Made by a program: the position numbers and the translations under genes. The notes beneath the pieces were generated by a model that did no database searches, was not told the origin of the DNA, and was given only the letters and a program-made list of their open reading frames with translations. From the NCBI GenBank assembly GCA_965248695.1, contig CBDFKD010000002.1, positions 4,704,001 through 4,768,000 of the forward strand: a stretch of 64,000 nucleotides of DNA, given 5' to 3'. Positions within the stretch are counted from its first letter, which is position 1; each line of letters begins with the position of its first letter. Shown here piece by piece: positions 1 to 64,000 of this stretch. The stretch comes from Acidobacteriota bacterium. Its GTDB lineage: Bacteria; Acidobacteriota; UBA890; WLXD01.

Positions 1-1096
1 GCAGCTCGGCCACCGACATCATCGTTTCGCCGCCGAAGCTCGGGTCATCGGTGTAGGGCTCCAGCAGGGCTCCGGACCGGTTCGCGTTGATGCCGTCCAT
101 GAACAGCTTCACCGTGCGGAACCGCAGCCGCTCGCCGCCGTACTCGCGCTGCAGTCGCCGCATCTCGTCGATCGCTAGAGCGCGGCGCTCGGGAACGAAC
201 ACCTGATACGTGCCTTCGTAGCGCAGTGGCAGCCTGCCTTCTCTTTCGAGACGCGCAAGCAGGCCGTAGACGTGGTCCTCGTAGCCGAAGTTACCCCCGT
301 CGTAGACCGTCGTAACGCCGTTCTCCGACAGCATCTGCAGAAACGCCACCACGCTGGCCTCATGTACCTCGGTGTCGACATCGAACTGCGACGCCAGGTG
401 CTGCCAGCCCGCACCTTCCTTGACCCAACCGGTGGGGACGCCATCAGCGTCGCGAGCGTAGGTGGCGAGCCCGGGTTGTGGGTCGGGCGTGCTGGCGTCG
501 ATCCCGAGCACCTCCAGCGCCTTGGAGTTCAGCCAGTAGCTGTGCCAGGAGCTGCTGGCAATCCACAGCGGCCGGTCGGCCACGATGCGGTCGAGGTCGC
601 GTCGATGCGGTCCGCTGGGCCCGTCGACGAACGCCGCGTTGGGCCAGCCGTACAGTCGGATCCATCCCTCGCCGGGGTGACTCTCGACATGCTCGCGTAC
701 CGCCTCGAGGAACTCCTCGCGGCTCGAGCCGGTGAGGAACGCGTCGTAGTCCTCGAGATCGATGTAGCCCGGATGCGTGTGGCCGTCGACCAGGCCGGGG
801 ATCACCAGACGGCCCGCCAGATCGACCGTGCGCGTGGTTTCCGACACGAAGGCCGCGGCGCCAGCGTCGTCACCGACGTAGATCAGCTCGCCGTCCTCGA
901 TCGCGATCGCCGTAGCCGACGGGTTGCCATCGTCCATTGTCACGATGCTGCCGCCGGTGAGCACCCAGTCGGCGCCGTCGGCGGATCCACCCCTCCCGTC
1001 GTCCGGGGCGTCGCAGCTCAGCGTCAACGCTGCCATTGTCAGCAGAGCGAACCGCAGGCTGCCCGGCCGGATCGCGCTGAGCGCTCGCGTGCACAC
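1..1096 (-). CDS. YtcJ-like amidohydrolase (amidohydrolase_3 family), probable lipoprotein; C-terminus runs off the left edge
   Basis: Not in the ORF track. Manual translation from GTG 1096 (GGAGGG upstream): MCTRALSAIRPGSLRFALLTMAALTLSC-DAP...VDLAGRLVIPGLVDGHTHP, and at the window edge in the same frame RTVKLFMDGINANRSGALLEPY. Shows the DxHxH metal motif and a lipobox; paralogous to 25774..27528. Confidence 0.88.
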   Translation of the reverse strand, partial: MCTRALSAIRPGSLRFALLTMAALTLSCDAPDDGRGGSADGADWVLTGGSIVTMDDGNPSATAIAIEDGELIYVGDDAGAAAFVSETTRTVDLAGRLVIPGLVDGHTHPGYIDLEDYDAFLTGSSREEFLEAVREHVESHPGEGWIRLYGWPNAAFVDGPSGPHRRDLDRIVADRPLWIASSSWHSYWLNSKALEVLGIDASTPDPQPGLATYARDADGVPTGWVKEGAGWQHLASQFDVDTEVHEASVVAFLQMLSENGVTTVYDGGNFGYEDHVYGLLARLEREGRLPLRYEGTYQVFVPERRALAIDEMRRLQREYGGERLRFRTVKLFMDGINANRSGALLEPYTDDPSFGGETMMSVAEL

Positions 1097-1387
1097 GGTC
1101 GTTGCCCTCCGGAGGCGGATGGCGGCGAGATTCGGTTTGTCAGCCGGTTCGCCCGCGCGTTCGAGGACAACGGCTTCATCGCGCTTCCTGCTCATCGGAC
1201 CCGGCTCCTGTACATGGCGTCTCGTCGCCCGCGTGGTGTCGACGCGATCCTATCGTCCCGGAGATCGGTAGACCCCTTCGGCCCCGCCGTACCCTCGATT
1301 CTCCTCTGGTCGCCGAAGGTCGCAGAGCGGGCACCGCGGGCGACGGGCCCGGCACCTGGCAGAGTGCCTGTCTCAGATCGCCGCGAT

Positions 1388-3772
1388 CTACTGCAGCCCG
1401 CTGACCTCGAACAGCGTGCTGAGCACGCGCGTGTAGTTGAAGGCGATAATCCCGCCGTCGGCCGTCATTGCGATCGTCGGGAACCCGGCAATGCCGGCAG
1501 GATCGCCGGGCATGAACTCGTTCCACAGTCGGCGCTCGCCGGTGCCGTGGTTCAGGCGGTAGATCCTGACCGGCAGGCCATCACGGTTGAAGACAAAGAT
1601 CTCCCGGTCGTCGTCCGTGAATCGGATGATGACCTCGTCAGGCCCGAGGCCCCGGACCGGAATCGTCTCCTCGCCTTCGAGCGAGTAGAGGGCCTTGAAG
1701 CGTTCAGGCAACGGAAAACCGAGGAGCCATTTGCCGTCGTTCGACAACGGCGTCTGGCCGATGTAGTGCTCGAGGTTGTCCGGACCGATGCCTACGACAT
1801 CTCCAGTTCCGTCCAGGTTCATCGCGAAGAATCGCCACGTGCCGCCTGCTTGCCGCCCGTTGAACACGAGCCGTCGGCCGTCCGGATGAAACCAGCCGAA
1901 AAACGACTGGATCCCGGGGTGGACCAGCTCGCGTGGCGTACCGACACCGACCGGAGTCAGCTCAAACCGGTCTCGTCGCCTCCCGGAGTTGAGCACAAGC
2001 TCCCCGTCGGGTGAGATCGCTCTGCTCTGGCCGCTACCGAGGCGCACGGCGGGAGACCCGTCCAGCTCGCGCACGTAGAACCCCCCAGCGTCATTCAGCA
2101 ACAGGGAGTTCGACCCGGGCGAGATGGCCACGGCAGCGGACTGGTCTAGCCATGACAAATCTATTGGTTCCGGTGCGTCGGGTGTGACCACGAGTATGCC
2201 GCCCTGAACTTGGTCACGACGAACCAACAGGCGGCCATCGGACGCGACATCTTCGAGCGTAACGGATCCTGCGGAGCGCCATTCCTCTTTTGGTACTCCG
2301 CCGGGCTTCCACGACGAGATGGTGGACTCGCCGGGTCCGCTGCGCCTGGAGAACCACAGTCGTTCGCCGGACGGCGCCCACGCGATCCCCGTGATTCGGT
2401 CTGTCTCCAGCACCGTCCGGCTACCGTCTAAGTCGAGCAGCACAATGCCCTCGCCTCGGTGAGAGTACGCTAGGGTCGTGCCGCTCGGTGACGCACGCAG
2501 GCGCCCGAAGATCTCCTGCGATTCGTCGACGATCGTGCCGACAGGAAAGTGCAGCCGGCTGCCGTTTCCGAGGAGTTCGATTGCCGCCAGGCCACCGGCG
2601 GCGAAGTCGGCGCTGCTGATTTTCTGCGCGATCTCGCGGGCCGTCCGAGCACCGGCGGGCAGCGTGGCCAAGGTGCCGACGAATTGCCCTTGGAACAGCT
2701 CGGGCGCGAGGCCGAGCGCCAGAGTGCCGTCGGACTCGGCAAACAGCATGGCGTTGTCCGGCCCGACCTGCTGTGCCTCCGGGCTGCTCTGATGGGTCTC
2801 GAACGGAGCGGGGGCGTTGCCTGCGAACCGAGCGGAGTACCCGACGCTGTCGCCGGCGGACGTGAAGCGTGAGGCGTCGATCGTGCCGCGTCGAACCGTG
2901 AGCTGCCGGATGGTCGGAAGGGTTGAACTCGATGTCTCGGGGCCAAACCAGCTCGTGATCGCCGCAGTCGCGCCGACAAGGACGAGCGCGGCGGCGGCCA
3001 GCGCCAATCTACCGGGCCGCGGCGATTCCGCTGGCGGCAGGGCGAGTTCGGATCCGGAGAGCTCAGGCGGATCCGTTTTTAACACCGCGTGCATGGTCTC
3101 GACGGTGGTGTCCGCCGCGAACGCCCGGTGGCCCGTGAGCAACTCATAGAGAACCGCGCCGAGCGAGAAGATGTCCGACCGGGCGTCGATTGGTTCGCCG
3201 CGTACCTGTTCCGGAGACATGTAGCCGGCCGTGCCGAGGACTCTGCCCGGTTCGGTGCCAGCCGCCACCGTAGCGGCGTCGGCGCCGCTCTGCTCGGTAG
3301 CTGTGAACCGCGCGAGGCCGAAGTCGAGGATCTTGATCCGGCCGTCGGTGGCGACGACCAAGTTCTCCGGCTTGATGTCCCGATGGACGATGCCCTTGGC
3401 ATGGGCAGCTGCGAGCCCCCGCGCGACGCCAACGGTCCACTCTAGGGCTTTGCGCGTCGTCGGCGGACGGGACTCGATCTCCTCTCGTAGTGTCGCGCCT
3501 TCGAGCAGCTCCATGACAACCTAGGTCACGTCGTCTTCCCGGCCGATGTCGTGCACCGCGACGATCCTGGGGTGATCGAGCGTTGCGGTGGCGCGGGCCT
3601 CGCGCTCGAATCGATCCAGGCGCTCGGGATCTGCTGCCACATCGGCCGGGAGAATCTTGATGGCCACGTCGCGGTCCAGCCGGTCGTCGTGTGCCCGATA
3701 CACCTCGCCCATCCCCCCAGCACCAAGTGGGGAGAGGATCTCGTAGTGGCCTAGTCGCGAGCCGGGTTCCAT
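1388..3772 (-). pseudogene. Membrane Hanks-type Ser/Thr kinase with TolB/PD40-like C-terminal propeller, interrupted by an in-frame TAG at 3521-3523 and apparently missing subdomain XI
   Basis: [70 protein letters not shown]. The track ORFs 3521..3880 and 1388..3514 are in the same frame. After ELALPPA the protein goes almost directly to the TM helix. Confidence 0.85.
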
Positions 3773-3793
3773 AGCGCTACCCAGGAGGGGGGA

Positions 3794-3815
3794 GGCGAGC
3801 GTTGGAAGCCTATCC
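3794..3815 (-). promoter_or_regulatory. Candidate -10/leader motif GGATAGGCTTCnnnCGCTCGCC upstream of kinase 1
   Basis: 19 of 22 positions identical to 17044..17065 upstream of kinase 2; contains TAGGCT (TAnnnT). Confidence 0.55.
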
Positions 3816-3911
3816 TCAGAGGTGTGGTGGGTCCATGAAGCGCACGCGGGGCGTGCCGCCGCTGGGTGCCTTGCGGCCAACGGTCATCTTCCGGTGGCGC
3901 AGCGATCTATT

Positions 3912-3930
3912 CCCGGTGCTCGCCACCGGG
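3912..3930. terminator. GC hairpin downstream of DUF5916 paralog 1, possible terminator
   Basis: CCCGGTG-ctcgc-CACCGGG, perfect 7-bp stem; no U-tract on the coding (-) strand. Confidence 0.3.
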
Positions 3931-3965
3931 GCTTTCTGCGTCTGGGGCTCCGGATGCTCCCAGCG

Positions 3966-6557
3966 CTAGCGCTGCATGGTGAAGGTGAACTTTGCCGTCA
4001 GCGTGCGGTCGTCCAGGCGGTCGAACAGGCCGCTGAACGCGGTCGACTGCCGGTACACGAGGTAGAAGTCGTCGCCGGTGCGATAGATGTAGCGCAGGCG
4101 CGCGAACGCCGATAGCTGGTCGGTGACGCTGCTGTGCTGCAGTAGCGAGTCGAACAGCAGGCGGTCCGAGAACGACAGGTTGGCGCGCAGCCGTACCAGG
4201 TGCGTGTCGAAGCTGCCCCCCGGTAGATCGATGTGGTTGAAGTTGTACTGCGGGCTCAGGGTGAAGGTGTCGCTGAAGCGGAAGCGGGGGCCCCCACCGA
4301 TGCCGAGGCGCGTGCCGTCGTAGAACTCGCCCAGGTTGAAGGCCAGGCTGCCGCTCACCGCGCGTCGCGGGGCAGTGCGCAGCGTGATCTCACCGTCGGT
4401 CCACGAGTAGTCGCCGATCGGAATGTTTACGTTCTCGTCGATGGGAAAATCGAAATCGAGGAGCTCGTAGTTGCGGTTGATTTGGAAACGGATCGTTTCC
4501 GAAGACTCGAGATCCAGCTGCGTGCTCAAGCTCTCCAGCCGGGAAACCAGTCGCCCGCTGGTGTCGGTGATGCGCTCGAACGAGGGGCTGAACGAAACTC
4601 GCCGCATCAGCGGCCAGCTCGGGCGGATCGACCAGCGTCCCTGCGCCTTCGTGCGAACGATGTCCCGCCGCAGAACGAAGCCGAGATCGGTGTCGAAGTC
4701 GTCAGCCACGTAGGTGACATCGCCGCCGAGCGCCCACTCTTCGGTGTCCCACGCGGCGCTGAGCTGTCCGACCCACGAGGTGCCGTCGACATCGCTGTCC
4801 TGGCCGCCGGCCACGAACCCGGTCAGGAACAGGTGGTCGAAAAGGATGAAGTCCAGGTCGACGCCGAGGACGCGATTGTACCGGCCGTCGGGCCCTTGGA
4901 CGTTGGTCGCCAGCGCGCCGACGCTGGATCGACCGAAAACGGGCTGTTTCCACCGGAAAGCGGCGTAATTCTGCCCGACGCCGAACTGCGAGTCGCCGGT
5001 CTGCACGTTTACGAAGCCGATGTTGCCGTTGCCGATGTTCCCCGTCAGCTTGCCGCCGAAGCGAATGGGGGCCGGTTGCCCCTCGGGCCCGAGACCGATG
5101 CGGCGCGAGAAGAACAATAGCGCCAACGGCGGCTGTCGCTGGAAGCCGAACCCCGCGCTCTCCCCCGATGCACGCCGTGGCAGGGTACCGAAGTTGAAGG
5201 TGTCGCCCCCCTCGAGAAAGAACTCGCGTTGCTCGGGGAAGAACAGCGAGAAGCGCGTCAGGTTGACCCGCTGGGCGTCGGCCTCGACCTGGGCGAAATC
5301 GGTGTTCACCGTCAGGTTGGCGGTGAGGCTCGGGGTCAGCTGTACCTGAAACCTCTCGATGCCGATTTCTCCCCTGCTCTCGGTGAGCGGATCAACACGT
5401 TGCTGGAAGGAGTCGTAGCCGCCGGTGACGAAAGGCTTGAGGCGGAACCGACCCGTGAGCCCCACGTTCTCCAGCCCGACGAGATGGCCGTACTGCGAGA
5501 CAGCCAGAAAGTTGTAGTCGCGGCTGGTGTTGTTCCAGTTGATGCGCTCCTGGTTATGGATCACCTCGCGCTCGTATTCGATCCCCCAAACGTTGCTTCC
5601 GGGCGTAAACCGGAGCGCCGCGAACGGGATGGCCATTTCGGCCTCCCAGCCGCGCTCGGTGATGCTCGCCGCCGCTTCCCAGTTCTCGTCCCAAGCCGTG
5701 TTGAGCTGGCTCTCGTCGCGGATGGTGTAGTCGAACTTGGCGCCGAGCGGGTTGATCTCGAAGCCGAGTTGGTTGCGATGGTCGTGGAACGTGTCGATGT
5801 AGACCGCCACCCAGTCATCCCCGGAATGGAATTCGTCCCGGCGCATCACCGAAGCGCCGATGTTCTGCGGCGTATCGTCGTAGTTGATCCACCCGAAGTA
5901 GAGGGTGTCCTCGTCGTACAGGACGTACACTTCGGTGCGCTTCGTCGGCGCCGCTCCGTTGTTGGGCTCTTTCTGCACGAAGTCGCTCACGACCTCGGCC
6001 AGCATCCATTGCGCGTCGTCGATCCGGCCATCGAGCACCGGGGGCGAGTCCGTCCATGTTGCGAAAGAGACTTTGCCGCCCAGTTCAGCTGCGGATACCG
6101 AACCCACCCCGGCGTTGGTTCGCGGAGCGGCGGCGGCGCTGGCGACGCCGGCAAGGGGCGTCGGCGTCGGAGCTTCGGTTGCTGGCAGCGTCGGGGCTTC
6201 GGTTGCTGGCAGCGTCGGAGCTTCGGTTGCCGGTAACGTCGTATGCTCTGCCGGGATGAGGGAAGGGGCAGCCTCGTCGGAGGGGCGGGGCACCGATTCG
6301 GCGGCGTTGGATCCATCCGGGCTCGAGCTCGGTGCATCGGACACCGGTTGCGGGGCCACCGGGCCGGTTTCGCCAGGTCGGACCATTCGTACCGGGATGT
6401 TGCGACCCGGCGCCGGCCGTACCGGCTCGCCTGGACGGACCATGCGGACGGGAATCGGGCGGCGCCGACGTTCTTGCTCGGCGCCTTCCTGTTCCGCAGC
6501 GCCGGCCGCGCTGGCAAGCATCACGCAGACGGCAGCGAGCGTCAGCGTCCTGCGCAT
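3966..6557 (-). CDS. CBM9-like/DUF5916 putative outer-membrane protein, paralog 1
   Basis: Signal peptide MRRTLTLAAVCVMLASAAGA, Pro/Ala-rich linker, PVLDGRIDD..WEAEMAIPF, NTDFAQVEAD..NLTRFSLFFPEQREFFLEG, amphipathic beta-rich C-terminal half. Confidence 0.85.
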   Translation of the reverse strand: MRRTLTLAAVCVMLASAAGAAEQEGAEQERRRRPIPVRMVRPGEPVRPAPGRNIPVRMVRPGETGPVAPQPVSDAPSSSPDGSNAAESVPRPSDEAAPSLIPAEHTTLPATEAPTLPATEAPTLPATEAPTPTPLAGVASAAAAPRTNAGVGSVSAAELGGKVSFATWTDSPPVLDGRIDDAQWMLAEVVSDFVQKEPNNGAAPTKRTEVYVLYDEDTLYFGWINYDDTPQNIGASVMRRDEFHSGDDWVAVYIDTFHDHRNQLGFEINPLGAKFDYTIRDESQLNTAWDENWEAAASITERGWEAEMAIPFAALRFTPGSNVWGIEYEREVIHNQERINWNNTSRDYNFLAVSQYGHLVGLENVGLTGRFRLKPFVTGGYDSFQQRVDPLTESRGEIGIERFQVQLTPSLTANLTVNTDFAQVEADAQRVNLTRFSLFFPEQREFFLEGGDTFNFGTLPRRASGESAGFGFQRQPPLALLFFSRRIGLGPEGQPAPIRFGGKLTGNIGNGNIGFVNVQTGDSQFGVGQNYAAFRWKQPVFGRSSVGALATNVQGPDGRYNRVLGVDLDFILFDHLFLTGFVAGGQDSDVDGTSWVGQLSAAWDTEEWALGGDVTYVADDFDTDLGFVLRRDIVRTKAQGRWSIRPSWPLMRRVSFSPSFERITDTSGRLVSRLESLSTQLDLESSETIRFQINRNYELLDFDFPIDENVNIPIGDYSWTDGEITLRTAPRRAVSGSLAFNLGEFYDGTRLGIGGGPRFRFSDTFTLSPQYNFNHIDLPGGSFDTHLVRLRANLSFSDRLLFDSLLQHSSVTDQLSAFARLRYIYRTGDDFYLVYRQSTAFSGLFDRLDDRTLTAKFTFTMQR
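6165..6236 (-). repeat. 3 x 24-bp in-frame tandem repeat encoding TLPATEAP
   Basis: Plus-strand unit cgtcggagcttcggttgctggcag at 6165, 6189 and 6213 with few synonymous changes. Confidence 0.92.
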
Positions 6558-6833
6558 GGCCGCGCCGACTCCCGGTCGCGTTTCGTGGGCTTCCGTAATT
6601 GCATGCACCTGCACATCGCTCGTTGATCGAGAAATCTCCCGCACGGTTCCCGATTGGTTTCATTCGGGCGCAACTCCCCCAAATCTAGCAGCGCAGAAGT
6701 TGTGACGCCGAGTAGCTGAGCTCGTTGCTATCCCGACAGGGGCCAATGGCGGACACAGCGCACAACACAGCCGAAAACCATGTACCGGATGTGTGAAGCG
6801 TCGAGCGAATCTGCGGCGGCGCGGGCCGGATGC

Positions 6834-8492
6834 CTACCCTCGAGCGATGGTGTACGTGTGGTAGGGCTGCAGGGTGTCGATCGCCTCGACCGATTCGCTG
6901 CTTCTCCAGGCGAACAAACGCACCGTCACCTCGCCGGGAGTCACGTCGAGCAGCGTGAACCCGTTCTTCTCGAACACCTCGCCGCGTGTTTCGTGCACCA
7001 GGCCGATGGCGGCGAGCGGGGGGGTGCCGCGGTAGTCGGATGGCCAGCCGTTCGCCGTGCCGAGCGTGCCGGTCAAGACCGCGTGGACGGGGTTGGCGGA
7101 GAGGTCCAGGTCGCCGCTGCGCTCGAGCGTCGCGTGACCGATCGCGTGCAGATCGCCAGAGAGCACGATCCCGGGGCGCCGCGGCTGCGAGGTGAGGCTC
7201 TCGAGCACGCGCTGATGCTGCTTCCACCAGCCGGCCTGCCAGAGGAACTTGTCGCGGTCGGTTGTCAAGCCGTAGCGCTCGCCCCCAGGCGTGCTGTCGA
7301 TGGGTGACACCGTCGGACGCGAGGGGTCGCCTATATCGGCAACGTCCGGATACCACTCACGCCACTTGCCGGCCGACCAGCCGAACGGATGCGAGGGCAC
7401 GTGAAGGAGCTGCGCCACGCTCTGGTCACGGGTGCGATCGTGGAGCCAGCGCTCGGCCTCGGGCGGCACCAGTCCAGCATGGTCGCCCTTCAACGACAGG
7501 AAGCGGGCACAGTCGTAGATCAACGCCTCGACCAACCGCCCGTAGCGCAGCGTGCCGAAGGCCTCGGAGATGCCGGGCGCGCGGTCACCGGCCCCGGTTC
7601 CCGACACGGCTAGCGGGCGGTTGCCATCGGGAAGGAACTCCGGAAGGTAGGCGTGCCGCGTGAAGCGGGCGAACTCGAGTTGGTACCGATCGGGCGGGAA
7701 CGTGACCATTCGCGGATCGGCGTCGTCGTTCTCGAAGTAGTCGTGGTCGTCGCTGACGAAGTACGACGGCGTGGAGCGCAACAGCACGCCGTACAGCTGG
7801 GCGATTTGCGGGCTCACCGCCGCCTTCAGGGAGACTTCGTTCTGCGTGCCGAGCACCGGAAGGGTCCGATCCAGCCATCCGACCTGCTCGTGGAACCGCC
7901 GCACCCTACGGCCGTACTCCTCGCCCCGGTTCTCGAGCTCGGTGCGCAGATCCCAGTAGATGTGGTCGCCGATGGCGATGACCGCTCGGGGCTGGAACGA
8001 CAACGCGCGGCGCAGCAATCGGCGTCGCACTTCGATGGGCAGAAACCAGTCGGCGTCGTCCGGGTGGCCCCCGGCACATGTATATGCCAGCAGTCGGACC
8101 GAACGCGGCTCGGCTTGCGGGGCGGGGAACGTACGCAGCGGCCAGGGCTCGCAGAGCGCGTCACCGCCGTTGTCGGCCAGCTGCAGTGTGTACTCGGCGT
8201 CGGGCTCGAGACCGCCGATGTCGAACTTGAAGAAGCGCCCCTGTGTGTCAGTTCGGATGCCGGCGACCTGCCGATCGCCCACCCGCAGGACGGGCGCGAC
8301 GTCGAGCGTGTCGGTGAAGGAGCATTTGATCGCCATCCGATCGTGGCTGGCGGCCGGAAGCAGGTGCTCCAGGGAGCCCGACCACCAGTCTTCCTCAGCC
8401 CGGGCCGGCGTTCGGGGCGCTGTAGCGATCCCGGAGGCAATCGCGGCCGTGGCGATGAAGCGCCGTCGGCTCCACACCGAGTTTCGCGTCAT
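6834..8492 (-). CDS. Tat-exported PhoD-like metallophosphatase
   Basis: SRRRFI Tat motif; GDHIYWD, SDDHDYFEND and SGDLH metallophosphoesterase motifs; N-terminal FN3-like segment (GGLEPDAEY). Confidence 0.8.
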   Translation of the reverse strand: MTRNSVWSRRRFIATAAIASGIATAPRTPARAEEDWWSGSLEHLLPAASHDRMAIKCSFTDTLDVAPVLRVGDRQVAGIRTDTQGRFFKFDIGGLEPDAEYTLQLADNGGDALCEPWPLRTFPAPQAEPRSVRLLAYTCAGGHPDDADWFLPIEVRRRLLRRALSFQPRAVIAIGDHIYWDLRTELENRGEEYGRRVRRFHEQVGWLDRTLPVLGTQNEVSLKAAVSPQIAQLYGVLLRSTPSYFVSDDHDYFENDDADPRMVTFPPDRYQLEFARFTRHAYLPEFLPDGNRPLAVSGTGAGDRAPGISEAFGTLRYGRLVEALIYDCARFLSLKGDHAGLVPPEAERWLHDRTRDQSVAQLLHVPSHPFGWSAGKWREWYPDVADIGDPSRPTVSPIDSTPGGERYGLTTDRDKFLWQAGWWKQHQRVLESLTSQPRRPGIVLSGDLHAIGHATLERSGDLDLSANPVHAVLTGTLGTANGWPSDYRGTPPLAAIGLVHETRGEVFEKNGFTLLDVTPGEVTVRLFAWRSSESVEAIDTLQPYHTYTIARG

Positions 8493-8608
8493 CCGATTGG
8501 CTCCGTTCGATGAGCGTAGGGTCAGTCTCTTCGCCGTCCCCAGGTCCCTGCTGGACTGTACTCGCTACCCTGGCCGGCCCGGAACCGCGACCCGACGGCA
8601 GGTGACGA

Positions 8609-9247
8609 TCAGGAGGAAGCCCGCTGCAACCGCAGTCCGGAGCGCGCGAAAGGAAGCACGCCGGCCGCCAGGCCAACCGTGAACATCCCCGCCGGGAAGC
8701 TCTCTGGAGCAATTCCCTCCGCGACGGTGCGCCAGTTCCAACAGAAGGCGACAACGATCGTCAACGCTCCGGCACAGGCGACGGCCCACTCGGCGCGCGT
8801 CAGCCGCACAGTGTTTCCTAGCGCGCTGATGCGCTCGTGCACTCCGAACCCGGCAATGAGGAATATCGATACCAGCGCCGGGTAGATGACCGGCCCGAGC
8901 CACGGCACCGGGATCAAGAACAGCACGTCCCAGGTGAACAGCGACGGCGGCCAGCCGAGAAGGAGCCATAGGCCAACGTAGTAAACGATGTCCCAGACGC
9001 CGAACAGGAAGGCAAAGACGAAGAAACGATCCATGCGGTCGCGGCCGCCGACCATGGCGACGGCGAGCAGCATCAGCATGGTCGTGAGCTCGCGCAACAA
9101 CTCAACCGTCATGATGTTGTCCGGAATAAGGACGATCGGGAAGCGGAACCCGTCGGGGTAGTACAGCTCGCGCAGATAGACGACCACTGCGGCCTCGAGG
9201 AGGCCGAAGGCGCTCCCGAACAGTGTCAGCCATGCGGTGCGTCGCAT
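8609..9247 (-). CDS. Hypothetical integral membrane protein
   Basis: Several hydrophobic helices (FGLLEAAVVVYLR, FGVWDIVYYVGLW, WDVLFLIPVPWLGPV); alternative GTG start at 9259. Confidence 0.78.
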   Translation of the reverse strand: MRRTAWLTLFGSAFGLLEAAVVVYLRELYYPDGFRFPIVLIPDNIMTVELLRELTTMLMLLAVAMVGGRDRMDRFFVFAFLFGVWDIVYYVGLWLLLGWPPSLFTWDVLFLIPVPWLGPVIYPALVSIFLIAGFGVHERISALGNTVRLTRAEWAVACAGALTIVVAFCWNWRTVAEGIAPESFPAGMFTVGLAAGVLPFARSGLRLQRASS

Positions 9248-9282
9248 CGGGGGACTCACACTCGACGTCGCTGCACGGTGCT

Positions 9283-9804
9283 CTACCTCGCCACGTCGAA
9301 CTCAGGACGATAGTGCGCCACTCCTCGAAGCTGCTTGGCGCAGTTAACGTCTATGGGCAGGATCATGAAGGCGTCTTGGGGAACACCCTCCCACTGGGAG
9401 CGCACACCGTACTCGTGCGCGCGCACGAAGCCGAAGCGCGGATAGTAACGCTGGTGGCCCAGTACAACTACAAATGGCCATCCCGCGGTTCGTACCTCTG
9501 CAAGGCCGTGCTCTACGAGCTGAGTTCCGATTCCTTGATTCTGATGCACCGGCAGAACGGACATGGGGCCGAGTCCTAGACCGTCAGTAGCCCCGTGTCG
9601 GTGTTGGATCGACACTGGAGAGAACAGGATATGCCCAGCTACTTCGCCCGCAGCTATCGCCACGAACGACATCACGTTCGGCGCCGCTTGTCGAAGAGCG
9701 TCGACGATGTCCGCCTCCTCCCACTGGCCGAAGGCGAGCTGGTTGACGGTCCGAATCGCGAGGAAGTCCTCTTCTCGTTCGCGGCGAATGTTGACCATGG
9801 GCAT
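9283..9804 (-). CDS. GNAT N-acetyltransferase (YhbS-like)
   Basis: GHILFS, LGPMSVLPVHQNQGIG (acetyl-CoA motif A), VVLGHQRYYPRFGF; start may be 9798. Confidence 0.9.
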   Translation of the reverse strand: MPMVNIRREREEDFLAIRTVNQLAFGQWEEADIVDALRQAAPNVMSFVAIAAGEVAGHILFSPVSIQHRHGATDGLGLGPMSVLPVHQNQGIGTQLVEHGLAEVRTAGWPFVVVLGHQRYYPRFGFVRAHEYGVRSQWEGVPQDAFMILPIDVNCAKQLRGVAHYRPEFDVAR

Positions 9805-9818
9805 CTGGTGCTGCAAGG

Positions 9819-9876
9819 GTCGAACAGCGGGCTGAAGCTGGATTTGGCAGATGGCAGCTGTCCGATCGCGTTCTTA
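9819..9876. mobile_element. Degenerate attC-like imperfect palindrome
   Basis: GTCGAAC agcgg gctgaAGCTG...CAGCT gtccgatcgc GTTC: outer GAAC/GTTC and inner AGCTG/CAGCT pairs, directly upstream of the GNAT gene. Core sites deviate from RYYYAAC/GTTRRRY. Confidence 0.25.
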
Positions 9877-10007
9877 GTTTGGTGGGTCGGCTAATCCAAA
9901 ACGACCGAAACCCATGGTAGGTTCAAGCGTCACGCGCGGAGCGTGGTTCAGCGCGTAGGGTACCGGCAAGCGCGGGGAGCCTGGACAACCAATCGCAGGA
10001 GTCGAGG

Positions 10008-11438
10008 ATGAGTGAGAAGGTGGGTCGTGCGAAGGATGGTGTTGAGGGGTCCGGGGTAACGAGGCGTGATTTCACGCGCTCGTCCGTGGTGGCCGGCGCC
10101 GCAGCCGTAACCATGCCGTCGGCGCTCCGCGCCGAGAGTATCGGCAGCCACGAGGCTCTCGCAGCGGCGAGCCAGGGTCCGGTTCCCGACGACTGGGTTC
10201 CGGGCACCACGATTCCGGCGAAGTACTACCTGGACGAGGAGATCTACCTCCGCGACGAGGCGCTGCTTCGTGATCACGTGTGGCTGTTCGCCGACCACGA
10301 GAGCCGTATTCCGAACGCCGGCGACTACTTCGTGTTCCCGTTCGGCCGCAACGACAGCATCATCGTGGTGCGCAACGAGGCCGGAGTGATCAACGCCTTC
10401 CACAACGTCTGCCGTCACCGCGGCTCGCGCCTGTGCCGTCACGATGCTGACGCGATTCCCGACGACCCGCGGCTGTCCGTAAAGCAGCTGGGACAGGGCG
10501 GAACGTCTCCCGTCTTCCGGTGTCCGTACCATGCGTGGACGTACGACGTCGACGGCAACCTGATCTACGCCTACGGGATGCAAGAAGATTTCGATCCGGC
10601 CGACAACGGCCTGAAGCCCTGCAATCTCAAGACTTACGAGGGCCAGATCTTCCTGCATCTCGGCGAAGGCGAGCCCCCGGACTTCGAACCCTACGTCCGA
10701 AGGATCGAGGCCATCTCCCACCGCCATGGCACCGCCCAGCTCAAGATCGCTGCCCGGCGCCAGTACGTCATGCACGCAAACTGGAAGCTGGCCCTGGAGA
10801 ACTTCCTCGAGTGCTATCACTGCGGACCATCGCATTCGTGGCTGGTAGCAGCGCACGATTGGGACTATGCGCTCAGCGAGGAGCAACGCGCCGAGCTGGA
10901 AAAGGATCTCGATTCGTGGGTGGTGGGTGAGGCACGGCCCGGGGGTAGCGATACCGACGAAGTGAGCCTGCGCAACAACGCCGGCGTCGGCAAGGGCTTC
11001 CTGAACCCGGGCGTCGAGACCGGTACACTCGACGGCAAGCGTGCCGCGCCGCTACTGCCGACCTTCGACAAGCCGACCCACGGCTTCCGGGAAGCAGGAT
11101 CGGGCTGGTACACCGGCTACTGGGCCGCCTACGACGATCATGTCGCCATCGCGCGGTTCGCGCCTCGCGACGTTGACTTCACCGACGTCGAGATCATTTG
11201 GCTGGTACATCCGGATGCCGAGGAAGGCCGTGACTACGATGTCGAGGACGTGATCGACCTCTGGCACGTCACGATTCAGGAAGACAAGTGGGTCGTTGAG
11301 AACAATCATGCCGGCGTCCGCTCGGGCCGCTACGGGGCGGGACGCTACGCTATCCACGAGCCGCTCCCCCGCGCGTTCGTGGATTGGTACATGAGATCCT
11401 TGGCCGGAGCTGATCCGGGCGGTTCCTCCTTCACGTAG
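10008..11438 (+). CDS. Rieske non-heme iron oxygenase alpha subunit (GbcA/betaine demethylase-like) with Tat signal
   Basis: TRRDFTRSSVVAGAAAVTMPSALRA; CRH...CPYH; NWKLALENFLECYHCGPSH; QEDKW; GGAG/GAGG upstream. Confidence 0.9.
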   Translation: MSEKVGRAKDGVEGSGVTRRDFTRSSVVAGAAAVTMPSALRAESIGSHEALAAASQGPVPDDWVPGTTIPAKYYLDEEIYLRDEALLRDHVWLFADHESRIPNAGDYFVFPFGRNDSIIVVRNEAGVINAFHNVCRHRGSRLCRHDADAIPDDPRLSVKQLGQGGTSPVFRCPYHAWTYDVDGNLIYAYGMQEDFDPADNGLKPCNLKTYEGQIFLHLGEGEPPDFEPYVRRIEAISHRHGTAQLKIAARRQYVMHANWKLALENFLECYHCGPSHSWLVAAHDWDYALSEEQRAELEKDLDSWVVGEARPGGSDTDEVSLRNNAGVGKGFLNPGVETGTLDGKRAAPLLPTFDKPTHGFREAGSGWYTGYWAAYDDHVAIARFAPRDVDFTDVEIIWLVHPDAEEGRDYDVEDVIDLWHVTIQEDKWVVENNHAGVRSGRYGAGRYAIHEPLPRAFVDWYMRSLAGADPGGSSFT

Positions 11439-11455
11439 GGCTGGGCTCGTTCACC

Positions 11456-11472
11456 GCCCGCGTTCCGCGGGC
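11456..11472. terminator. GC hairpin between convergent genes
   Basis: GCCCGCG-ttc-CGCGGGC between stops at 11438 and 11489; no U-tract. Confidence 0.35.
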
Positions 11473-11488
11473 TGCCAGTCCCTCCGCC

Positions 11489-12880
11489 CTATTCCTCGGC
11501 TGCGACCGGGTCGGGGTCGGGATTGATCCGATCGTCGGTCGACTTATCTTCGGCACCGGAGTGCGCGTTCGGCAGCGCGCCGAAAACGCCTCTGAGAATC
11601 CAGAGCGTACCGACGATGATCAGACCCAACATGATCCATCGGAGGAGGGTCGCGGCGAATCCTGCGTCCATGACCGGGGCGCGAACGTCGTACCGGACGA
11701 GCTCCGCCCCCCGCTCGGTCATCCAGTGCCAGCCGGTGTGTGCCAGGAAGGCCGACAACACGATCGTGCCCGACACCTCGGGAAGCCAGCGGCGGAACAG
11801 GAAGTCGAGCACCGGCACGGTCAGCGCGAGAACGAAGAGCTGACCGAGCTCCACCCCGACGTTGAAGGACAGCAGGGAGGTGATGAGGTGGGCGCCGGCG
11901 AACTGTAGCGACTCCGACAGGGCGAACGAGAACCCGAAACCGTGGATGAGTCCAAACCCGAACGCGATCATCCATCGGCGCCGCAGCTTCGCCCCGATGA
12001 TGTTCTCGAAGGCCATGAAGACGATCGACAGCGCGATCAGCGTCTCGATGAGCGGCGGGAACCAGAGGGCGTTGGGAGCGAGACCGAACGCCGACGCGAT
12101 CAGCGTGATCGAGTGGGCGATGGTGAACGAGGACACGATCGGGACGAGCGCCCAGAAGCGTCGAAACGGCACGACCAGGCAGAACAGAAACAGCAGGTGG
12201 TCGATGCCGTCGAGAATGTGCTCGAATCCCAGGACGATGAAGCGCCAGGCGGCCTGGTGCCACCGGGGATCGAGCCGGAACGGTCCCAAGTTACCGGTGT
12301 ACTGGAAGGCGCGCTCCGGGCCGCCGGCCGGCAGGAACCGCAACACTGTCAGCGTCCTCAGCCCCAGGTGCGCCCAGCGGGCGTCGATGGTGAATTCGGA
12401 ATCCTCCGAGGAGATCGGCCACTCCATGAGCACGTCGAGCATCGCCTGCTGCAACGGAAGATCCGTACCGACCGGAAGCGCGGCCGACCGCACGTTCGCG
12501 AGGGCCGTCTCGTAGCTCCGGAAGGCTCGATCGCCTGGAATGGCGATGCGAACGCCGGTGACCTCCGGCAAACCCAGCGAGGCGCCCGCCTCGAACATCT
12601 CGACGTAGTTGCCGATCCACTGGATTGCGGCCTCACGGCTCAGCTCGGTTGCCTCCGGTAGCTCCAGGTATCCGGGATCGCGTACGGGAAAGGTGTAGTC
12701 CCTCATCGAGGGCAGGGGAACTCGGACCAGGGCCCGGATGGTGCGCCCCTCGGGGGCGACGAAGGCCTGGAGAGTTACATCGGCCGGGATCTCGTGCGCC
12801 TCCCTCGACCAAGTCGGGAGAAGGAGAACCAGCGCGACGACGAGTACGGCAGCGCGGCGGAGGCGTTCTTGGTCGGGCAT
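11489..12880 (-). CDS. HupE/UreJ-family membrane protein with an extracytoplasmic N-terminal domain
   Basis: Signal peptide ending EA-HEIP; GFEHILDGIDHLLFL, FTIAHSITL, FGLIHGFGF and FNVGVELGQ motifs. Confidence 0.88.
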   Translation of the reverse strand: MPDQERLRRAAVLVVALVLLLPTWSREAHEIPADVTLQAFVAPEGRTIRALVRVPLPSMRDYTFPVRDPGYLELPEATELSREAAIQWIGNYVEMFEAGASLGLPEVTGVRIAIPGDRAFRSYETALANVRSAALPVGTDLPLQQAMLDVLMEWPISSEDSEFTIDARWAHLGLRTLTVLRFLPAGGPERAFQYTGNLGPFRLDPRWHQAAWRFIVLGFEHILDGIDHLLFLFCLVVPFRRFWALVPIVSSFTIAHSITLIASAFGLAPNALWFPPLIETLIALSIVFMAFENIIGAKLRRRWMIAFGFGLIHGFGFSFALSESLQFAGAHLITSLLSFNVGVELGQLFVLALTVPVLDFLFRRWLPEVSGTIVLSAFLAHTGWHWMTERGAELVRYDVRAPVMDAGFAATLLRWIMLGLIIVGTLWILRGVFGALPNAHSGAEDKSTDDRINPDPDPVAAEE

Positions 12881-13040
12881 GGCCGGAAAGCTACCGCGGC
12901 TCGGGCGGAGAGGGCTACCTCATGGGGGTGGCGGTTCGACGATCGCCGGAGGGCCCCTACATTGTCGGATATTCCCTCACAGTGTAGGATCCGCGTCCGG
13001 TAGACGGGACCTGCCCTTCTTGTGCCAGGGAGATGGATTG

Positions 13041-14246
13041 ATGCGGAAGCGCAACCTGACCTACGGTCTGGCTTTGATCGGACTGATCACGATCCTCGCC
13101 TTCGCAGCGGACGCCATGGACGACATGGCCGCGGCGGCACCCGGGGACGTACCGCTGTTCCAGGTCGACCCATTCTGGCCGAAGCCGCTGCCGAACCACT
13201 GGTTGATGGGTGCCACCATCGGTGTTGCCGTCGACAGCAACGACACTATCTGGCTCGTCCACCGGAACACACCGGACCAGTTCGCCGCCCGAACCGAGAT
13301 CGGCATGGTGCAGGACCCGCCGGTTGCCTCATGCTGCCAGCCGGCTCCCCCCGTCCTGCACTTCGACCAGGACGGCAACCTGCTCCACGCCTGGGGTGGA
13401 CCCGGTACCGAGACAGGCGACTACATCTGGCCGGCATCGAACCACGGAATCGCCGTGGACGACATGGGGAACGTCTGGATCGGCGGTAACGGCGGCGAGG
13501 ATCGGCACATCGTGAAGTTCACCACCGACGGGCAGTTCCTGGGCCAGTTCGGTGAGTCGGGTGCGCCGCTCGACAGCAACAGCAACACCAACTTCGGACA
13601 GGTCGCCAAGGTCTCGTTCGACCAAGAGAACAACGAGATCTTCGTGGCCGACGGATACGGCAATCACCGCGTCGCGGTCCTGGACGCCACCAGCGGCGCG
13701 ATGAAGCGCTACTGGGGTGCCTACGGAAACCGGCCGACCGACGAGGCCCCGCCAGCTTATGTGCCTGGCGAGACCCCGCCGCAGAACTTCCGCACCCCGG
13801 TGCACTGCGCCGACCGGGCCAACGACGGGATGGTCTACGTCTGTGATCGTCCGTCGAACCGGATCTCGGTCTTCACCACCGGGGGCGAGTTCCTGAAGGA
13901 GGCCATCATCGCGCCCGCGACGCTGTCGCAGGGCTCGACGTGGGACGTCGCCTTCTCTCCGGACCCCGAGCAGCAGTTCATGTACTTGGCCGACGGCCAG
14001 AACATGAAGGTCTATGTCATGGATCGTGAATCGCTCGAGGTTCTCTACAGCTTCGGCGACGGTGGTCGCCAGCCGGGCCTCTTCTTCGCCGTGCACTCGA
14101 TCGCCACGGACTCGGACGGCAATATCTACACGACCGAGACGTACGAGGGCACCCGGATCCAGAAGTTCAACTTCATGGGCATGGGGGCGAATCCTGGCGG
14201 TGACACGGGTGCCGCCTGGCCTGCCAACAGGCGTCGCAGCAACTGA
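13041..14246 (+). CDS. Secreted NHL beta-propeller, peptidyl-alpha-hydroxyglycine alpha-amidating lyase (PAL)-like
   Basis: Signal peptide; FQVDPFWPKPLP; SNHGIAVD, FVADGYGNHRV, PVHCA, VCDRPSNRI, AVHSIATD; GGGAGA upstream of ATG 13041. Confidence 0.85.
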   Translation: MRKRNLTYGLALIGLITILAFAADAMDDMAAAAPGDVPLFQVDPFWPKPLPNHWLMGATIGVAVDSNDTIWLVHRNTPDQFAARTEIGMVQDPPVASCCQPAPPVLHFDQDGNLLHAWGGPGTETGDYIWPASNHGIAVDDMGNVWIGGNGGEDRHIVKFTTDGQFLGQFGESGAPLDSNSNTNFGQVAKVSFDQENNEIFVADGYGNHRVAVLDATSGAMKRYWGAYGNRPTDEAPPAYVPGETPPQNFRTPVHCADRANDGMVYVCDRPSNRISVFTTGGEFLKEAIIAPATLSQGSTWDVAFSPDPEQQFMYLADGQNMKVYVMDRESLEVLYSFGDGGRQPGLFFAVHSIATDSDGNIYTTETYEGTRIQKFNFMGMGANPGGDTGAAWPANRRRSN

Positions 14247-14282
14247 TCGACCCACTACGCCAGCTGCGGGTTGATCGCCGCT

Positions 14283-17024
14283 TCACTGATCCGCGTCGAA
14301 CATACGCTCCAGCTCCGGGATCGCGTTGATTACGACCTCGATCTCGGTGACGCGCTTCTCGGCGTGGCTGAAGTTCTCCAGGAGCAGGACGCGACCGTCG
14401 CGCGCGACGTCGTAGCTGCGGACGTTGGAGGTCCCCAAGTAGGGGCGATCGAACAGCTCGCGCGGCTCGCTCCAGCGCGGCGGGTCGGCGTCGGTGAACT
14501 CGACCACCATCATGCGTGAACGGTCGTTGAGCCCGGTGCGGTAGTAGAGTCGCCGGCCGTCGCGCGACCACACGGGACGCGTGCCGCCCGCTGCCGTCAC
14601 GGGGTACTCCGGTTGACCGGCCGGATAGGGTCGCGCGTAGATCTGGTTGGTGCCCGTGTGGTCAGAGGCGTAGGCGAACCAGGTGCCATCGGGCGAGAAA
14701 TCGGGCCATTCCTGCCTGCCTTCGGCGTCGACGATGTGGATCGGTTCGCCGCCGACGCGGGTGTCGAGTGCCCAGATGTCTCCGCCCCCGACGGCCAACA
14801 GCACGCCGTCACGCGACCAGCTGCTCGGCACTACGCCCTCGATCTGGAGCTCGGGGGGCCCGGCGAGATCAGCGCCGATCGAGAAGGTGGCCACATTGGT
14901 GCGGCCATCGTGGTTGCTCGTGAACGCGAGGCGATCGCCGTCTGCGCTCCAAACCGGCATCACCTGTGCGCCTTCCAGCCGCAGTCGGCGCAACGCGCCG
15001 GTAGCCAGCTCGAGAACCCCGATATCAGCGTCCGAGACCCCGCCGCTGCGCAACGCCAGATAGCGGTCGTCGGGCGAGAGACGCGGATACAGGTAGTAGT
15101 CGGAGATCATGGGGAGCGGTTCCGAGCCGCCGTCCGGTGATACCCAGACCAGATTGATGTTCGGGCTGTCGTAGGTGCCGCCCCGAGCGAAGGCCAGCAT
15201 GCCGGATTCCGAGGTCGTGTACTGGGCCGCGCCAGTGTCGATGCGGTCGTTGGCCCCGCCGATCGCGTGCATCAGGTCATCGGCGACGCGCTGAGGCTCA
15301 CCCACCAGCACGAGGTTGCGCGCGTCGAAACGAACCGCCCACAGTGCTCCGTCGCGCGCGAACAGAAGGTGTCCGCTCGACAGGTAGCGCATGTCGCTGG
15401 CGTTGCTGAAGAGCACCCGGTGGTCTTCCTCGCCCAAGCGGTAGGCGACCACGTCGGCACTGGCCCAGTTGCGATTGGCGCGCTTGACGATGTACAGGAG
15501 GGCATCTGAGTCGGGCAACGCCCGTGGCTGGACGTACTGGTACTCGTTGCGATCGCGCGCGACGGCCTTCAGCTGCTCGGGTTCTCCACCCCGATCCGAA
15601 ACCCGCCATATCCGGGTCCTGTCGGTGAAAACGATGCTACCGTCCGCGGTCCACTGGGCGCCGTCAAAGGGCATCCCATCGGATGAGGCCAGTTCGAGGA
15701 CCACGCGCGACGGTCCTCCGTTCACCGGGATCGTCCTCAGTGCTCCCGCCTCTGTATCGACGTAGCCGACCGAGGTCCCGTCGGGGGAGAAGAACGGCCA
15801 GACGCCGCCCTCGGTGCCGGCAATCGGCGCCGTCGAGCCGTCGGCGATGGATCGCAGGTACAGCTGCCGGGTCTCGCCGTCGGTGGCCGCAAACACCAGC
15901 GCGCCACCGTCTGGCGACAGCGCGATCGCTGTCCGGCTGGGACGATGACCTCCAAGTCGGGCGTCGATCGGCATTCCAGATGCGAGGTACAGGCCGTCGG
16001 GCAGCGGCAGGGTGAGACGTGCTACCGCGGCGGGCGCCGTGGGTCGGGAAGCGAGTTGCCAGCCCAGCACGGCGACGACAACGAGCAGCGCCGCTGCTAA
16101 GCCCGCCGCCCAGCTCAGGGGCACGGTGCGACCGGAGTCGGCAGCTGCGGAAACGCTCGCCAACGACCGCGCGGTGCCCGCCTCGACCTCGCCGCTCAGC
16201 GCGCGCAGGTCGATCGCTAGATCGCTTGCCGCCTGGTACCGCGCACCGGGCTCCTTTGCCAGGCACTTACCCAGGATCCACGCGAGTCGCTCGGGGAGCT
16301 CGGGTGCTACGGACACCAACGGCGGAGGTTCCTCGTTGACGATGCGGTCGAGCGTCTGCACGACGTTCTTGCCGGCGAACGGCTGTCCTCCCGTGGCCAT
16401 CTCGTAGAGCAGGCATCCGAACGCGAACACGTCGGCTCGGGAGTCGATGTCGGGGGCGCCCTCGACCTGCTCGGGGGCCATGTAGCCTGCCGTCCCCAGG
16501 CGGGTTGGCGACATCGACGCCGACCCTGCTCCCGATCCGAATAGAGTGCCCTCGGTGAGCTTCGCGAGCCCGAAATCGAGGATCTTGGAGTGTCCTTCGT
16601 TGGTGACGAAGATGTTCTCGGGCTTCAGATCCCGATGCGTGATTCCGGCCGCGTGCGCCGCCGTCAGCGCCTCGGCGATCTCGGTGGCCAGGGTCAGGGC
16701 GCGCTTCAACGGCAGCGCACCCTTGTCCAGTGGCTCACGAAGTGTGGTGCCCTCGAGGTGCTCCTGCACCATGAACCGGGTCTCGCCCGCCGTCCCGATG
16801 TCGTGAACGACGGCGATGTGCGGGTGGTTCAAGGCGGCGGCAGCGCGCGCTTCCTGCTCGAATCGGGCAAGCCGCTCTTCGTCGGAGGCGAGATCTTCCG
16901 GCAGCACTTTCACGGCTACCCTGCGGCCCAGGCGCGTGTCCTCGGCCAGCCATACCTCGCCCATGCCGCCGGCGCCGAGCTGCTCGGTAACTTCGTACGG
17001 GCCTAGTTTGGTGCCGGGTTCCAT
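14283..17024 (-). CDS. Membrane Hanks-type Ser/Thr kinase with TolB/PD40-like propeller, intact
   Basis: [44 protein letters not shown] helix, repeated SPDG motifs. Confidence 0.93.
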   Translation of the reverse strand: MEPGTKLGPYEVTEQLGAGGMGEVWLAEDTRLGRRVAVKVLPEDLASDEERLARFEQEARAAAALNHPHIAVVHDIGTAGETRFMVQEHLEGTTLREPLDKGALPLKRALTLATEIAEALTAAHAAGITHRDLKPENIFVTNEGHSKILDFGLAKLTEGTLFGSGAGSASMSPTRLGTAGYMAPEQVEGAPDIDSRADVFAFGCLLYEMATGGQPFAGKNVVQTLDRIVNEEPPPLVSVAPELPERLAWILGKCLAKEPGARYQAASDLAIDLRALSGEVEAGTARSLASVSAAADSGRTVPLSWAAGLAAALLVVVAVLGWQLASRPTAPAAVARLTLPLPDGLYLASGMPIDARLGGHRPSRTAIALSPDGGALVFAATDGETRQLYLRSIADGSTAPIAGTEGGVWPFFSPDGTSVGYVDTEAGALRTIPVNGGPSRVVLELASSDGMPFDGAQWTADGSIVFTDRTRIWRVSDRGGEPEQLKAVARDRNEYQYVQPRALPDSDALLYIVKRANRNWASADVVAYRLGEEDHRVLFSNASDMRYLSSGHLLFARDGALWAVRFDARNLVLVGEPQRVADDLMHAIGGANDRIDTGAAQYTTSESGMLAFARGGTYDSPNINLVWVSPDGGSEPLPMISDYYLYPRLSPDDRYLALRSGGVSDADIGVLELATGALRRLRLEGAQVMPVWSADGDRLAFTSNHDGRTNVATFSIGADLAGPPELQIEGVVPSSWSRDGVLLAVGGGDIWALDTRVGGEPIHIVDAEGRQEWPDFSPDGTWFAYASDHTGTNQIYARPYPAGQPEYPVTAAGGTRPVWSRDGRRLYYRTGLNDRSRMMVVEFTDADPPRWSEPRELFDRPYLGTSNVRSYDVARDGRVLLLENFSHAEKRVTEIEVVINAIPELERMFDADQ

Positions 17025-17043
17025 GGCGCTCTCAGATCAGGGT

Positions 17044-17065
17044 GGCGAGCGCGTGAAGCCTATCC
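17044..17065 (-). promoter_or_regulatory. Candidate -10/leader motif GGATAGGCTTCnnnCGCTCGCC upstream of kinase 2
   Basis: Matches 3794..3815 at almost the same distance from the ATG (19 vs 21 nt). Confidence 0.55.
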
Positions 17066-17312
17066 CTGGAGTTCCCGAGTTTCCATGACGGTGGGGCAGT
17101 CTCGACGCCGTAGCGGCCCAGGCAGGTACAACGACAAAGCGCCGTCGGAACGTACCCGTGCCGGTTGATGGTGCTGGTTAGCGAGCGCAGGGTCATCGCG
17201 GGCGGGATCTCAGCAGCAAGGGTTTGACAATGGGTCGTGGAAGACGGCGAAACGGAGCGCGAGCGGCCGGCACTTTTGGACCCGCGTGCTGGAGAGCGTA
17301 ATAATTCGTGCC

Positions 17313-18407
17313 ATGAGAAGAAACGCCCTGCTGGCTTTCGCCCTGTTGCTCGTCGGTTGTGACGCGCAAGGACGCTCCGTTCCGCAACAACCGCCGACCA
17401 CGACGGAACGACCCAATCTGCTGTTCATCATTACCGACGATCAGCGCTTCGACATGCTGGGCGTCGTGCACCCGTATCTCGAGACGCCGAACATGGACCG
17501 ATTGGCCGCTGAGGGTGTGCGCTTCGAGAACGCTTTCGTGACGACTCCCATCTGCGCCGCCAGTCGGGCCAGCCTGCTGACGGGGCTCGTGGAGCGAACC
17601 CATCGGTACACCTTCGCCACGCCGCCGCTCGCCGAACGATTCATCGACCTCAGCTATCCCGTCTTGATGCGGGAGGCGGGTTATCGCACGGGGTTCGTCG
17701 GCAAATTCGGTGTCAACACGGAAGAGGGTGTCGCCGACAAGATGTTCGACACCTACGAACCCTTTAGCGCGCCGTACCTCAAGCAACAGGACGACGGGTC
17801 GACCCGCCACCTCACGGACATCACTGCCGACCGAGCCGTCGAGTTTCTGAGATCTGCCGACAACAGCGTTCCGTTCGCGCTGACTTTGAGCTTCAACGCC
17901 CCTCATGCCGAAGATGACGACGAAAGACAGTTCATCTGGCCCGAGGCGATGGACGAACTGTACGCGGATGTCGCCATACCCCCTCCGCCTCTCTCCGAGC
18001 CGGCATTCTTCGATGCGCTGCCGGAGTTCCTCCAGGAGACTTCGCTCAACAGAGTCCGCTGGTACTGGCGTTTCGATGCGCCCGAGAAGGCGCAGCACAT
18101 GACGCGCGGATACCTGCGGATGATCAGCGGGGTCGACGCAGCCATCGGTCGCGTGCTCGACGAGCTCGCGTCGCTCGAGCTGGCGTCGAGTACCGTCGTC
18201 GTCTTGATGGGAGATAACGGGTACTTCCTGGGAGAGCGGGGCTACGCTGGAAAATGGCTCCCGTTGGAGCTCTCGATCCATGTGCCGCTCATCGTTTTCG
18301 ACCCGCGGCTCGAGGACGAATCGCGGGGAGCGCTTCCCTCACTGCTCGTCCTGAATATCGATATCGCCCCGACCCTGCTCGACCTGGCCGGCGTCGAGGT
18401 AGGCTGA
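17313..18407 (+). CDS. Cys-type (formylglycine) sulfatase lipoprotein, probably C-terminally truncated
   Basis: Lipobox LLVGC; PNLLFIITDDQR; ICAASRASLLTG; GYRTGFVGK; APH; GDNGYFLGERG; stops at DIAPTLLDLAGVEVG*. Confidence 0.85.
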   Translation: MRRNALLAFALLLVGCDAQGRSVPQQPPTTTERPNLLFIITDDQRFDMLGVVHPYLETPNMDRLAAEGVRFENAFVTTPICAASRASLLTGLVERTHRYTFATPPLAERFIDLSYPVLMREAGYRTGFVGKFGVNTEEGVADKMFDTYEPFSAPYLKQQDDGSTRHLTDITADRAVEFLRSADNSVPFALTLSFNAPHAEDDDERQFIWPEAMDELYADVAIPPPPLSEPAFFDALPEFLQETSLNRVRWYWRFDAPEKAQHMTRGYLRMISGVDAAIGRVLDELASLELASSTVVVLMGDNGYFLGERGYAGKWLPLELSIHVPLIVFDPRLEDESRGALPSLLVLNIDIAPTLLDLAGVEVG

Positions 18408-18562
18408 ATACGGGGGACCCTACGCGCCTGTCCGGTAGCGGTGGCCCGCCTCGACTACGGCGCCCAGCGTTCGTAAGTCGATCGCCATCCACGTCGGGCA
18501 CGGGGCTGGCCCCGCGGTGCGACCTCGCAGCGGCGGAGACGCCGGCCGAATACCCTGTGGCG

Positions 18563-19537
18563 ATGTCGACAGAGCCCGTCGCTACGGAACGCCCTTCACA
18601 GCGTCGAATCATGTGCGCCTGGATCACGATGGCGCTTGTCGGGGGTAGCTCGTGGCTGGTGATCCGCGTCGGGCTCGACGACATGCCGCCGTTCACGTTC
18701 TCGGGGATCCGCTTCGCCGTTGCGGCGCCTCTCCTGGCGGCCATCCTCTGGATTCGGAACCGGGGCCGCGACGCCGAAGCCCGGGCCGCCGACGCCCATG
18801 GGTCGATCTCCCCGACGCGGGCGCAATGGCGCGTCCTGATCGTCGTCGGCATTCAGGTGTTCATTGTCGGCAACGCGGCTTCGTTCTGGGGCCAGCAGTA
18901 CGTGCCTTCGGGCATCACCGGGGTGCTGTACGCGATCGGTCCCGCCGCTGCGATGCTGATCGCGTGGGTACGCATCGGCGACCCGCTCTCGGCCAGCCGG
19001 ACCTTTGGCCTGGCGCTCGGAATTGCCGGCGTGGCGCTGATCTCGGGCCGTCAGATTCAGCTAGGCGGACACCAAGTGGCCGCCGGGCTGGCAGGGGTCT
19101 CCGTCGGCGTCCTGTGCCTGGCGTGGGCCACCGTGTCCGTGCGGGAGCTACGTAGTGGCCTCGACCCTCTTTTCATCGCCCTGGTGCAGATCACCATGGG
19201 CGCGATGGCGCAGTTGGGCTTCGGGTACTTGCTGGAGAGCTCGGCTCCGTTTCGTCACACGCCGTCGGCCATCGGCGCCATCGTGTGGCTGGCTGTGGCC
19301 GGCTCGCTGGGAGCGTTCTGGCTGTTCTACTGGCTGCTGCGCCACATGGAGGCCACGCAAGTGCTGTCGCACTTGCTCGTCACCCCGATCATCGCCCTGT
19401 TTCTCGGCTGGGCGTTGCGCGGTGAGCAGGTCGGATGGCTCGAGGCGGGCGGTGTCGTTCTGGTTCTGGCCGGCGTCTATCTGGTGCTGTCGGCCAGGAG
19501 GGAGCCAAGCTCGGCTACCAGTCGAAGGATCGCGTGA
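18563..19537 (+). CDS. EamA/DMT family transporter
   Basis: About ten TM helices; PPFTFSGIRF, VPSGITGVL, TPIIALFLGWALRGE. Overlaps the convergent gene by 23 nt. Confidence 0.88.
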   Translation: MSTEPVATERPSQRRIMCAWITMALVGGSSWLVIRVGLDDMPPFTFSGIRFAVAAPLLAAILWIRNRGRDAEARAADAHGSISPTRAQWRVLIVVGIQVFIVGNAASFWGQQYVPSGITGVLYAIGPAAAMLIAWVRIGDPLSASRTFGLALGIAGVALISGRQIQLGGHQVAAGLAGVSVGVLCLAWATVSVRELRSGLDPLFIALVQITMGAMAQLGFGYLLESSAPFRHTPSAIGAIVWLAVAGSLGAFWLFYWLLRHMEATQVLSHLLVTPIIALFLGWALRGEQVGWLEAGGVVLVLAGVYLVLSARREPSSATSRRIA

Positions 19538-22169
19538 CCTTGAGGGTCAAGGTGCGGTCGTGTCGGCCGACGCGGAAGCCGTCGTAGTCGCCGGCCTGAC
19601 GGTAGACCAGATAGATGTCGTCGCCGATGCGATGGATGTAGCGCAGGCGGGCGAACAGCGACACCGAATCGAAAACATTGTTGTACTGGATCAGGGCATC
19701 GGTGAGCCAGCGATCCGAGAAGCTGTAGCTGACGCGAGTGTTCAACACGTTGGAGGTGAAGCTCCCTGCCGGGAGGTCGAACTTGTTGAAGCTGAACCCG
19801 GGCGAGATGAGCAGGTTGGGGCTCGGTCGGAACGTCAAGCGTGGCGATAGCGTTACGATGGTCCCGTCGTAGAACGCTCCGATGCGCGCGTCGCCACCAA
19901 TGCTCACCCAGCGACCGGCGAAGCTGCGGAAGAGAGCGTACAGGTAGCGGTACCTGTACTCGCCCGGCGGGATAGTCACCTCGGGATGGATCTGAAAGGG
20001 GAGGTCGAGGCGATCGAAGAAGCTCACGGCGAGCACCCCTCCGAAGTCGCCCGCCTCGGTGTTCAAGAACGCGCCGGCCCATGACTCGCGCCCGACGAGC
20101 TCGCCGTGGGTGTCGCGGAACGTCGTCTGGTTGGCGCTGAAGTTAACCGATCGCAGCCACGGGATACCGCCGGGCCGAGGATTCCACGATGCGCGGTAGA
20201 CGCGGCGCACGACATCCTGGCGCAGGACGAAGCCCAGATCGGCCCTGAACTCGGGGTCGATGTGCGTGAGGTCGAAGCTGGCGCGCCACAGATCGCTCTG
20301 CCAGGCGACGCGGACCTGTCCTGCGAACTTGCCGTCCTCGAGGGTGTCGTCGGTGGCGCGGGCAGCGAACCCGGCGATGTTGAGGTTGTCGAAGAACGTG
20401 AAGCTCGCGTCCGCGCCGACCACCGTGTTGGTGCCGCCGTCCGCTCTCTCGACGTTGGTGGCCAGCGCCCCGACGCTGGATCGAGACAGCACGTCCTGGC
20501 GCCAGCGCAAAGCGGTGAATTGCTGGCCGCCGACGAGATCCGGGGTATCGGTGCGGACGTGCAGCAGGCCCATCGTGCCACCGGCCACCTTGCCCGTCAT
20601 CTTGGCGCCGAAGTCGATCGGCACCGGCGCCCCCGAGTCCGATAGACCGATGTTGCGCGAGTGGTACAGACGCAGCAGCGGGGGCTCGGTGCTCCCGTCG
20701 CCGCCGCGCGGCCCGAAGCTGAAGTTGTTGGCGCCCTCGAGGAAGAAGTCGCGCTTCTCGGGGAAAAAGAGCGAGAAGCGCGTCAGGTTGACGCGCTCGT
20801 CGTCGAGCTCGACCTGCGCGAAGTCGGTGTTGTAAGTGAGATCGGCAGTGAGCGTGGAGGTGAGCTGGATCTTGAGGTCGTCGATGCCGAGTTGCTGATC
20901 GACGCTGTTGGTCCGCGTCGGATCCTCAAACAGCGACGTCGAGGTTCCGAGGAAGTAGGGTCGGAGCCGGAACCGTTGTTTCAACGACAGGTTTTCGAAG
21001 CCGCGTAGGTCGCCTGCCTGCGATACGGCGATGAACCGGAAGTCGCGTCGGTAGTTGCTCCACGCCACCGATTCGTTCTTACGCCGTATCTGGCGCTCGA
21101 AGTCGACACCCCAGCCCGAGGCGCTGGTGGAGTAACGGAGGATGCCGAGTGGGATCACGAGCTCGGCCTCCCAGCCGCGCGAGGTGATCTGCGCGGCGGC
21201 GTCCCAGGCCTCGTCCCAGTCGGAGTTCACCTCGCTCTCGTTAAGGATGGTGGCGTCGTAGCGGGCCCCGAGTGGGTTGACGCGGAACAGGAACGCGCTG
21301 CGACCGTCGTTGAAGGTGTCGAGCACGACGCTCACCGTATCGTCCGAGCCTCGGCTATCGCCGCCACTGCCACTCCCTCCTCCGAGCGCGTCGCGTCGTA
21401 GCTCGCTGGCGAGGATCGCGCCGGGATCGCTGTCATACGCAATCACGCCGATGTACAGGTTCTCGTCGTCGTAGAGGATCCGCACCTCGGTGCGCTCCGA
21501 GGCCCCCTGGCCCTGCGTCGGCTCGCGCTGCAGGAAACCGCTGGCGACGTCGGCCAACGCCCAGCTCGCATCGTCCACGATCCCGTCCATCACCGGCGCC
21601 TCGGTGGTGCGCGACACGGCCATTTCCGGCCGGACCCCGGGTGCACGAATCGTTGGCGGTCGCGGACCGACCGGGGCCTCGAGATCGGGCTGGATCGGCT
21701 GCTCCGGGTCGGCGAGGCTATCGCCGGCCGAAGGAATGGTCTCGACGCGCGACACGGAATCCGCGTGGATGCCCGCCCACGCCGCCACCCGGGCCGAGTC
21801 GCCCACCGGCGCGAAGCTCGATCGCGGGGGTCCGTCGAGCTCGTTCGGTGCCACCATCCGCACGGGGATGACCCTTCGGACGGACTGTGGGGGCACGGAG
21901 GCCGGCATGGCGCGACGACGCGCCGTCGAAGGTGACGGGGACGGTGCGGTGCTGCTGTCCGGTGTGACCAGACGAACGGGGAAGCTCGTGGGTCGCCCCG
22001 GTACCGTGGCTTCGGAGCCCCCGTCGTCCGGGCGCTCCGCTGCCACTGCCTCATCCTGGCGCTCTTGCCGCGCCGGGTCGTCCTCAGACTGCCCCGGCCT
22101 GTCCGCGCTTGGCGCCGTGGCCACCAACAGGGCGAGGCATACGGACAGGACGCACTTGTGCTTGAGCAA
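19515..22169 (-). CDS. CBM9-like/DUF5916 putative outer-membrane protein, paralog 2
   Basis: Signal peptide; APVMDGIVDD; YNTDFAQVELDDERVNLTRFSLFFPEKRDFFLEG; ends RSFDW. TTG start uncertain. Confidence 0.85.
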   Translation of the reverse strand: MLKHKCVLSVCLALLVATAPSADRPGQSEDDPARQERQDEAVAAERPDDGGSEATVPGRPTSFPVRLVTPDSSTAPSPSPSTARRRAMPASVPPQSVRRVIPVRMVAPNELDGPPRSSFAPVGDSARVAAWAGIHADSVSRVETIPSAGDSLADPEQPIQPDLEAPVGPRPPTIRAPGVRPEMAVSRTTEAPVMDGIVDDASWALADVASGFLQREPTQGQGASERTEVRILYDDENLYIGVIAYDSDPGAILASELRRDALGGGSGSGGDSRGSDDTVSVVLDTFNDGRSAFLFRVNPLGARYDATILNESEVNSDWDEAWDAAAQITSRGWEAELVIPLGILRYSTSASGWGVDFERQIRRKNESVAWSNYRRDFRFIAVSQAGDLRGFENLSLKQRFRLRPYFLGTSTSLFEDPTRTNSVDQQLGIDDLKIQLTSTLTADLTYNTDFAQVELDDERVNLTRFSLFFPEKRDFFLEGANNFSFGPRGGDGSTEPPLLRLYHSRNIGLSDSGAPVPIDFGAKMTGKVAGGTMGLLHVRTDTPDLVGGQQFTALRWRQDVLSRSSVGALATNVERADGGTNTVVGADASFTFFDNLNIAGFAARATDDTLEDGKFAGQVRVAWQSDLWRASFDLTHIDPEFRADLGFVLRQDVVRRVYRASWNPRPGGIPWLRSVNFSANQTTFRDTHGELVGRESWAGAFLNTEAGDFGGVLAVSFFDRLDLPFQIHPEVTIPPGEYRYRYLYALFRSFAGRWVSIGGDARIGAFYDGTIVTLSPRLTFRPSPNLLISPGFSFNKFDLPAGSFTSNVLNTRVSYSFSDRWLTDALIQYNNVFDSVSLFARLRYIHRIGDDIYLVYRQAGDYDGFRVGRHDRTLTLKVTRSFDW

Positions 22170-22394
22170 TATGAGCGGCTCGGATGGGACGCCGTGACAT
22201 GAATGACGGTCTGACGGGTCACGTTACAGCGTCCGTCCGATGATGGGAAAGTTCGCCAGCGTAGCAGCGGTAATGGCCGGCCAGGCACGGCCATCGGCGG
22301 TGTGCAATGGACAATTACCAAGCTCGGGCGCGCCGAGACGACGGGTGAGCGCGAAGATCGGTTTTCTCGCCATGGCGCGGATGGAGGGCGACCC

Positions 22395-22416
22395 TCTTTC
22401 CGTTGTAACGGGAAGA
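22395..22416. promoter_or_regulatory. Near-perfect palindrome in a divergent intergenic region, candidate operator
   Basis: TCTTTCCGTT-gt-AACGGGAAGA, 9 of 10 arm positions complementary. Confidence 0.4.
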
Positions 22417-22506
22417 CTTCGAAGCTAACCTCCAGCAGCCCTTGAGGGCGGTGCCTGCGCCGCTCGCACCACTTTTCGGCACGCTGCCTCCTGGGAGGAT
22501 CGGACG

Positions 22507-24213
22507 ATGCAGACGGCTCGGCAGGTACCTCATCAGCGCCGCCATTCATCCCGACCGGGCCTTTCGTCACACGGCCCGTGGCTGGCGATCGCGGCGGTCA
22601 TGTTGTTGCTTCCGACGGCTTGTGGTCCGGCTCCCGAGCCCGCGTCCGCGGCGGCGAGCTCCTCCGCGATGTCGATCGCGGCAATGGACGTGCCACCCCG
22701 CGTCGAAGCGGACGGCGAGACGCTCGAGGGTGTGTACTTCGGCTCCGACGGTGGGCAGGTGGTGTTCAAGGGCGTACCCTACGCCGCTCCCCCGGTGGGT
22801 GATCTTCGCTGGCGGCCGCCGCGTCGCCACGAGCCGCGCTCGGGTGTCCAGTCCGCCGCGGACTTTCCGCCGCCGTGTGCGCAGACCCAGAGCAACCTCG
22901 ACTGGTACGGGGCGGTCGCCGAGAGCCTCGGGCAAGATGCGAGCGTCGCCTTCGGCGTGCCGCCCGTAAGCGAGGACTGCCTGTATCTGAACGTGTGGAC
23001 GACGAACTGGCGGGGCGACACGGCGCAACCGGTCATGATGTGGATCCACGGCGGCGGCAACGCTGTGGGCTGGTCGACCGAGCCACCGTACCAGGGACAC
23101 CACCTGGCGCGTCGGGGGGTGGTCGTAGTCAGCCTGAACTACCGCCTCAACCACTTCGGATTCATGGCCCACCCGGGGCTGACGGCCGAATCCGAGCACG
23201 ACGCCTCGGGAAACTACGGACTGCTGGATCAGATCGCGGCCCTCGAGTGGATACAGCGCAACATCGCCTCCTTCGGCGGCGACCCTGACCGGGTGACGAT
23301 TTTCGGCGAGTCGGCCGGCGGCCGCGACTCGACGTTTCTGATGACGTCGCCCCTTGCAGAGGGTCTGTTCCACGGTGCCATCTCCCAGAGTGGCGGCTAC
23401 CGGTTCGCGTCGTACAACAATCTGGCGGAGGCTGAAGAACGCGGTCGGCAACTCGGCCAAGCGCTCGGCGGCCGTGCGGCGAGCGCCGATCCCGCCGAGG
23501 CGGTGGCGGCCCTGCGCGAGGCGAGCATGCAGGACATCCTCGGTACCCCGGTGCCGCCGGGCCGCGGCGGTGTGAATTTCGACGGCTGGGTACTGCCGCG
23601 CTCGCTGGGGGAGACCTTCGCCGCCGGCGATCAGCATCCGGTGCCATTGATGATCGGTTCCAACGCCAACGAGGCCGCGATGGGAGCGCGCGAGATGCCG
23701 GCGGATCAGTTCGAGGAGATGGTCCGCGACCGCTACGGCTCGCTGGCCGATCGAGCTCTGGAGATCTATCCAGTCGACGGGGCCACGGCGTCGGCGAGTT
23801 TGGTGGACCGCTTCTTCACCGACAATGGCCAGGGCTGTGGCTCCAAGCACCTCATCGCAGGCATGCCGCAGACCGGCGCCAAGGCGTGGCTGTACTACTT
23901 CAGTCGCGTACAGCCCGGCGGGACTCTGGGCGCTTTCCACGGCGCCGAGATCCCGTACGTGCTCGGCACCCCGGACAGCTGGATGCCTTGGGACGCGACC
24001 GACGCGGCGTTGGCGGAGGCGGTTGGCGGGTACTGGACGCGCTTCGCCGCCACCGGTGATCCGAACGGCGCCGGGGCGCCGGCGTGGCCCGAGTGGGACG
24101 CGCAGTCCGATGCTTATATCGAGCTCGGCGACCAGGTGCGGGCCGGCACCGGCCTGCGCGCGGAGGAGTGCGCCCTGTACGACGAGGCTGTGGCCATGAG
24201 GGCGCAACAGTAG
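22507..24213 (+). CDS. Type-B carboxylesterase (COesterase family), probable lipoprotein
   Basis: LLPTAC lipobox; FKGVPYAAPPVGDLRW, SEDCLYLNVW, WIHGGG, FGESAGG, GSNANE, FHGAEI; GGAGG upstream. Confidence 0.93.
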   Translation: MQTARQVPHQRRHSSRPGLSSHGPWLAIAAVMLLLPTACGPAPEPASAAASSSAMSIAAMDVPPRVEADGETLEGVYFGSDGGQVVFKGVPYAAPPVGDLRWRPPRRHEPRSGVQSAADFPPPCAQTQSNLDWYGAVAESLGQDASVAFGVPPVSEDCLYLNVWTTNWRGDTAQPVMMWIHGGGNAVGWSTEPPYQGHHLARRGVVVVSLNYRLNHFGFMAHPGLTAESEHDASGNYGLLDQIAALEWIQRNIASFGGDPDRVTIFGESAGGRDSTFLMTSPLAEGLFHGAISQSGGYRFASYNNLAEAEERGRQLGQALGGRAASADPAEAVAALREASMQDILGTPVPPGRGGVNFDGWVLPRSLGETFAAGDQHPVPLMIGSNANEAAMGAREMPADQFEEMVRDRYGSLADRALEIYPVDGATASASLVDRFFTDNGQGCGSKHLIAGMPQTGAKAWLYYFSRVQPGGTLGAFHGAEIPYVLGTPDSWMPWDATDAALAEAVGGYWTRFAATGDPNGAGAPAWPEWDAQSDAYIELGDQVRAGTGLRAEECALYDEAVAMRAQQ

Positions 24214-24267
24214 GTAGGTAGCGTTCTACCGGAGGCTGCCCTCTGGGAACAGAGGCCTGAGACACGC

Positions 24268-25719
24268 GTGAAGCTCCGCTGCGTCGTACTCGGACTGGTC
24301 TGGCTCGCCGGGTCTGTATCGACTGGTCCGGGGTCAGCAAGTGCAGTGGGGGCGAGCGACAAAGGGGTCGAGCGCATCGTCGTGGTCGGCGGCGGCGTCT
24401 ACGGCCTGGCCGCAGCACGCGACCTACAAGATGCCGGTTTCGAGGTCGTCGTCCTTGAGGCCAAGGATCACCTCGGCGGCCGGGTCTGGACGGACCGCAG
24501 CACAGGGTTCCCGCTCGACATGGGAGCGAATTGGATCCAAGGGGTCGACGGCAACCCGATTACGGTGCTGGCCGATCGGCTCGGCCTCGGGCGGGTCATG
24601 ACCAACTGGGAGAGATGGGTCGACTATGACGTTGACGGTTCTCGGGACCCGCTCAGCAGCGCGCAGTACACAGAGTGGGAGGGCACGCTGCAAGCGTATA
24701 CGCGCGATTTCGTGCGTCGGTCCGCGAACGCGACGATCCAGGTAATGGTCGATGCGGCACGTCGAGCGGGCGAGCTGGATTCCCTCACCGATCGCCAGCT
24801 CGACTACCTACTGAACAGCTATGTGGAGTTGGAGTACGCTGCCGATGCCGCGCAGATGTCGGTTCGGGGTCTCGACGAGGGCGGCGCGTTCGGCGGCGGG
24901 GATGTTGTTTTCCCCGGCGGCTACGACGCCATCGTCGAATCCCTGGCATCGGGCCTCACGGTCCACCTGTCGACGGTGGTCACGACCATCGAACATGGCC
25001 GCTTCGGGGTGCGCGTTCGCACCGACCGGGGCACCTTCGAGGCGGATCGAGTCGTGGTGACCCTCCCGTTGGGGGTGCTCAAGTCGGGGAACGTGGACTT
25101 TTCCCCGCGACTCCCGATCTGGAAGCGCAAGGCTATCGAGAGGCTTGCGATGGGGGTCCTCAACAAGGTTTGGCTCGTGTTCGCGAACGTATTCTGGGAT
25201 GCGGACCTGCACTGGATCGGTTACCTGAGCGAGGATAAGGGGCGGTTCGCGGGCTGGCTCAACCTCGCCGCTCACACGGGCGCACCGGTGTTGCTCGCGT
25301 TCAACGCCGGAGCCTACGGAAACGAGGTCGAAGCGCTGAGCGACGAGCAGACACTCGAGCAGGCCATGGGCGTACTGCGCACTCTGTACGGGGCTGCCGT
25401 GACCGAGCCTGTGGCCGTCAGGATCACACGCTGGAACTCTGACCCGTTCGCCTATGGGTCGTACTCCTACCTACCCCCAGGCGCCCGTTCGGTACATCGG
25501 CGCCGGTTGGCACGTCCCGTCAAGGGCCGATTGTACTTCGCGGGTGAGGCTACCAGCACGCGCTACCCCGCGACTGTGCACGGGGCCTATCTGTCGGGAA
25601 CCCGGGCCGCCGACGAGATCGTGACTCGGGCCGATGGTAGCCGGGGCGCCACGGTTTCACCCCAGCAGCGGAGATCCCATGTTCGCTGGCGAGAGTTTCC
25701 GACAACACTGGATTCGTAG
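24268..25719 (+). CDS. Flavin-containing amine oxidase (polyamine/monoamine oxidase family) with Sec-like signal peptide
   Basis: VVGGGVYGLAAA, LEAKDHLGGRV, DMGANWI, DPFAYGSYS, FAGEAT..TVHGAYLSG. Confidence 0.92.
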   Translation: MKLRCVVLGLVWLAGSVSTGPGSASAVGASDKGVERIVVVGGGVYGLAAARDLQDAGFEVVVLEAKDHLGGRVWTDRSTGFPLDMGANWIQGVDGNPITVLADRLGLGRVMTNWERWVDYDVDGSRDPLSSAQYTEWEGTLQAYTRDFVRRSANATIQVMVDAARRAGELDSLTDRQLDYLLNSYVELEYAADAAQMSVRGLDEGGAFGGGDVVFPGGYDAIVESLASGLTVHLSTVVTTIEHGRFGVRVRTDRGTFEADRVVVTLPLGVLKSGNVDFSPRLPIWKRKAIERLAMGVLNKVWLVFANVFWDADLHWIGYLSEDKGRFAGWLNLAAHTGAPVLLAFNAGAYGNEVEALSDEQTLEQAMGVLRTLYGAAVTEPVAVRITRWNSDPFAYGSYSYLPPGARSVHRRRLARPVKGRLYFAGEATSTRYPATVHGAYLSGTRAADEIVTRADGSRGATVSPQQRRSHVRWREFPTTLDS

Positions 25720-25773
25720 TCGAGCACCCTCAGCGCGCCTCGCCGTGGCGCTCCTCTTCACGCTCCCTACCGG

Positions 25774-27528
25774 CTACCAGCTCCAGCGCTCGGCCTGGTA
25801 GACAGCCTGGCCACCGAGGAGGGTGAGCAGCACGTCCACATCGTGGATCTCGTGTGGAGGGGTCTCGAAGAGATCGCGCTCCAGAACGATGAGATCCGCC
25901 AGTTTCCCGATCTCGATCGATCCCGTCTCCTGCTCGCGGAAGTTCAGATAGGCCACCCCGGTCGTGTAGCCAGCGATGGCGGTGGCCAGATCGATCTTCT
26001 CCTCCGGGTGCCAGGCATCGCCCGGCCCTGCTTGCGGGCCGCGACGGGTGACCGCAACCTGCATGCCGTCGAGCGGGTTCAAGGACGAGACGGACCAATC
26101 ACTGCCGAAGGCGATCCGACCTTCCGCGGCAACGACGCTGCCGATCGGATACAGCCAGCGTGACCGCTCCATGCCGATCAGCGGCTCCGTCAGATCGATA
26201 ATGTATCCGTCGCGCTGAGCCCAAAGCGGTTGGAAGTTCGCGATCGCATCGAGCTCGCCGAAGCGTGCGATATCGTCCGGATGAATCAGCTGTGCATGCG
26301 CGATGTGATGGCGCGAGTCGCGGGCACCGTTCACAGCGCGGGCGTGCTCGAAGGCATCGAGCGTCATGCGGATCGCCGCGTCACCGATCGCGTGTACATG
26401 CACCTGGAAGCGCTCGGCGTCCAGAGCTGCCACCAGATCCTCGAGTGGCTCGGCGTCGATAAAGGGCTCGCCGTAGAAGCCAGGGCGATCCGTGTAGGGT
26501 TCGAGAAGTGGCACCGCATGGGCCTCGATCACGCCGTCGGAGACGATCTTCACTGCCGTGGGCCGGAGACGCTCGCTGCCGAAGTCCTGCCTGAGCGCGA
26601 TAAGGCGCGGCAAATTGTCGAGTCCCTCGAGCACGTTGACCCGCAATCCTATGATCGCTCGTACCGTCAGCTCATTGCGCTCGTCGAGCGCCGCGTAGGC
26701 TTCGAGCGACTCCCGGCTGGCCCCCGCATCCTGCCAGCGCGTGATGCCGAAGGCGTTGGCGCGCTCGACGGCGAGGCGCAATCCCTCGCGCCGCTCCGAC
26801 GGGGTGGTCTCTGGCATGTGCCTCGCCACTAGGCCGGACGCGGCCTCACGGAGCGTCCCCGTCGGCTCGCCGGTGACCGGATCGCGTTCGATGTGGCCGT
26901 TCGTCGGATCAGGCGTGTCGGCGTCGATACCGGCGAGCTCCAGCGCGCGCGAGCTCGCCCACCCGGAGTGCCCATCCGCCGACCTGAGGAGCACGGGATG
27001 GCCGGGTGCGGCCGCATCGAGGACGGATTTGTGCGGGTTGCCATCGTCAAACAGATAGAGGAACCAACCGCCGCCACGTATCCAGCCTCCCTCTGCGGTT
27101 CGCTCCGCACAGCTGCGAATCGTCTCGACCAGCACCACGAGATCGACGATATCGTTGAGGTTGCAGGCAGCGAGTCGCATCCCGGCGGAGATCGGATGCA
27201 CGTGCGAGTCGCCGAAGCTGGGCAGCAGCATCTTGCCCTGCAGATCGACGACCCGGGTCTCGGGTCCGGTCCACTCCTCGGCATCCCGATCGGAGCCGAC
27301 CGCCATGATCCGATCACCGGAGACGGCAACTGCTTCGGCCCAGGACCGGTTCAGATCTACGGTGTAGACGGCGCCGTTGCGAAAGACGAGATCGGCCGGA
27401 CCCCGGTTTGGCGAGTCGCAGCCCCCAACAACGAGACCGATGATCAAGAAACAGCCGACCCACGGCAGCATCCGAGCACCATTTGACCGGGGCGCGGGCG
27501 GGGCGATGCGCTGTACCGGCGCGCTCAT
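25774..27528 (-). CDS. YtcJ-like amidohydrolase, probable lipoprotein
   Basis: VVGGC lipobox; DSHVHP, DGHSGW, KIVSDG, HVHAIGD, HHIAHAQ, FGSDW, GKLADL. Confidence 0.92.
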   Translation of the reverse strand: MSAPVQRIAPPAPRSNGARMLPWVGCFLIIGLVVGGCDSPNRGPADLVFRNGAVYTVDLNRSWAEAVAVSGDRIMAVGSDRDAEEWTGPETRVVDLQGKMLLPSFGDSHVHPISAGMRLAACNLNDIVDLVVLVETIRSCAERTAEGGWIRGGGWFLYLFDDGNPHKSVLDAAAPGHPVLLRSADGHSGWASSRALELAGIDADTPDPTNGHIERDPVTGEPTGTLREAASGLVARHMPETTPSERREGLRLAVERANAFGITRWQDAGASRESLEAYAALDERNELTVRAIIGLRVNVLEGLDNLPRLIALRQDFGSERLRPTAVKIVSDGVIEAHAVPLLEPYTDRPGFYGEPFIDAEPLEDLVAALDAERFQVHVHAIGDAAIRMTLDAFEHARAVNGARDSRHHIAHAQLIHPDDIARFGELDAIANFQPLWAQRDGYIIDLTEPLIGMERSRWLYPIGSVVAAEGRIAFGSDWSVSSLNPLDGMQVAVTRRGPQAGPGDAWHPEEKIDLATAIAGYTTGVAYLNFREQETGSIEIGKLADLIVLERDLFETPPHEIHDVDVLLTLLGGQAVYQAERWSW

Positions 27529-28841
27529 TGTTCGCTGATCGCGTACAGGTACTGGTTGCCGCGCAGGTAGATATCGTTGCCCACCAGAGCCGGCGAGGCG
27601 TTGAATCCGTCATCCAGCGTGTTCGTGGCCAGCAGCTCGAACTCCTCCCCGGAGCGGATCACCACCGTGGTCCCGTCGCGCCCGGTGAAGTACACGCGTC
27701 CGCTCGCCGCCACGGGTGAGGAAAAGACATTCGAGAGACCGGCAAGCCGCTGGTTCTCGTAGTGCGGCACGCCCGTCGCGGCGTCGACCGCCGACAGGAC
27801 ACCTGAGTTTGTCTTCAGGAAATACAGGATGCCGTCTATGAGCACCGGCGACGGCACGTATGGCGTGTCGCGGTCCAGCGTCCAGACGATGGCATCCGTT
27901 CCATCGATATTGCCGCGCGCGTCGGCCACCCGGATGGCTTTGAGGTCGTTTCCCCTGAAGCCGCTCATGAGAAACACGAGGCCGTTCTCATACACCGGAG
28001 ACGGGATGGCATTCATCGTCAGCCCGTCGCTTTCCCAAACGATGCTCCCGTTCTCGAGATCGTAGCTTCGAACGCGCTCCATGGCGGGCACGACTACCTG
28101 CGGACGCTCATCGACCTGGAGGATGATCGGGGTCGCCCACGTGTCGATCTCATCCCGAGGCGCTCGCCACAGCTCTTCGCCGCTACGGGCATCCACCGCG
28201 ACGACAAAAGACTCGCCGTGCAGGTGATCCCAGACGATCACGAGCGTGTCGCCAAACAGCGCCGGCGTCGATCCCTCGCCGAACTCGTTCCGCATCCCCT
28301 TGTTGCCGAAGTCCCTCTCCCAGATCAGCGTGCCGTCCAGGTCGTAGGCGTACAGCCCGAACGATTCGAAGTAGGCGTAGACGCGTTGCCCATCCGTCAC
28401 CGGCGAACTTGATGACCAGGTGCTGTTGACCGGGTGTCCAGCCTCATGGGGTTCCTGCTCGTGCGCGATCCGTTCCCAGATCGGGCGCCCCGTCTCGCGG
28501 TCGATCGCCATGACGACGAATCGATGCACACCACGGGCGTCCGCGCCTCCGCGCGGGTCGTGTTGCGCATCCCCCGCGACGTCCGCGGGGACCGCCGTCG
28601 TCACGAAGATGCGATCGTCCCACACGACCGGCGAGGCGTATCCTCGGCCGGGAATCTCCACTTTCCAACGGATGTTCTCGGATTCGCTCCACGCCAGCGG
28701 CGGTGTCGCGGTCGGGGACACCCCGGTGTTGAGGGGGCCGCGCCAGCGCGCCCAGTAGTGATCGTCCAAGGCTTCCTGCCCCCCGAGCGTGGCCGCGACG
28801 AGTAGGAGAACACTGACGGTTGCTGTCCGCAGTTGGATCAT
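27525..28841 (-). CDS. Secreted PQQ-like/BamB-type beta-propeller protein
   Basis: Signal peptide; WARWRGP, WSESENIRWKVEIPGRGYASPVVW, repeated SPV motifs; GGAGG upstream; ATGA overlap with the next gene. Confidence 0.88.
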   Translation of the reverse strand: MIQLRTATVSVLLLVAATLGGQEALDDHYWARWRGPLNTGVSPTATPPLAWSESENIRWKVEIPGRGYASPVVWDDRIFVTTAVPADVAGDAQHDPRGGADARGVHRFVVMAIDRETGRPIWERIAHEQEPHEAGHPVNSTWSSSSPVTDGQRVYAYFESFGLYAYDLDGTLIWERDFGNKGMRNEFGEGSTPALFGDTLVIVWDHLHGESFVVAVDARSGEELWRAPRDEIDTWATPIILQVDERPQVVVPAMERVRSYDLENGSIVWESDGLTMNAIPSPVYENGLVFLMSGFRGNDLKAIRVADARGNIDGTDAIVWTLDRDTPYVPSPVLIDGILYFLKTNSGVLSAVDAATGVPHYENQRLAGLSNVFSSPVAASGRVYFTGRDGTTVVIRSGEEFELLATNTLDDGFNASPALVGNDIYLRGNQYLYAISEQ

Positions 28842-29055
28842 GCCGGCCTCCGAGTCGGTCCTTCGCCGCTGCGAGATGGCTAGTGAGGATCCGCATTCTA
28901 GCAACCGGCGCCGCTACCTGAGCTCCTATGGCAACCTCGCCTGTCGTTCGGCCTCAACGATGAGTACAGTTCCTGAGATATCGCACGACAGAATGCGACG
29001 GGCAGTGGGCTGCCGTCCCGGACCGCATGACTGCGCCACTGGGAGATTCGGACCG

Positions 29056-29904
29056 ATGAGAGATTCATGTGTGCTTGCCGCGAGCCTGGTCCTCGCCACC
29101 GCGATGCCGCTCCTGGCGCAGGACCAGCGGCGCCCGCGGTTGGATGTCAACACGCCCCGACCGATCGACGCGCTCGACACCGTGTGGATCGAAGACATGA
29201 CGTGGATGGAAGTGCGCGATGCGGTCGCTGACGGAAAGACAACGGTCATCCTGGCTGCGGGAAGCGTCGAACAGAACGGCCCTTACGTACCGGGTGCCAA
29301 GCACGACTATGTCCTGCGAGCAACGGCAGAACCGATCGCTCGCAAGCTGGGCAACGCCCTGATCGCTCCGACCGTTCGCTACGAGCCCGGCGATCCGGAG
29401 AATCCCCGCTATCCGGGCTCGATCCGGGTGCGCATGGAGACCTACAAGGCGATCCTGGCCGACGTGGCTACGAATCTGAAGCAGCAGGGCTTCCGCAACA
29501 TCATCTTGATCGGCGACAGCGGCGGCAACCAGCGCGGCTTGGAGGAAGTCGCCAACGAGCTGAACGCCACGTGGAACGGCAGCGAGACCGCAGTTCATTT
29601 CGTGCGCGAGTACTACGACAGCTGGTACGTGGCGGAAGACGCGGTCGAGCGGGTCGCCGGCCAGGCGGAAGTGCCGGAAGGTATCCACGACGACTACAGC
29701 GTTACTTCGATCATCATGACGGTGAACCCGGAGGCGGTGCGCTACGACCAGCGTGTCGCCGCTAACAAAGCGACCATCAACGGGATCAGCATCGTGCCGA
29801 AAGAGCGGGCGATCGCTCACGGTCGAAAGCTGGTCGAGATCCGCGTCGACGAGACCGTCGCGGCGATCCTGCGAATGGTTGGCGCAACCAGCACCAACGA
29901 GTAA
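29056..29904 (+). CDS. Secreted creatininase-family protein
   Basis: Signal peptide; EDMTWMEVRD, GSVEQNGP, GDSGGNQ; GGGAG upstream; TAATG coupling to the next gene. Confidence 0.85.
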   Translation: MRDSCVLAASLVLATAMPLLAQDQRRPRLDVNTPRPIDALDTVWIEDMTWMEVRDAVADGKTTVILAAGSVEQNGPYVPGAKHDYVLRATAEPIARKLGNALIAPTVRYEPGDPENPRYPGSIRVRMETYKAILADVATNLKQQGFRNIILIGDSGGNQRGLEEVANELNATWNGSETAVHFVREYYDSWYVAEDAVERVAGQAEVPEGIHDDYSVTSIIMTVNPEAVRYDQRVAANKATINGISIVPKERAIAHGRKLVEIRVDETVAAILRMVGATSTNE

Positions 29905-32369
29905 TGGCTCCGCGGGCAGTCGTCCTTGCCGCCGGATTTCTTTGCCTCGGCTTGGTGGCGCGAGCCGGCTCGGTAGCGAGCGTTGGCGCGCAGTCCATCG
30001 AGCCCACGGCGCAGGCGGCGGCGGACCCGAGCGCCGCGGCGCACAACGTCACGATCGGTCGCTACTGCGTTCGCTGCCACAACGACGACACCCTGAGAGG
30101 CGGCCTGACACTGGAGGGATTCGACATCACGGCTGCTGCTGACAGCCGGGAGGTGGCGGAGAAGATCATCCGCAAGCTGCAGGCCGGCATGATGCCGCCA
30201 CCGCTGTCGCGCCGGCCCGATCGCGACAGCGTGAACGCGATGACGGCGGCGCTGGCGTCACGCCTCGACGCTGCCGCCAATACCGACCCGCGCGCCGGCG
30301 GTCGGACCTTCCAGCGGCTCAACCGAGCCGAGTACGAGCGCTCCGTGCACGCCCTGTTGGGGATCGAGATCGACGCCAGTGCCTACCTCGCAGCGGACAC
30401 GATGAGCGCCGGGTTCGACAACATTGCCGATGTCCAGAGTGTTTCGACCACCGTAATGGAGGGCTACCTGAGCGCCGCCAGCGAGATCAGCAGGCTGGCG
30501 GTCGGCGACCCGAGCGCCAGCCCCGGAGAGACGAGCTATCGCCTCGACCGCTACGTGTCTCAGACGAAACGCGTCGAGGGTGCCCCGTTCGGCACCCGCG
30601 GCGGGCTGTCGGTCATCCACAACTTCCCAGCCGACGGGGAGTACGTCTTCACGCTGGCGTTCCAGGATGCGCCGGTTGCCCTGGTCTTCGGCAAGACCAC
30701 CTACCACGATGAGCAGATCGAGATCTCGATCGATGGGGAGCGGGCGGCGTTGCTGGACATCGATCGCCGCATGGACGCAGACAACGGGAGCCTCGAGACG
30801 GCCCCGATCGTCGTTCGAGGCGGGCCGCGGCGTCTCACGGCGGCGTTCCTGCGCAAGTTCGAAGGGCCGGTGGCCGACGTGCTCTCGCCGCACAAATGGA
30901 GCCTGGCCGACAAGGACACCGGCTTGGTATTCGGGCTCACCTCGCTGCCTCACCTACGGGTCCTGGCGGTGGCGGGGCCCTACAACGCCAGCGGCATGTC
31001 CGCCAACGCAATCCGCCAGCGTATCTTCAGCTGTCGACCGACAGCACCTGACGAGGAGGCCGCCTGCGCTCAGGAAATCATCGGCCGGCTTGCAGCCGAG
31101 GCGTACCGGCGGCCGCTGACCGACCGGGATTTCGCGCCGCTGAGGTCATTCTACGAGGCGGGCGCCGCCGAGGGCGGCTTCGAGGTCGGGATTCGCTCCG
31201 CTCTGGAGGCGATTCTGGCGAGCCTGCACTTCGTCTTCCGGATCGAGGAGCCGGCGGTGCAGAACGATCCCGGCGCCCTGGGCCACATGAGGCTCAGCGA
31301 CATCGCGCTGGCGAGCCGCCTCTCCTTCTTCCTGTGGTCGGCGCCACCGGATGTCGAGCTCAGCGACCTGGCACGAGAGGGGCGCCTCTCGGATCCTGCG
31401 GTGCTCGAGAGTCAGGTGCGCCGCATGCTCGGCGATCCTCGCTCCGAGGCCCTCGCCACCCGCTTTGCGGCGCAATGGCTGCAGCTGCGGGCGCAAGACC
31501 GTGTGCACCCGGACTCCTTGATGTTCCCGGACTACGATCAGCAGCTGGCCGACGCGATGCGCCGAGAGACCGAGCTGCTCTTCTACAGCCTGCTGCAGGA
31601 AGAGCGCAGCATCCTGGAGTTGCTGACGGCCGACTACACCTTCGTCAACCAGGCGCTGGCCGAGCACTACGGCATCCCGGGGGTTATCGGAGGGCACTTC
31701 CGCCGCGTGTCGTTGGACGGCAGCGAGCGCCGGGGCATCTTGGGCCATGGGAGCGTGCTGACGCTGACCTCACACGGCAACCGCACGTCGCCGGTGCTGC
31801 GCGGCAAATGGGTGATGGAGGTGCTACTCGGGAGCCCGCCACCGCCGCCCCCGGCTGATGTGCCGTCGCTGGACGAGACCGACGAGGCTGCCGACGGCCG
31901 CTTGCTGACGGTGAGCGAGCGGATGGAGCAGCACCGCCGGGATCCGGCCTGTGCGTCGTGCCACCGTGTCATCGATCCGATTGGCCTGGCGCTGGAGAAC
32001 TACGACGTTACCGGGGCCTGGCGTTTCAGGGACAATTGGGCCACCGTCGAAACGGTGGGTCAGCTGTACGACGGCAGCGCCATCGACGGTCCTGAGGATC
32101 TGCGGCAGGCGCTATTGCAGTACTCCGAGGCGCTGATCACGAGTTTCACGCAAAACTTGATGGCATATGGATTGGGTAGGCGCGTGGAGTACGCTGATAT
32201 GTCGGCGGTTCGCAGGATCGTCCATGCTGCGGCCGGCGACGGTGACAGGTTGTCTTCTCTGGTGCTGGGGGTGGTGAAGAGCGCCGCGTTCCAGAGCAAC
32301 GAGCAACTCCGTCGAGTCGAAGTCACGGATGGCGTCGCGGAGTCGATGAAGAGCGTCGAGGAGGACTGA
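29904..32369 (+). CDS. DUF1592/DUF1588/DUF1587/DUF1595/DUF1585 (PSD/PSCyt) c-type cytochrome protein
   Basis: Signal peptide; CVRCH and CASCH; RLNRAEY, LASRLSFFLWS, RTSPVLRGKWV, PPPPP. Confidence 0.92.
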   Translation: MAPRAVVLAAGFLCLGLVARAGSVASVGAQSIEPTAQAAADPSAAAHNVTIGRYCVRCHNDDTLRGGLTLEGFDITAAADSREVAEKIIRKLQAGMMPPPLSRRPDRDSVNAMTAALASRLDAAANTDPRAGGRTFQRLNRAEYERSVHALLGIEIDASAYLAADTMSAGFDNIADVQSVSTTVMEGYLSAASEISRLAVGDPSASPGETSYRLDRYVSQTKRVEGAPFGTRGGLSVIHNFPADGEYVFTLAFQDAPVALVFGKTTYHDEQIEISIDGERAALLDIDRRMDADNGSLETAPIVVRGGPRRLTAAFLRKFEGPVADVLSPHKWSLADKDTGLVFGLTSLPHLRVLAVAGPYNASGMSANAIRQRIFSCRPTAPDEEAACAQEIIGRLAAEAYRRPLTDRDFAPLRSFYEAGAAEGGFEVGIRSALEAILASLHFVFRIEEPAVQNDPGALGHMRLSDIALASRLSFFLWSAPPDVELSDLAREGRLSDPAVLESQVRRMLGDPRSEALATRFAAQWLQLRAQDRVHPDSLMFPDYDQQLADAMRRETELLFYSLLQEERSILELLTADYTFVNQALAEHYGIPGVIGGHFRRVSLDGSERRGILGHGSVLTLTSHGNRTSPVLRGKWVMEVLLGSPPPPPPADVPSLDETDEAADGRLLTVSERMEQHRRDPACASCHRVIDPIGLALENYDVTGAWRFRDNWATVETVGQLYDGSAIDGPEDLRQALLQYSEALITSFTQNLMAYGLGRRVEYADMSAVRRIVHAAAGDGDRLSSLVLGVVKSAAFQSNEQLRRVEVTDGVAESMKSVEED

Positions 32370-33754
32370 TGTACATCACAGGAAAGCGGATCCCGCGGCG
32401 CACCGTCCTGCGGGGGGTCGGTGCGGCGGTGGCGTTGCCGTTCCTGGACTCGATGGTCCCAGCGGGAACCGTTTGGGCGAAGGTCTCTGAGGAGCTCGAT
32501 CCGGTCCGCCTGATCTGCCTCGAGATGGTCCACGGCGCCGCCGGGAGCAGCAAGTACGGCGCCACCAAGAACTACTGGGCCCCGGCAGAGGAGGGCCGCG
32601 AGTTTGACTTGAGTCCCAGCGCGTTGAGATCGCTGGAGCCGTTCCGTGACCGGCTGACGATTGTCAGCAATACCGACATCGAACCGGCGGAAGCGGTCAT
32701 ACCCAAGGAGATCGGGGGCGACCACTACCGCTCGAGCGCTTGCTTCCTGACCCAGGCACACCCGCGCCAGACGGAAGGATCGGACGTCGAGGCCGGCACC
32801 TCGCTCGACCAACTGTACGCACAGCGCTTCGGCCAGGACACGCCGGTCCCGGCGATGCAGCTCTGCATCGAGAACGTCGACCAGGCGGGGTCCTGCACCT
32901 ACGGCTACGCCTGCGTCTATTCCGACACCATCAGCTGGGCCTCTTCGACCGAGCCGCTGCCGATGATCCGCGACCCGCGGGCGGTGTTCGACCGATTGTT
33001 CGGCGCCGGTGGGACGCCGGAGGAACGCGCCGCCCGGCGGCGCAGCAAGGCCAGCATCCTGGACTGGATCGCACAGGAGGCCGCCTACCTGAGGGCGGAG
33101 GTCGGACCCGAGGACCGCCGCCGATTGGACCGGTACCTGGAGAACGTGCGCGAGGTCGAGCGCCGCATCCAGAAGGTCGAGGAGCACAACACCAGCGGTG
33201 ATCTGCGGCAGCTCCCCGAAGCTCCGGCCGGAGTACCCGACTCCTTCGGCGATCACGTCCGGCTGATGTTCGACCTGCAGGCGTTGGCGTTCGCCGCCGA
33301 TGTCACGCGCGTGTTCTCGTTCAAGTTGGGGCGGGATGTCTCGGGTCGGATCTACCCCTCGAGCGGTGTGAACAAGCCGTTCCACCCGGCCTCGCATCAC
33401 GGCGATGTGGAGCAGAACATCGACGACTTCGCGCAGATCAACAACTACCACCTGAGCCTGGTTCCGTACCTGCTCGAGAAGCTGCAAGACCTGACGGAGG
33501 GCGACTCGAACCTGCTGGACAAGAGCATGGTGATCTACGGCTCCCCGATGGGAGATCCCAACGTGCACAACCACAAGCGCTGCCCGCTCTTCATCGTCGG
33601 CGGTGCCAAGGGTCGTCTCGAAGGGAACCTGCACCTGCGGGCGCCGGATGGAACTCCCATGGCCAACGTCATGCTCAGCCTGCTGCACACACTCGGGTTC
33701 GACGACATGCAGAGCTTCGGGAACAGCTCCGCGCCGTTCACATTGACTGGCTGA
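32369..33754 (+). CDS. DUF1552 (HXXSHH) protein
   Basis: IPRRTVLRGVGAAVALPFLDSM leader; HPASHH; GGDH; HNH; TGATG coupling. Confidence 0.92.
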   Translation: MYITGKRIPRRTVLRGVGAAVALPFLDSMVPAGTVWAKVSEELDPVRLICLEMVHGAAGSSKYGATKNYWAPAEEGREFDLSPSALRSLEPFRDRLTIVSNTDIEPAEAVIPKEIGGDHYRSSACFLTQAHPRQTEGSDVEAGTSLDQLYAQRFGQDTPVPAMQLCIENVDQAGSCTYGYACVYSDTISWASSTEPLPMIRDPRAVFDRLFGAGGTPEERAARRRSKASILDWIAQEAAYLRAEVGPEDRRRLDRYLENVREVERRIQKVEEHNTSGDLRQLPEAPAGVPDSFGDHVRLMFDLQALAFAADVTRVFSFKLGRDVSGRIYPSSGVNKPFHPASHHGDVEQNIDDFAQINNYHLSLVPYLLEKLQDLTEGDSNLLDKSMVIYGSPMGDPNVHNHKRCPLFIVGGAKGRLEGNLHLRAPDGTPMANVMLSLLHTLGFDDMQSFGNSSAPFTLTG

Positions 33755-33788
33755 GTTGCCTACCAGGCAGAAGGAGGAAAGCGGGACG

Positions 33789-35726
33789 ATGTCGCGATCC
33801 GCGCGAGCGGCCGCCGCCGACGCTCGCACCTGGTGCCTCGTCCTTTTGCTGGCCCTTGGGGCGCCCGCCCTGCTCGGGGCGAGTCCCGAGGACTCGTTTG
33901 TTGCCGACGCGGCCATGCGCGGCGACACGGAGACCGCCCGTTCCCTGCTGAGGAGCGGAGAGGACGTCAACGCCGCGCAGGCGGATGGCATGACGGCTCT
34001 CCACTGGGCCGCCGTCAACGACGAGGGCGAGCTCGCTGCGTTGCTCATCTACGCCGGTGCCAACCTGAAGGCGGGGACGCGGATCGGCAATTACTCGCCC
34101 CTCCATCTCGCCAGCCGCGCGGGCAGCGTCAAGGTGATGGCGACGTTGCTGCAAGCCGGCGCCGACCCGGACGCGCCGACGACCGCCGGCGGGGCCCGGC
34201 CGCTCCACTTCGCTGCCGGGATCGGTAGCACCGAGGCCATCGCGCTCTTGCTGCAGCATGGCTCCGACATCAACGCTACCGAAGACGCCTGGAGTCAGAC
34301 TCCACTGATGTTCGCCGCGGCCTCGGGTCGGGTCGATGCGGTGGACCTGCTGTTGCGGCACGGCGCTGACCCGGCGCTGACGAGCTCGGTCGTCGACATC
34401 GTCGAACGCGGCGCGTGGGATCGCGAGGAGATGCGTCGGCGCGCCCAGCAGAAGGCCGCGCTGCGCGCTCTCGAGGAAGAGGAAGAGGAGGAGCAGCCGG
34501 CGGCAGCCGAGGCCGAGGAAGGGGAGGAAGCCGAAGAGGGCGAGGAAGCGGAAGAGGGCGGGGAAGCGGGGGAGGCGACTCCCGTCAGTGAGACCCCCGA
34601 AAACCAGGAGACGGCGCAGGATGAGGAGGCCGTCGAGGGCGAGGAAGCGGAGGAGTCCGAGGAAGGCGTCGAGAGCGAGGGTGAGGGCAAAGGCGAGTCC
34701 GAGGAGGAAGGTAAGAAGGCGCCCATGGAGCGGCCGTCTTTCTTCGATCTCGTATTTGCTCATGGAGGATTGAGCGCGCTTCACTACGCCGCTCGCGAGG
34801 GCTACACGGATGCAGTTCTGGCGTTGCTGGAGGCCGGTGCCGATATCAACCAGGTGAGCGCCGGGGACCAGACCAGCCCGCTGTTGATCTCGATCTTGAA
34901 CGGCCACTTCGATCTGGCGCTGATCCTGTTGGAGGCCGGCGCCGATCCTCAGCGGGCGAGCGAGAACGGCGCGACGCCCCTCTTCCTGACGCTCAACACG
35001 CGCTGGATGCAGAAGTCGTCCTACCCGACGCAACAGGACGCCGCCATGCAGCAACAGGCAACGTATCTGGAGCTAATGGAGGCGTTGCTGGCCGCCGGCG
35101 CAGATCCCAACGTGCGACTGAAGAAACATCTCTGGTACAACGGCTTCAACTTCGATCTGCTGCCGGACGCAACCGGCGCTACGCCATTTTGGCGAGCCGC
35201 CTTTGCCCTTGACATCGACGCGATGAAGCTCCTGGTGGCCTACGGTGCTGACCCGGATGTCACGACGCTCAAGTTGCCGGAGCGCCGCCGCCGCCGGGGT
35301 CGCTCGCAACAAGAGGAGGACCTCTCGGGGCTGCCGCCTGTCGAGATCGGAGGCCCGGCAGCCTATCCGATCCATGCTGCGACGGGCCTGGCCTATGGCG
35401 AGGGATTCGCCGCCAACCAGCACCGCCACGTGCCGGACGGCTGGATGGCAGCGCTGACGTATCTGGTCGAAGATATCGGGGCCGACGTCAACGCCCGGGA
35501 CCACAACGGCTACGCACCGCTGCACAATGCGGCGGCGCGCGGCGACCTGGACATGGTGCGCTATCTCGTGTCGAAGGGCGCCGATGTCACCGCCGTGAGT
35601 CGCAAGGGACAGACCACAGCCGACATGGCGAATGGCCCAGTCCAGCGCATCCAGCCCTTTACCGAAACCTTGGCGCTGCTCGAGTCGCTGGGCGCAGAGA
35701 ACAACCACAACTGCATTTCTTGTTGA
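33789..35726 (+). CDS. Secreted ankyrin-repeat protein with acidic insert and terminal CxxC
   Basis: AAGGAGG upstream; signal peptide; DGMTALHWAA, YSPLHLA, TPLMFAA, SALHYAA, APLHNAA; ends NNHNCISC*. Confidence 0.92.
   Translation: MSRSARAAAADARTWCLVLLLALGAPALLGASPEDSFVADAAMRGDTETARSLLRSGEDVNAAQADGMTALHWAAVNDEGELAALLIYAGANLKAGTRIGNYSPLHLASRAGSVKVMATLLQAGADPDAPTTAGGARPLHFAAGIGSTEAIALLLQHGSDINATEDAWSQTPLMFAAASGRVDAVDLLLRHGADPALTSSVVDIVERGAWDREEMRRRAQQKAALRALEEEEEEEQPAAAEAEEGEEAEEGEEAEEGGEAGEATPVSETPENQETAQDEEAVEGEEAEESEEGVESEGEGKGESEEEGKKAPMERPSFFDLVFAHGGLSALHYAAREGYTDAVLALLEAGADINQVSAGDQTSPLLISILNGHFDLALILLEAGADPQRASENGATPLFLTLNTRWMQKSSYPTQQDAAMQQQATYLELMEALLAAGADPNVRLKKHLWYNGFNFDLLPDATGATPFWRAAFALDIDAMKLLVAYGADPDVTTLKLPERRRRRGRSQQEEDLSGLPPVEIGGPAAYPIHAATGLAYGEGFAANQHRHVPDGWMAALTYLVEDIGADVNARDHNGYAPLHNAAARGDLDMVRYLVSKGADVTAVSRKGQTTADMANGPVQRIQPFTETLALLESLGAENNHNCISC
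34512..34565 (+). repeat. 3 x 18-bp imperfect in-frame repeat (AEEGEE) inside a Glu-rich tract
   Basis: gccgaggaaggggaggaa / gccgaagagggcgaggaa / gcggaagagggcggggaa. Confidence 0.75.
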
Positions 35727-35780
35727 TGCTGGTCCACGGTTGCTGGCACTGAGGTGTGGGTGCCCCGCTACTCCGGAAGG

Positions 35781-36413
35781 CTATGGCTGTTCGGGCTGCA
35801 GATCCTTGCTGGCTAGCAGCGCCGCCGCGCCGATCATCATCGCGCCGCAGCCTCGGTTGATCCAGTCCGAGGAGAGCGTGCGGATGCCATGCGCCGCGTA
35901 CGCCGACAACCAGCCCCACCCAAGCAGGATGAACCCGTCGACGACCAGGTAGGTGCTGCCCAAGATAGCGAGCTGCGGGGCGGTAGCGAGTGACGGATCC
36001 AGAAACTGCGGAAACAGCGCGGCGAAGAACACCACCGCGAAGGGATTGGCGCTCGAGGTAATGAACCCCTGGCGGAACAGCTGCCAGCCGGATTTCGACT
36101 CAACGGGAGGAGCTGTTGCGGTCTCGCCCGATGAGAGCATCAGTCGCAGGCCGATCCAGGCTAGATACGCGACTCCGGCCCACTTGATCATCTGGAAGGT
36201 CTGCGCGGATGTCGCAATGGTCGCTGCAAGTCCGAATGCTGCGGCCGTCATTTGAACGCAGTTTGCGGTCAGATCGCCGACGATCGTCCAACAGCTGCGG
36301 CGTAATCCGTGTCGGGCGCTGTTGGAGATGACCAGGAGCTGGCTGGTATCGGGGGGCGTGGCGAAGAACACGAACACGGCGGCGAGATAGAGCCAGTAGG
36401 TCTCCCAGAGCAT
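35781..36413 (-). CDS. LysE/RhtB family amino-acid exporter
   Basis: TPPDTSQLL, KWAGVAYLAWIG, GFITSSANP, FFAALFPQF; GGAGA upstream. Confidence 0.92.
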   Translation of the reverse strand: MLWETYWLYLAAVFVFFATPPDTSQLLVISNSARHGLRRSCWTIVGDLTANCVQMTAAAFGLAATIATSAQTFQMIKWAGVAYLAWIGLRLMLSSGETATAPPVESKSGWQLFRQGFITSSANPFAVVFFAALFPQFLDPSLATAPQLAILGSTYLVVDGFILLGWGWLSAYAAHGIRTLSSDWINRGCGAMMIGAAALLASKDLQPEQP

Positions 36414-36444
36414 GGTGTCTCCTAGACTGAACGATTCTTCGACT

Positions 36445-37128
36445 CTAAAACAGGGAGCGGATCAGGTCCTCTTGAAAATCCGATCCGGGTGCCAGGTAAC
36501 CACCCAGCACGGCGCGACGATGCTCGGAACCCTCCTGTCGGCGGTCGATCAGGACGCTCCCGTCCAGCGCCTGTATGACCACGTGGAGCGTGTCGCCCCG
36601 GATGCGGTACCAGGTAGTGTCGCCATCCCTGATGCCGCGATCGCGGATCGGCTCGTACTGAGTCTCGATTTTGACGAGCAGGCTCCGATGTTCCTCGGCG
36701 GAGAGGAGGCCGGCGTCCCGAGCAGTTTCCAGGTTCTCGCGGATGCCGTCCAGTAGCTGCTCGAGGCTGATATTGCGGAGGAAGCTGCTCCGAACCAGCA
36801 CGTTTCGGGATTCGATGGCGGCGCTTGCGACTGACTCAGCCAGCCCGCCACTCCACTCTCGGCCCTCGATCAATCGCTCCAGCTCGCTGGCAGTTTGCTC
36901 TCCGAACCGCAGTGTCAGGCGCAGGACGTCCACTTGGAAGATCGTTCGCTCGTACAGCATTTCCATCGAGGCGAACGGACCGGTGGCCAGTCCGTCGCCG
37001 TCCACCGGAATCGAGGCGGCGAGCTCGTCCTGCGCCCGGACGGCAGGAGCGGCCCCTGGCACAGCGAACACGAGCGTCAGCGCCAGCAGTGCGATCTCGA
37101 GGCGGGCAATGAGTCGGCCGTGATGCAC
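36445..37128 (-). CDS. Secreted hypothetical protein, possible chalcone-isomerase-like fold
   Basis: Signal peptide ending AVRA-QD; FLRNISLEQLLDGIRENL..IRDGD..RRAVLGGYL..LIRSLF resembles bacterial CHI-like proteins (by eye). Start approximate. Confidence 0.6.
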   Translation of the reverse strand: MHHGRLIARLEIALLALTLVFAVPGAAPAVRAQDELAASIPVDGDGLATGPFASMEMLYERTIFQVDVLRLTLRFGEQTASELERLIEGREWSGGLAESVASAAIESRNVLVRSSFLRNISLEQLLDGIRENLETARDAGLLSAEEHRSLLVKIETQYEPIRDRGIRDGDTTWYRIRGDTLHVVIQALDGSVLIDRRQEGSEHRRAVLGGYLAPGSDFQEDLIRSLF

Positions 37129-37216
37129 GTGGTCCCAAACAGTTCCCGGTAGAAGTGGTCGCGCTGATCGTGGTGGGCAGGCCACCGCCCGCGGTACCTG
37201 TTGGCCAGGCACGACT

Positions 37217-37260
37217 ACGGGCGCCGCATTTTCCAAGGGTAACCGCAGCGCGGCGCCCGT
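37217..37260. repeat. Perfect 11-bp inverted repeat in a divergent promoter region
   Basis: ACGGGCGCCGC-22 nt-GCGGCGCCCGT. Confidence 0.7.
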
Positions 37261-37304
37261 GTCCGGTTGCAATAACCCGAAGTGCCGCGCTGTAGAGTCT
37301 TGGA

Positions 37305-38006
37305 GTGCTCGCACTCCGTAGTCGCGCAATCGTGCCAGAGGTCATGGATCAGCCTGGCCTCGACGCGGATGTCCATCGGCACGCCCTCGTGGGCCTGACC
37401 AGAGTGAATCGGCTCTCGCGGGTGTCCTCGACGATCTGGCGGGGGGTGTTCTCGGCGCTCGACACCTCGCCCACGCTCAGCGTGCTCGATCTCGGCTGCG
37501 CCTCGGGCGATGTTGCGCTGGGGCTGTATCAACGTGCCTCGGCCGCTGGCGTTCAGCTTCGTATCGAAGGTTGGGACATCAGCCCGCGGGCGGTCGATCG
37601 GGCACGACGCGCGGCGGAGCGAATGCGTGTTCCGGCGCGCTTTCGCGTACGTGATGTCCTCGTCGACGAGTTGCCGGGTGGATACGATGTGATCATGAGC
37701 AACTTGCTGATCCACCATCTCCACGACTCCGACGCCGCGCGACTGCTCGAGCGCATGGGTGCCGCTGCGGGTCGACTCGTGGTGATCGACGATCTCGTCC
37801 GCGGAGCCACGGGATACCTCCTGGCATTCGTGGGGACGCGCATGCTGAGCAGGTCGAGCGTCGTACACACCGACGGCCCGCGCTCCGTACGCGCCGCGTT
37901 CACGCCGGCCGAGGTGGCCGCGATGGCTCGTTCGGTGGGTCTGCGGCATGTTCGCACCCGTCGACACTGGCCGTGCCGATATCTGTTGCTGGCCGAGCCC
38001 CGATGA
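37305..38006 (+). CDS. SAM-dependent methyltransferase (type III PKS-associated)
   Basis: PEVMDQP, VLDLGCASGD, NLLIHHL, DGPRSVRAAFT. Confidence 0.9.
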   Translation: MLALRSRAIVPEVMDQPGLDADVHRHALVGLTRVNRLSRVSSTIWRGVFSALDTSPTLSVLDLGCASGDVALGLYQRASAAGVQLRIEGWDISPRAVDRARRAAERMRVPARFRVRDVLVDELPGGYDVIMSNLLIHHLHDSDAARLLERMGAAAGRLVVIDDLVRGATGYLLAFVGTRMLSRSSVVHTDGPRSVRAAFTPAEVAAMARSVGLRHVRTRRHWPCRYLLLAEPR

Positions 38007-39145
38007 CGAACTCACACCTGATCGTACCGACGGTTCCGATGCCGACGCCGGATGCGCTCTGGGACCTGGTGATCATCGGCGCCGGGCCCGCCGGGTGTGC
38101 AGCGGCGATCACCGCTCGTCGCCAGGGCCTGCGCGTGTTGCTCGTCGAACGATCGAAGTTGCCGCGCTACAAGGTTTGCGGCTGCTGCTTGTCACCCCAG
38201 TCGCTAGCCTCTGTAAGGTCCTTCGGCATCCCTGTCGATGCCGCCGGTGCGCCACTTCACAAAGCGAGCATCCGTGGCTGGGGACAGCACGTCGAACTGC
38301 AGCTCGACGATCAGATTGCCGCATCGCGCGCCTGGCTCGATGCCCACCTGGCTCAGCGTGCTGTCGCTGCTGGCGTCGCCCTGCTGCATCCGGTCTCAGC
38401 GCACCTGGGCCGAAGCGCGCCCCAATGGAGGTTCGTGACGCTACGGTCTGCGAACGCCTCAGCGCGGGTTCGGGCACGCCTGGTGATTGCGGCGGACGGG
38501 CTGGGAAGTGGCAGCGAAGTCGGAAAGATGGCCCGGAAGCCAAGTCAGGTCGGAGTGGGGACGACGTTTGCCGCCGACACGGATGGGTTCGAGCGCGGTG
38601 TCGTCCATATGGCCGTTGGAGCCTCGGGCTACGTCGGTGTCGTTCGCCTCGAAGACGGCACCGTCAACGTCGCCGCGTCGCTGCGACGTGAGGCCCTGAG
38701 CGGATCCGACGTCATGGCGGCAACCGGCCAGCTACTTGACGATGCCGGAATGGCCCGACTGCCGGACGGCGGTGCGTGGCGCGGCACCCAGGGCCTCCGA
38801 TTCCGGCCCCGGCTCGCCACCCGGCATCGGGTCATCGCGGCGGGCGACGCGGCCGGGTTCTGGGAGCCGTTTACCGGGGAAGGGATCGGCTGGGCGCTTG
38901 ATGCCGGCGTTCGCGCCGGGGCCGCTGCGGCCGAGCTATCGGAGCACTGGAGCGAGCCGCGGGCGAAGCACTGGACGCGCGAGCAGGGCCGCTGGATCAG
39001 CGGACGTCAACGTCGGAGTCGTGCCGTCGGGCTGCTGGCGCAGTGGCCGTGGATGGGAGCATTGTCGCTTCGCGCCCTGCGGGCGCGGCCGCAACTGGCT
39101 CGATTCGTGATGCCGCGCGCGGATGCCACGGTGACGGCGTGGTGA
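38003..39145 (+). CDS. FAD-dependent oxidoreductase (geranylgeranyl reductase-like)
   Basis: IIGAGPAG, PRYKVCGCCLS, AADG, GDAAGFWEPFTGEGI; ATGA overlap. Confidence 0.9.
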   Translation: MTNSHLIVPTVPMPTPDALWDLVIIGAGPAGCAAAITARRQGLRVLLVERSKLPRYKVCGCCLSPQSLASVRSFGIPVDAAGAPLHKASIRGWGQHVELQLDDQIAASRAWLDAHLAQRAVAAGVALLHPVSAHLGRSAPQWRFVTLRSANASARVRARLVIAADGLGSGSEVGKMARKPSQVGVGTTFAADTDGFERGVVHMAVGASGYVGVVRLEDGTVNVAASLRREALSGSDVMAATGQLLDDAGMARLPDGGAWRGTQGLRFRPRLATRHRVIAAGDAAGFWEPFTGEGIGWALDAGVRAGAAAAELSEHWSEPRAKHWTREQGRWISGRQRRSRAVGLLAQWPWMGALSLRALRARPQLARFVMPRADATVTAW

Positions 39146-40227
39146 ATAGGAGCGTCGTCAACATATGCGGCGTTGGCACTGGGGTGCCAGCCCTATCGAT
39201 CGCACAGGACGATGCAGCGGCGCTCAGCGCTGAGCTGGTGTGCCGAGATTCGCGACAGGAGCGTACGCTGCACAAGCTCTTCCGCCGCGCCGGCGTCGAG
39301 CGTCGACACAGCGTCCTGCTCGAATCAACGACGACGCCTTGGCAGAGCTTCTATCCGCCGCGGCAGGAAACCGCCCACGACGGCCCGTCGACCGGCGATC
39401 GGATGGAATCCTACGAGCAACACGCTGTTGAGTTGGGGCGCCTCGCGTCGCGAAACGCGCTGGCGGATGCGGACGTGTCGCCTGATGACGTCAGTCATCT
39501 GCTGACGGTGTCGTGCACGGGTTTCTTTGCCCCCGGTCTCGACGCCGGCTTGGTCTCGGCGCTCGGACTGAGCGCCGACGTCACGCGAGCCCATCTCGGG
39601 TTCATGGGATGTCACGGTCTGCTCAATGCGCTGGCGCTGGCACGTCCGATCGTCCGGAGTGATACCGACGCCCGGGTGCTGCTGTGCGCAGTCGAGCTGT
39701 GCAGCCTCCACTACAGCTACCGGTGGGATTCCGAGCGGCTGGTCGCCAACGCCCTGTTCGCCGACGGCGCCGCGGCTTTGCTCGTCGGGGGTGGCACGCC
39801 GATATTGAGCGTCTCGGCGCAGGGGTCGACGCTCCTACCGGACAGCGCCGAGGCGATGACCTGGCGGATTCGCGATCACGGCTTCGAGATGACGCTATCC
39901 TCCAACTTACCGGCGCTCATCCGGGATGGCGCAGCCCAGTGGGTGCGCGCCTGGCTCGCGGCACAGGGCGTCCGTCCGAGTGAGGTCAGGACCTGGGCAG
40001 TGCACCCGGGCGGCCCACGGATTCTGCGCGCTTTCGCCGAGGCGCTGGAGTTGGACGACGATGCGATGGCTCTTTCCCGAGGCATCCTCGAGCGCTACGG
40101 CAACATGTCATCCGCCACCATCGGGTTCATCCTCGCGACGGCGCGCGATCAGGAGCTCGTTGGTCCTGGCGTTGCCATCGGACTGGGCCCGGGGCTGACC
40201 GTCGAGGCAATGCTGTTCGACGCCTAG
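39142..40227 (+). CDS. Type III polyketide synthase (chalcone synthase-like)
   Basis: Catalytic triad in FMGCHG, VHPGG and YGNMSS; LFADGAAA; GPGLTVE; GTGA overlap. Confidence 0.94.
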   Translation: MNRSVVNICGVGTGVPALSIAQDDAAALSAELVCRDSRQERTLHKLFRRAGVERRHSVLLESTTTPWQSFYPPRQETAHDGPSTGDRMESYEQHAVELGRLASRNALADADVSPDDVSHLLTVSCTGFFAPGLDAGLVSALGLSADVTRAHLGFMGCHGLLNALALARPIVRSDTDARVLLCAVELCSLHYSYRWDSERLVANALFADGAAALLVGGGTPILSVSAQGSTLLPDSAEAMTWRIRDHGFEMTLSSNLPALIRDGAAQWVRAWLAAQGVRPSEVRTWAVHPGGPRILRAFAEALELDDDAMALSRGILERYGNMSSATIGFILATARDQELVGPGVAIGLGPGLTVEAMLFDA

Positions 40228-40298
40228 GGGTCCGGAGCGGCGGCGCGGTGGCTCGAGCCGCGCGCGGAGTGTCGGTCCATCCTGGCCCGAGCAGTCCT

Positions 40299-42602
40299 CT
40301 ACCACTGAAACGCGTAGGTCATCTTCGCGGTCAAGGATCGGTCTTCGAGGCCGGCGAACTCGCCGCTGAACCGGCGCGTCTGCCGATACACCAGATAGAA
40401 GCTGTCGCCGATGCGATAGATATAGCGCAGACGGCCGAACAACGAGATCTCGTCGGTGACGCTGTCGTACTGCACCAAAGCGTCCGTCAGCCATCGATCT
40501 GAAAACGAAACGTCGGCGCGTAGCCGCGCCAGATGAACGACGAACGACCCGCCGGGCAGACTTGCGCTATGGCGGCTGTAGTCGGCCCGCAGGCTGAAGT
40601 TCTCGCTCATCCTCAGGCCCAACCGCGGGGTCAGGAATAGCCTGTCGCCGTCGAAGAACTCGCCGGTGCGGATCGACAGGCCACCGCTGACGCGTCGACC
40701 CGGATAGCTGCTGAGGGTGATCGACCACTGGTTGAAGTCGTACCCGCCAGCCGGAATCGTGACGGTCGGATGAACATCGAAAGGAGCATCGAGCAGTTCG
40801 AAACGATTGCGAACGGTGGCGAAGAACGAGTCGCCAGATTCGAAGATGACACGAGTCAGCAACATGCTGGTGCGTGTCACCAGCTGCCCGTCCGTCGTCG
40901 TGTTGCGATCAAAGACCGGACCGATCTCCACCTGGCGCAGCCAGGACACCCCCGGCCGCGGCTTGTAGCTGCCGGTAAGTCGCTTCTTGATGATGTCGGT
41001 GCGAGGGATGAAGCCGAGGTCAGTGCGGAAGTCCTCCTCGATCACCATGATCTCAGCATTCGCCTCCCATAGATCGCTCTCCCAACGCGTTTGGAAGTGA
41101 CCGATCCACGAGCCGCCTTCGACCTCGTTGTCGTGCGCCTGGGCGGCGAAGCCCGAGATATTGAGGTGGTCGAAGAGGTTGAAGTCGGCGTCGATCCCGG
41201 CGACACGGTTGGTGTCCCCCTCGGGCCCCTGGACGTTGCTGACGAAGGCACCGACGCTGGAGCGGGCAAGTAGATCCTGGCGCCAGCGCAGGGCGGTGTA
41301 GTTGCGGCCCGCACCGAACTGCGAGTCGCCGGTCTGGACGTTGAGAAAGCCGAGGTTTCCGCTACCGATCTTGCCGGTGAGCTTGGCGCCGAAATCGATC
41401 GGCAGCGAGTTGCCGTCGTCATCCAGCCCGATGCGGCGCGAGAAGAAGAGCCGCGATGGCGGTGCCTGCCCGAGCCCACCCTCGGTGTTGCCGAAGGTGA
41501 AGCTGTTGGCAGCCTCCAGGAAGAACTCGCGCTTTTCCGGGAAGAAAAGCGAGAAGCGCGTCAGGTTGACCCGCTGCTCGTCGACTTCCACTTGGGCGAA
41601 ATCGGTGTTGTACGTCAGCTGTGCCGTGAGGTTCGAGGTCAGCTTGAACTTGAAGTCCTCGATGCCGAACGCGGCCGACGTTTCCGAGATCGGGGCCTCC
41701 CGCTGCTGGAAGGAATCGTATCCACCGAGCACGTACGGCTTGAGGCGAAAGCGCCCCGTCAATCGCAGGTTCTCCAGGCCCTGCAACCGTCCTGCCTGGG
41801 AGATCGTCATGAACTCGTAGTCCTGGCTGTAGTTGCTCCAGACGACCTCCTCGTTCTTGCGACGAATCTGGCGGCGAAAATCGATCCCCCATACCAGACT
41901 GCCCTGCGCATAACGCAGGCTGGCCAAGGGAATGCTCATCTCGGCCTCCCAGCCCCTGTCGGTGATCTGGGCTGCCGCCTCCCAACGCTCGTCCCAATCC
42001 TGATTGACCTCGCGCTCGTTTCGCACCGTCGCATCGCTGCGCGTGCCCAACGCGTTGACGGTGAACACGAAGGCGTTGCGATGATCGTGGAAGGTGTCCA
42101 GGATGACGCTCACGGTGTCGTCGGATCGTCCGGCCGCTCGAGCTCCGGCGCCGCCTCCGCCAGTACCTCTGCCCGGCCGCTGGGTGCGAAGTCGGAGGCT
42201 GTCGCGTCGCAGTTGCGTGGCGCGAATGCCACTCGGGTTGCTATCGAAGAGAACGAACCCGAAGTAGAGGTTCTCGTCGTCATAGAGGATGCGAACCTCG
42301 GTTCTCTCGGAAGCCGGAGCCCCCTCGATGGGCTCCCGCTGGCGGAATTCGGAGAGCGCCACCGCTTCGGTCCAGACCTGGTCGTCGAGGCGACCGTCCA
42401 GGGTCGGCGCAACGGCTACGCGGGTTGCAGAGACGGACTTCTCGACGTCCACGGTGAGGGGTGCCTGCGCTCCCTCCGTGAACCCTCCATTGGTTGCCCA
42501 GGCAACCGGGATCCACGGTGTTGGGAGCAGCGCACAGGTCGCCAGCAACAGGCCCGCTAGGCGCCGATGCACAGCACCGCCGGGTTTCAAGGGGTCGGTC
42601 AT
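40299..42602 (-). CDS. CBM9-like/DUF5916 putative outer-membrane protein, paralog 3
   Basis: APTLDGRLDD; YNTDFAQVEVDEQRVNLTRFSLFFPEKREFFLE; ends YAFQW. Start 42602 or GTG 42572. Confidence 0.85.
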   Translation of the reverse strand: MTDPLKPGGAVHRRLAGLLLATCALLPTPWIPVAWATNGGFTEGAQAPLTVDVEKSVSATRVAVAPTLDGRLDDQVWTEAVALSEFRQREPIEGAPASERTEVRILYDDENLYFGFVLFDSNPSGIRATQLRRDSLRLRTQRPGRGTGGGGAGARAAGRSDDTVSVILDTFHDHRNAFVFTVNALGTRSDATVRNEREVNQDWDERWEAAAQITDRGWEAEMSIPLASLRYAQGSLVWGIDFRRQIRRKNEEVVWSNYSQDYEFMTISQAGRLQGLENLRLTGRFRLKPYVLGGYDSFQQREAPISETSAAFGIEDFKFKLTSNLTAQLTYNTDFAQVEVDEQRVNLTRFSLFFPEKREFFLEAANSFTFGNTEGGLGQAPPSRLFFSRRIGLDDDGNSLPIDFGAKLTGKIGSGNLGFLNVQTGDSQFGAGRNYTALRWRQDLLARSSVGAFVSNVQGPEGDTNRVAGIDADFNLFDHLNISGFAAQAHDNEVEGGSWIGHFQTRWESDLWEANAEIMVIEEDFRTDLGFIPRTDIIKKRLTGSYKPRPGVSWLRQVEIGPVFDRNTTTDGQLVTRTSMLLTRVIFESGDSFFATVRNRFELLDAPFDVHPTVTIPAGGYDFNQWSITLSSYPGRRVSGGLSIRTGEFFDGDRLFLTPRLGLRMSENFSLRADYSRHSASLPGGSFVVHLARLRADVSFSDRWLTDALVQYDSVTDEISLFGRLRYIYRIGDSFYLVYRQTRRFSGEFAGLEDRSLTAKMTYAFQW

Positions 42603-42742
42603 CACGGGCGCTCCAATCCCGTCGAGATCCACGATCGCCGTCGGCCGGTGGATCCCGGAAGCGGTGTTTTTTGTCAGATCTCTGCACCCTGACCAGCTCA
42701 CATCGATGCACGGCTTGTATAGTGCCGTCTGAGTACATGCCG

Positions 42743-43591
42743 ATGAGAACCCACCTGGTCTCCCTTGTCATTGTCGCAATCGCGACCCTCGCCGGCAGCC
42801 TGACTGCAGTTGGTGCGAGCCAGCTTCCGCTCTCCCCTTCTCGGGAAAGCGGCCAGTCGGTGACGCCGGTATTCGAGGGCTGGTTTCAGAACCAGGACGG
42901 CACGTTCGCGCTGTCGTTCGGTTACTTCAACCGCAATGCGGAGGAAGTGCTCGACATCCCGATCGGCGCGAACAACTTCATCGAGCCCGGTGCCAGGAAC
43001 CAGGGACAGCCGACACACTTTCTCACCAGCCGTTACTGGGGTGTGTTTACTGTGACCGTTCCGGCTGATTTCGGCGACCAGCAACTGGTATGGACCCTGA
43101 TGTCGGGCGGCGAGACCATTGCCATTCCGGGTCATCTCCACGTTGACTACGAGATCGAGGTCCTGAAGGACGGAGCATCCGGCAACGCACCGCCGAGCAT
43201 CACGTTCGATCCAGGCAGCCCGTTGGGCCAGGGGCCGACTGGCGTCACCGTCGGTCCGCGCACGGTCGCCATCAGTACACCGCTGACCCTGTCGGTGTCA
43301 GGACGCGATGATCTGGTGCGCCGACCGACCGACATTCCGTTTGCTCCTCCGGATCGACCTCCGATCACGATGACCTGGTTCAAGCACCAAGGACCGGGGC
43401 AGGTCGCGTTCCGCGAGTCGGTGCTCGCGATCGACAGCGCCAGCGGTGAGACGACGACGACCGCGACATTCAGCGCGCCGGGAGACTACCTCCTACGCGT
43501 AACCGCGAACGACTATTCGGGGATCCGGCACGCGGGGAACGCTCAGTGTTGTTGGACGAACGGCTTTGTAAGGGTTCGCGTGACGGAGTGA
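42743..43591 (+). CDS. Secreted hypothetical protein with Ig/PKD-like C-terminal domain and CCWTNG motif
   Basis: Signal peptide; GQSVTPVFEGW..FGYFNRN; TATFSAPGDYLLRVTAND; AQCCWTNG; TATAGT upstream; alternative ATG at 42737. Confidence 0.8.
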   Translation: MRTHLVSLVIVAIATLAGSLTAVGASQLPLSPSRESGQSVTPVFEGWFQNQDGTFALSFGYFNRNAEEVLDIPIGANNFIEPGARNQGQPTHFLTSRYWGVFTVTVPADFGDQQLVWTLMSGGETIAIPGHLHVDYEIEVLKDGASGNAPPSITFDPGSPLGQGPTGVTVGPRTVAISTPLTLSVSGRDDLVRRPTDIPFAPPDRPPITMTWFKHQGPGQVAFRESVLAIDSASGETTTTATFSAPGDYLLRVTANDYSGIRHAGNAQCCWTNGFVRVRVTE

Positions 43592-43635
43592 TCTCGGATG
43601 GATCAGACGCCGAGACCGACAAAGGGAGTCAGGTC

Positions 43636-44961
43636 ATGAGTGGAAGGCGTTTCACGGGGCGTGTGGCGGCAGGCTGCGGGGTCTTTGCTCTGCTGCTGGT
43701 TGCGCCGGTTGTAACGGCGCAGACCGATGGCGAGGTCACCTTTGCCAAGGACGTGGCCCCGATCTTCCAGCAGAAGTGTCAGGTCTGTCATCAGCCCGAC
43801 TCCATCGGGCCCATGTCCTTGTTGACCTACGAGGAAGCGCGCCCTTGGGCACAGGCGATCAAACAGAAGGTGCTCGCCCGGGTCATGCCGCCGTGGCATA
43901 TCGCCAAGAACGTTGGCATCAAGAGCTTCAAGAACGACCGCTCATTGAACGATGGGGAAATCGAGTTGATCGCCCGATGGGTCGATACCGGCGCGCCGCT
44001 TGGCGACGTCAACGACCTCCCGCCCCCCGTCGTGTGGCCCGACCCGGAAGCCTGGCAGCTAGCGGAACGATTCGGCGAGCCAGATCTGATCGTGCGATCG
44101 GCCCCGCATTCGATGCCGGCGCAGGGGCAGGACAGGTGGTGGCGGCCGGTCGTCGACACCGGGCTCACCGAGCCTCGGTGGGTGCGGGCAATCGAGATCA
44201 AACCGTCGTTCCCGGGTGGCCGCAAGATCGTCCATCATGTGCTGGCCAGCCTCGTTCAGGAGGAGGACGAAGTCACCCGTCTGGCAACCAGCTTCGAGGG
44301 GAGTACTCCGGGGGCCGGCCTCTTCATGGAGTGGGCGATCGGAAAAGTCGGCGAGATCTTCCCGGACGACGCCGGCAAGTTGATGCTCCCGGGCTCGAAG
44401 ATCCGCTGGGAGGTCCACTACCACGCCATCGGTCAGGAGCTCGTGGACGACGTTGTCGAGATGGGTCTCTACTTCTACCCGAAAGGCCAGGAGCCGAAGT
44501 ACCGCTCGATCCTGACCGCATTCAGCGGCCGGGAGGGCGAGATGGACATCCGCCCGGAGCAGATCACCACCACCGTCGGTTTCACCCTGCTGAGGGCGCC
44601 GGCTCGAATCGAGAACTTCCAGCCTCACATGCACATGCGGGGCAGGGCGATGTCGATGGAGGCCATCTACCCGGACGGTCGCATCGAGCAGTTGAGCACG
44701 GTCGACAACTTCCAGTGGAACTGGCATGTCAACTACGTATACGCGGATGACGTCGCACCCGTGCTGCCAAGAGGCACCATCATCAAGATCACGACATGGC
44801 ACGACAACACCGCGGACAACCCGGCCAACCCGGATCCAGCGCAGTGGGTCGGGTACGGCGAGCGAACGGTCGACGAGATGGGGTTCGCCTGGGTCGACGT
44901 TACCTATCTGAACGAAGACGACTACGAGAGGCTGGCGGCCGAGCGAGGCGCGAGGCGGTAG
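43636..44961 (+). CDS. Cytochrome c fused to a copper type II (PHM/DBM-like) monooxygenase, secreted
   Basis: Signal peptide; CQVCH; IVHHVL, EVHYH, PHMHMRG, FQWNWH, DEMG; GGGAG upstream. Confidence 0.85.
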   Translation: MSGRRFTGRVAAGCGVFALLLVAPVVTAQTDGEVTFAKDVAPIFQQKCQVCHQPDSIGPMSLLTYEEARPWAQAIKQKVLARVMPPWHIAKNVGIKSFKNDRSLNDGEIELIARWVDTGAPLGDVNDLPPPVVWPDPEAWQLAERFGEPDLIVRSAPHSMPAQGQDRWWRPVVDTGLTEPRWVRAIEIKPSFPGGRKIVHHVLASLVQEEDEVTRLATSFEGSTPGAGLFMEWAIGKVGEIFPDDAGKLMLPGSKIRWEVHYHAIGQELVDDVVEMGLYFYPKGQEPKYRSILTAFSGREGEMDIRPEQITTTVGFTLLRAPARIENFQPHMHMRGRAMSMEAIYPDGRIEQLSTVDNFQWNWHVNYVYADDVAPVLPRGTIIKITTWHDNTADNPANPDPAQWVGYGERTVDEMGFAWVDVTYLNEDDYERLAAERGARR

Positions 44962-46107
44962 ATGTCCTCCTCTCGGCTCGGCAGCATCGTTGTCACGACG
45001 ATCATCGCGGCTCTGCTGTCGGCAGCCAGCCCCACTCGAGGCCAGTCTCCGATCCGGCGTTATCTCTACGTGGGAACGCCGGACGGGGCTCAGGCATATA
45101 TGCAACCGGCGGACCGTCGGTCCGCTCCTGGCATAGTCATTTTCGACATCGACAACGGCCACGAGTTTGTCCGACGGATCGACATGCCGCGCTTCGCGGA
45201 GGGTTTGCGCGGCTATTACGGTGGTCTGCGCGGCTTTACCGGCAACCTCTTGACACACAGTGTCTACTACTCCATCGGCGAGGGCGGCCTGGGGGCGTTC
45301 GATCTGGAGACGGAGGAGATCGTCTGGGAGCAGACCTACCACGACGGGGGTTGCTGCGATCGATCGTCGATCACGATGGACGGCAAGAAGATCTACGCCC
45401 CCACCGGATGGTGGTATCCAGGGGCGGATAGTGGCCTGGTGGTCATCGATGCAGAAACCGGCGAGCTGATCAAACGCATCCCAATCGGCCTTGAGGCCCA
45501 CAACAGCATCGTCAGCCTCGACGGCCGGCGCGCGTACCTGGGTACGCTAAAGATGCTGACGATCATCGACACGAGTACCGACCGCATCATCCGGCAGATC
45601 AAGGACTTGGGTGAAGACCGCGTATTTCCCTTCACCATGGATCGAGACAACCGCATCGGTTACGTGTGTCTCGGCGAGCATGTCGGGTTCCAAGTAGTCG
45701 ACCTGGAAACCGGAGAGATCAAGCACCGGGTTCTGGCCGGGAACGAGCCCATTCCCCATCAAACGCACGGAGTGGCACTCACACCCGATGAGACCGAGCT
45801 CTGGATCAGCGATCAAGCGAATCGCAAGTTCTACGTTTTCGACGCCACCAAGATGCCGCCGGAGCCGAAGGGGCAAGTAGAGGTGTCCGAGGACGGACAC
45901 GGGTGGTTGACGTTCAGCATCGACGGTCAGTACGCGTGGACCCATACGCCCGATGTCTTTGATGCGAAGACGAAGCAGCGCGTCGCCACCTTGAAGGATG
46001 AAACCGGCACGCCGATCGGCAGCTCGAAGTTTCTCGAAGTGCACTTTCGCGACGGCAAAGTCGTAGCGGTGGGCAACGAGTTCGGTCTGGGACGCAAGGG
46101 AGAATGA
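44962..46107 (+). CDS. Secreted YncE/YVTN-like beta-propeller
   Basis: Signal peptide; repeats such as HNSIVSLDGRRAY, HGVALTPDETELW, HGWLTFSIDGQYAW; GGCCDR; starts directly after the upstream stop. Confidence 0.8.
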   Translation: MSSSRLGSIVVTTIIAALLSAASPTRGQSPIRRYLYVGTPDGAQAYMQPADRRSAPGIVIFDIDNGHEFVRRIDMPRFAEGLRGYYGGLRGFTGNLLTHSVYYSIGEGGLGAFDLETEEIVWEQTYHDGGCCDRSSITMDGKKIYAPTGWWYPGADSGLVVIDAETGELIKRIPIGLEAHNSIVSLDGRRAYLGTLKMLTIIDTSTDRIIRQIKDLGEDRVFPFTMDRDNRIGYVCLGEHVGFQVVDLETGEIKHRVLAGNEPIPHQTHGVALTPDETELWISDQANRKFYVFDATKMPPEPKGQVEVSEDGHGWLTFSIDGQYAWTHTPDVFDAKTKQRVATLKDETGTPIGSSKFLEVHFRDGKVVAVGNEFGLGRKGE

Positions 46108-47648
46108 CCGTGCGGACTCTGCTGGTCGTCATGTTTGCGATGCTTGCCGGCATCGGTTTGTCACCCGCCCAGCAGCATGGCGATCCTCCCGATCCGACGG
46201 AGGTGTCCGACGAGCTCAAGCGCGTTTACGGACACATCGACGCCAACTTCGACACCCACGTGGACCGTCTACGCGAGTGGATCAAGATCCCCAGCATTTC
46301 GAACCTGGTGGAAGGACAGCCGGGGATCTGGGATTCCGCCGTCTTCCTGCGCGATCTGATCACGGAGGAACTCGGTTGCCAGGCGGAGATTCACCATCCT
46401 GGCATCGGTGACTGGGGAGCCCCCGGCAACCCGGTTGTTTACGGTCGCTGCGATGTCGGCGCCGACAAGACCATCATCGACTACGTCATGGCCGACGTGA
46501 TGCCGATCTGGCCCGAGGAAGACTGGCCGGCGCCCCCCTTCGGTGGGCAGATCATCGAGAAGCCCCCGTACAAGAAGGTGATGGTGGGACGCGGTGCCAG
46601 CAACCAGAAGGGTCACGAGATGGCGCAGCTCAACGCGCTGATCTCGATCAAGGCGGCGACCGGTACGCTGCCGGTGAACATGATCTTCATCGTCGATCAC
46701 GACGAGGAGCGTCAGGAGATCGGCATCCGTTCCTTCATGATGGAGCACCCGGAGCTGTTCGAGGCGGATGCGGTCTTCGGCCTCGGGGCGGGCCAGGGGG
46801 CGAACGGCCAGGGCAGGGTTGGTGGCGCAGCCTCGATCGGCAATCTGGTCTTCGATCTGGAGACCCATCCGCTCGCCGGCCTCAACGCTTCCGACGGTAT
46901 GGCACCCGGTGTCGGGCTCTGGTTACCGGAGCAACCGATGTGGCGGCACATGCAGATGCTGCAGCTGTTCGCGGAGGACTCCGAGCTGCGTCGGCAGATG
47001 GCAGAAGGGGTGATCCAACCGTCTGCCGCGGAGATGGAGTACCTCCGCCAGCGCGCCGAGTCGAGTGGCAGGAGCTTCGAGGAAATCCTCCGGGTCCGTA
47101 CCGGCGTTCGGGTGGCAATCATGGGGACCTGGGGTGGCAACATGGTGCCCGGATACGCCGGACATCACCGACCGCCGGTCGCCGCATCGAAGATCGACAT
47201 CCGCTACCCGCCGAATGTCGACGGCGAGGTCCTTGCCGAGCTGATCCGCGACTATCTCGACAATCACGACTATGCGGACGTCAAGATGAACGTCATCGGC
47301 GATGTTCCCTGGTCCTACGCCAACACGGACACCGAGATCGCCGACGCCATTCGCGCAATGTACCGCCAGTTCGGCGTTCCCTTCGAGGAGCCGCCGGCGG
47401 GGGATTTCCTCGGCACCGCAACGGCGCGCTGGCCCGACTATCTGTTCACGCGCATGCCGTTGCAGCTACCGACCGCCCGAGGCGGTCTCGGTTACGGAAC
47501 GGGAGCCCACTTCCATCCAGAGGGCGAGTATTACGTCATCGAGGGGGACGGTGAGCGAGTGTACGGGTTTGCCGGCGCGATGAAGAGCTACGCCACGACG
47601 CTTTACAACTACGCTGGTCTGAACCAGGACACGCTACCGCGAGACTGA
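46104..47648 (+). CDS. Secreted M20/M25/M40-family metallopeptidase-like protein with divergent metal site
   Basis: Signal peptide; LREWIKIPSIS, GNPVVYG, YVMADVMP, GRGASNQKG, DHDEE, SKIDIR, GAH; ATGA overlap. Confidence 0.8.
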   Translation: MTVRTLLVVMFAMLAGIGLSPAQQHGDPPDPTEVSDELKRVYGHIDANFDTHVDRLREWIKIPSISNLVEGQPGIWDSAVFLRDLITEELGCQAEIHHPGIGDWGAPGNPVVYGRCDVGADKTIIDYVMADVMPIWPEEDWPAPPFGGQIIEKPPYKKVMVGRGASNQKGHEMAQLNALISIKAATGTLPVNMIFIVDHDEERQEIGIRSFMMEHPELFEADAVFGLGAGQGANGQGRVGGAASIGNLVFDLETHPLAGLNASDGMAPGVGLWLPEQPMWRHMQMLQLFAEDSELRRQMAEGVIQPSAAEMEYLRQRAESSGRSFEEILRVRTGVRVAIMGTWGGNMVPGYAGHHRPPVAASKIDIRYPPNVDGEVLAELIRDYLDNHDYADVKMNVIGDVPWSYANTDTEIADAIRAMYRQFGVPFEEPPAGDFLGTATARWPDYLFTRMPLQLPTARGGLGYGTGAHFHPEGEYYVIEGDGERVYGFAGAMKSYATTLYNYAGLNQDTLPRD

Positions 47649-48932
47649 CTCGGGGCTTCGGCCGCCGACGGCTGCGGTCGCCAGGACCTGCCGGAAAGTG
47701 GCCAGGGCCTCGGCGAGTTGCTCCCGGGTAACGATGAGCGGCGGGATCCAGCGGATCACGTTCCCGTAGCTCCCGCAGTTGAGCAGGAGCAATTTGCGAG
47801 CCAACGATTCGGCCAGCACAGCGTCGGCCGTGCCGGCATCCGGTCTGCCTTCCGCATCGGTGAACTCGAGCCCCACCATCAGGCCGCGGCCACGCACGTC
47901 GCCGATCGCCGGGTACTCGGCCTGGAGATCAAGAAGCTCGTCCATCAGGAATGCACCTGATGTGGCCGCGTTGTCGGCCAGCTTCTCTTCGCGAAGGACG
48001 TTAATCGTCGCAACAGCGGCAGCTGCGGCCACGGCGTTGCCGCCACCGTAGGTGCCGCCATGGGTGCCAGCTGGCCATTTCTCCATCAGCTCCGCCCGCG
48101 AGGCGATGGCTGAGATCGGCATGCCGCTGCCCAGGCCCTTGCCGATGACGAGGATGTCAGGCTCGATGCCCGCCTGTTCGCAGGCGAAGAACGTCCCGGT
48201 GCGTCCGAACCCTGTCTGCACCTCGTCGAGGACCAGCAGGATCCCCTCTCGATCACAAAGGGCCCGGAGCTCCTGCAGAAACGCGGCCGGTGCCGGCACA
48301 TAGCCGCCTTCGCCGAGGACGGGTTCGATAACCAGCGCCGCCGTCTCGTCAGGCGCAGTCTGGCTATGGAGCAGCAGGTCGAGCTGCTTCAAACAGAACT
48401 CGGTCGTCCGCGATTCGTCCCAGGCGTAGGCATAGCTGGAAGGGAAGGGGGCGACGAACACGCCACCCGGCAAGGGCTGGTAGTTGTGGCGATAGACGGT
48501 CTTCGACGTCGTCATCGCCATCGTTTGGTGGGTGCGGCCGTGGAAGCTCCCCTGGAACACGACGATGTTGCGGCGGCCCGTCGCCGACCGGGCCAGCTTG
48601 ACCGCAGCCTCCACCGCCTCGGCACCACTGTTGGAGAAAAAGAAGCGGTTGAGGGGCGACGGGGTCACCTCGTTCAGCTTCCCGGCCAGCTCCACGGCAA
48701 CCGGCGGGATGACGATGTTCATCTGGCCGAAGATGAGAGCGGACGCCTGCTCCTGGATCGCCCTGACCACCACCGGATGACAGTGGCCGGTGTTGATGAC
48801 GCCGATCCCGGACGTGAAGTCGGTGTAGCGACTGCCGTCGTCGCCGTACAGGTACACTCCTTCGCCGCGCACCGGCTGCAGGGTCGTCAAGTGCGTCCAG
48901 ACGGGCGAAAGCAATTCGGTCGTTGGAGTCAT
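47634..48932 (-). CDS. Class III PLP aminotransferase (4-aminobutyrate aminotransferase-like)
   Basis: NSGAEAVE, SFHGRT, EPVLGEGG, DEVQTGFGRTG, GKGLGSG, HGGTYGG. Confidence 0.93.
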   Translation of the reverse strand: MTPTTELLSPVWTHLTTLQPVRGEGVYLYGDDGSRYTDFTSGIGVINTGHCHPVVVRAIQEQASALIFGQMNIVIPPVAVELAGKLNEVTPSPLNRFFFSNSGAEAVEAAVKLARSATGRRNIVVFQGSFHGRTHQTMAMTTSKTVYRHNYQPLPGGVFVAPFPSSYAYAWDESRTTEFCLKQLDLLLHSQTAPDETAALVIEPVLGEGGYVPAPAAFLQELRALCDREGILLVLDEVQTGFGRTGTFFACEQAGIEPDILVIGKGLGSGMPISAIASRAELMEKWPAGTHGGTYGGGNAVAAAAAVATINVLREEKLADNAATSGAFLMDELLDLQAEYPAIGDVRGRGLMVGLEFTDAEGRPDAGTADAVLAESLARKLLLLNCGSYGNVIRWIPPLIVTREQLAEALATFRQVLATAAVGGRSPESVSR

Positions 48933-49759
48933 CTTGTTTGCCCTCCCATCTCGGCGATGAAGGCCAGCGTGTGCTCCGTCACCTCGTCAGTGACCGACAT
49001 GTGGCCACGGTCCTCGTAGTGGACGAAGCGGTGGTGAACGCCCGCAGCCTCGAGTGCGGCTGCCATGTCCACGGCCTGCTGGACTGGCACGGATCGGTCG
49101 TCATCCGAGTGCACGATGAGGATCGGCCTGGTCGCGGGACCGATCTGGTGGATCGGCGACGCGATCTTCCGCGCCTCGTGGATGTCGCCCTCGACCGGTG
49201 TCCAGAGGTTCCCCCACGACAGTGTGTTCAGGTCGTACGGACCGGCGGCGCTGATGACGGCCCGCACATCGCTCCTGGCTTCCTCCCAACCGCCGACCCG
49301 CTCGTAGGGTCCCTCGCCCAGGGTGGCCACCAGGGCCACGAGGTGGCCTCCCGAGGAGTTGCCGATCAGGTAGATGCGATCTTGATCGATGCCGTACTCG
49401 TCGGCGTGCGCGTGTACCCAGCGAATTGCCGTCTGCACATCCTGATAGCCAGCCGGCGCGGGCGAAGCGCCAACCAAGCGGTAGTCGATCGTCATGGCGA
49501 AGAAGCCCCGACCGGCCCACTCGGCGACATGGAGCCCGTTGTCGTTGACGCGCTGGCCGCCGCGCCACCGACCTCCGTGCACGTACATGATGACGGGCAG
49601 ATTCTCGCCGTCGACCGGGTAGGCGATGTCCGCCAGGACGGCCGAGCCCAGCGTGCGGCTGTAGATAACGTCCGTTTCTACGGCTACCGGTACCTGCGCC
49701 AGCGCAACAGTCGGTGCCAGGTGCATCAGCACTACGAGCGTGATGATCGATCTCGACAT
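48929..49759 (-). CDS. Secreted alpha/beta hydrolase (HSL/BD-FAE-like esterase)
   Basis: Signal peptide; VHGGRW, GNSSGGHL, HSDDDRSVP, RGH; GGGAGG upstream. Confidence 0.9.
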   Translation of the reverse strand: MSRSIITLVVLMHLAPTVALAQVPVAVETDVIYSRTLGSAVLADIAYPVDGENLPVIMYVHGGRWRGGQRVNDNGLHVAEWAGRGFFAMTIDYRLVGASPAPAGYQDVQTAIRWVHAHADEYGIDQDRIYLIGNSSGGHLVALVATLGEGPYERVGGWEEARSDVRAVISAAGPYDLNTLSWGNLWTPVEGDIHEARKIASPIHQIGPATRPILIVHSDDDRSVPVQQAVDMAAALEAAGVHHRFVHYEDRGHMSVTDEVTEHTLAFIAEMGGQTR

Positions 49760-49935
49760 TCCGGCCTCCCGTTCGTTCGTTGTCTTCCGAATGCTAGCGA
49801 ATCGTAGCTTCCGGACAAGGGCAACGCGGAAAGCCCCGGCGACAAGCGGTAGCACCGTGGCGTTCAACGAACGCGCCCACTACTATCCGGCAAAGCCTCG
49901 ACGCCCGCGCAAGCGAAGACGAACGTGATGCCGTC

Positions 49936-52155
49936 ATGAGCAGTTCATCGGATGTTCAAACAGATCCCCGGATCACCCGGCGAGGGTTCCTGCAGGCGAC
50001 GGCGGGGCTGACGTTCGCATTTGTGGCCGGTCCGCCTCCGGATGGCTCCGCTGCGTCGTCGGTAGCGGCAGAGACTCTGGCGCCCAACATCTGGGTCAAC
50101 ATCGCGCCGGATGGAATCATCACCATCGTCAATCCGGCTGCCGAGATGGGCCAGGGAACGATGACGGCGCTGCCGATCATCCTTGCCGAGGAGCTCGATG
50201 CGGATTGGAGTGACGTTCGGATCGAGCTGTCGCCCTCCGACGACGAGGTGTACGGGAATCCTGGGTACGTCGGCATTCTTCGCACCGGGGCAAGCGCCAC
50301 GGTCGCCGGCTACTACGACACGCTGCGATTGCACGGAGCGCAGGCACGTCGGGTGCTTCTCGACAGCGCTGCGACCAGGTGGGGCGTGCCGGTGGAGGAA
50401 CTCACTACCGAGCCCAGCGTAGTCGTTCACGCCAAGAGCGGCCGCAGGCTGCGCTACGGAGAGGTGGCCGGATTCACGACCATGCCCTCGGAACCACCCG
50501 ACATCGAGCCGGGCGACCTCAAAGATCCGGCCGACTTCCGGCTCATCGGCCATGATCTTCCCCGTGCGGACATCCCGGAGAAGGTGGACGGAACGGCGCA
50601 GTACAGCATCGACGTGCGTGTGCCGGAAATGGTCTACGCGACGGTGCTGCGGCCGCCGGTCATGGGGGCTCTGCCGGAGCAAGTCTCGGAGGGCGAGGCG
50701 CGCAGCGTACCGGGTGTCCTGGAGATCGTAAGGCTCCCCTACGGGATCGGTGTGGTCAGCGAGACCATCGAGGGGGCGCTTACCGCGGCGGGCCAGGTCG
50801 AGATCGAGTGGCAGCAGGTAGAGGGCTCGACCTTCGACAGCGACGCAGAGCTCGAGGCCCAAGCTCATCGGGCGCGTGAGTTGAGCCGCGATGGTGCCAG
50901 TCCCGAGGATCGAGAAGTAGAGAGCGCCCTCGCTGCCGCACCCCACCGTTACGAGTCCGAGTACAGCACCGAGTTCGTCTATCAAGCCCAAATGGAACCG
51001 CTGAACGCGGTGGCATGGGTCAAAGACAATGGACAACGAGCCGAGGTCTGGGCCGGATCGCAAACGCCGACGTATCTGCTTCGCACCGCCTCCAAGACGC
51101 TCGGGATCCCGATGGAGGACATCACGCTCCACAGGATGTATCTCGGTGGCGGGTTTGGTCGCAGGTCCGACATGAGGCACGAGTACGTCGTCGACGCCTT
51201 GTTGCTATCGCGCGCGGTAGGCAAGCCGGTCAAGCTCGTCTGGAGCCGCGAGGACGATGTGCGATACGGGCACTTCAAGCCCAGTAGCGCACACTATCTA
51301 CAGGCCGGTGTCGACGCCCAGGATCGGGTGACGGCATGGGAACACCGGAGTGTCTCGGACAATGTTCAGGCACAGGCCGACCCCTACATCAGAGAGCTGC
51401 GGCAACGGGTCAGCCAGGAGACCTTGGACGCGACCACCTTCAGCCGCAATCGAGGCTTGGGTCTCTATGATTTCGCACACCGACGAAGACAGAACGAATA
51501 CCGTGCCTTGCCGGTGCGGCTCGGCTGGATGCGAGGCGTCAACACGCTCCTGAGCGAGTTTGCGGCCGAGTCGCTGGTCGACGAGATCGCCGCCGACAGG
51601 AGTCTGGATCCGATCGAGTTCCGCCTGGCGCATCTGCACGAGCCTCTGGCGCGGAGGGTGCTGAACACCGTTGGCGAGATGGCCAACTGGACGGATCCCG
51701 GGGACCGAGCGCTCGGTGTCTCCTACGTGGCGTCTTTCGGATGCGTGATGGCAACCGTCGCACAGGTATCGGTCGATCCCGACAGCGGATGGATCCGTGT
51801 CCCCGACATCTGGGTCGCGGTCGATATCGGTATCCCGGTGCAGCCATTCAACTGCGTCGGCCAGATAGAAAGCTGTGTGGTGTATGCGCTCAGCAACGCG
51901 CTGACCGAGCGCATCTCTTTCAAGGACGGGCGCGTGCAGGAGTCCAACTTCCACGACTATCCAGTGCTCACCATGGAGGACACGCCGCAGATCCACGTCC
52001 GCGTGTTGCGCTCGGAGAGACCGCCGACGGGGGTCGGAGACCGCTCCGGCCTCGGGGTGGCACCTGCAGTGGCCAGTGCCTTTGCCCGCCTGACCGGTCG
52101 AAGACTGCGACACATGCCCATGACCCCCGAACACGTCTTGCAGGCGTTGGCGTAA
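49936..52155 (+). CDS. Tat-exported xanthine oxidase-family molybdoenzyme large subunit (IorB-like)
   Basis: TRRGFLQ; AEMGQG..LAEELDADW; MEPLNA; LGGGFGRR; WSREDD; SNFHDY. Confidence 0.92.
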   Translation: MSSSSDVQTDPRITRRGFLQATAGLTFAFVAGPPPDGSAASSVAAETLAPNIWVNIAPDGIITIVNPAAEMGQGTMTALPIILAEELDADWSDVRIELSPSDDEVYGNPGYVGILRTGASATVAGYYDTLRLHGAQARRVLLDSAATRWGVPVEELTTEPSVVVHAKSGRRLRYGEVAGFTTMPSEPPDIEPGDLKDPADFRLIGHDLPRADIPEKVDGTAQYSIDVRVPEMVYATVLRPPVMGALPEQVSEGEARSVPGVLEIVRLPYGIGVVSETIEGALTAAGQVEIEWQQVEGSTFDSDAELEAQAHRARELSRDGASPEDREVESALAAAPHRYESEYSTEFVYQAQMEPLNAVAWVKDNGQRAEVWAGSQTPTYLLRTASKTLGIPMEDITLHRMYLGGGFGRRSDMRHEYVVDALLLSRAVGKPVKLVWSREDDVRYGHFKPSSAHYLQAGVDAQDRVTAWEHRSVSDNVQAQADPYIRELRQRVSQETLDATTFSRNRGLGLYDFAHRRRQNEYRALPVRLGWMRGVNTLLSEFAAESLVDEIAADRSLDPIEFRLAHLHEPLARRVLNTVGEMANWTDPGDRALGVSYVASFGCVMATVAQVSVDPDSGWIRVPDIWVAVDIGIPVQPFNCVGQIESCVVYALSNALTERISFKDGRVQESNFHDYPVLTMEDTPQIHVRVLRSERPPTGVGDRSGLGVAPAVASAFARLTGRRLRHMPMTPEHVLQALA

Positions 52156-52181
52156 CCGGCGCAGCTCATCCGGAGGTTTCG

Positions 52182-52646
52182 ATGCAGTTCACCCTCATGG
52201 TCAATGGCAATGAGCAAACCGTTGAGGCTGAACCTGACACCCCCCTCCTTTGGGTGTTGCGTGAGCACATCGGGTTGACGGGCACGAAGTTCGGGTGCGG
52301 GATCGGCATGTGCATGGCCTGCACGGTCCACCTGACCGGCGAACGAGCCCTGAGTTGCCAGACGCCGATCAGCGCGGCTGCCGACCAGAAGGTCACGACC
52401 ATCGAGGGCCTCGCGGCCATGCAGCATGCACTGCTGGCGGCATGGGTCGAGGAGCAAGTGCCCCAGTGCGGCTACTGCCAGCCGGGAATGATCATGAACG
52501 CGGCCGATCTGTTGAGCAAGAATGACAACCCCAGTCGCGAGGACATCGTTACCCACATGAGAAACATCTGCCGTTGTGGAACCTATCCGCGGGTGATCCG
52601 CGCCATCGAACGAGTGGCCGCGGAGCCTACTCGGGAGCTTCCGTGA
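52182..52646 (+). CDS. 2 x [2Fe-2S] small subunit (IorA-like)
   Basis: GTKFGCGIGMCMACTV..SC; QCGYCQPG..NICRCG; GGAGG upstream. Confidence 0.95.
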   Translation: MQFTLMVNGNEQTVEAEPDTPLLWVLREHIGLTGTKFGCGIGMCMACTVHLTGERALSCQTPISAAADQKVTTIEGLAAMQHALLAAWVEEQVPQCGYCQPGMIMNAADLLSKNDNPSREDIVTHMRNICRCGTYPRVIRAIERVAAEPTRELP

Positions 52647-53107
52647 GCGTTTCGACGGGGATCAGACATCCGCTGTGGGTCGTGGCCTGGAGTGTCAAGC
52701 AGTCCCTGCTGGTCGTGATCGCGACGCTTGCCGGCGTCGGCTTCGTGGCCGGACAGGAACACGTTGACCCGCAGCAAATCCTTCGCGACTACGTGGCCGC
52801 GTGGAACGAGGACGATGCGTCGACGCGCGGCGAGATGCTCGCTCGTTCCTTCGCTGACGACGGCATCTACACCGATCCAACGGCGTGGGTCGCCGGGCGC
52901 TCGGCGCTTGTCGAGCACATCGGCGGCTTCCTGTCAGCGTCCCCCGGTAGCTCGCTTTCGTTGATCGAAGAACCGGAGCTGCACCACGGGCACGGACGCT
53001 TCGAATGGTCTCTGAGGACGGCGGCAGGCGAGGAGATGGTCCGCGGGGTGGATTTCGTCACGTTTGCCCCCGACGGCCGCATCGCGAAGATCGTGGGCTT
53101 CTTCTAG
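52643..53107 (+). CDS. SnoaL/NTF2-like protein with N-terminal signal or anchor
   Basis: YVAAWNE, YTDP, GRSAL, RFEW, GVDFV..DGRIAKIVGFF; GTGA overlap; start uncertain. Confidence 0.8.
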   Translation: MSVSTGIRHPLWVVAWSVKQSLLVVIATLAGVGFVAGQEHVDPQQILRDYVAAWNEDDASTRGEMLARSFADDGIYTDPTAWVAGRSALVEHIGGFLSASPGSSLSLIEEPELHHGHGRFEWSLRTAAGEEMVRGVDFVTFAPDGRIAKIVGFF

Positions 53108-54472
53108 CTATCGATCTGGTGCGCGCCTGACACTGCCTGGCCAGAGGATGGCGTGGTCGTCGATCGTCAGCCCTCCCGTCTTCGGGTCAACGCTACCCAC
53201 CGAAACGAAATCGACCGTCTTGCCGTCCGCCTTGTATCCGTGGCTGTTGAAAATCTGCACCGGCATGTTGGCGCGATCGTTGGTGCCCGGGACGAGCGCT
53301 ACGTGACCGGTGGCTCCTTCGAAGTCCATCTGGCGCAGGTATGGCATGAGGTTGCGGCCATTCACCTCCTGACCGGCTGCTTTGACGTCGCGGATGGCGT
53401 AGCCCACCGCCAGCATGTGGTCGTAGCTCAACGCTCCGTAGGCGAACGCTTTCGACGTCGGGTCGACGGTTCTGCCGAGGCGTTTCTCGAGCGCCGTCTT
53501 GAAGCGTGAAAGCGTCGGCGACGGGATGAGCTGGTTCATGGGAGCGAAGTACCCCAGGCTTCCGGACACGGCTGCCGGCGCCTCGTCTCCCGAGATCATC
53601 TCGGCGGCGTAGAACGAGTAGCCCGGCGCGTTCATGCCGAGCTCATGCAGCGCCCGGAACATCGTCACGGTGTCCGGCGTCGGGCTGGTGTTGAAGATGT
53701 GCTTGATGCCGGCCTGCCGAACGCTCGTCACATGCGCTTTGATCGTCTCGTACGACGTGTCACGCGGGTAGCCGTATTCCTGGGCGATTTGGATGCCCCT
53801 GGCCTTCGTAGCCTGATGGACGACGTTCCTGGCCCCGAGTCCCCAGGCATCGGTCGTATGGAAGTACGCAATCTCATCAACCCCGAAATACGCCGCGACG
53901 TCGATGAGGTAACCGTCGTATTGCTCGCTCGGAGTGACCACGCGCACGAAGTAGGGGAACTCTTCCGGCGACGAGAGCATCGAGGCGTTGGCACCGGTAG
54001 AGATGACCGGAACCTCGTATCTCTCGCCAACCCTGGCGATCTCCACTGCGGGGCCGCTACAGTCCGCACCCGTGAGAACGAGGATTCCCTTCCTCATGAG
54101 CGTCTCCGCCATGAGCGCTGCGTTCTCCGGCCAGCAGTGGTAGTCGATCGTGTTCTCGTCGGTCATGCGCAGGCGGTCGTCACCCAGCATGCCTGAGGCG
54201 TTGATCTCCTCGATGGCGAGCCGTGCGCCGTGGCGCTCGAAGTCCCCCCAATCGGCATAACGGCCGTCGCGGTAGTGATAGGTGTACATGCCGCCGAGAT
54301 CGTAGATTTGGGCCGCGCCTCCGGAATCGTGGGCTTCGGCCGCGCTCGAGGAGGGGAGGAGCGCCGTCAGTAGCAGCAACGCAGAGGCTACGCTCCTTGC
54401 GCCCCTCGTTGGATCCTGCCGGCGCTGACGATACGCTGCACGCGCTCGTGTTCCACGGATCGGTATTTCCAT
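53108..54472 (-). CDS. Periplasmic binding protein type I (ANF-receptor/Venus flytrap-like), stand-alone
   Basis: Signal peptide; LAIEEIN, GADCSG, VPVIS..A..LSSPEEFPYFVRV, YD, FEGATG. Start uncertain. Confidence 0.82.
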   Translation of the reverse strand: MEIPIRGTRARAAYRQRRQDPTRGARSVASALLLLTALLPSSSAAEAHDSGGAAQIYDLGGMYTYHYRDGRYADWGDFERHGARLAIEEINASGMLGDDRLRMTDENTIDYHCWPENAALMAETLMRKGILVLTGADCSGPAVEIARVGERYEVPVISTGANASMLSSPEEFPYFVRVVTPSEQYDGYLIDVAAYFGVDEIAYFHTTDAWGLGARNVVHQATKARGIQIAQEYGYPRDTSYETIKAHVTSVRQAGIKHIFNTSPTPDTVTMFRALHELGMNAPGYSFYAAEMISGDEAPAAVSGSLGYFAPMNQLIPSPTLSRFKTALEKRLGRTVDPTSKAFAYGALSYDHMLAVGYAIRDVKAAGQEVNGRNLMPYLRQMDFEGATGHVALVPGTNDRANMPVQIFNSHGYKADGKTVDFVSVGSVDPKTGGLTIDDHAILWPGSVRRAPDR

Positions 54473-54531
54473 GCGACGGAACAATCGACTAGACCTCTAC
54501 CAAGTTGTCGAGAAGCCGCGGCGCTCGGGGC

Positions 54532-55650
54532 TCAGGCGGGTGCCGGCTCCGTGACAATGATCTCCTCGATCGCCGCGAGCGCCTGCGCGAGGAGCTCGGG
54601 CGCGGTGGCCCCGAAGGCGACGCGGAAGTGTTCCGGGTGGCCGAAACAGTCGCCGGGCGACAGGAGGATCCCCGCAGCTGCCAGCTGCTCGCAGAGTGGA
54701 CGGGCCGACGGTTCGTCGACGACCCATGGAAACGCGATCAGTCCCCCCGCCGGCTCGACCCATTGGAATCGGTCGGAGTGACGGTCGAAGAACGCCCGTA
54801 AGACGGGGAGATTTCGGCTGCCGACCGACTGTGCGCGGGCCAGCACACGCTGGCGCTGTCGCAGGGCGATCGCCGACAGTCGCTCTGACAGGGGCGGCGT
54901 GGAAATCGTGAAGAACCCCCGAAGGTCGAAGTAGCTTTTCCGGCGTTCCGGATTCGCGTCGACGATCCAGCCGAGTCGCAGCCCGGCCATCGACATGGCC
55001 TTGGACATGTCCCCGACTACAACCGCGCCCTCGACGGCGGCACCCGACGCCGATGTTCCGGTGTGCGTGATCGGGTGCTGCACCTGGTCGATCGACAGCA
55101 CTGCGCCGCACTTGGCCGCAGCATCGTGGATGGCACGCATGTCAGTCGTGCTGACGGTCGCGCCTGTGGGGTTGTGGGGAGTATTGACGATGACCAGGCC
55201 CGTGCGGTCGTCGATGAGGTCGATCACGACCTGCGGATCCAGCCGGAAGCCGTCGTTGCGGCTCAGCCGATACGGTCGCGGCTCTTGGTCGAAGATCTCC
55301 GGCAGCGCACCGAAGCTCGGATACCCGGGATCCGGAAACACGACGTTGCCACCGGGCGAAGCACAGGCCGCAACCAGTATCGCCAGACCCTCGGCGGCGC
55401 CGGAGGTGATGCGAACGTGGTCCGGGGCGGAGTCGGTGTGCGCCGCGACCGCGTTGCGAAGCTCGTCGGAACCGGTGACAGGCGCGTAGGTGAGTGCGTC
55501 GTCGGCGAGAGCGTCAGGGGTGAGATCCTCGAGAGCAAGCAGCTCGGAAAGCGTCCAAACCGGCCCGGTGCTGCCGGACAGGTTGAAGCGCAGCGGGCGT
55601 GCCTCATGCTGGTGCATCCACACTTCGAGCGCGAAGGTCGGAATGGACAA
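54532..55650 (-). CDS. Class I/II PLP aminotransferase
   Basis: TSGAAEGL, NTPHNPTG, GDMSKAMSMAGLRLGW, HFRVAF; GAGG upstream of TTG. Confidence 0.9.
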   Translation of the reverse strand: MSIPTFALEVWMHQHEARPLRFNLSGSTGPVWTLSELLALEDLTPDALADDALTYAPVTGSDELRNAVAAHTDSAPDHVRITSGAAEGLAILVAACASPGGNVVFPDPGYPSFGALPEIFDQEPRPYRLSRNDGFRLDPQVVIDLIDDRTGLVIVNTPHNPTGATVSTTDMRAIHDAAAKCGAVLSIDQVQHPITHTGTSASGAAVEGAVVVGDMSKAMSMAGLRLGWIVDANPERRKSYFDLRGFFTISTPPLSERLSAIALRQRQRVLARAQSVGSRNLPVLRAFFDRHSDRFQWVEPAGGLIAFPWVVDEPSARPLCEQLAAAGILLSPGDCFGHPEHFRVAFGATAPELLAQALAAIEEIIVTEPAPA

Positions 55651-55695
55651 TCGGCACCTCTGCCGTCGTCTTGGCCCCTCGATGCTCTTGGCGAG

Positions 55696-57687
55696 CTAGG
55701 GAAGCGCCAGCGCGACGTATTCGGGCGGGTGATCCTGCGCCCCGATCGACACGACGATGTATTGCTTGCCATCGAGCATGTAGGTCATAGGACCGGCGGT
55801 GGTCCCGGACGGGAGCTCCATCGCCCAGAGCACATCACCCGTTGCCTTGTCGTAGGCACGGAACACCTTGCCCCATGCCCAATCCTCGTTCAACGTCCCG
55901 CTCACGGCGTTGCTGCCTTCGCCCAGGAACAACAGCGTCTTGGTGACCAGCGGCGCCGGACGATTGGGAACCCCCAGCGGGGGCAGGCTCAAGTTCCTCA
56001 GCAACGGATGGTTGCGCGGTCCGTCACCGTTGGCCGCCATCCAAACCTGCTCGCCGCGGTTCAGATCCAAAGCCGTAATGCGGCCGTAAGGTCCCTTGGC
56101 GATGAACAGCCCTTCGATGGTGGGGGCGGCGGCGGGGACATAGGCGTATTCCATCGTTGCCGCCGGATCGGTTTGCTTCACCATGGCGCGGTTCGTGGGG
56201 CCGTACGAACTGTTGGAGACAGCGTAGTAGATCCCCGTTTCGGGATCGAAAGCGCCGGTGTTCCAGTTGCCGGCGCCCCAAGCGCCGGGATGTATGAGCG
56301 TGCCCTTCTTCCCGCCCGGCTCATCGCTCGGGACGGACGGTGGGGTATAGAGGGGCCCTAGGTGATACTCCTGGGCAAGCTCACGTGCCCGCCGCTGAAG
56401 CTCCGGCGTGTAGTCGATCAGGTCTGACTCGGTAATCCCCTGTTGGTCGAACGGCGGCGGCTTGGTCGGAAACGGCTGCGTCGGCGCGGACACCTCGCCG
56501 GGGACGGTCGACTGGGGTACCGGCCGTTCCTCGATCGGCCATACCGGCTCACCGGTTGTGCGGTCGAGGACGTACAGAAACGCGTTCTTGTTCGGCTGCA
56601 TCACGGCCTTGATGCGTCGACCGTCAACGGTGATATCGCCGAGAATCGCCGGTCCGATGTTGTCGTACTCCCACAGGTCGTGATGAACCATCTGGAAGTG
56701 CCAGACGCGCTCGCCGGTCTGTGCATCCAGCGCCACCAGCGTGTTCGAGAACAGGTTGTCGCCCGGTCTCCAGCCGCCATACCAGGCCGACGTGGGGGCG
56801 GAAAACGCGACGTAGAGGTGGCCGAGCTCCTCGTCACTGCTCATCAACGACCAGGCGCCGAGATCGCCTGCGACCTTCCACGAATCGTCGCCCCAGGTGT
56901 CGGTGCCGAACTCGCCGTCACGGGGCACGGCGTGAAACGTCCACAGCAGCCGACCGGTGCGGACGTCGAAGCCCCGGATGTCCTCGGAAGCCGCCTCTTT
57001 CCTGTTGCCGCCGTCCCCGGCCCCAGCGGTGATGCCGGTGACGATCACGACCTCGCCGACGACCATAGGACCGGTGCTGGTGCTGAACGTGCCCGCCAGT
57101 GGCTGGCGTTCCTGGAACCGCAGGCCGACCCTGCCGTTTTCACCGAACGCGCCATACGGCTCGCCGGTCCTGGTGTTGAGGGCGTACAGATATTCACCGC
57201 GAACCGCGAGGATCCGCTCGTCGCCGGTGCCACTGCTCCAGTACGCGACCCCGCGCGTGGTCCGAGCTTCAGCCTCCTCCTGCGTGGAGGCGAGGAGCTC
57301 CTGCTCCCAGATTGGCTCGCCGGTCCTGCCATCTAGGGCCATCACCAAACCATGGGCGTCCTGGGTATAGAGGACCCCGTCGATGAAGATCGGTGTGGAC
57401 CGCAGGTAGGGGGGCGCATACAGCTCGGCGAACTGCTCGGTGAGCTCGCTGCGCACTGCCGGACGTCGCCAGACGATGCGCAAGTCGGCGACGTTGTCGC
57501 GGTCGATTCGGTCCAGGGGGGAGTAGCGGGTAAAGGCCTTGCTGCCTCCGAAGTAGTGCCAGCTTTCCTCAGGAGGGTGTTGCTGCGATGCCGTTGCGGT
57601 CGGCAGCACTCCTGCAGCAACCGCCGCGGAGAGACAAAGAGCCAGGGCCGAGGTGGCTGCGGAGCGAAGGAGGTGTCTTCGGTTCAT
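55696..57687 (-). CDS. PQQ-dependent dehydrogenase (glucose/quinate DH-like, no TM anchor), Tat-like signal
   Basis: MNRRHLLRS; RYSPLDRI, TRGVAYW, RPGDNLFSN, HFQMVHHDLWEYD, PTQPFP, PMTY..GKQYI. Confidence 0.9.
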   Translation of the reverse strand: MNRRHLLRSAATSALALCLSAAVAAGVLPTATASQQHPPEESWHYFGGSKAFTRYSPLDRIDRDNVADLRIVWRRPAVRSELTEQFAELYAPPYLRSTPIFIDGVLYTQDAHGLVMALDGRTGEPIWEQELLASTQEEAEARTTRGVAYWSSGTGDERILAVRGEYLYALNTRTGEPYGAFGENGRVGLRFQERQPLAGTFSTSTGPMVVGEVVIVTGITAGAGDGGNRKEAASEDIRGFDVRTGRLLWTFHAVPRDGEFGTDTWGDDSWKVAGDLGAWSLMSSDEELGHLYVAFSAPTSAWYGGWRPGDNLFSNTLVALDAQTGERVWHFQMVHHDLWEYDNIGPAILGDITVDGRRIKAVMQPNKNAFLYVLDRTTGEPVWPIEERPVPQSTVPGEVSAPTQPFPTKPPPFDQQGITESDLIDYTPELQRRARELAQEYHLGPLYTPPSVPSDEPGGKKGTLIHPGAWGAGNWNTGAFDPETGIYYAVSNSSYGPTNRAMVKQTDPAATMEYAYVPAAAPTIEGLFIAKGPYGRITALDLNRGEQVWMAANGDGPRNHPLLRNLSLPPLGVPNRPAPLVTKTLLFLGEGSNAVSGTLNEDWAWGKVFRAYDKATGDVLWAMELPSGTTAGPMTYMLDGKQYIVVSIGAQDHPPEYVALALP

Positions 57688-57816
57688 GGGGTCCGCCTGT
57701 TCGTTCGAGGAACATCGTGCACCCTACCGCACACGCGTCCGTGCATCAGCCCGGCGCTCATCGCCGGTGACTCGGTTTCTTCCACGCTCGATCGCTGTTC
57801 CCGGGAATGAGCATAG

Positions 57817-59022
57817 TCAGGCGAATCGTCCAGGGCGATACGGGCCCAGTGCGTCTGTTCCGCTGTCACCGAGGAGCTCGCGGCTGATCAATTGCCCCAT
57901 GATCGGTGCCAGCGTTACGCCGCTGTGCATGACGGCGAGATAGACATGAGAGGACCCGGGGACGTACCCGACGATGGGCAAACCGTCCGACGGCATCGGA
58001 CGGAATCCGAGCGTCAGTCGATCGAGCTCGGCGTGCCGGGCGTCCCGCATGACGTGCCCAATCCGCTCGAGGATGCGCTGACCGTGCTCCTCGCGCATAG
58101 CGCGATCGGGGAAATCACCGGCCTGCCGGAGGATCTCCTCGTGATCCGGTGTTTCGGGCAGCCCGTCGCTGTCGGCACCCACGATGCGCCCGTCAGGGAA
58201 CTGCTTGAAGTGCACCCCCGGTGCGTAATACACGGCGCTGGACAACGCACGGACCGGCCTGCTGTGCGCGAGGATGCCGGGAGCGTGATCGAGTGGCGGC
58301 TGGAACCCGGCGCCGGACGTCAGCCCACCGCTATCGACGCCCGCGGCGACCACTATCCGGTCAAGCCGATAGTCGCCCGTCGTGGTCGCGGCGACAACCT
58401 GACCGGTTTCCAGGCGCAGTCCGGTCACCTCACAGGGGATGTTGGTTTCGACGCCATGGCCCTGGGCCGCCTGCAGCAGCCGCTTCGTGGTTGCTACCGG
58501 ATCGAGGTGACCGTCTACGCCGCAGTGAACTGCGATCTCGAACTCGCCGGGAGATATCTGCGGCGCGATGGTGGAAAAGTCGGACGACGTGAGCGATTCC
58601 ACTGGGTAGTCAGGCGAGGAAATGGCCGCTTGCAGTGCGCGCAGCTCATCCACTGCTTGCGCTTCGGCGCTGCCACCGCGTTCCCACATCAGGACCCCGC
58701 CCCAGTTGATCTGCAGGTCGTGCTGCGAGGCAAGATCGCGCCAGGCGCGGAGGCTGCGCAATCGGAGTCGGCGATAGTCGGCGTTGGGGCTCATCGCGTT
58801 GAGCCACGCGAAGCTCTTGGAGGTAGCGCCTGCTGCTGCGGCTTCCCGTTCGAAGATCGTGACCTCGGCGCCGGCCTTGGCCAGATGTAGGGAAATCGAG
58901 GCCCCGACGATCCCGCCGCCGACGACTCCTACCCGCAACCGCGCCTGCCCGATAAGCGACGAGCACGGCAATGCCAATGAAGCGGTGCCTGCCAGGCGCT
59001 TCAGAAACGCGCGACGCTGCAT
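57817..59022 (-). CDS. Tat-exported FAD-dependent oxidoreductase (DAO/glycine oxidase family)
   Basis: MQRRAFLK; VVGGGIVG; GATSKSFAWLN; GFRPMPSDGLP; HSGVTLAP; GGAGG upstream. Confidence 0.9.
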   Translation of the reverse strand: MQRRAFLKRLAGTASLALPCSSLIGQARLRVGVVGGGIVGASISLHLAKAGAEVTIFEREAAAAGATSKSFAWLNAMSPNADYRRLRLRSLRAWRDLASQHDLQINWGGVLMWERGGSAEAQAVDELRALQAAISSPDYPVESLTSSDFSTIAPQISPGEFEIAVHCGVDGHLDPVATTKRLLQAAQGHGVETNIPCEVTGLRLETGQVVAATTTGDYRLDRIVVAAGVDSGGLTSGAGFQPPLDHAPGILAHSRPVRALSSAVYYAPGVHFKQFPDGRIVGADSDGLPETPDHEEILRQAGDFPDRAMREEHGQRILERIGHVMRDARHAELDRLTLGFRPMPSDGLPIVGYVPGSSHVYLAVMHSGVTLAPIMGQLISRELLGDSGTDALGPYRPGRFA

Positions 59023-59201
59023 TGCATCCTCCAGCACTAGTGATCTGCGCCTTGAGTGCGGCCAGGAGTGATTCTAGACCGCCCAACACGAGCAATCGCC
59101 GCTGGACCACGAGACCCTGACCAGCTATGAAGGAAGGTCTCAGCCCGGTGTCCCTAGAGCTCGAGAGTACCTAAATGAGGGTGCATCCACAGGATCGCCG
59201 A

Positions 59202-60263
59202 ATGCGGGCCGTGCTGCTGACCGGTCACGGCGGGCTCGACCAGCTCGAGTACCGTGACGACGTTCCCGTTCCCTCGCCGCGGCCGGGCGAGGTGCTGATC
59301 GAGGTTGCCGCGTGCGGGATGAACAACACCGACGTCAATGCACGTACCGGCTGGTACGCGAAGACGGTCTCCACGGCCACCGGCGAAGACCATGCGACTC
59401 CCGACACGGGCGGCGGATGGGGCGATAGTCTCAGCTTCCCGCGCATCCAGGGCGCCGACCCGGCGGGCCGAATCGTTGCCGTTGGTGACTGCGTCGCCGT
59501 CGCCCGCATCGGCCAGCGTGTGCTCGTCGACGCCTGGCTGCGCGACCCCAGCGGACTCCTCGCGCGGGCGAGATACCTCGGCTCCGAAGTCGACGGCGGC
59601 TACGCCGAGTTCGTGTCGGTTCCCGCCAGCAACGCCCACCCGATCGAATCGGACCTGAGCGACGTAGAACTGGCCACTTTCCCCTGCTCCTACGCCACTG
59701 CAGAGCACATGCTCCACCGTGCGGGCGTGGAGGAGGGCCAATGGGTGCTGGTGACCGGCGCCTCCGGTGGTGTGGGCGGCGCGCTCGTTCAACTCGCCAA
59801 GCGCCGCGGTGCCCGGGTGCTCGCTGTGACGAGTGCAACGAAGACGGCCGCAGTGCGCGCCATCGGCGCCGACGAGGTGCTCGATCGGGCGCGGCACGAT
59901 CTGGACAAAGCCGTGCTCGACGTGACCGGGGGCATCGATGTCTTCGCCGACGTCGTAGGCGGCGAGTCGTTCGGTCCGCTGCTGGAGACCGTCCGACGGG
60001 GTGGTCACTGCACGACCGCCGGTGCGATTGCCGGGCCGATCGTCTCGCTTGACCTCCGGACTCTGTACCTCCGCGACCTGACGCTGCACGGCGCGACGGT
60101 GCTTCCAGCCGAGGTGTTCGCCAACCTCGTGCGCTACATCGAGCGTGGCGAGGTCCAGCCTGTCGTCGCTGCCACCTTCCCGCTGCATCGCATGGCCGAG
60201 GCACAAGCCGCGTTCATGAAAAAGGAGCACGTCGGCGCGATGGTGATCCAGATCGAGCCCTGA
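59202..60263 (+). CDS. Medium-chain dehydrogenase/reductase (alcohol dehydrogenase/quinone reductase family)
   Basis: MRAVLLTGHGG, ACGMNNTD, PRIQGAD, VTGASGGVG; alternative ATG at 59175. Confidence 0.9.
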   Translation: MRAVLLTGHGGLDQLEYRDDVPVPSPRPGEVLIEVAACGMNNTDVNARTGWYAKTVSTATGEDHATPDTGGGWGDSLSFPRIQGADPAGRIVAVGDCVAVARIGQRVLVDAWLRDPSGLLARARYLGSEVDGGYAEFVSVPASNAHPIESDLSDVELATFPCSYATAEHMLHRAGVEEGQWVLVTGASGGVGGALVQLAKRRGARVLAVTSATKTAAVRAIGADEVLDRARHDLDKAVLDVTGGIDVFADVVGGESFGPLLETVRRGGHCTTAGAIAGPIVSLDLRTLYLRDLTLHGATVLPAEVFANLVRYIERGEVQPVVAATFPLHRMAEAQAAFMKKEHVGAMVIQIEP

Positions 60264-60375
60264 ATGGCCTTCTCGCCGGACGGCGGCGTTGGATCTGTCG
60301 TATCCCAGCCGATAGGCTCTCAGGCGCTCGACGAGACGTCCGCCAAAGGCGGCCGGCGGCGAGGGGATCACGTAC

Positions 60376-60753
60376 GTGCGAGACACCGGTCAACCTGCAC
60401 GACAGCTCAGCATCAAGACCCTGGGCCGCCCGTTCGCACCGTGCGTCGACTGGGAAATCTTCGAGGGCGAGGTGCACGCGGCCGAGGTAGTGAGCGGCGA
60501 CACGAGTCAGCTCCGCGTCTACGACGTCGCCTTTCGACCGGGTGCGCGCACCGCCTGGCACTCGCATACGGTTGACCAGCTGTTGATCATCACCGCCGGT
60601 CACGGCATCGTCTCGACCGAGGAAGAGGAGCATGAAGTACGCGCCGGTGATCTCGTCGTCGTGCCGGCGGACATGCGGCACTGGCACGGTGCGATGAAGG
60701 ACACGGAAATGGCGCACCTGGCGGTGATGAACGAGGGAGAAGACGTGCTCTGA
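60376..60753 (+). CDS. Cupin domain protein
   Basis: FRPGARTAWHSH..Q..G.G; GDLVVVPADMRHWHG; GAGGGG upstream. Confidence 0.88.
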   Translation: MRDTGQPARQLSIKTLGRPFAPCVDWEIFEGEVHAAEVVSGDTSQLRVYDVAFRPGARTAWHSHTVDQLLIITAGHGIVSTEEEEHEVRAGDLVVVPADMRHWHGAMKDTEMAHLAVMNEGEDVL

Positions 60754-61769
60754 TGCGCGCCGTCGCGTCGATACCGGCAGCCTGGTATCGGGAGCCCGGG
60801 CAGCTGGCGCGGGAAAACGAGCGCGTGTTTGCCCCGGCGTGGCAGTACATCGGATCGGCGGCGCCGGTCGAGGCGACAGGCACGTATCTCGCTGCGGATC
60901 TTGCCGGCCTGCCCATCGTGATCACGCGCGACGCCGAAGGCGTGTTGCGGGGGCTGGTCAACGTCTGCCGGCATCGCGGCTCGGTAATCATGGAGGGGTG
61001 CGGTCAGGTGAGCACCCTACAGTGCCGCTATCACGGCTGGAGCTATCGACTCGACGGGGCACTGCACGCCTCTCGGGGCGTGGAGATCGAGCCTGAAGAG
61101 GGGCAGCTGCCACACGTAGCCGTCGCAACCATCGGCTCGCTGCTCTTCGCATCCTCCGCCGGCACCGACGAAGCCCGTGCTGCCGCCCCGACGTTGCCCG
61201 AGCTGCTGGCGCCATTCACGGCTCTCGTCAGCGACGTCTCCGGGCTCGACATGGCCCGTCTCGAGCGTCGGCAAAGCGTTCACCACGAGGTCGCGGCCAA
61301 CTGGAAGCTCGTGGCGGAAAACTTCATGGACTGCTACCACTGCCCGCTCGTTCATCGGGATACTCTGCCCGAGTACGGCGGATCGGATTACGTCGTGGAG
61401 GAGCACGGGATCCTGGTCACCCATCGGCTCGACCGGGACCGCTTCTCCTGGGCCTCACTATTTCCCAACACACAGATCTCGGTGTTCGGGGATCACGGCG
61501 CCCTGGTGGCTCGCCAGCTGTCACCGGATGGTGCGGAGCGCACTCGGGTCACGCTCGACTACTGGTTCGATCGCGACACCGAGGACGTCGCGGCGCGGGC
61601 ATTCGTTGAATGGTTCGAGCGTGTCGTGGCGGAAGATCTGCCGCTTTGCGCCTCGGTGCAGCGCGGGATCGACTCCAATGCGCTCGAACGCGGTCTTCTT
61701 CACCCCGACCAAGAGCGCAGCGTGGTGCATTTTCAACGCCTGCTGATCGACGCTCTCGGAGAGGCGTGA
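60753..61769 (+). CDS. Rieske oxygenase alpha subunit (choline monooxygenase/CntA-like), cytoplasmic
   Basis: CRH-x16-CRYH; NWKLVAENFMDCYHCPLVH; ED; TGATG coupling. Confidence 0.9.
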   Translation: MRAVASIPAAWYREPGQLARENERVFAPAWQYIGSAAPVEATGTYLAADLAGLPIVITRDAEGVLRGLVNVCRHRGSVIMEGCGQVSTLQCRYHGWSYRLDGALHASRGVEIEPEEGQLPHVAVATIGSLLFASSAGTDEARAAAPTLPELLAPFTALVSDVSGLDMARLERRQSVHHEVAANWKLVAENFMDCYHCPLVHRDTLPEYGGSDYVVEEHGILVTHRLDRDRFSWASLFPNTQISVFGDHGALVARQLSPDGAERTRVTLDYWFDRDTEDVAARAFVEWFERVVAEDLPLCASVQRGIDSNALERGLLHPDQERSVVHFQRLLIDALGEA

Positions 61770-62188
61770 CGGTGTCGACCAACTTCCGGCGCATCGACGA
61801 ACAGCCCGTGCGCACTCAGCATGACCCATCCGATCAGCACTGGGCGGAGGCCTCTGGCGGCAAGCTAGGCGACGAGGGTCGCTATGTCGAGCTCGTCTCC
61901 CGATCGCTCAACGGCGGCTCGACGCTGGTCGGGGTCGATTGGCTCGAGCCGGGACAAACCCACCTGCTGCACTCTCACGCCGAGGCCGACGAGTGGTACT
62001 ACGTCGTTCGTGGAGAGGTGGTGGTTCGCGTCGACGACGAGGAACAGCTTTGCGGACCCGGGACCGGCATCTTCATTCCCGCCGGCGCTCGCCACCGCGT
62101 TCACAACGGCGGGACGGAGACGTGTGAGTTCCTCTGGGGGTTCAACTGCGGGGAGCTCAAGGACCTGACATACGTCTGGCACGAGTAG
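61766..62188 (+). CDS. Cupin domain protein
   Basis: LHSHAEADEWYYVVRG..IFIPAGARHRV; GTGA overlap (or GTG 61772). Confidence 0.85.
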   Translation: MTVSTNFRRIDEQPVRTQHDPSDQHWAEASGGKLGDEGRYVELVSRSLNGGSTLVGVDWLEPGQTHLLHSHAEADEWYYVVRGEVVVRVDDEEQLCGPGTGIFIPAGARHRVHNGGTETCEFLWGFNCGELKDLTYVWHE

Positions 62189-62337
62189 TTCACGACCAGA
62201 TTGCCTTGCTCCAAGACGGACGCGATCTCGGCCGAGCCGGGACTTTGGGGACCAGTTTCGACGCGGCACCACCCTTGATCGCTGGCTCCGGTCGCCCCTA
62301 CGCTATGCGTCCTCTTCGAACTCGTCCCGAGGTGAAC

Positions 62338-63798
62338 ATGCTCAGTTCCAACTCCGTGATGAAGAAGGCATCTGTCTGCATAGTGTTGGCGCTCTCACTG
62401 ACCGTGGCGCCTCTGAGCGCTCAGAGCCCGAGTCCCGCCGATGACCCCGATGTCCAGGGAGCGATCAGGCTCTTCTCCGCCTGGATGAACGGTCAGGTCG
62501 CCTGGCGGGGGCTTCCCGGCGTGGCTGTGGGTGTGGTCGCTGACCAGGAGTTGGTTTGGAGCCACGGGTTCGGATTGGCAGACATTGCCGCAGAACGACC
62601 CATGACGCGCGACACGAAGTTCCGCATGGCGTCGCATAGCAAGCTCTTCACGGCCACTGCGATCATGCAGCTGCGCGAGCAGGGCAAGATCCGACTCGAC
62701 AATCCGGTATCCGAATATCTGCCCTGGTTCGAGTTCAAATCGGCGGCGACAGATGATCCGCCGATTACCATCGAACATCTGCTGACGCACAGCTCGGGGC
62801 TGCAGCGCGAAGCGGGCGACCACTGGACGACGCGCGATTTTCCCACCCGCGAGGAGCTCAAGAGCCTGATTCCCGAGCGCCAGGCGGCCTTTTCTCCCGA
62901 GGTGCGCTGGAAGTACTCCAACCTGGCGTACTCGATTGCCGGAATGGTGGTGGAAGCGGTGAGCGGCCAGTCGTGGGCCGACTATCTGCAGACCAACATT
63001 TTCGATCCGCTCGGAATGTCCTCGTCGAGCGTCGACCGGGCGGTCGACGGCATGGCAATCGGCTATACGAGCCGGTTGCGCGACGGATCGAGAGAAACGA
63101 TCGACTTTGTCGACGCTCGCGGCATGGCGTCGGCAACGGGACTCACCTCGACGGTGACCGACATGGCGAAGTTCGTCTCGGCGCAGTTCCGTAAGGGCCA
63201 GCGGGGCGGCAATCGGATCTTGAGCACCGCGTCGCTGCGGGAGATGCATCGCGTCCGCATGCTGGAGAACACCTGGACCAACGGGCAGGGCATCGGGTTC
63301 TCCGTCCGCAGGGTGGACGACAAGCTCTATGTCGGTCACGGCGGCGGTTATCCCGGGTACACGACAAACACCACGATTCAGCTCGACTCGAAGGTCGCGG
63401 TGATCGTGCTGACGAATACGAACGACTCGAACCCGAGCCAGATCGCGGTGCAGCTCATGAGCACGGTGGGCGCCGCGGTTGCTCAGGCCACCAAGGTAGA
63501 GCCCGACGTCGTTGCCTGGGACCCGTCCTGGGAACGGTTTGCGGGCCTGTACCGCAGGCCCGGAAGGGGTAGTGAGTCGCAGGTCGTGCTGTTGAACGAG
63601 CGCCTCGTGATCATGAGCCCGAGCGCGCGTAGCGTCGGCAACCCGACCCGACTCGAACCGATCGGCAACGGCGTCTTCCGATACACCGCGCCTACAGGCG
63701 GCAGCGTTGTAGGCGAGGAGGTCCGCTTCCTGGAGGAGAACGGTGAAGTGGTGCGTATGTTCGTGGGCGACTCGTTCATGGACCGTGTCAGGGAGTAG
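62338..63798 (+). CDS. Secreted serine hydrolase, beta-lactamase/AmpC-like family
   Basis: Signal peptide; ASHSK (SxxK), LLTHSSG, YSN, GHGG; GAGGTG upstream. Confidence 0.92.
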   Translation: MLSSNSVMKKASVCIVLALSLTVAPLSAQSPSPADDPDVQGAIRLFSAWMNGQVAWRGLPGVAVGVVADQELVWSHGFGLADIAAERPMTRDTKFRMASHSKLFTATAIMQLREQGKIRLDNPVSEYLPWFEFKSAATDDPPITIEHLLTHSSGLQREAGDHWTTRDFPTREELKSLIPERQAAFSPEVRWKYSNLAYSIAGMVVEAVSGQSWADYLQTNIFDPLGMSSSSVDRAVDGMAIGYTSRLRDGSRETIDFVDARGMASATGLTSTVTDMAKFVSAQFRKGQRGGNRILSTASLREMHRVRMLENTWTNGQGIGFSVRRVDDKLYVGHGGGYPGYTTNTTIQLDSKVAVIVLTNTNDSNPSQIAVQLMSTVGAAVAQATKVEPDVVAWDPSWERFAGLYRRPGRGSESQVVLLNERLVIMSPSARSVGNPTRLEPIGNGVFRYTAPTGGSVVGEEVRFLEENGEVVRMFVGDSFMDRVRE

Positions 63799-63823
63799 TG
63801 GCGAAGTAGAGGGGAGTCCGACG

Positions 63824-64000
63824 ATGTCGGGAGTTGAAGGACGCGTGACCCTGGTTACCGGCGCGGGCCGCGGCATTGGCAAGGCGACCACGGAACTTCT
63901 GAGCGCGCGTGGCGCGCGCGTGATGGCGGTGTCGCGCTCGGAGGCGGAATTAGCGTCCTTGGGTGTCGAGTACGCTGTCGCGGACCTGGGTACGGCGGAT
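63824..64000 (+). CDS. Short-chain dehydrogenase/reductase, partial (runs off the right edge)
   Basis: Manual translation MSGVEGRVTLVTGAGRGIGKAT..GARVMAVSRS..VADL; TGxxxGxG motif; GGGGAG upstream. Confidence 0.88.
   Translation, partial: MSGVEGRVTLVTGAGRGIGKATTELLSARGARVMAVSRSEAELASLGVEYAVADLGTAD

Follow-up and report, generated by a model that had tools for sequence, protein, structure and literature searches.

A Rieske oxygenase with a conserved twin-arginine-type leader in an Acidobacteriota genome: predicted export and candidate heme-protein electron donors

Rieske oxygenases of the Stc2 type are cytoplasmic enzymes that work with NAD(P)H reductases, and the reductases of the CntB/GbcB type carry an FAD_binding_6 domain. 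Each characterised bacterial member is described as a cytoplasmic enzyme whose electrons arrive through a flavin reductase, either directly or by way of a ferredoxin. A 2025 review of electron transfer in Rieske oxygenases describes supply by flavin reductase and ferredoxin only, which agrees with the statement of the first-pass annotation that characterised members are cytoplasmic and reductase-fed, and it mentions neither the periplasm nor twin-arginine signals. Our literature search found no paper on a periplasmic Rieske oxygenase or on a system of oxygenase, SpdH-like protein and cytochrome. A conserved export signal on an oxygenase of this normally cytoplasmic, NAD(P)H-driven type suggests an undescribed way of powering it outside the cytoplasm.

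The open reading frame at 10008..11438 of the window (the whole 64-kb stretch of DNA analysed here) encodes the complete alpha subunit of a Rieske/mononuclear-iron oxygenase belonging to the quaternary-amine "Group V" type (Stc2, CntA, GbcA). This gene and all features described below for it lie on the + strand. Its 476-aa product begins with a Tat-type leader, and a Shine-Dalgarno-like AGGAG (9997..10001) stands 6 nt 5' of the ATG. Pfam places the Rieske domain at residues 92-188 (46.3 bits against a cut-off of 20.3) and Ring_hydroxyl_A at residues 245-466 (99.4 bits), and the structure model (pTM 0.78) has Rieske oxygenases as all of its top Foldseek matches. The Rieske [2Fe-2S] domain (10281..10571) has the ligands C135, H137, C172 and H175, and both C135-R-H137 and C172-P-Y-H175 are invariant across the homologue alignment. 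Equally invariant in the catalytic domain (10740..11405) are the bridging E268, the iron ligands H271, H276 and D426 (D426 by alignment) and the Group V cysteines C269 and C272, a Cys-x-x-Cys pair adjoining the mononuclear iron. E268, H271, H276 and D426 line up with the motif of 3n0q and 3vca, the identity of the mononuclear-iron ligands in these solved structures being in part our assumption. A Cys pair beside the mononuclear iron has been described for CntA and Stc2, and the E-C-x-H-C motif matches E205/C206/C209 of CntA. We rejected a decaying orphan pseudogene, since the frame is intact, every catalytic residue is present and the whole-gene dN/dS against the 95% ortholog is 0.14. Scanning 9600-11700 gave nothing promoter-like; a single terminator-like site turned up, no excess over shuffled sequences.

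The TRRDF motif, hydrophobic stretch and ALRA cleavage-like site that the first-pass annotation had placed before a full oxygenase alpha subunit are all seen at codons 18-42 (10059-10133), in an N-terminus that reads MSEKVGRAKDGVEGSGVTRRDFTRSSVVAGAAAVTMPSALRA|ES, and the Pfam domains behind them are complete. The leader opens with an n-region of residues 1-17 (10008..10058), which varies in length and sequence among homologues and has a pLDDT below 50. It is followed by the twin-arginine motif T18-R-R-D-F-T-R24 (10059..10079), whose R19 and R20 are nearly invariant in the alignment. The h-region S25-L40 (SSVVAGAAAVTMPSAL; 10080..10127) is uncharged and mildly hydrophobic, with Kyte-Doolittle 12-residue means of up to 1.58; its uncharged stretch of ~13-16 residues is rich in Ala and Gly, and the structure model predicts a helix at residues 19-30. 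Comparison of homologues places a putative signal peptidase I site in the c-region, A39-L-R-A42|E43 (10122..10136), with the family pattern V/L-R/G-A|E, in which A at -1 and the following E are conserved. By the same comparison, the low-complexity linker E43-V64 (10134..10199) joins the leader to the mature domain. This linker is about 20 to about 70 residues long in homologues, and pLDDT stays below 50 as far as residue 57.

When the leader was checked for conservation in homologues, as had been proposed, [STNDG]RR.[FL] was found within the first 70 residues of 110 of the 120 closest database homologues (111 by a looser pattern) and a twin-arginine motif in 16/16 paralogue gene calls of the same genome. 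The homologue P0074, called 'leaderless', has VSRRHFAK upstream in frame with no intervening stop, and three further 'leaderless' homologues (P0054, P0079 and P0120) nest beside leader-bearing paralogues in a quick tree. Between the window gene and the 95% ortholog, leader codons 1-45 show 10 synonymous and 5 non-synonymous changes (dN/dS 0.15). A true start downstream of the arginines, at M36, was rejected: no Shine-Dalgarno sequence precedes it, and the codons upstream of it are conserved and under purifying selection. By the evidence of the AGGAG before the ATG, the dN/dS ratio and the 110 of 120 homologues, all of it from sequence, the leader is translated and selected.

Export through the Tat pathway and cleavage of the oxygenase are predicted from these features. 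Neither Pfam TAT_signal (PF10518) nor NCBIfam TIGR01409 matched the leader at E <= 10. In the family the motif reads SRRxFAK, Ala replacing the Leu of the consensus, and only 13 of the 120 homologues fit the TatP regular expression, which the RRDFT of the window protein also fits. Leu, a residue poor for signal peptidase, stands at -3 of the putative cleavage site. A crude test of Tat-likeness was passed by 172 of 4240 N-termini of the genome, compared to 30 of 3048 internal control segments. The genome has two TatC and three TatA/B matches above cut-offs, one TatA lying 497 bp from an oxygenase/SpdH-like pair.

The leader coincides with a second distinguishing feature, a clade-specific insertion of 17 residues (D146-G162, 10443..10493) between the CxH and CxxH motifs, which opens as a gap when the protein is aligned to 3n0q and 3vca. 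The CxH-CxxH spacer is 34-35 residues long in 120/120 clade members (34 here), compared to 17 in 46/46 leaderless relatives, and D153, R155, L156, S157, V158 and Q160 are invariant within the insertion. In a quick tree with SH-aLRT support only, a branch of length 1.15 (SH-aLRT 100) had all 41 leader-clade rows on the same side, and all 11 genome loci at >=44% identity were from Acidobacteriota. On these comparisons, the leader-bearing oxygenases are a separate clade, belonging to Acidobacteriota wherever the source names the organism.

The gene is monocistronic, between a divergent GNAT gene and a convergent HupE/UreJ gene, and the earlier finding that the window offers it no ferredoxin or reductase partner was borne out. 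The only ferredoxin-like gene of the window (about 52152-52646) lies 40 kb away and is part of a molybdenum hydroxylase; its Fer2 product was rejected as donor on account of this distance, its Fer2 + Fer2_2 architecture and its position directly after the molybdopterin subunit. The HupE/UreJ, GNAT and NHL neighbours were rejected as partners, being conserved only in the genome of the 95% ortholog and not beside the 70-72% orthologs. No CxxCH open reading frame was found within 8 kb of the oxygenase gene and no SpdH-like match in the window. That the gene 'stands alone', as first described, holds locally but not for the genome, where it is one of 18 paralogues and 12 of the 17 listed lie <=6 kb from an SpdH-like gene, including 7 at 320 bp or less; for the 18th paralogue the distance is about 82 kb. 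No reductase or ferredoxin was found beside any oxygenase copy examined. The genome (96% complete) contains no FAD_binding_6 domain and a single NAD_binding_1 protein, 278 kb away. With no adjacent reductase and no FAD_binding_6, the oxygenase departs from the two-component Group V arrangement with its NAD(P)H-dependent flavin/[2Fe-2S] reductase.

Relatives of the window oxygenase usually adjoin an SpdH-like FAD/heme b amine dehydrogenase with a Tat leader, a small c-type cytochrome of one family, or both. SpdH-like flavocytochromes are the commonest neighbours of the oxygenases in the genus. Four congeneric genomes together have 64 oxygenase matches, of which 30 lie within 3 kb of an SpdH-like gene and 27 (about 40%) have none within 8 kb, counts that are not independent within one genus. 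Gaps on the same strand are as small as 21-104 bp. These neighbours match SpdH of Pseudomonas aeruginosa (PaSpDH) over the full length at E 1e-115 to 1e-142 and belong to a family of about 26-35 copies per genome in the genus. The PaSpDH heme ligands His54 and His562 are invariant in 16/16 aligned copies, and most of the 26 SpdH-like copies retain both heme ligands and a Tat leader. In PaSpDH, a dehydrogenase and not an oxidase, the FAD hands its electrons to a heme b at the surface, and the enzyme reduces cytochrome c; this exposed heme is competent for direct electron transfer, with a catalytic onset near +0.06 V vs SHE (converted here from -0.14 V vs Ag/AgCl). The paralogue neighbours as a whole are Tat or Sec proteins, namely SpdH-like proteins, cytochromes c and amidohydrolases. 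A 72% ortholog of the window oxygenase has an SpdH-like gene 107 bp downstream; the ortholog in genome G001 retains an adjacent one, G002 has only its last 105 codons, and no SpdH-like gene lies near the ortholog in G004, G003 or the source genome.

The first-pass annotation had named a cytochrome c, a quinol and peroxide-driven turnover as possible sources, and its cytochrome c guess fits the gene neighbourhoods of relatives in four other lineages. Small c-type cytochromes of one family (47-61% identity) directly adjoin the oxygenase in G255, G061, G340, L020 and L023. G061 and G340 have one oxygenase and one such cytochrome each, the cytochrome directly after the oxygenase, and neither G061 (100% complete) nor G340 (92%) contains an SpdH-like match at E <= 1e-30. 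In 4 genomes of the source genus, an SpdH-like gene is followed at about 230 bp by the best cytochrome homologue; beside the oxygenases of the source genome, no cytochrome of this family was found. The partner cytochromes of G255 and G061 carry the lipobox-like motifs LLAIGC and LLALGC, suggesting that they are probably membrane-tethered.

The periplasm holds no NAD(P)H, and we propose that the electrons would come from periplasmic heme proteins. We give about an even chance to the reading that the window protein works as a monooxygenase in the periplasm, where cytochrome c and/or flavocytochrome b, and not an NAD(P)H reductase, supply it in trans. The oxygenase and its [2Fe-2S] cluster would be assembled in the cytoplasm, exported folded via Tat and active in the periplasm, where it would receive two electrons per turnover from heme proteins whose genes lie at other places in the genome. 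The small class I c-type cytochrome of the conserved family would be the likeliest donor and would draw its own electrons from dehydrogenases of the periplasm, for instance the SpdH-like FAD/heme b amine dehydrogenases. The presumptive substrate is an amine or quaternary ammonium compound, hydroxylated at the carbon adjoining the nitrogen. The window copy would be an orphan whose lineage lost the adjacent SpdH-like gene, so that it must be served in trans. Donor, direction of electron flow and substrate class are all deduced here from gene content and homology.

Two features of the protein sit uneasily with this proposal. Its box II motif is CPYHAW, which we take to be the type seen in low-potential oxygenase Rieske centres, and electron transfer to such a centre from a His/Met cytochrome c or from a heme b near +0.06 V could be uphill. 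The CxxC pair beside the iron is thought, in CntA, to keep Fe(II) reduced; the invariant pair here would face an oxidising compartment, which counts against the periplasmic reading. The profile-HMM, motif and -3 Leu results for the leader weigh on the same side, as do the 27 of 64 copies with no SpdH-like gene within 8 kb, the lack of a family cytochrome beside any oxygenase of the source genome and its one NAD_binding_1 protein. As precedent for a heme donor, the Rieske hydroxylase CMAH runs on cytochrome b5.

Several other explanations were weighed against this proposal. The surface heme b of the SpdH-like flavocytochromes might reduce the periplasmic oxygenase directly, with no cytochrome c and with amine oxidation paying for oxygen activation. 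This would account for the frequency of SpdH-like neighbours at same-strand gaps down to 21-104 bp, for the heme ligands and Tat leaders retained in most of the 26 copies and for the exposed, transfer-competent heme of PaSpDH. In its favour, too, SpdH has no known physiological acceptor. Nevertheless we regard direct transfer as rather unlikely, since G061 and G340 pair an oxygenase with a cytochrome and contain no SpdH-like match at the threshold given above, and since purifying selection persists on the window copy although it and 4 of its 5 orthologs are without an SpdH-like partner. A different fate of the leader is that it stays uncleaved as a Tat signal anchor like that of the bc1 Rieske subunit, with the flexible linker tethering the oxygenase to the outer face of the inner membrane. 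The Leu at -3, the 20-70 residue low-complexity linker found in all homologues and the probable tethering of the G255 and G061 cytochromes are consistent with an anchor; we hold it to be improbable given that an Ala/Gly-rich uncharged stretch of ~13-16 residues is short for a stable transmembrane helix and that A at -1 then E is conserved.

The remaining explanations dispense with export or with a periplasmic electron donor. Vestigial Tat leaders exist, for example in NarG, and the enzyme might be cytoplasmic, its RR stretch a vestigial or chaperone-binding remnant and its ordinary reductase encoded elsewhere. The leader does escape the Tat profile HMMs and departs from SRRxFLK, and the genome has its one NAD_binding_1 protein. 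The motif, h-region and A|E site are, however, all conserved across a deep clade, the paralogue neighbours are themselves Tat or Sec proteins, and neither FAD_binding_6 in the genome nor a reductase or ferredoxin beside the copies examined was found, making a cytoplasmic enzyme still less credible than an anchored one. Peroxide-driven single turnover is known for naphthalene dioxygenase, and flavin amine oxidases nearby (window 24268-25719) could make H2O2 to drive a periplasmic enzyme through the peroxide shunt with no electron donor. This is highly improbable: the Rieske ligands and bridging Glu, which a pure shunt enzyme would not need, are invariant, and the partner genes encode electron carriers, SpdH being a dehydrogenase rather than an oxidase. 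We find it just as hard to credit that electrons flow in reverse, from substrate through the Rieske cluster to cytochrome c as in arsenite oxidase, the protein then being a dehydrogenase. An adjacent cytochrome would fit such a flow, and other Tat-exported Rieske proteins (bc1, arsenite oxidase) donate to c-type cytochromes, but the protein retains its 2-His-1-carboxylate site together with the bridging Glu and the Group V CxxC, and we know of no oxygen-independent chemistry for the Rieske oxygenase fold.

Returning to the periplasmic monooxygenase fed by heme proteins, we put forward, more tentatively, a three-part NAD(P)H-independent system. An SpdH-like flavocytochrome b would oxidise an amine and pass electrons to a dedicated small cytochrome c, and this in turn to the Tat-exported Rieske monooxygenase, which, adapted by the 17-residue insertion beside its cluster, would activate O2 and cleave C-N bonds of compounds needing no import. 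The genus would have expanded this system to about 18 oxygenases and 26 dehydrogenases sharing carriers in trans, which would explain orphan copies such as the window oxygenase. If true, this would extend a heavily studied enzyme family to a new compartment and to redox partners of a new class, provide a possible physiological acceptor for SpdH-type dehydrogenases and suggest that soil Acidobacteriota break down amines or quaternary ammonium compounds in the periplasm. It would also be of interest for biocatalysis, as no nicotinamide cofactor would be needed, and would raise the question of how a cytochrome reduces a Rieske centre with a low-potential-type motif.

Among known proteins, the best matches of the oxygenase are Stc2 (PDB 3vca, 4qup) and the uncharacterised 3n0q, by sequence (phmmer E 1e-51 to 4e-54) and by structure model (Foldseek E about 1e-29 to 2e-30, TM 0.77-0.81 on the target). 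At about 28-30% identity they share the Rieske ligands, the E-C-x-H-C motif and the His/His/Asp site; in contrast, Stc2 and 3n0q are leaderless, begin about 15-35 residues ahead of the conserved core and lack the 17-residue insertion. CntA, also among the best solved relatives, has the same Cys pair beside the iron and the same bridging glutamate, and it aligns by sequence only over residues 67-278. GbcA is the best NCBIfam model (NF058607), and an identification as GbcA was rejected because the score of 224.2 bits is far under the curated cut-off of 670. Partner reductases of the CntB/GbcB type have no counterpart in the source genome, which is without FAD_binding_6. In the CMP-N-acetylneuraminic acid hydroxylase, also of Rieske type, electrons arrive from a heme protein (cytochrome b5) and not from ferredoxin; this enzyme is eukaryotic, cytosolic and ultimately NAD(P)H-dependent via b5 reductase, and its sequence context is unrelated. 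SpdH of P. aeruginosa (PDB 7d9f-7d9j) resembles a partner candidate and is no relative of the oxygenase, nor has it been reported with a Rieske oxygenase. Export of a [2Fe-2S] Rieske domain through the Tat pathway, with c-type cytochromes as redox neighbours, is familiar from the bc1/b6f Rieske subunit and the small subunit of arsenite oxidase. The CPYH box II of the oxygenase is presumably of the low-potential type, unlike the high-potential clusters of those proteins. They are also small and have no mononuclear-iron domain, whereas here export is predicted for a whole oxygenase.

The oxygenase ORF (10008..11438, + strand, 476 codons) carries an AGGAG (9997-10001) six bases 5' of its ATG and begins with MSEKVGRAKDGVEGSGVTRRDFTRSSVVAGAAAVTMPSALRAES. 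Its leader consists of a polar n-region, T-R-R-D-F-T-R, a 16-residue uncharged stretch rich in Ala, Val and Gly, and L-R-A followed by Glu. The first-pass annotation had placed a TRRDF motif, a hydrophobic stretch and an ALRA cleavage-like site ahead of a full oxygenase alpha subunit, and both this description and its coordinates were right. The leader is conserved: among the top 120 database homologues (47-95% identity), RR.[FLIVMA] occurs within the first 70 residues in 111 and [STNDG]RR.[FL] in 110, with the consensus (K)VSRRDFAKTSVAAGAAAVALPxxLRAE. Six of the nine rows without the looser motif begin within the h- or c-region (e.g. MAAGAAAVAFPSMLRA), and for one of these, P0074, the DNA 5' of the called start reads VSRRHFAKTSVAAGAAAV in frame and stop-free. 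The other three (P0054, P0079 and P0120) begin at the mature domain, keep the insertion typical of the clade and lie beside leader-bearing paralogues in the tree. A true start downstream of the RR motif was also considered. No ribosome-binding site precedes M36, which is the next ATG in frame, and codons 1-45 differ from those of the 95% ortholog by 10 synonymous and 5 non-synonymous changes (dN/dS 0.15; 0.14 for the whole gene). These sequence comparisons indicate that translation begins upstream of the RR motif and that the leader is under selection. At locus L130 (G255:C182), the RR motif of the operon's second oxygenase lies in frame at 2853-2936 (-), with no ATG, GTG or TTG from the preceding stop to the h-region; a rare start codon may be used there, and public gene calls shorten this protein (P0074).

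Pfam Rieske matched residues 92-188 (46 bits) and the Pfam catalytic domain of ring-hydroxylating alpha subunits matched residues 245-466 (99 bits). The top solved relatives by sequence were 3n0q and the stachydrine demethylase Stc2 (3vca, 4qup), with the carnitine monooxygenase CntA across the Rieske half, and fold comparison of an AlphaFold2 model (mean pLDDT 75.5, pTM 0.78; residues 1-57 below 50, helix 19-30 predicted) ranked them likewise. Across 30 aligned clade members, the invariant positions include the four Rieske ligands (C135, H137, C172 and H175), the bridging E268, the residues H271, H276 and D426, and the Cys-x-x-Cys pair C269/C272. The cysteine pair and bridging glutamate are both reported for Rieske monooxygenases of Group V, the quaternary ammonium group (PMC10952381), and together with the invariant ligands they suggest that the window oxygenase works like a Group V enzyme. 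GbcA was the top NCBIfam model, yet its score of 224 bits is far under the equivalog cut-off of 670; as judged by such matches, the protein falls outside every characterised orthologous group.

Neither Pfam TAT_signal nor NCBIfam TIGR01409 matched residues 1-60 at E <= 10, and the leader of the 72% ortholog scored no higher than 10.6 bits with a Tat profile HMM whose cut-off is 22.7. The leader of a neighbouring homologue of the Pseudomonas aeruginosa spermidine dehydrogenase PaSpDH (hereafter SpdH-like) clears TIGR01409 (23.8 vs 16.7). The oxygenase family has Ala at the consensus Leu position of the Tat motif. The TatP regular expression, RR.[FGAVML][LITMVF] (PMC1182353), fits the window's RRDFT and only 13 of the 120 homologues. 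The profile misses and the deviant motif count against a textbook Tat signal in the oxygenase family. The genome encodes Tat machinery (two TatC and three TatA/B matches, all above cut-offs), and a crude motif-plus-hydrophobicity test scored 172 of 4240 gene calls as Tat-like at the N-terminus; internal control segments gave 30 of 3048. One TatA/B gene (3832446-3832592 on contig C2 of the window's genome, G000) lies 497 bp 3' of an oxygenase/SpdH-like pair (3828404-3831949) and adjoins IS3-type transposase ORFs.

The leader-bearing oxygenases form a separate clade. When one genome per species was scanned, every one of the 11 loci with at least 44% identity came from an Acidobacteriota MAG, and nine showed an in-frame RR motif (the frame of L022 is truncated); several of these contigs are apparently from the same assemblies as the congeneric genomes G001-G003, so the 11 are not independent. 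Translation of 46 more distant relatives (30-39% identity; Proteobacteria, Chloroflexota and others) gave proteins that begin 15-35 residues ahead of the conserved core, none of them with a Tat-like leader. The spacer between CxH and CxxH is 17 residues in all 46 of these outgroup proteins compared to 34 or 35 in all 120 clade members; at the clade loci it is 34 in nine of ten and 42 in one. The 17 extra residues (D146-G162), with six invariant positions, are placed in sequence between the two cluster-binding loops. In a quick maximum-likelihood tree of 61 rows, a branch of length 1.15 (SH-aLRT 100) set all 41 clade rows apart from the rest. An even sample of 401 phylum genomes, with up to four candidates scored per genome, contained the clade in 8 genomes and 3 of 228 genera.

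The first-pass annotation also stated that the gene stands alone. This holds for the window copy, which is monocistronic, with a divergent GNAT gene upstream and a convergent HupE/UreJ-family gene downstream, but not for the family. The 5.89 Mb genome has 18 oxygenase paralogues by tblastn (45-57% identity), and RR leaders are present in all 16 recovered by gene calling. Congeneric genomes have 7 to 24 oxygenase matches each; the genomes of 26 other relatives have none at E <= 1e-60. Neighbour clustering revealed one dominant family around the paralogues, of ~650 residues with its own Tat leader, which matches P. aeruginosa SpdH over the full length (E 5e-115 to 1e-142) and numbers about 26-28 copies in this genome. 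A SpdH-like gene lies within 6 kb of 12 of the 17 listed paralogues and within 320 bp of seven; for the 18th paralogue the nearest is ~82 kb off. For the 64 oxygenase matches in four congeneric genomes, the nearest SpdH-like gene is no more than 500 bp away in 16 cases, 3 kb in 30 and 8 kb in 37; in the remaining 27 it is farther off or absent from the contig. With ~30 copies in 6 Mb, chance would place less than one tenth of genes at such proximity, although these counts come from kin genomes and overstate independence. As described in PMC12564564, electrons in PaSpDH move from FAD to a heme b that is exposed at the surface and liganded by His54 and His562; the enzyme can reduce both cytochrome c and ferricyanide, and its direct electron transfer to an electrode has an onset of -0.14 V vs Ag/AgCl. 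Both histidines are invariant in all 16 aligned SpdH-like copies, and each of the two heme-ligand motifs is found in most of the 26 SpdH-like gene calls.

Comparison of orthologs suggests how the window copy came to lack this neighbour. Downstream of the 72% ortholog (G001, locus L013), after 107 bp and on the same strand, comes an intact SpdH-like gene with a Tat leader. In G002, the 70% ortholog is followed after 271 bp by a remnant (G002:C9:3132802-3133113) that comprises the last 105 codons and is 88% identical to the L013 gene, which points to decay of the partner mid-course. The neighbours of the 95% ortholog (G003) are those of the window copy, and G004 has its closest SpdH-like gene 17 kb off. 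The probable history is thus an ancestral pair in this orthologous group, followed by repeated loss. Partner loss under continued purifying selection on the oxygenase argues that electron donors can act in trans. The window's genome has no FAD_binding_6 domain and a single NAD_binding_1 match, 278 kb away, so the usual Group V reductase type is not evident from domain searches.

Homologous small cytochromes (~155-205 residues) adjoin an oxygenase at five places: in the G255 operon (SpdH-like, oxygenase, oxygenase, cytochrome), overlapping or abutting the oxygenase stop in G061, directly 3' of the oxygenase in G340, and convergent with it at L020 and L023. They match Cytochrome_CBB3 and Cytochrom_C, each with a single CxxCH and a conserved Met-Pro; four share 47-61% identity, and lipobox-like sequences occur in two. 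In both G061 (100% complete) and G340 (92%), the genome contains a single clade oxygenase and a single family cytochrome, side by side, and gives no SpdH-like match at E <= 1e-30. This gene content indicates that the oxygenase does not require SpdH and that the cytochrome, more constant than the SpdH-like protein, is the partner retained in the minimal system. Four genomes of the window's genus have their best-matching cytochrome (52-54% identity) ~230 bp 3' of a SpdH-like gene, an arrangement that would link the dehydrogenase to the same carrier. No family cytochrome adjoins an oxygenase in the window's own genome. Directly 5' of the paralogue at 5612335, two tandem ~425-aa proteins are encoded (G000 C2:5609594-5612289), both of which have a membrane segment at the N-terminus and one CxxCH at about residue 122.

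The window has other exported or redox proteins. A 552-aa protein (6834-8492, -) has a clear RR leader, SRRRFIATAAIASGIATAP, scoring 14.2 bits by TIGR01409 (cut-off 16.7), and matches no Pfam family at E <= 0.001; its sequence includes DDHDYFENDD, reminiscent of PhoD-type phosphatases. A second, leaderless Rieske oxygenase of 338 aa (60376-61769, +; Rieske, Ring_hydroxyl_A and VanA_C) has its start directly against the end of a gene for a 125-aa cupin, with no reductase nearby. Exported redox enzymes cluster at 49936-59037: a molybdopterin subunit with a Tat leader (49936-52155) and a Fer2/Fer2_2 protein after it (about 52152-52646), a PQQ dehydrogenase (55696-57687), and a flavoprotein of DAO type that has an RR leader (57817-59037). 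Three large DUF5916 paralogues, two with a CBM9 domain, lie within 40 kb (3966-6644, 19515-22169 and 40299-42701, all -). Three consecutive genes (37305-40227, +), for a methyltransferase, a protein resembling FAD-binding monooxygenases and a type III polyketide synthase, may be a small biosynthetic cluster.

Collectively, the observation of a Tat-leader oxygenase without a local reductase is confirmed, and its interpretation is partly supported. Of the alternative donors proposed at first pass (cytochrome c, quinol or peroxide), cytochrome c fits the five neighbourhoods, but the window's oxygenase has no family cytochrome within 8 kb. The oxygenase would receive its cluster in the cytoplasm, be exported folded by Tat and probably be cleaved after A42. 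A heme protein of the periplasm would then supply electrons by way of the Rieske histidines; the clade insertion may form part of a new docking surface or tune the cluster. By analogy with Stc2, CntA and GbcA, the predicted reaction is hydroxylation of a carbon adjoining nitrogen. The weak point of a heme donor is thermodynamics. The box II motif is CPYHAW, as in low-potential oxygenase centres, and the candidate heme donors are probably of higher potential. Also counting against the scheme, the invariant CxxC by the iron would face an oxidising compartment if exported; in CntA, a CxxC beside the iron is described as helping to keep Fe(II) (PMC10952381). Among the matches listed from the full-text literature searched, largely outside subscription journals, none concerned periplasmic or Tat-exported Rieske oxygenases, and the terms periplasm, twin-arginine and cytochrome b5 are all absent from the text of a 2025 review of Rieske oxygenase electron transfer. 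A precedent for electron supply from a heme protein to a Rieske hydroxylase is CMAH, which is served by cytochrome b5 (PMC9219854).
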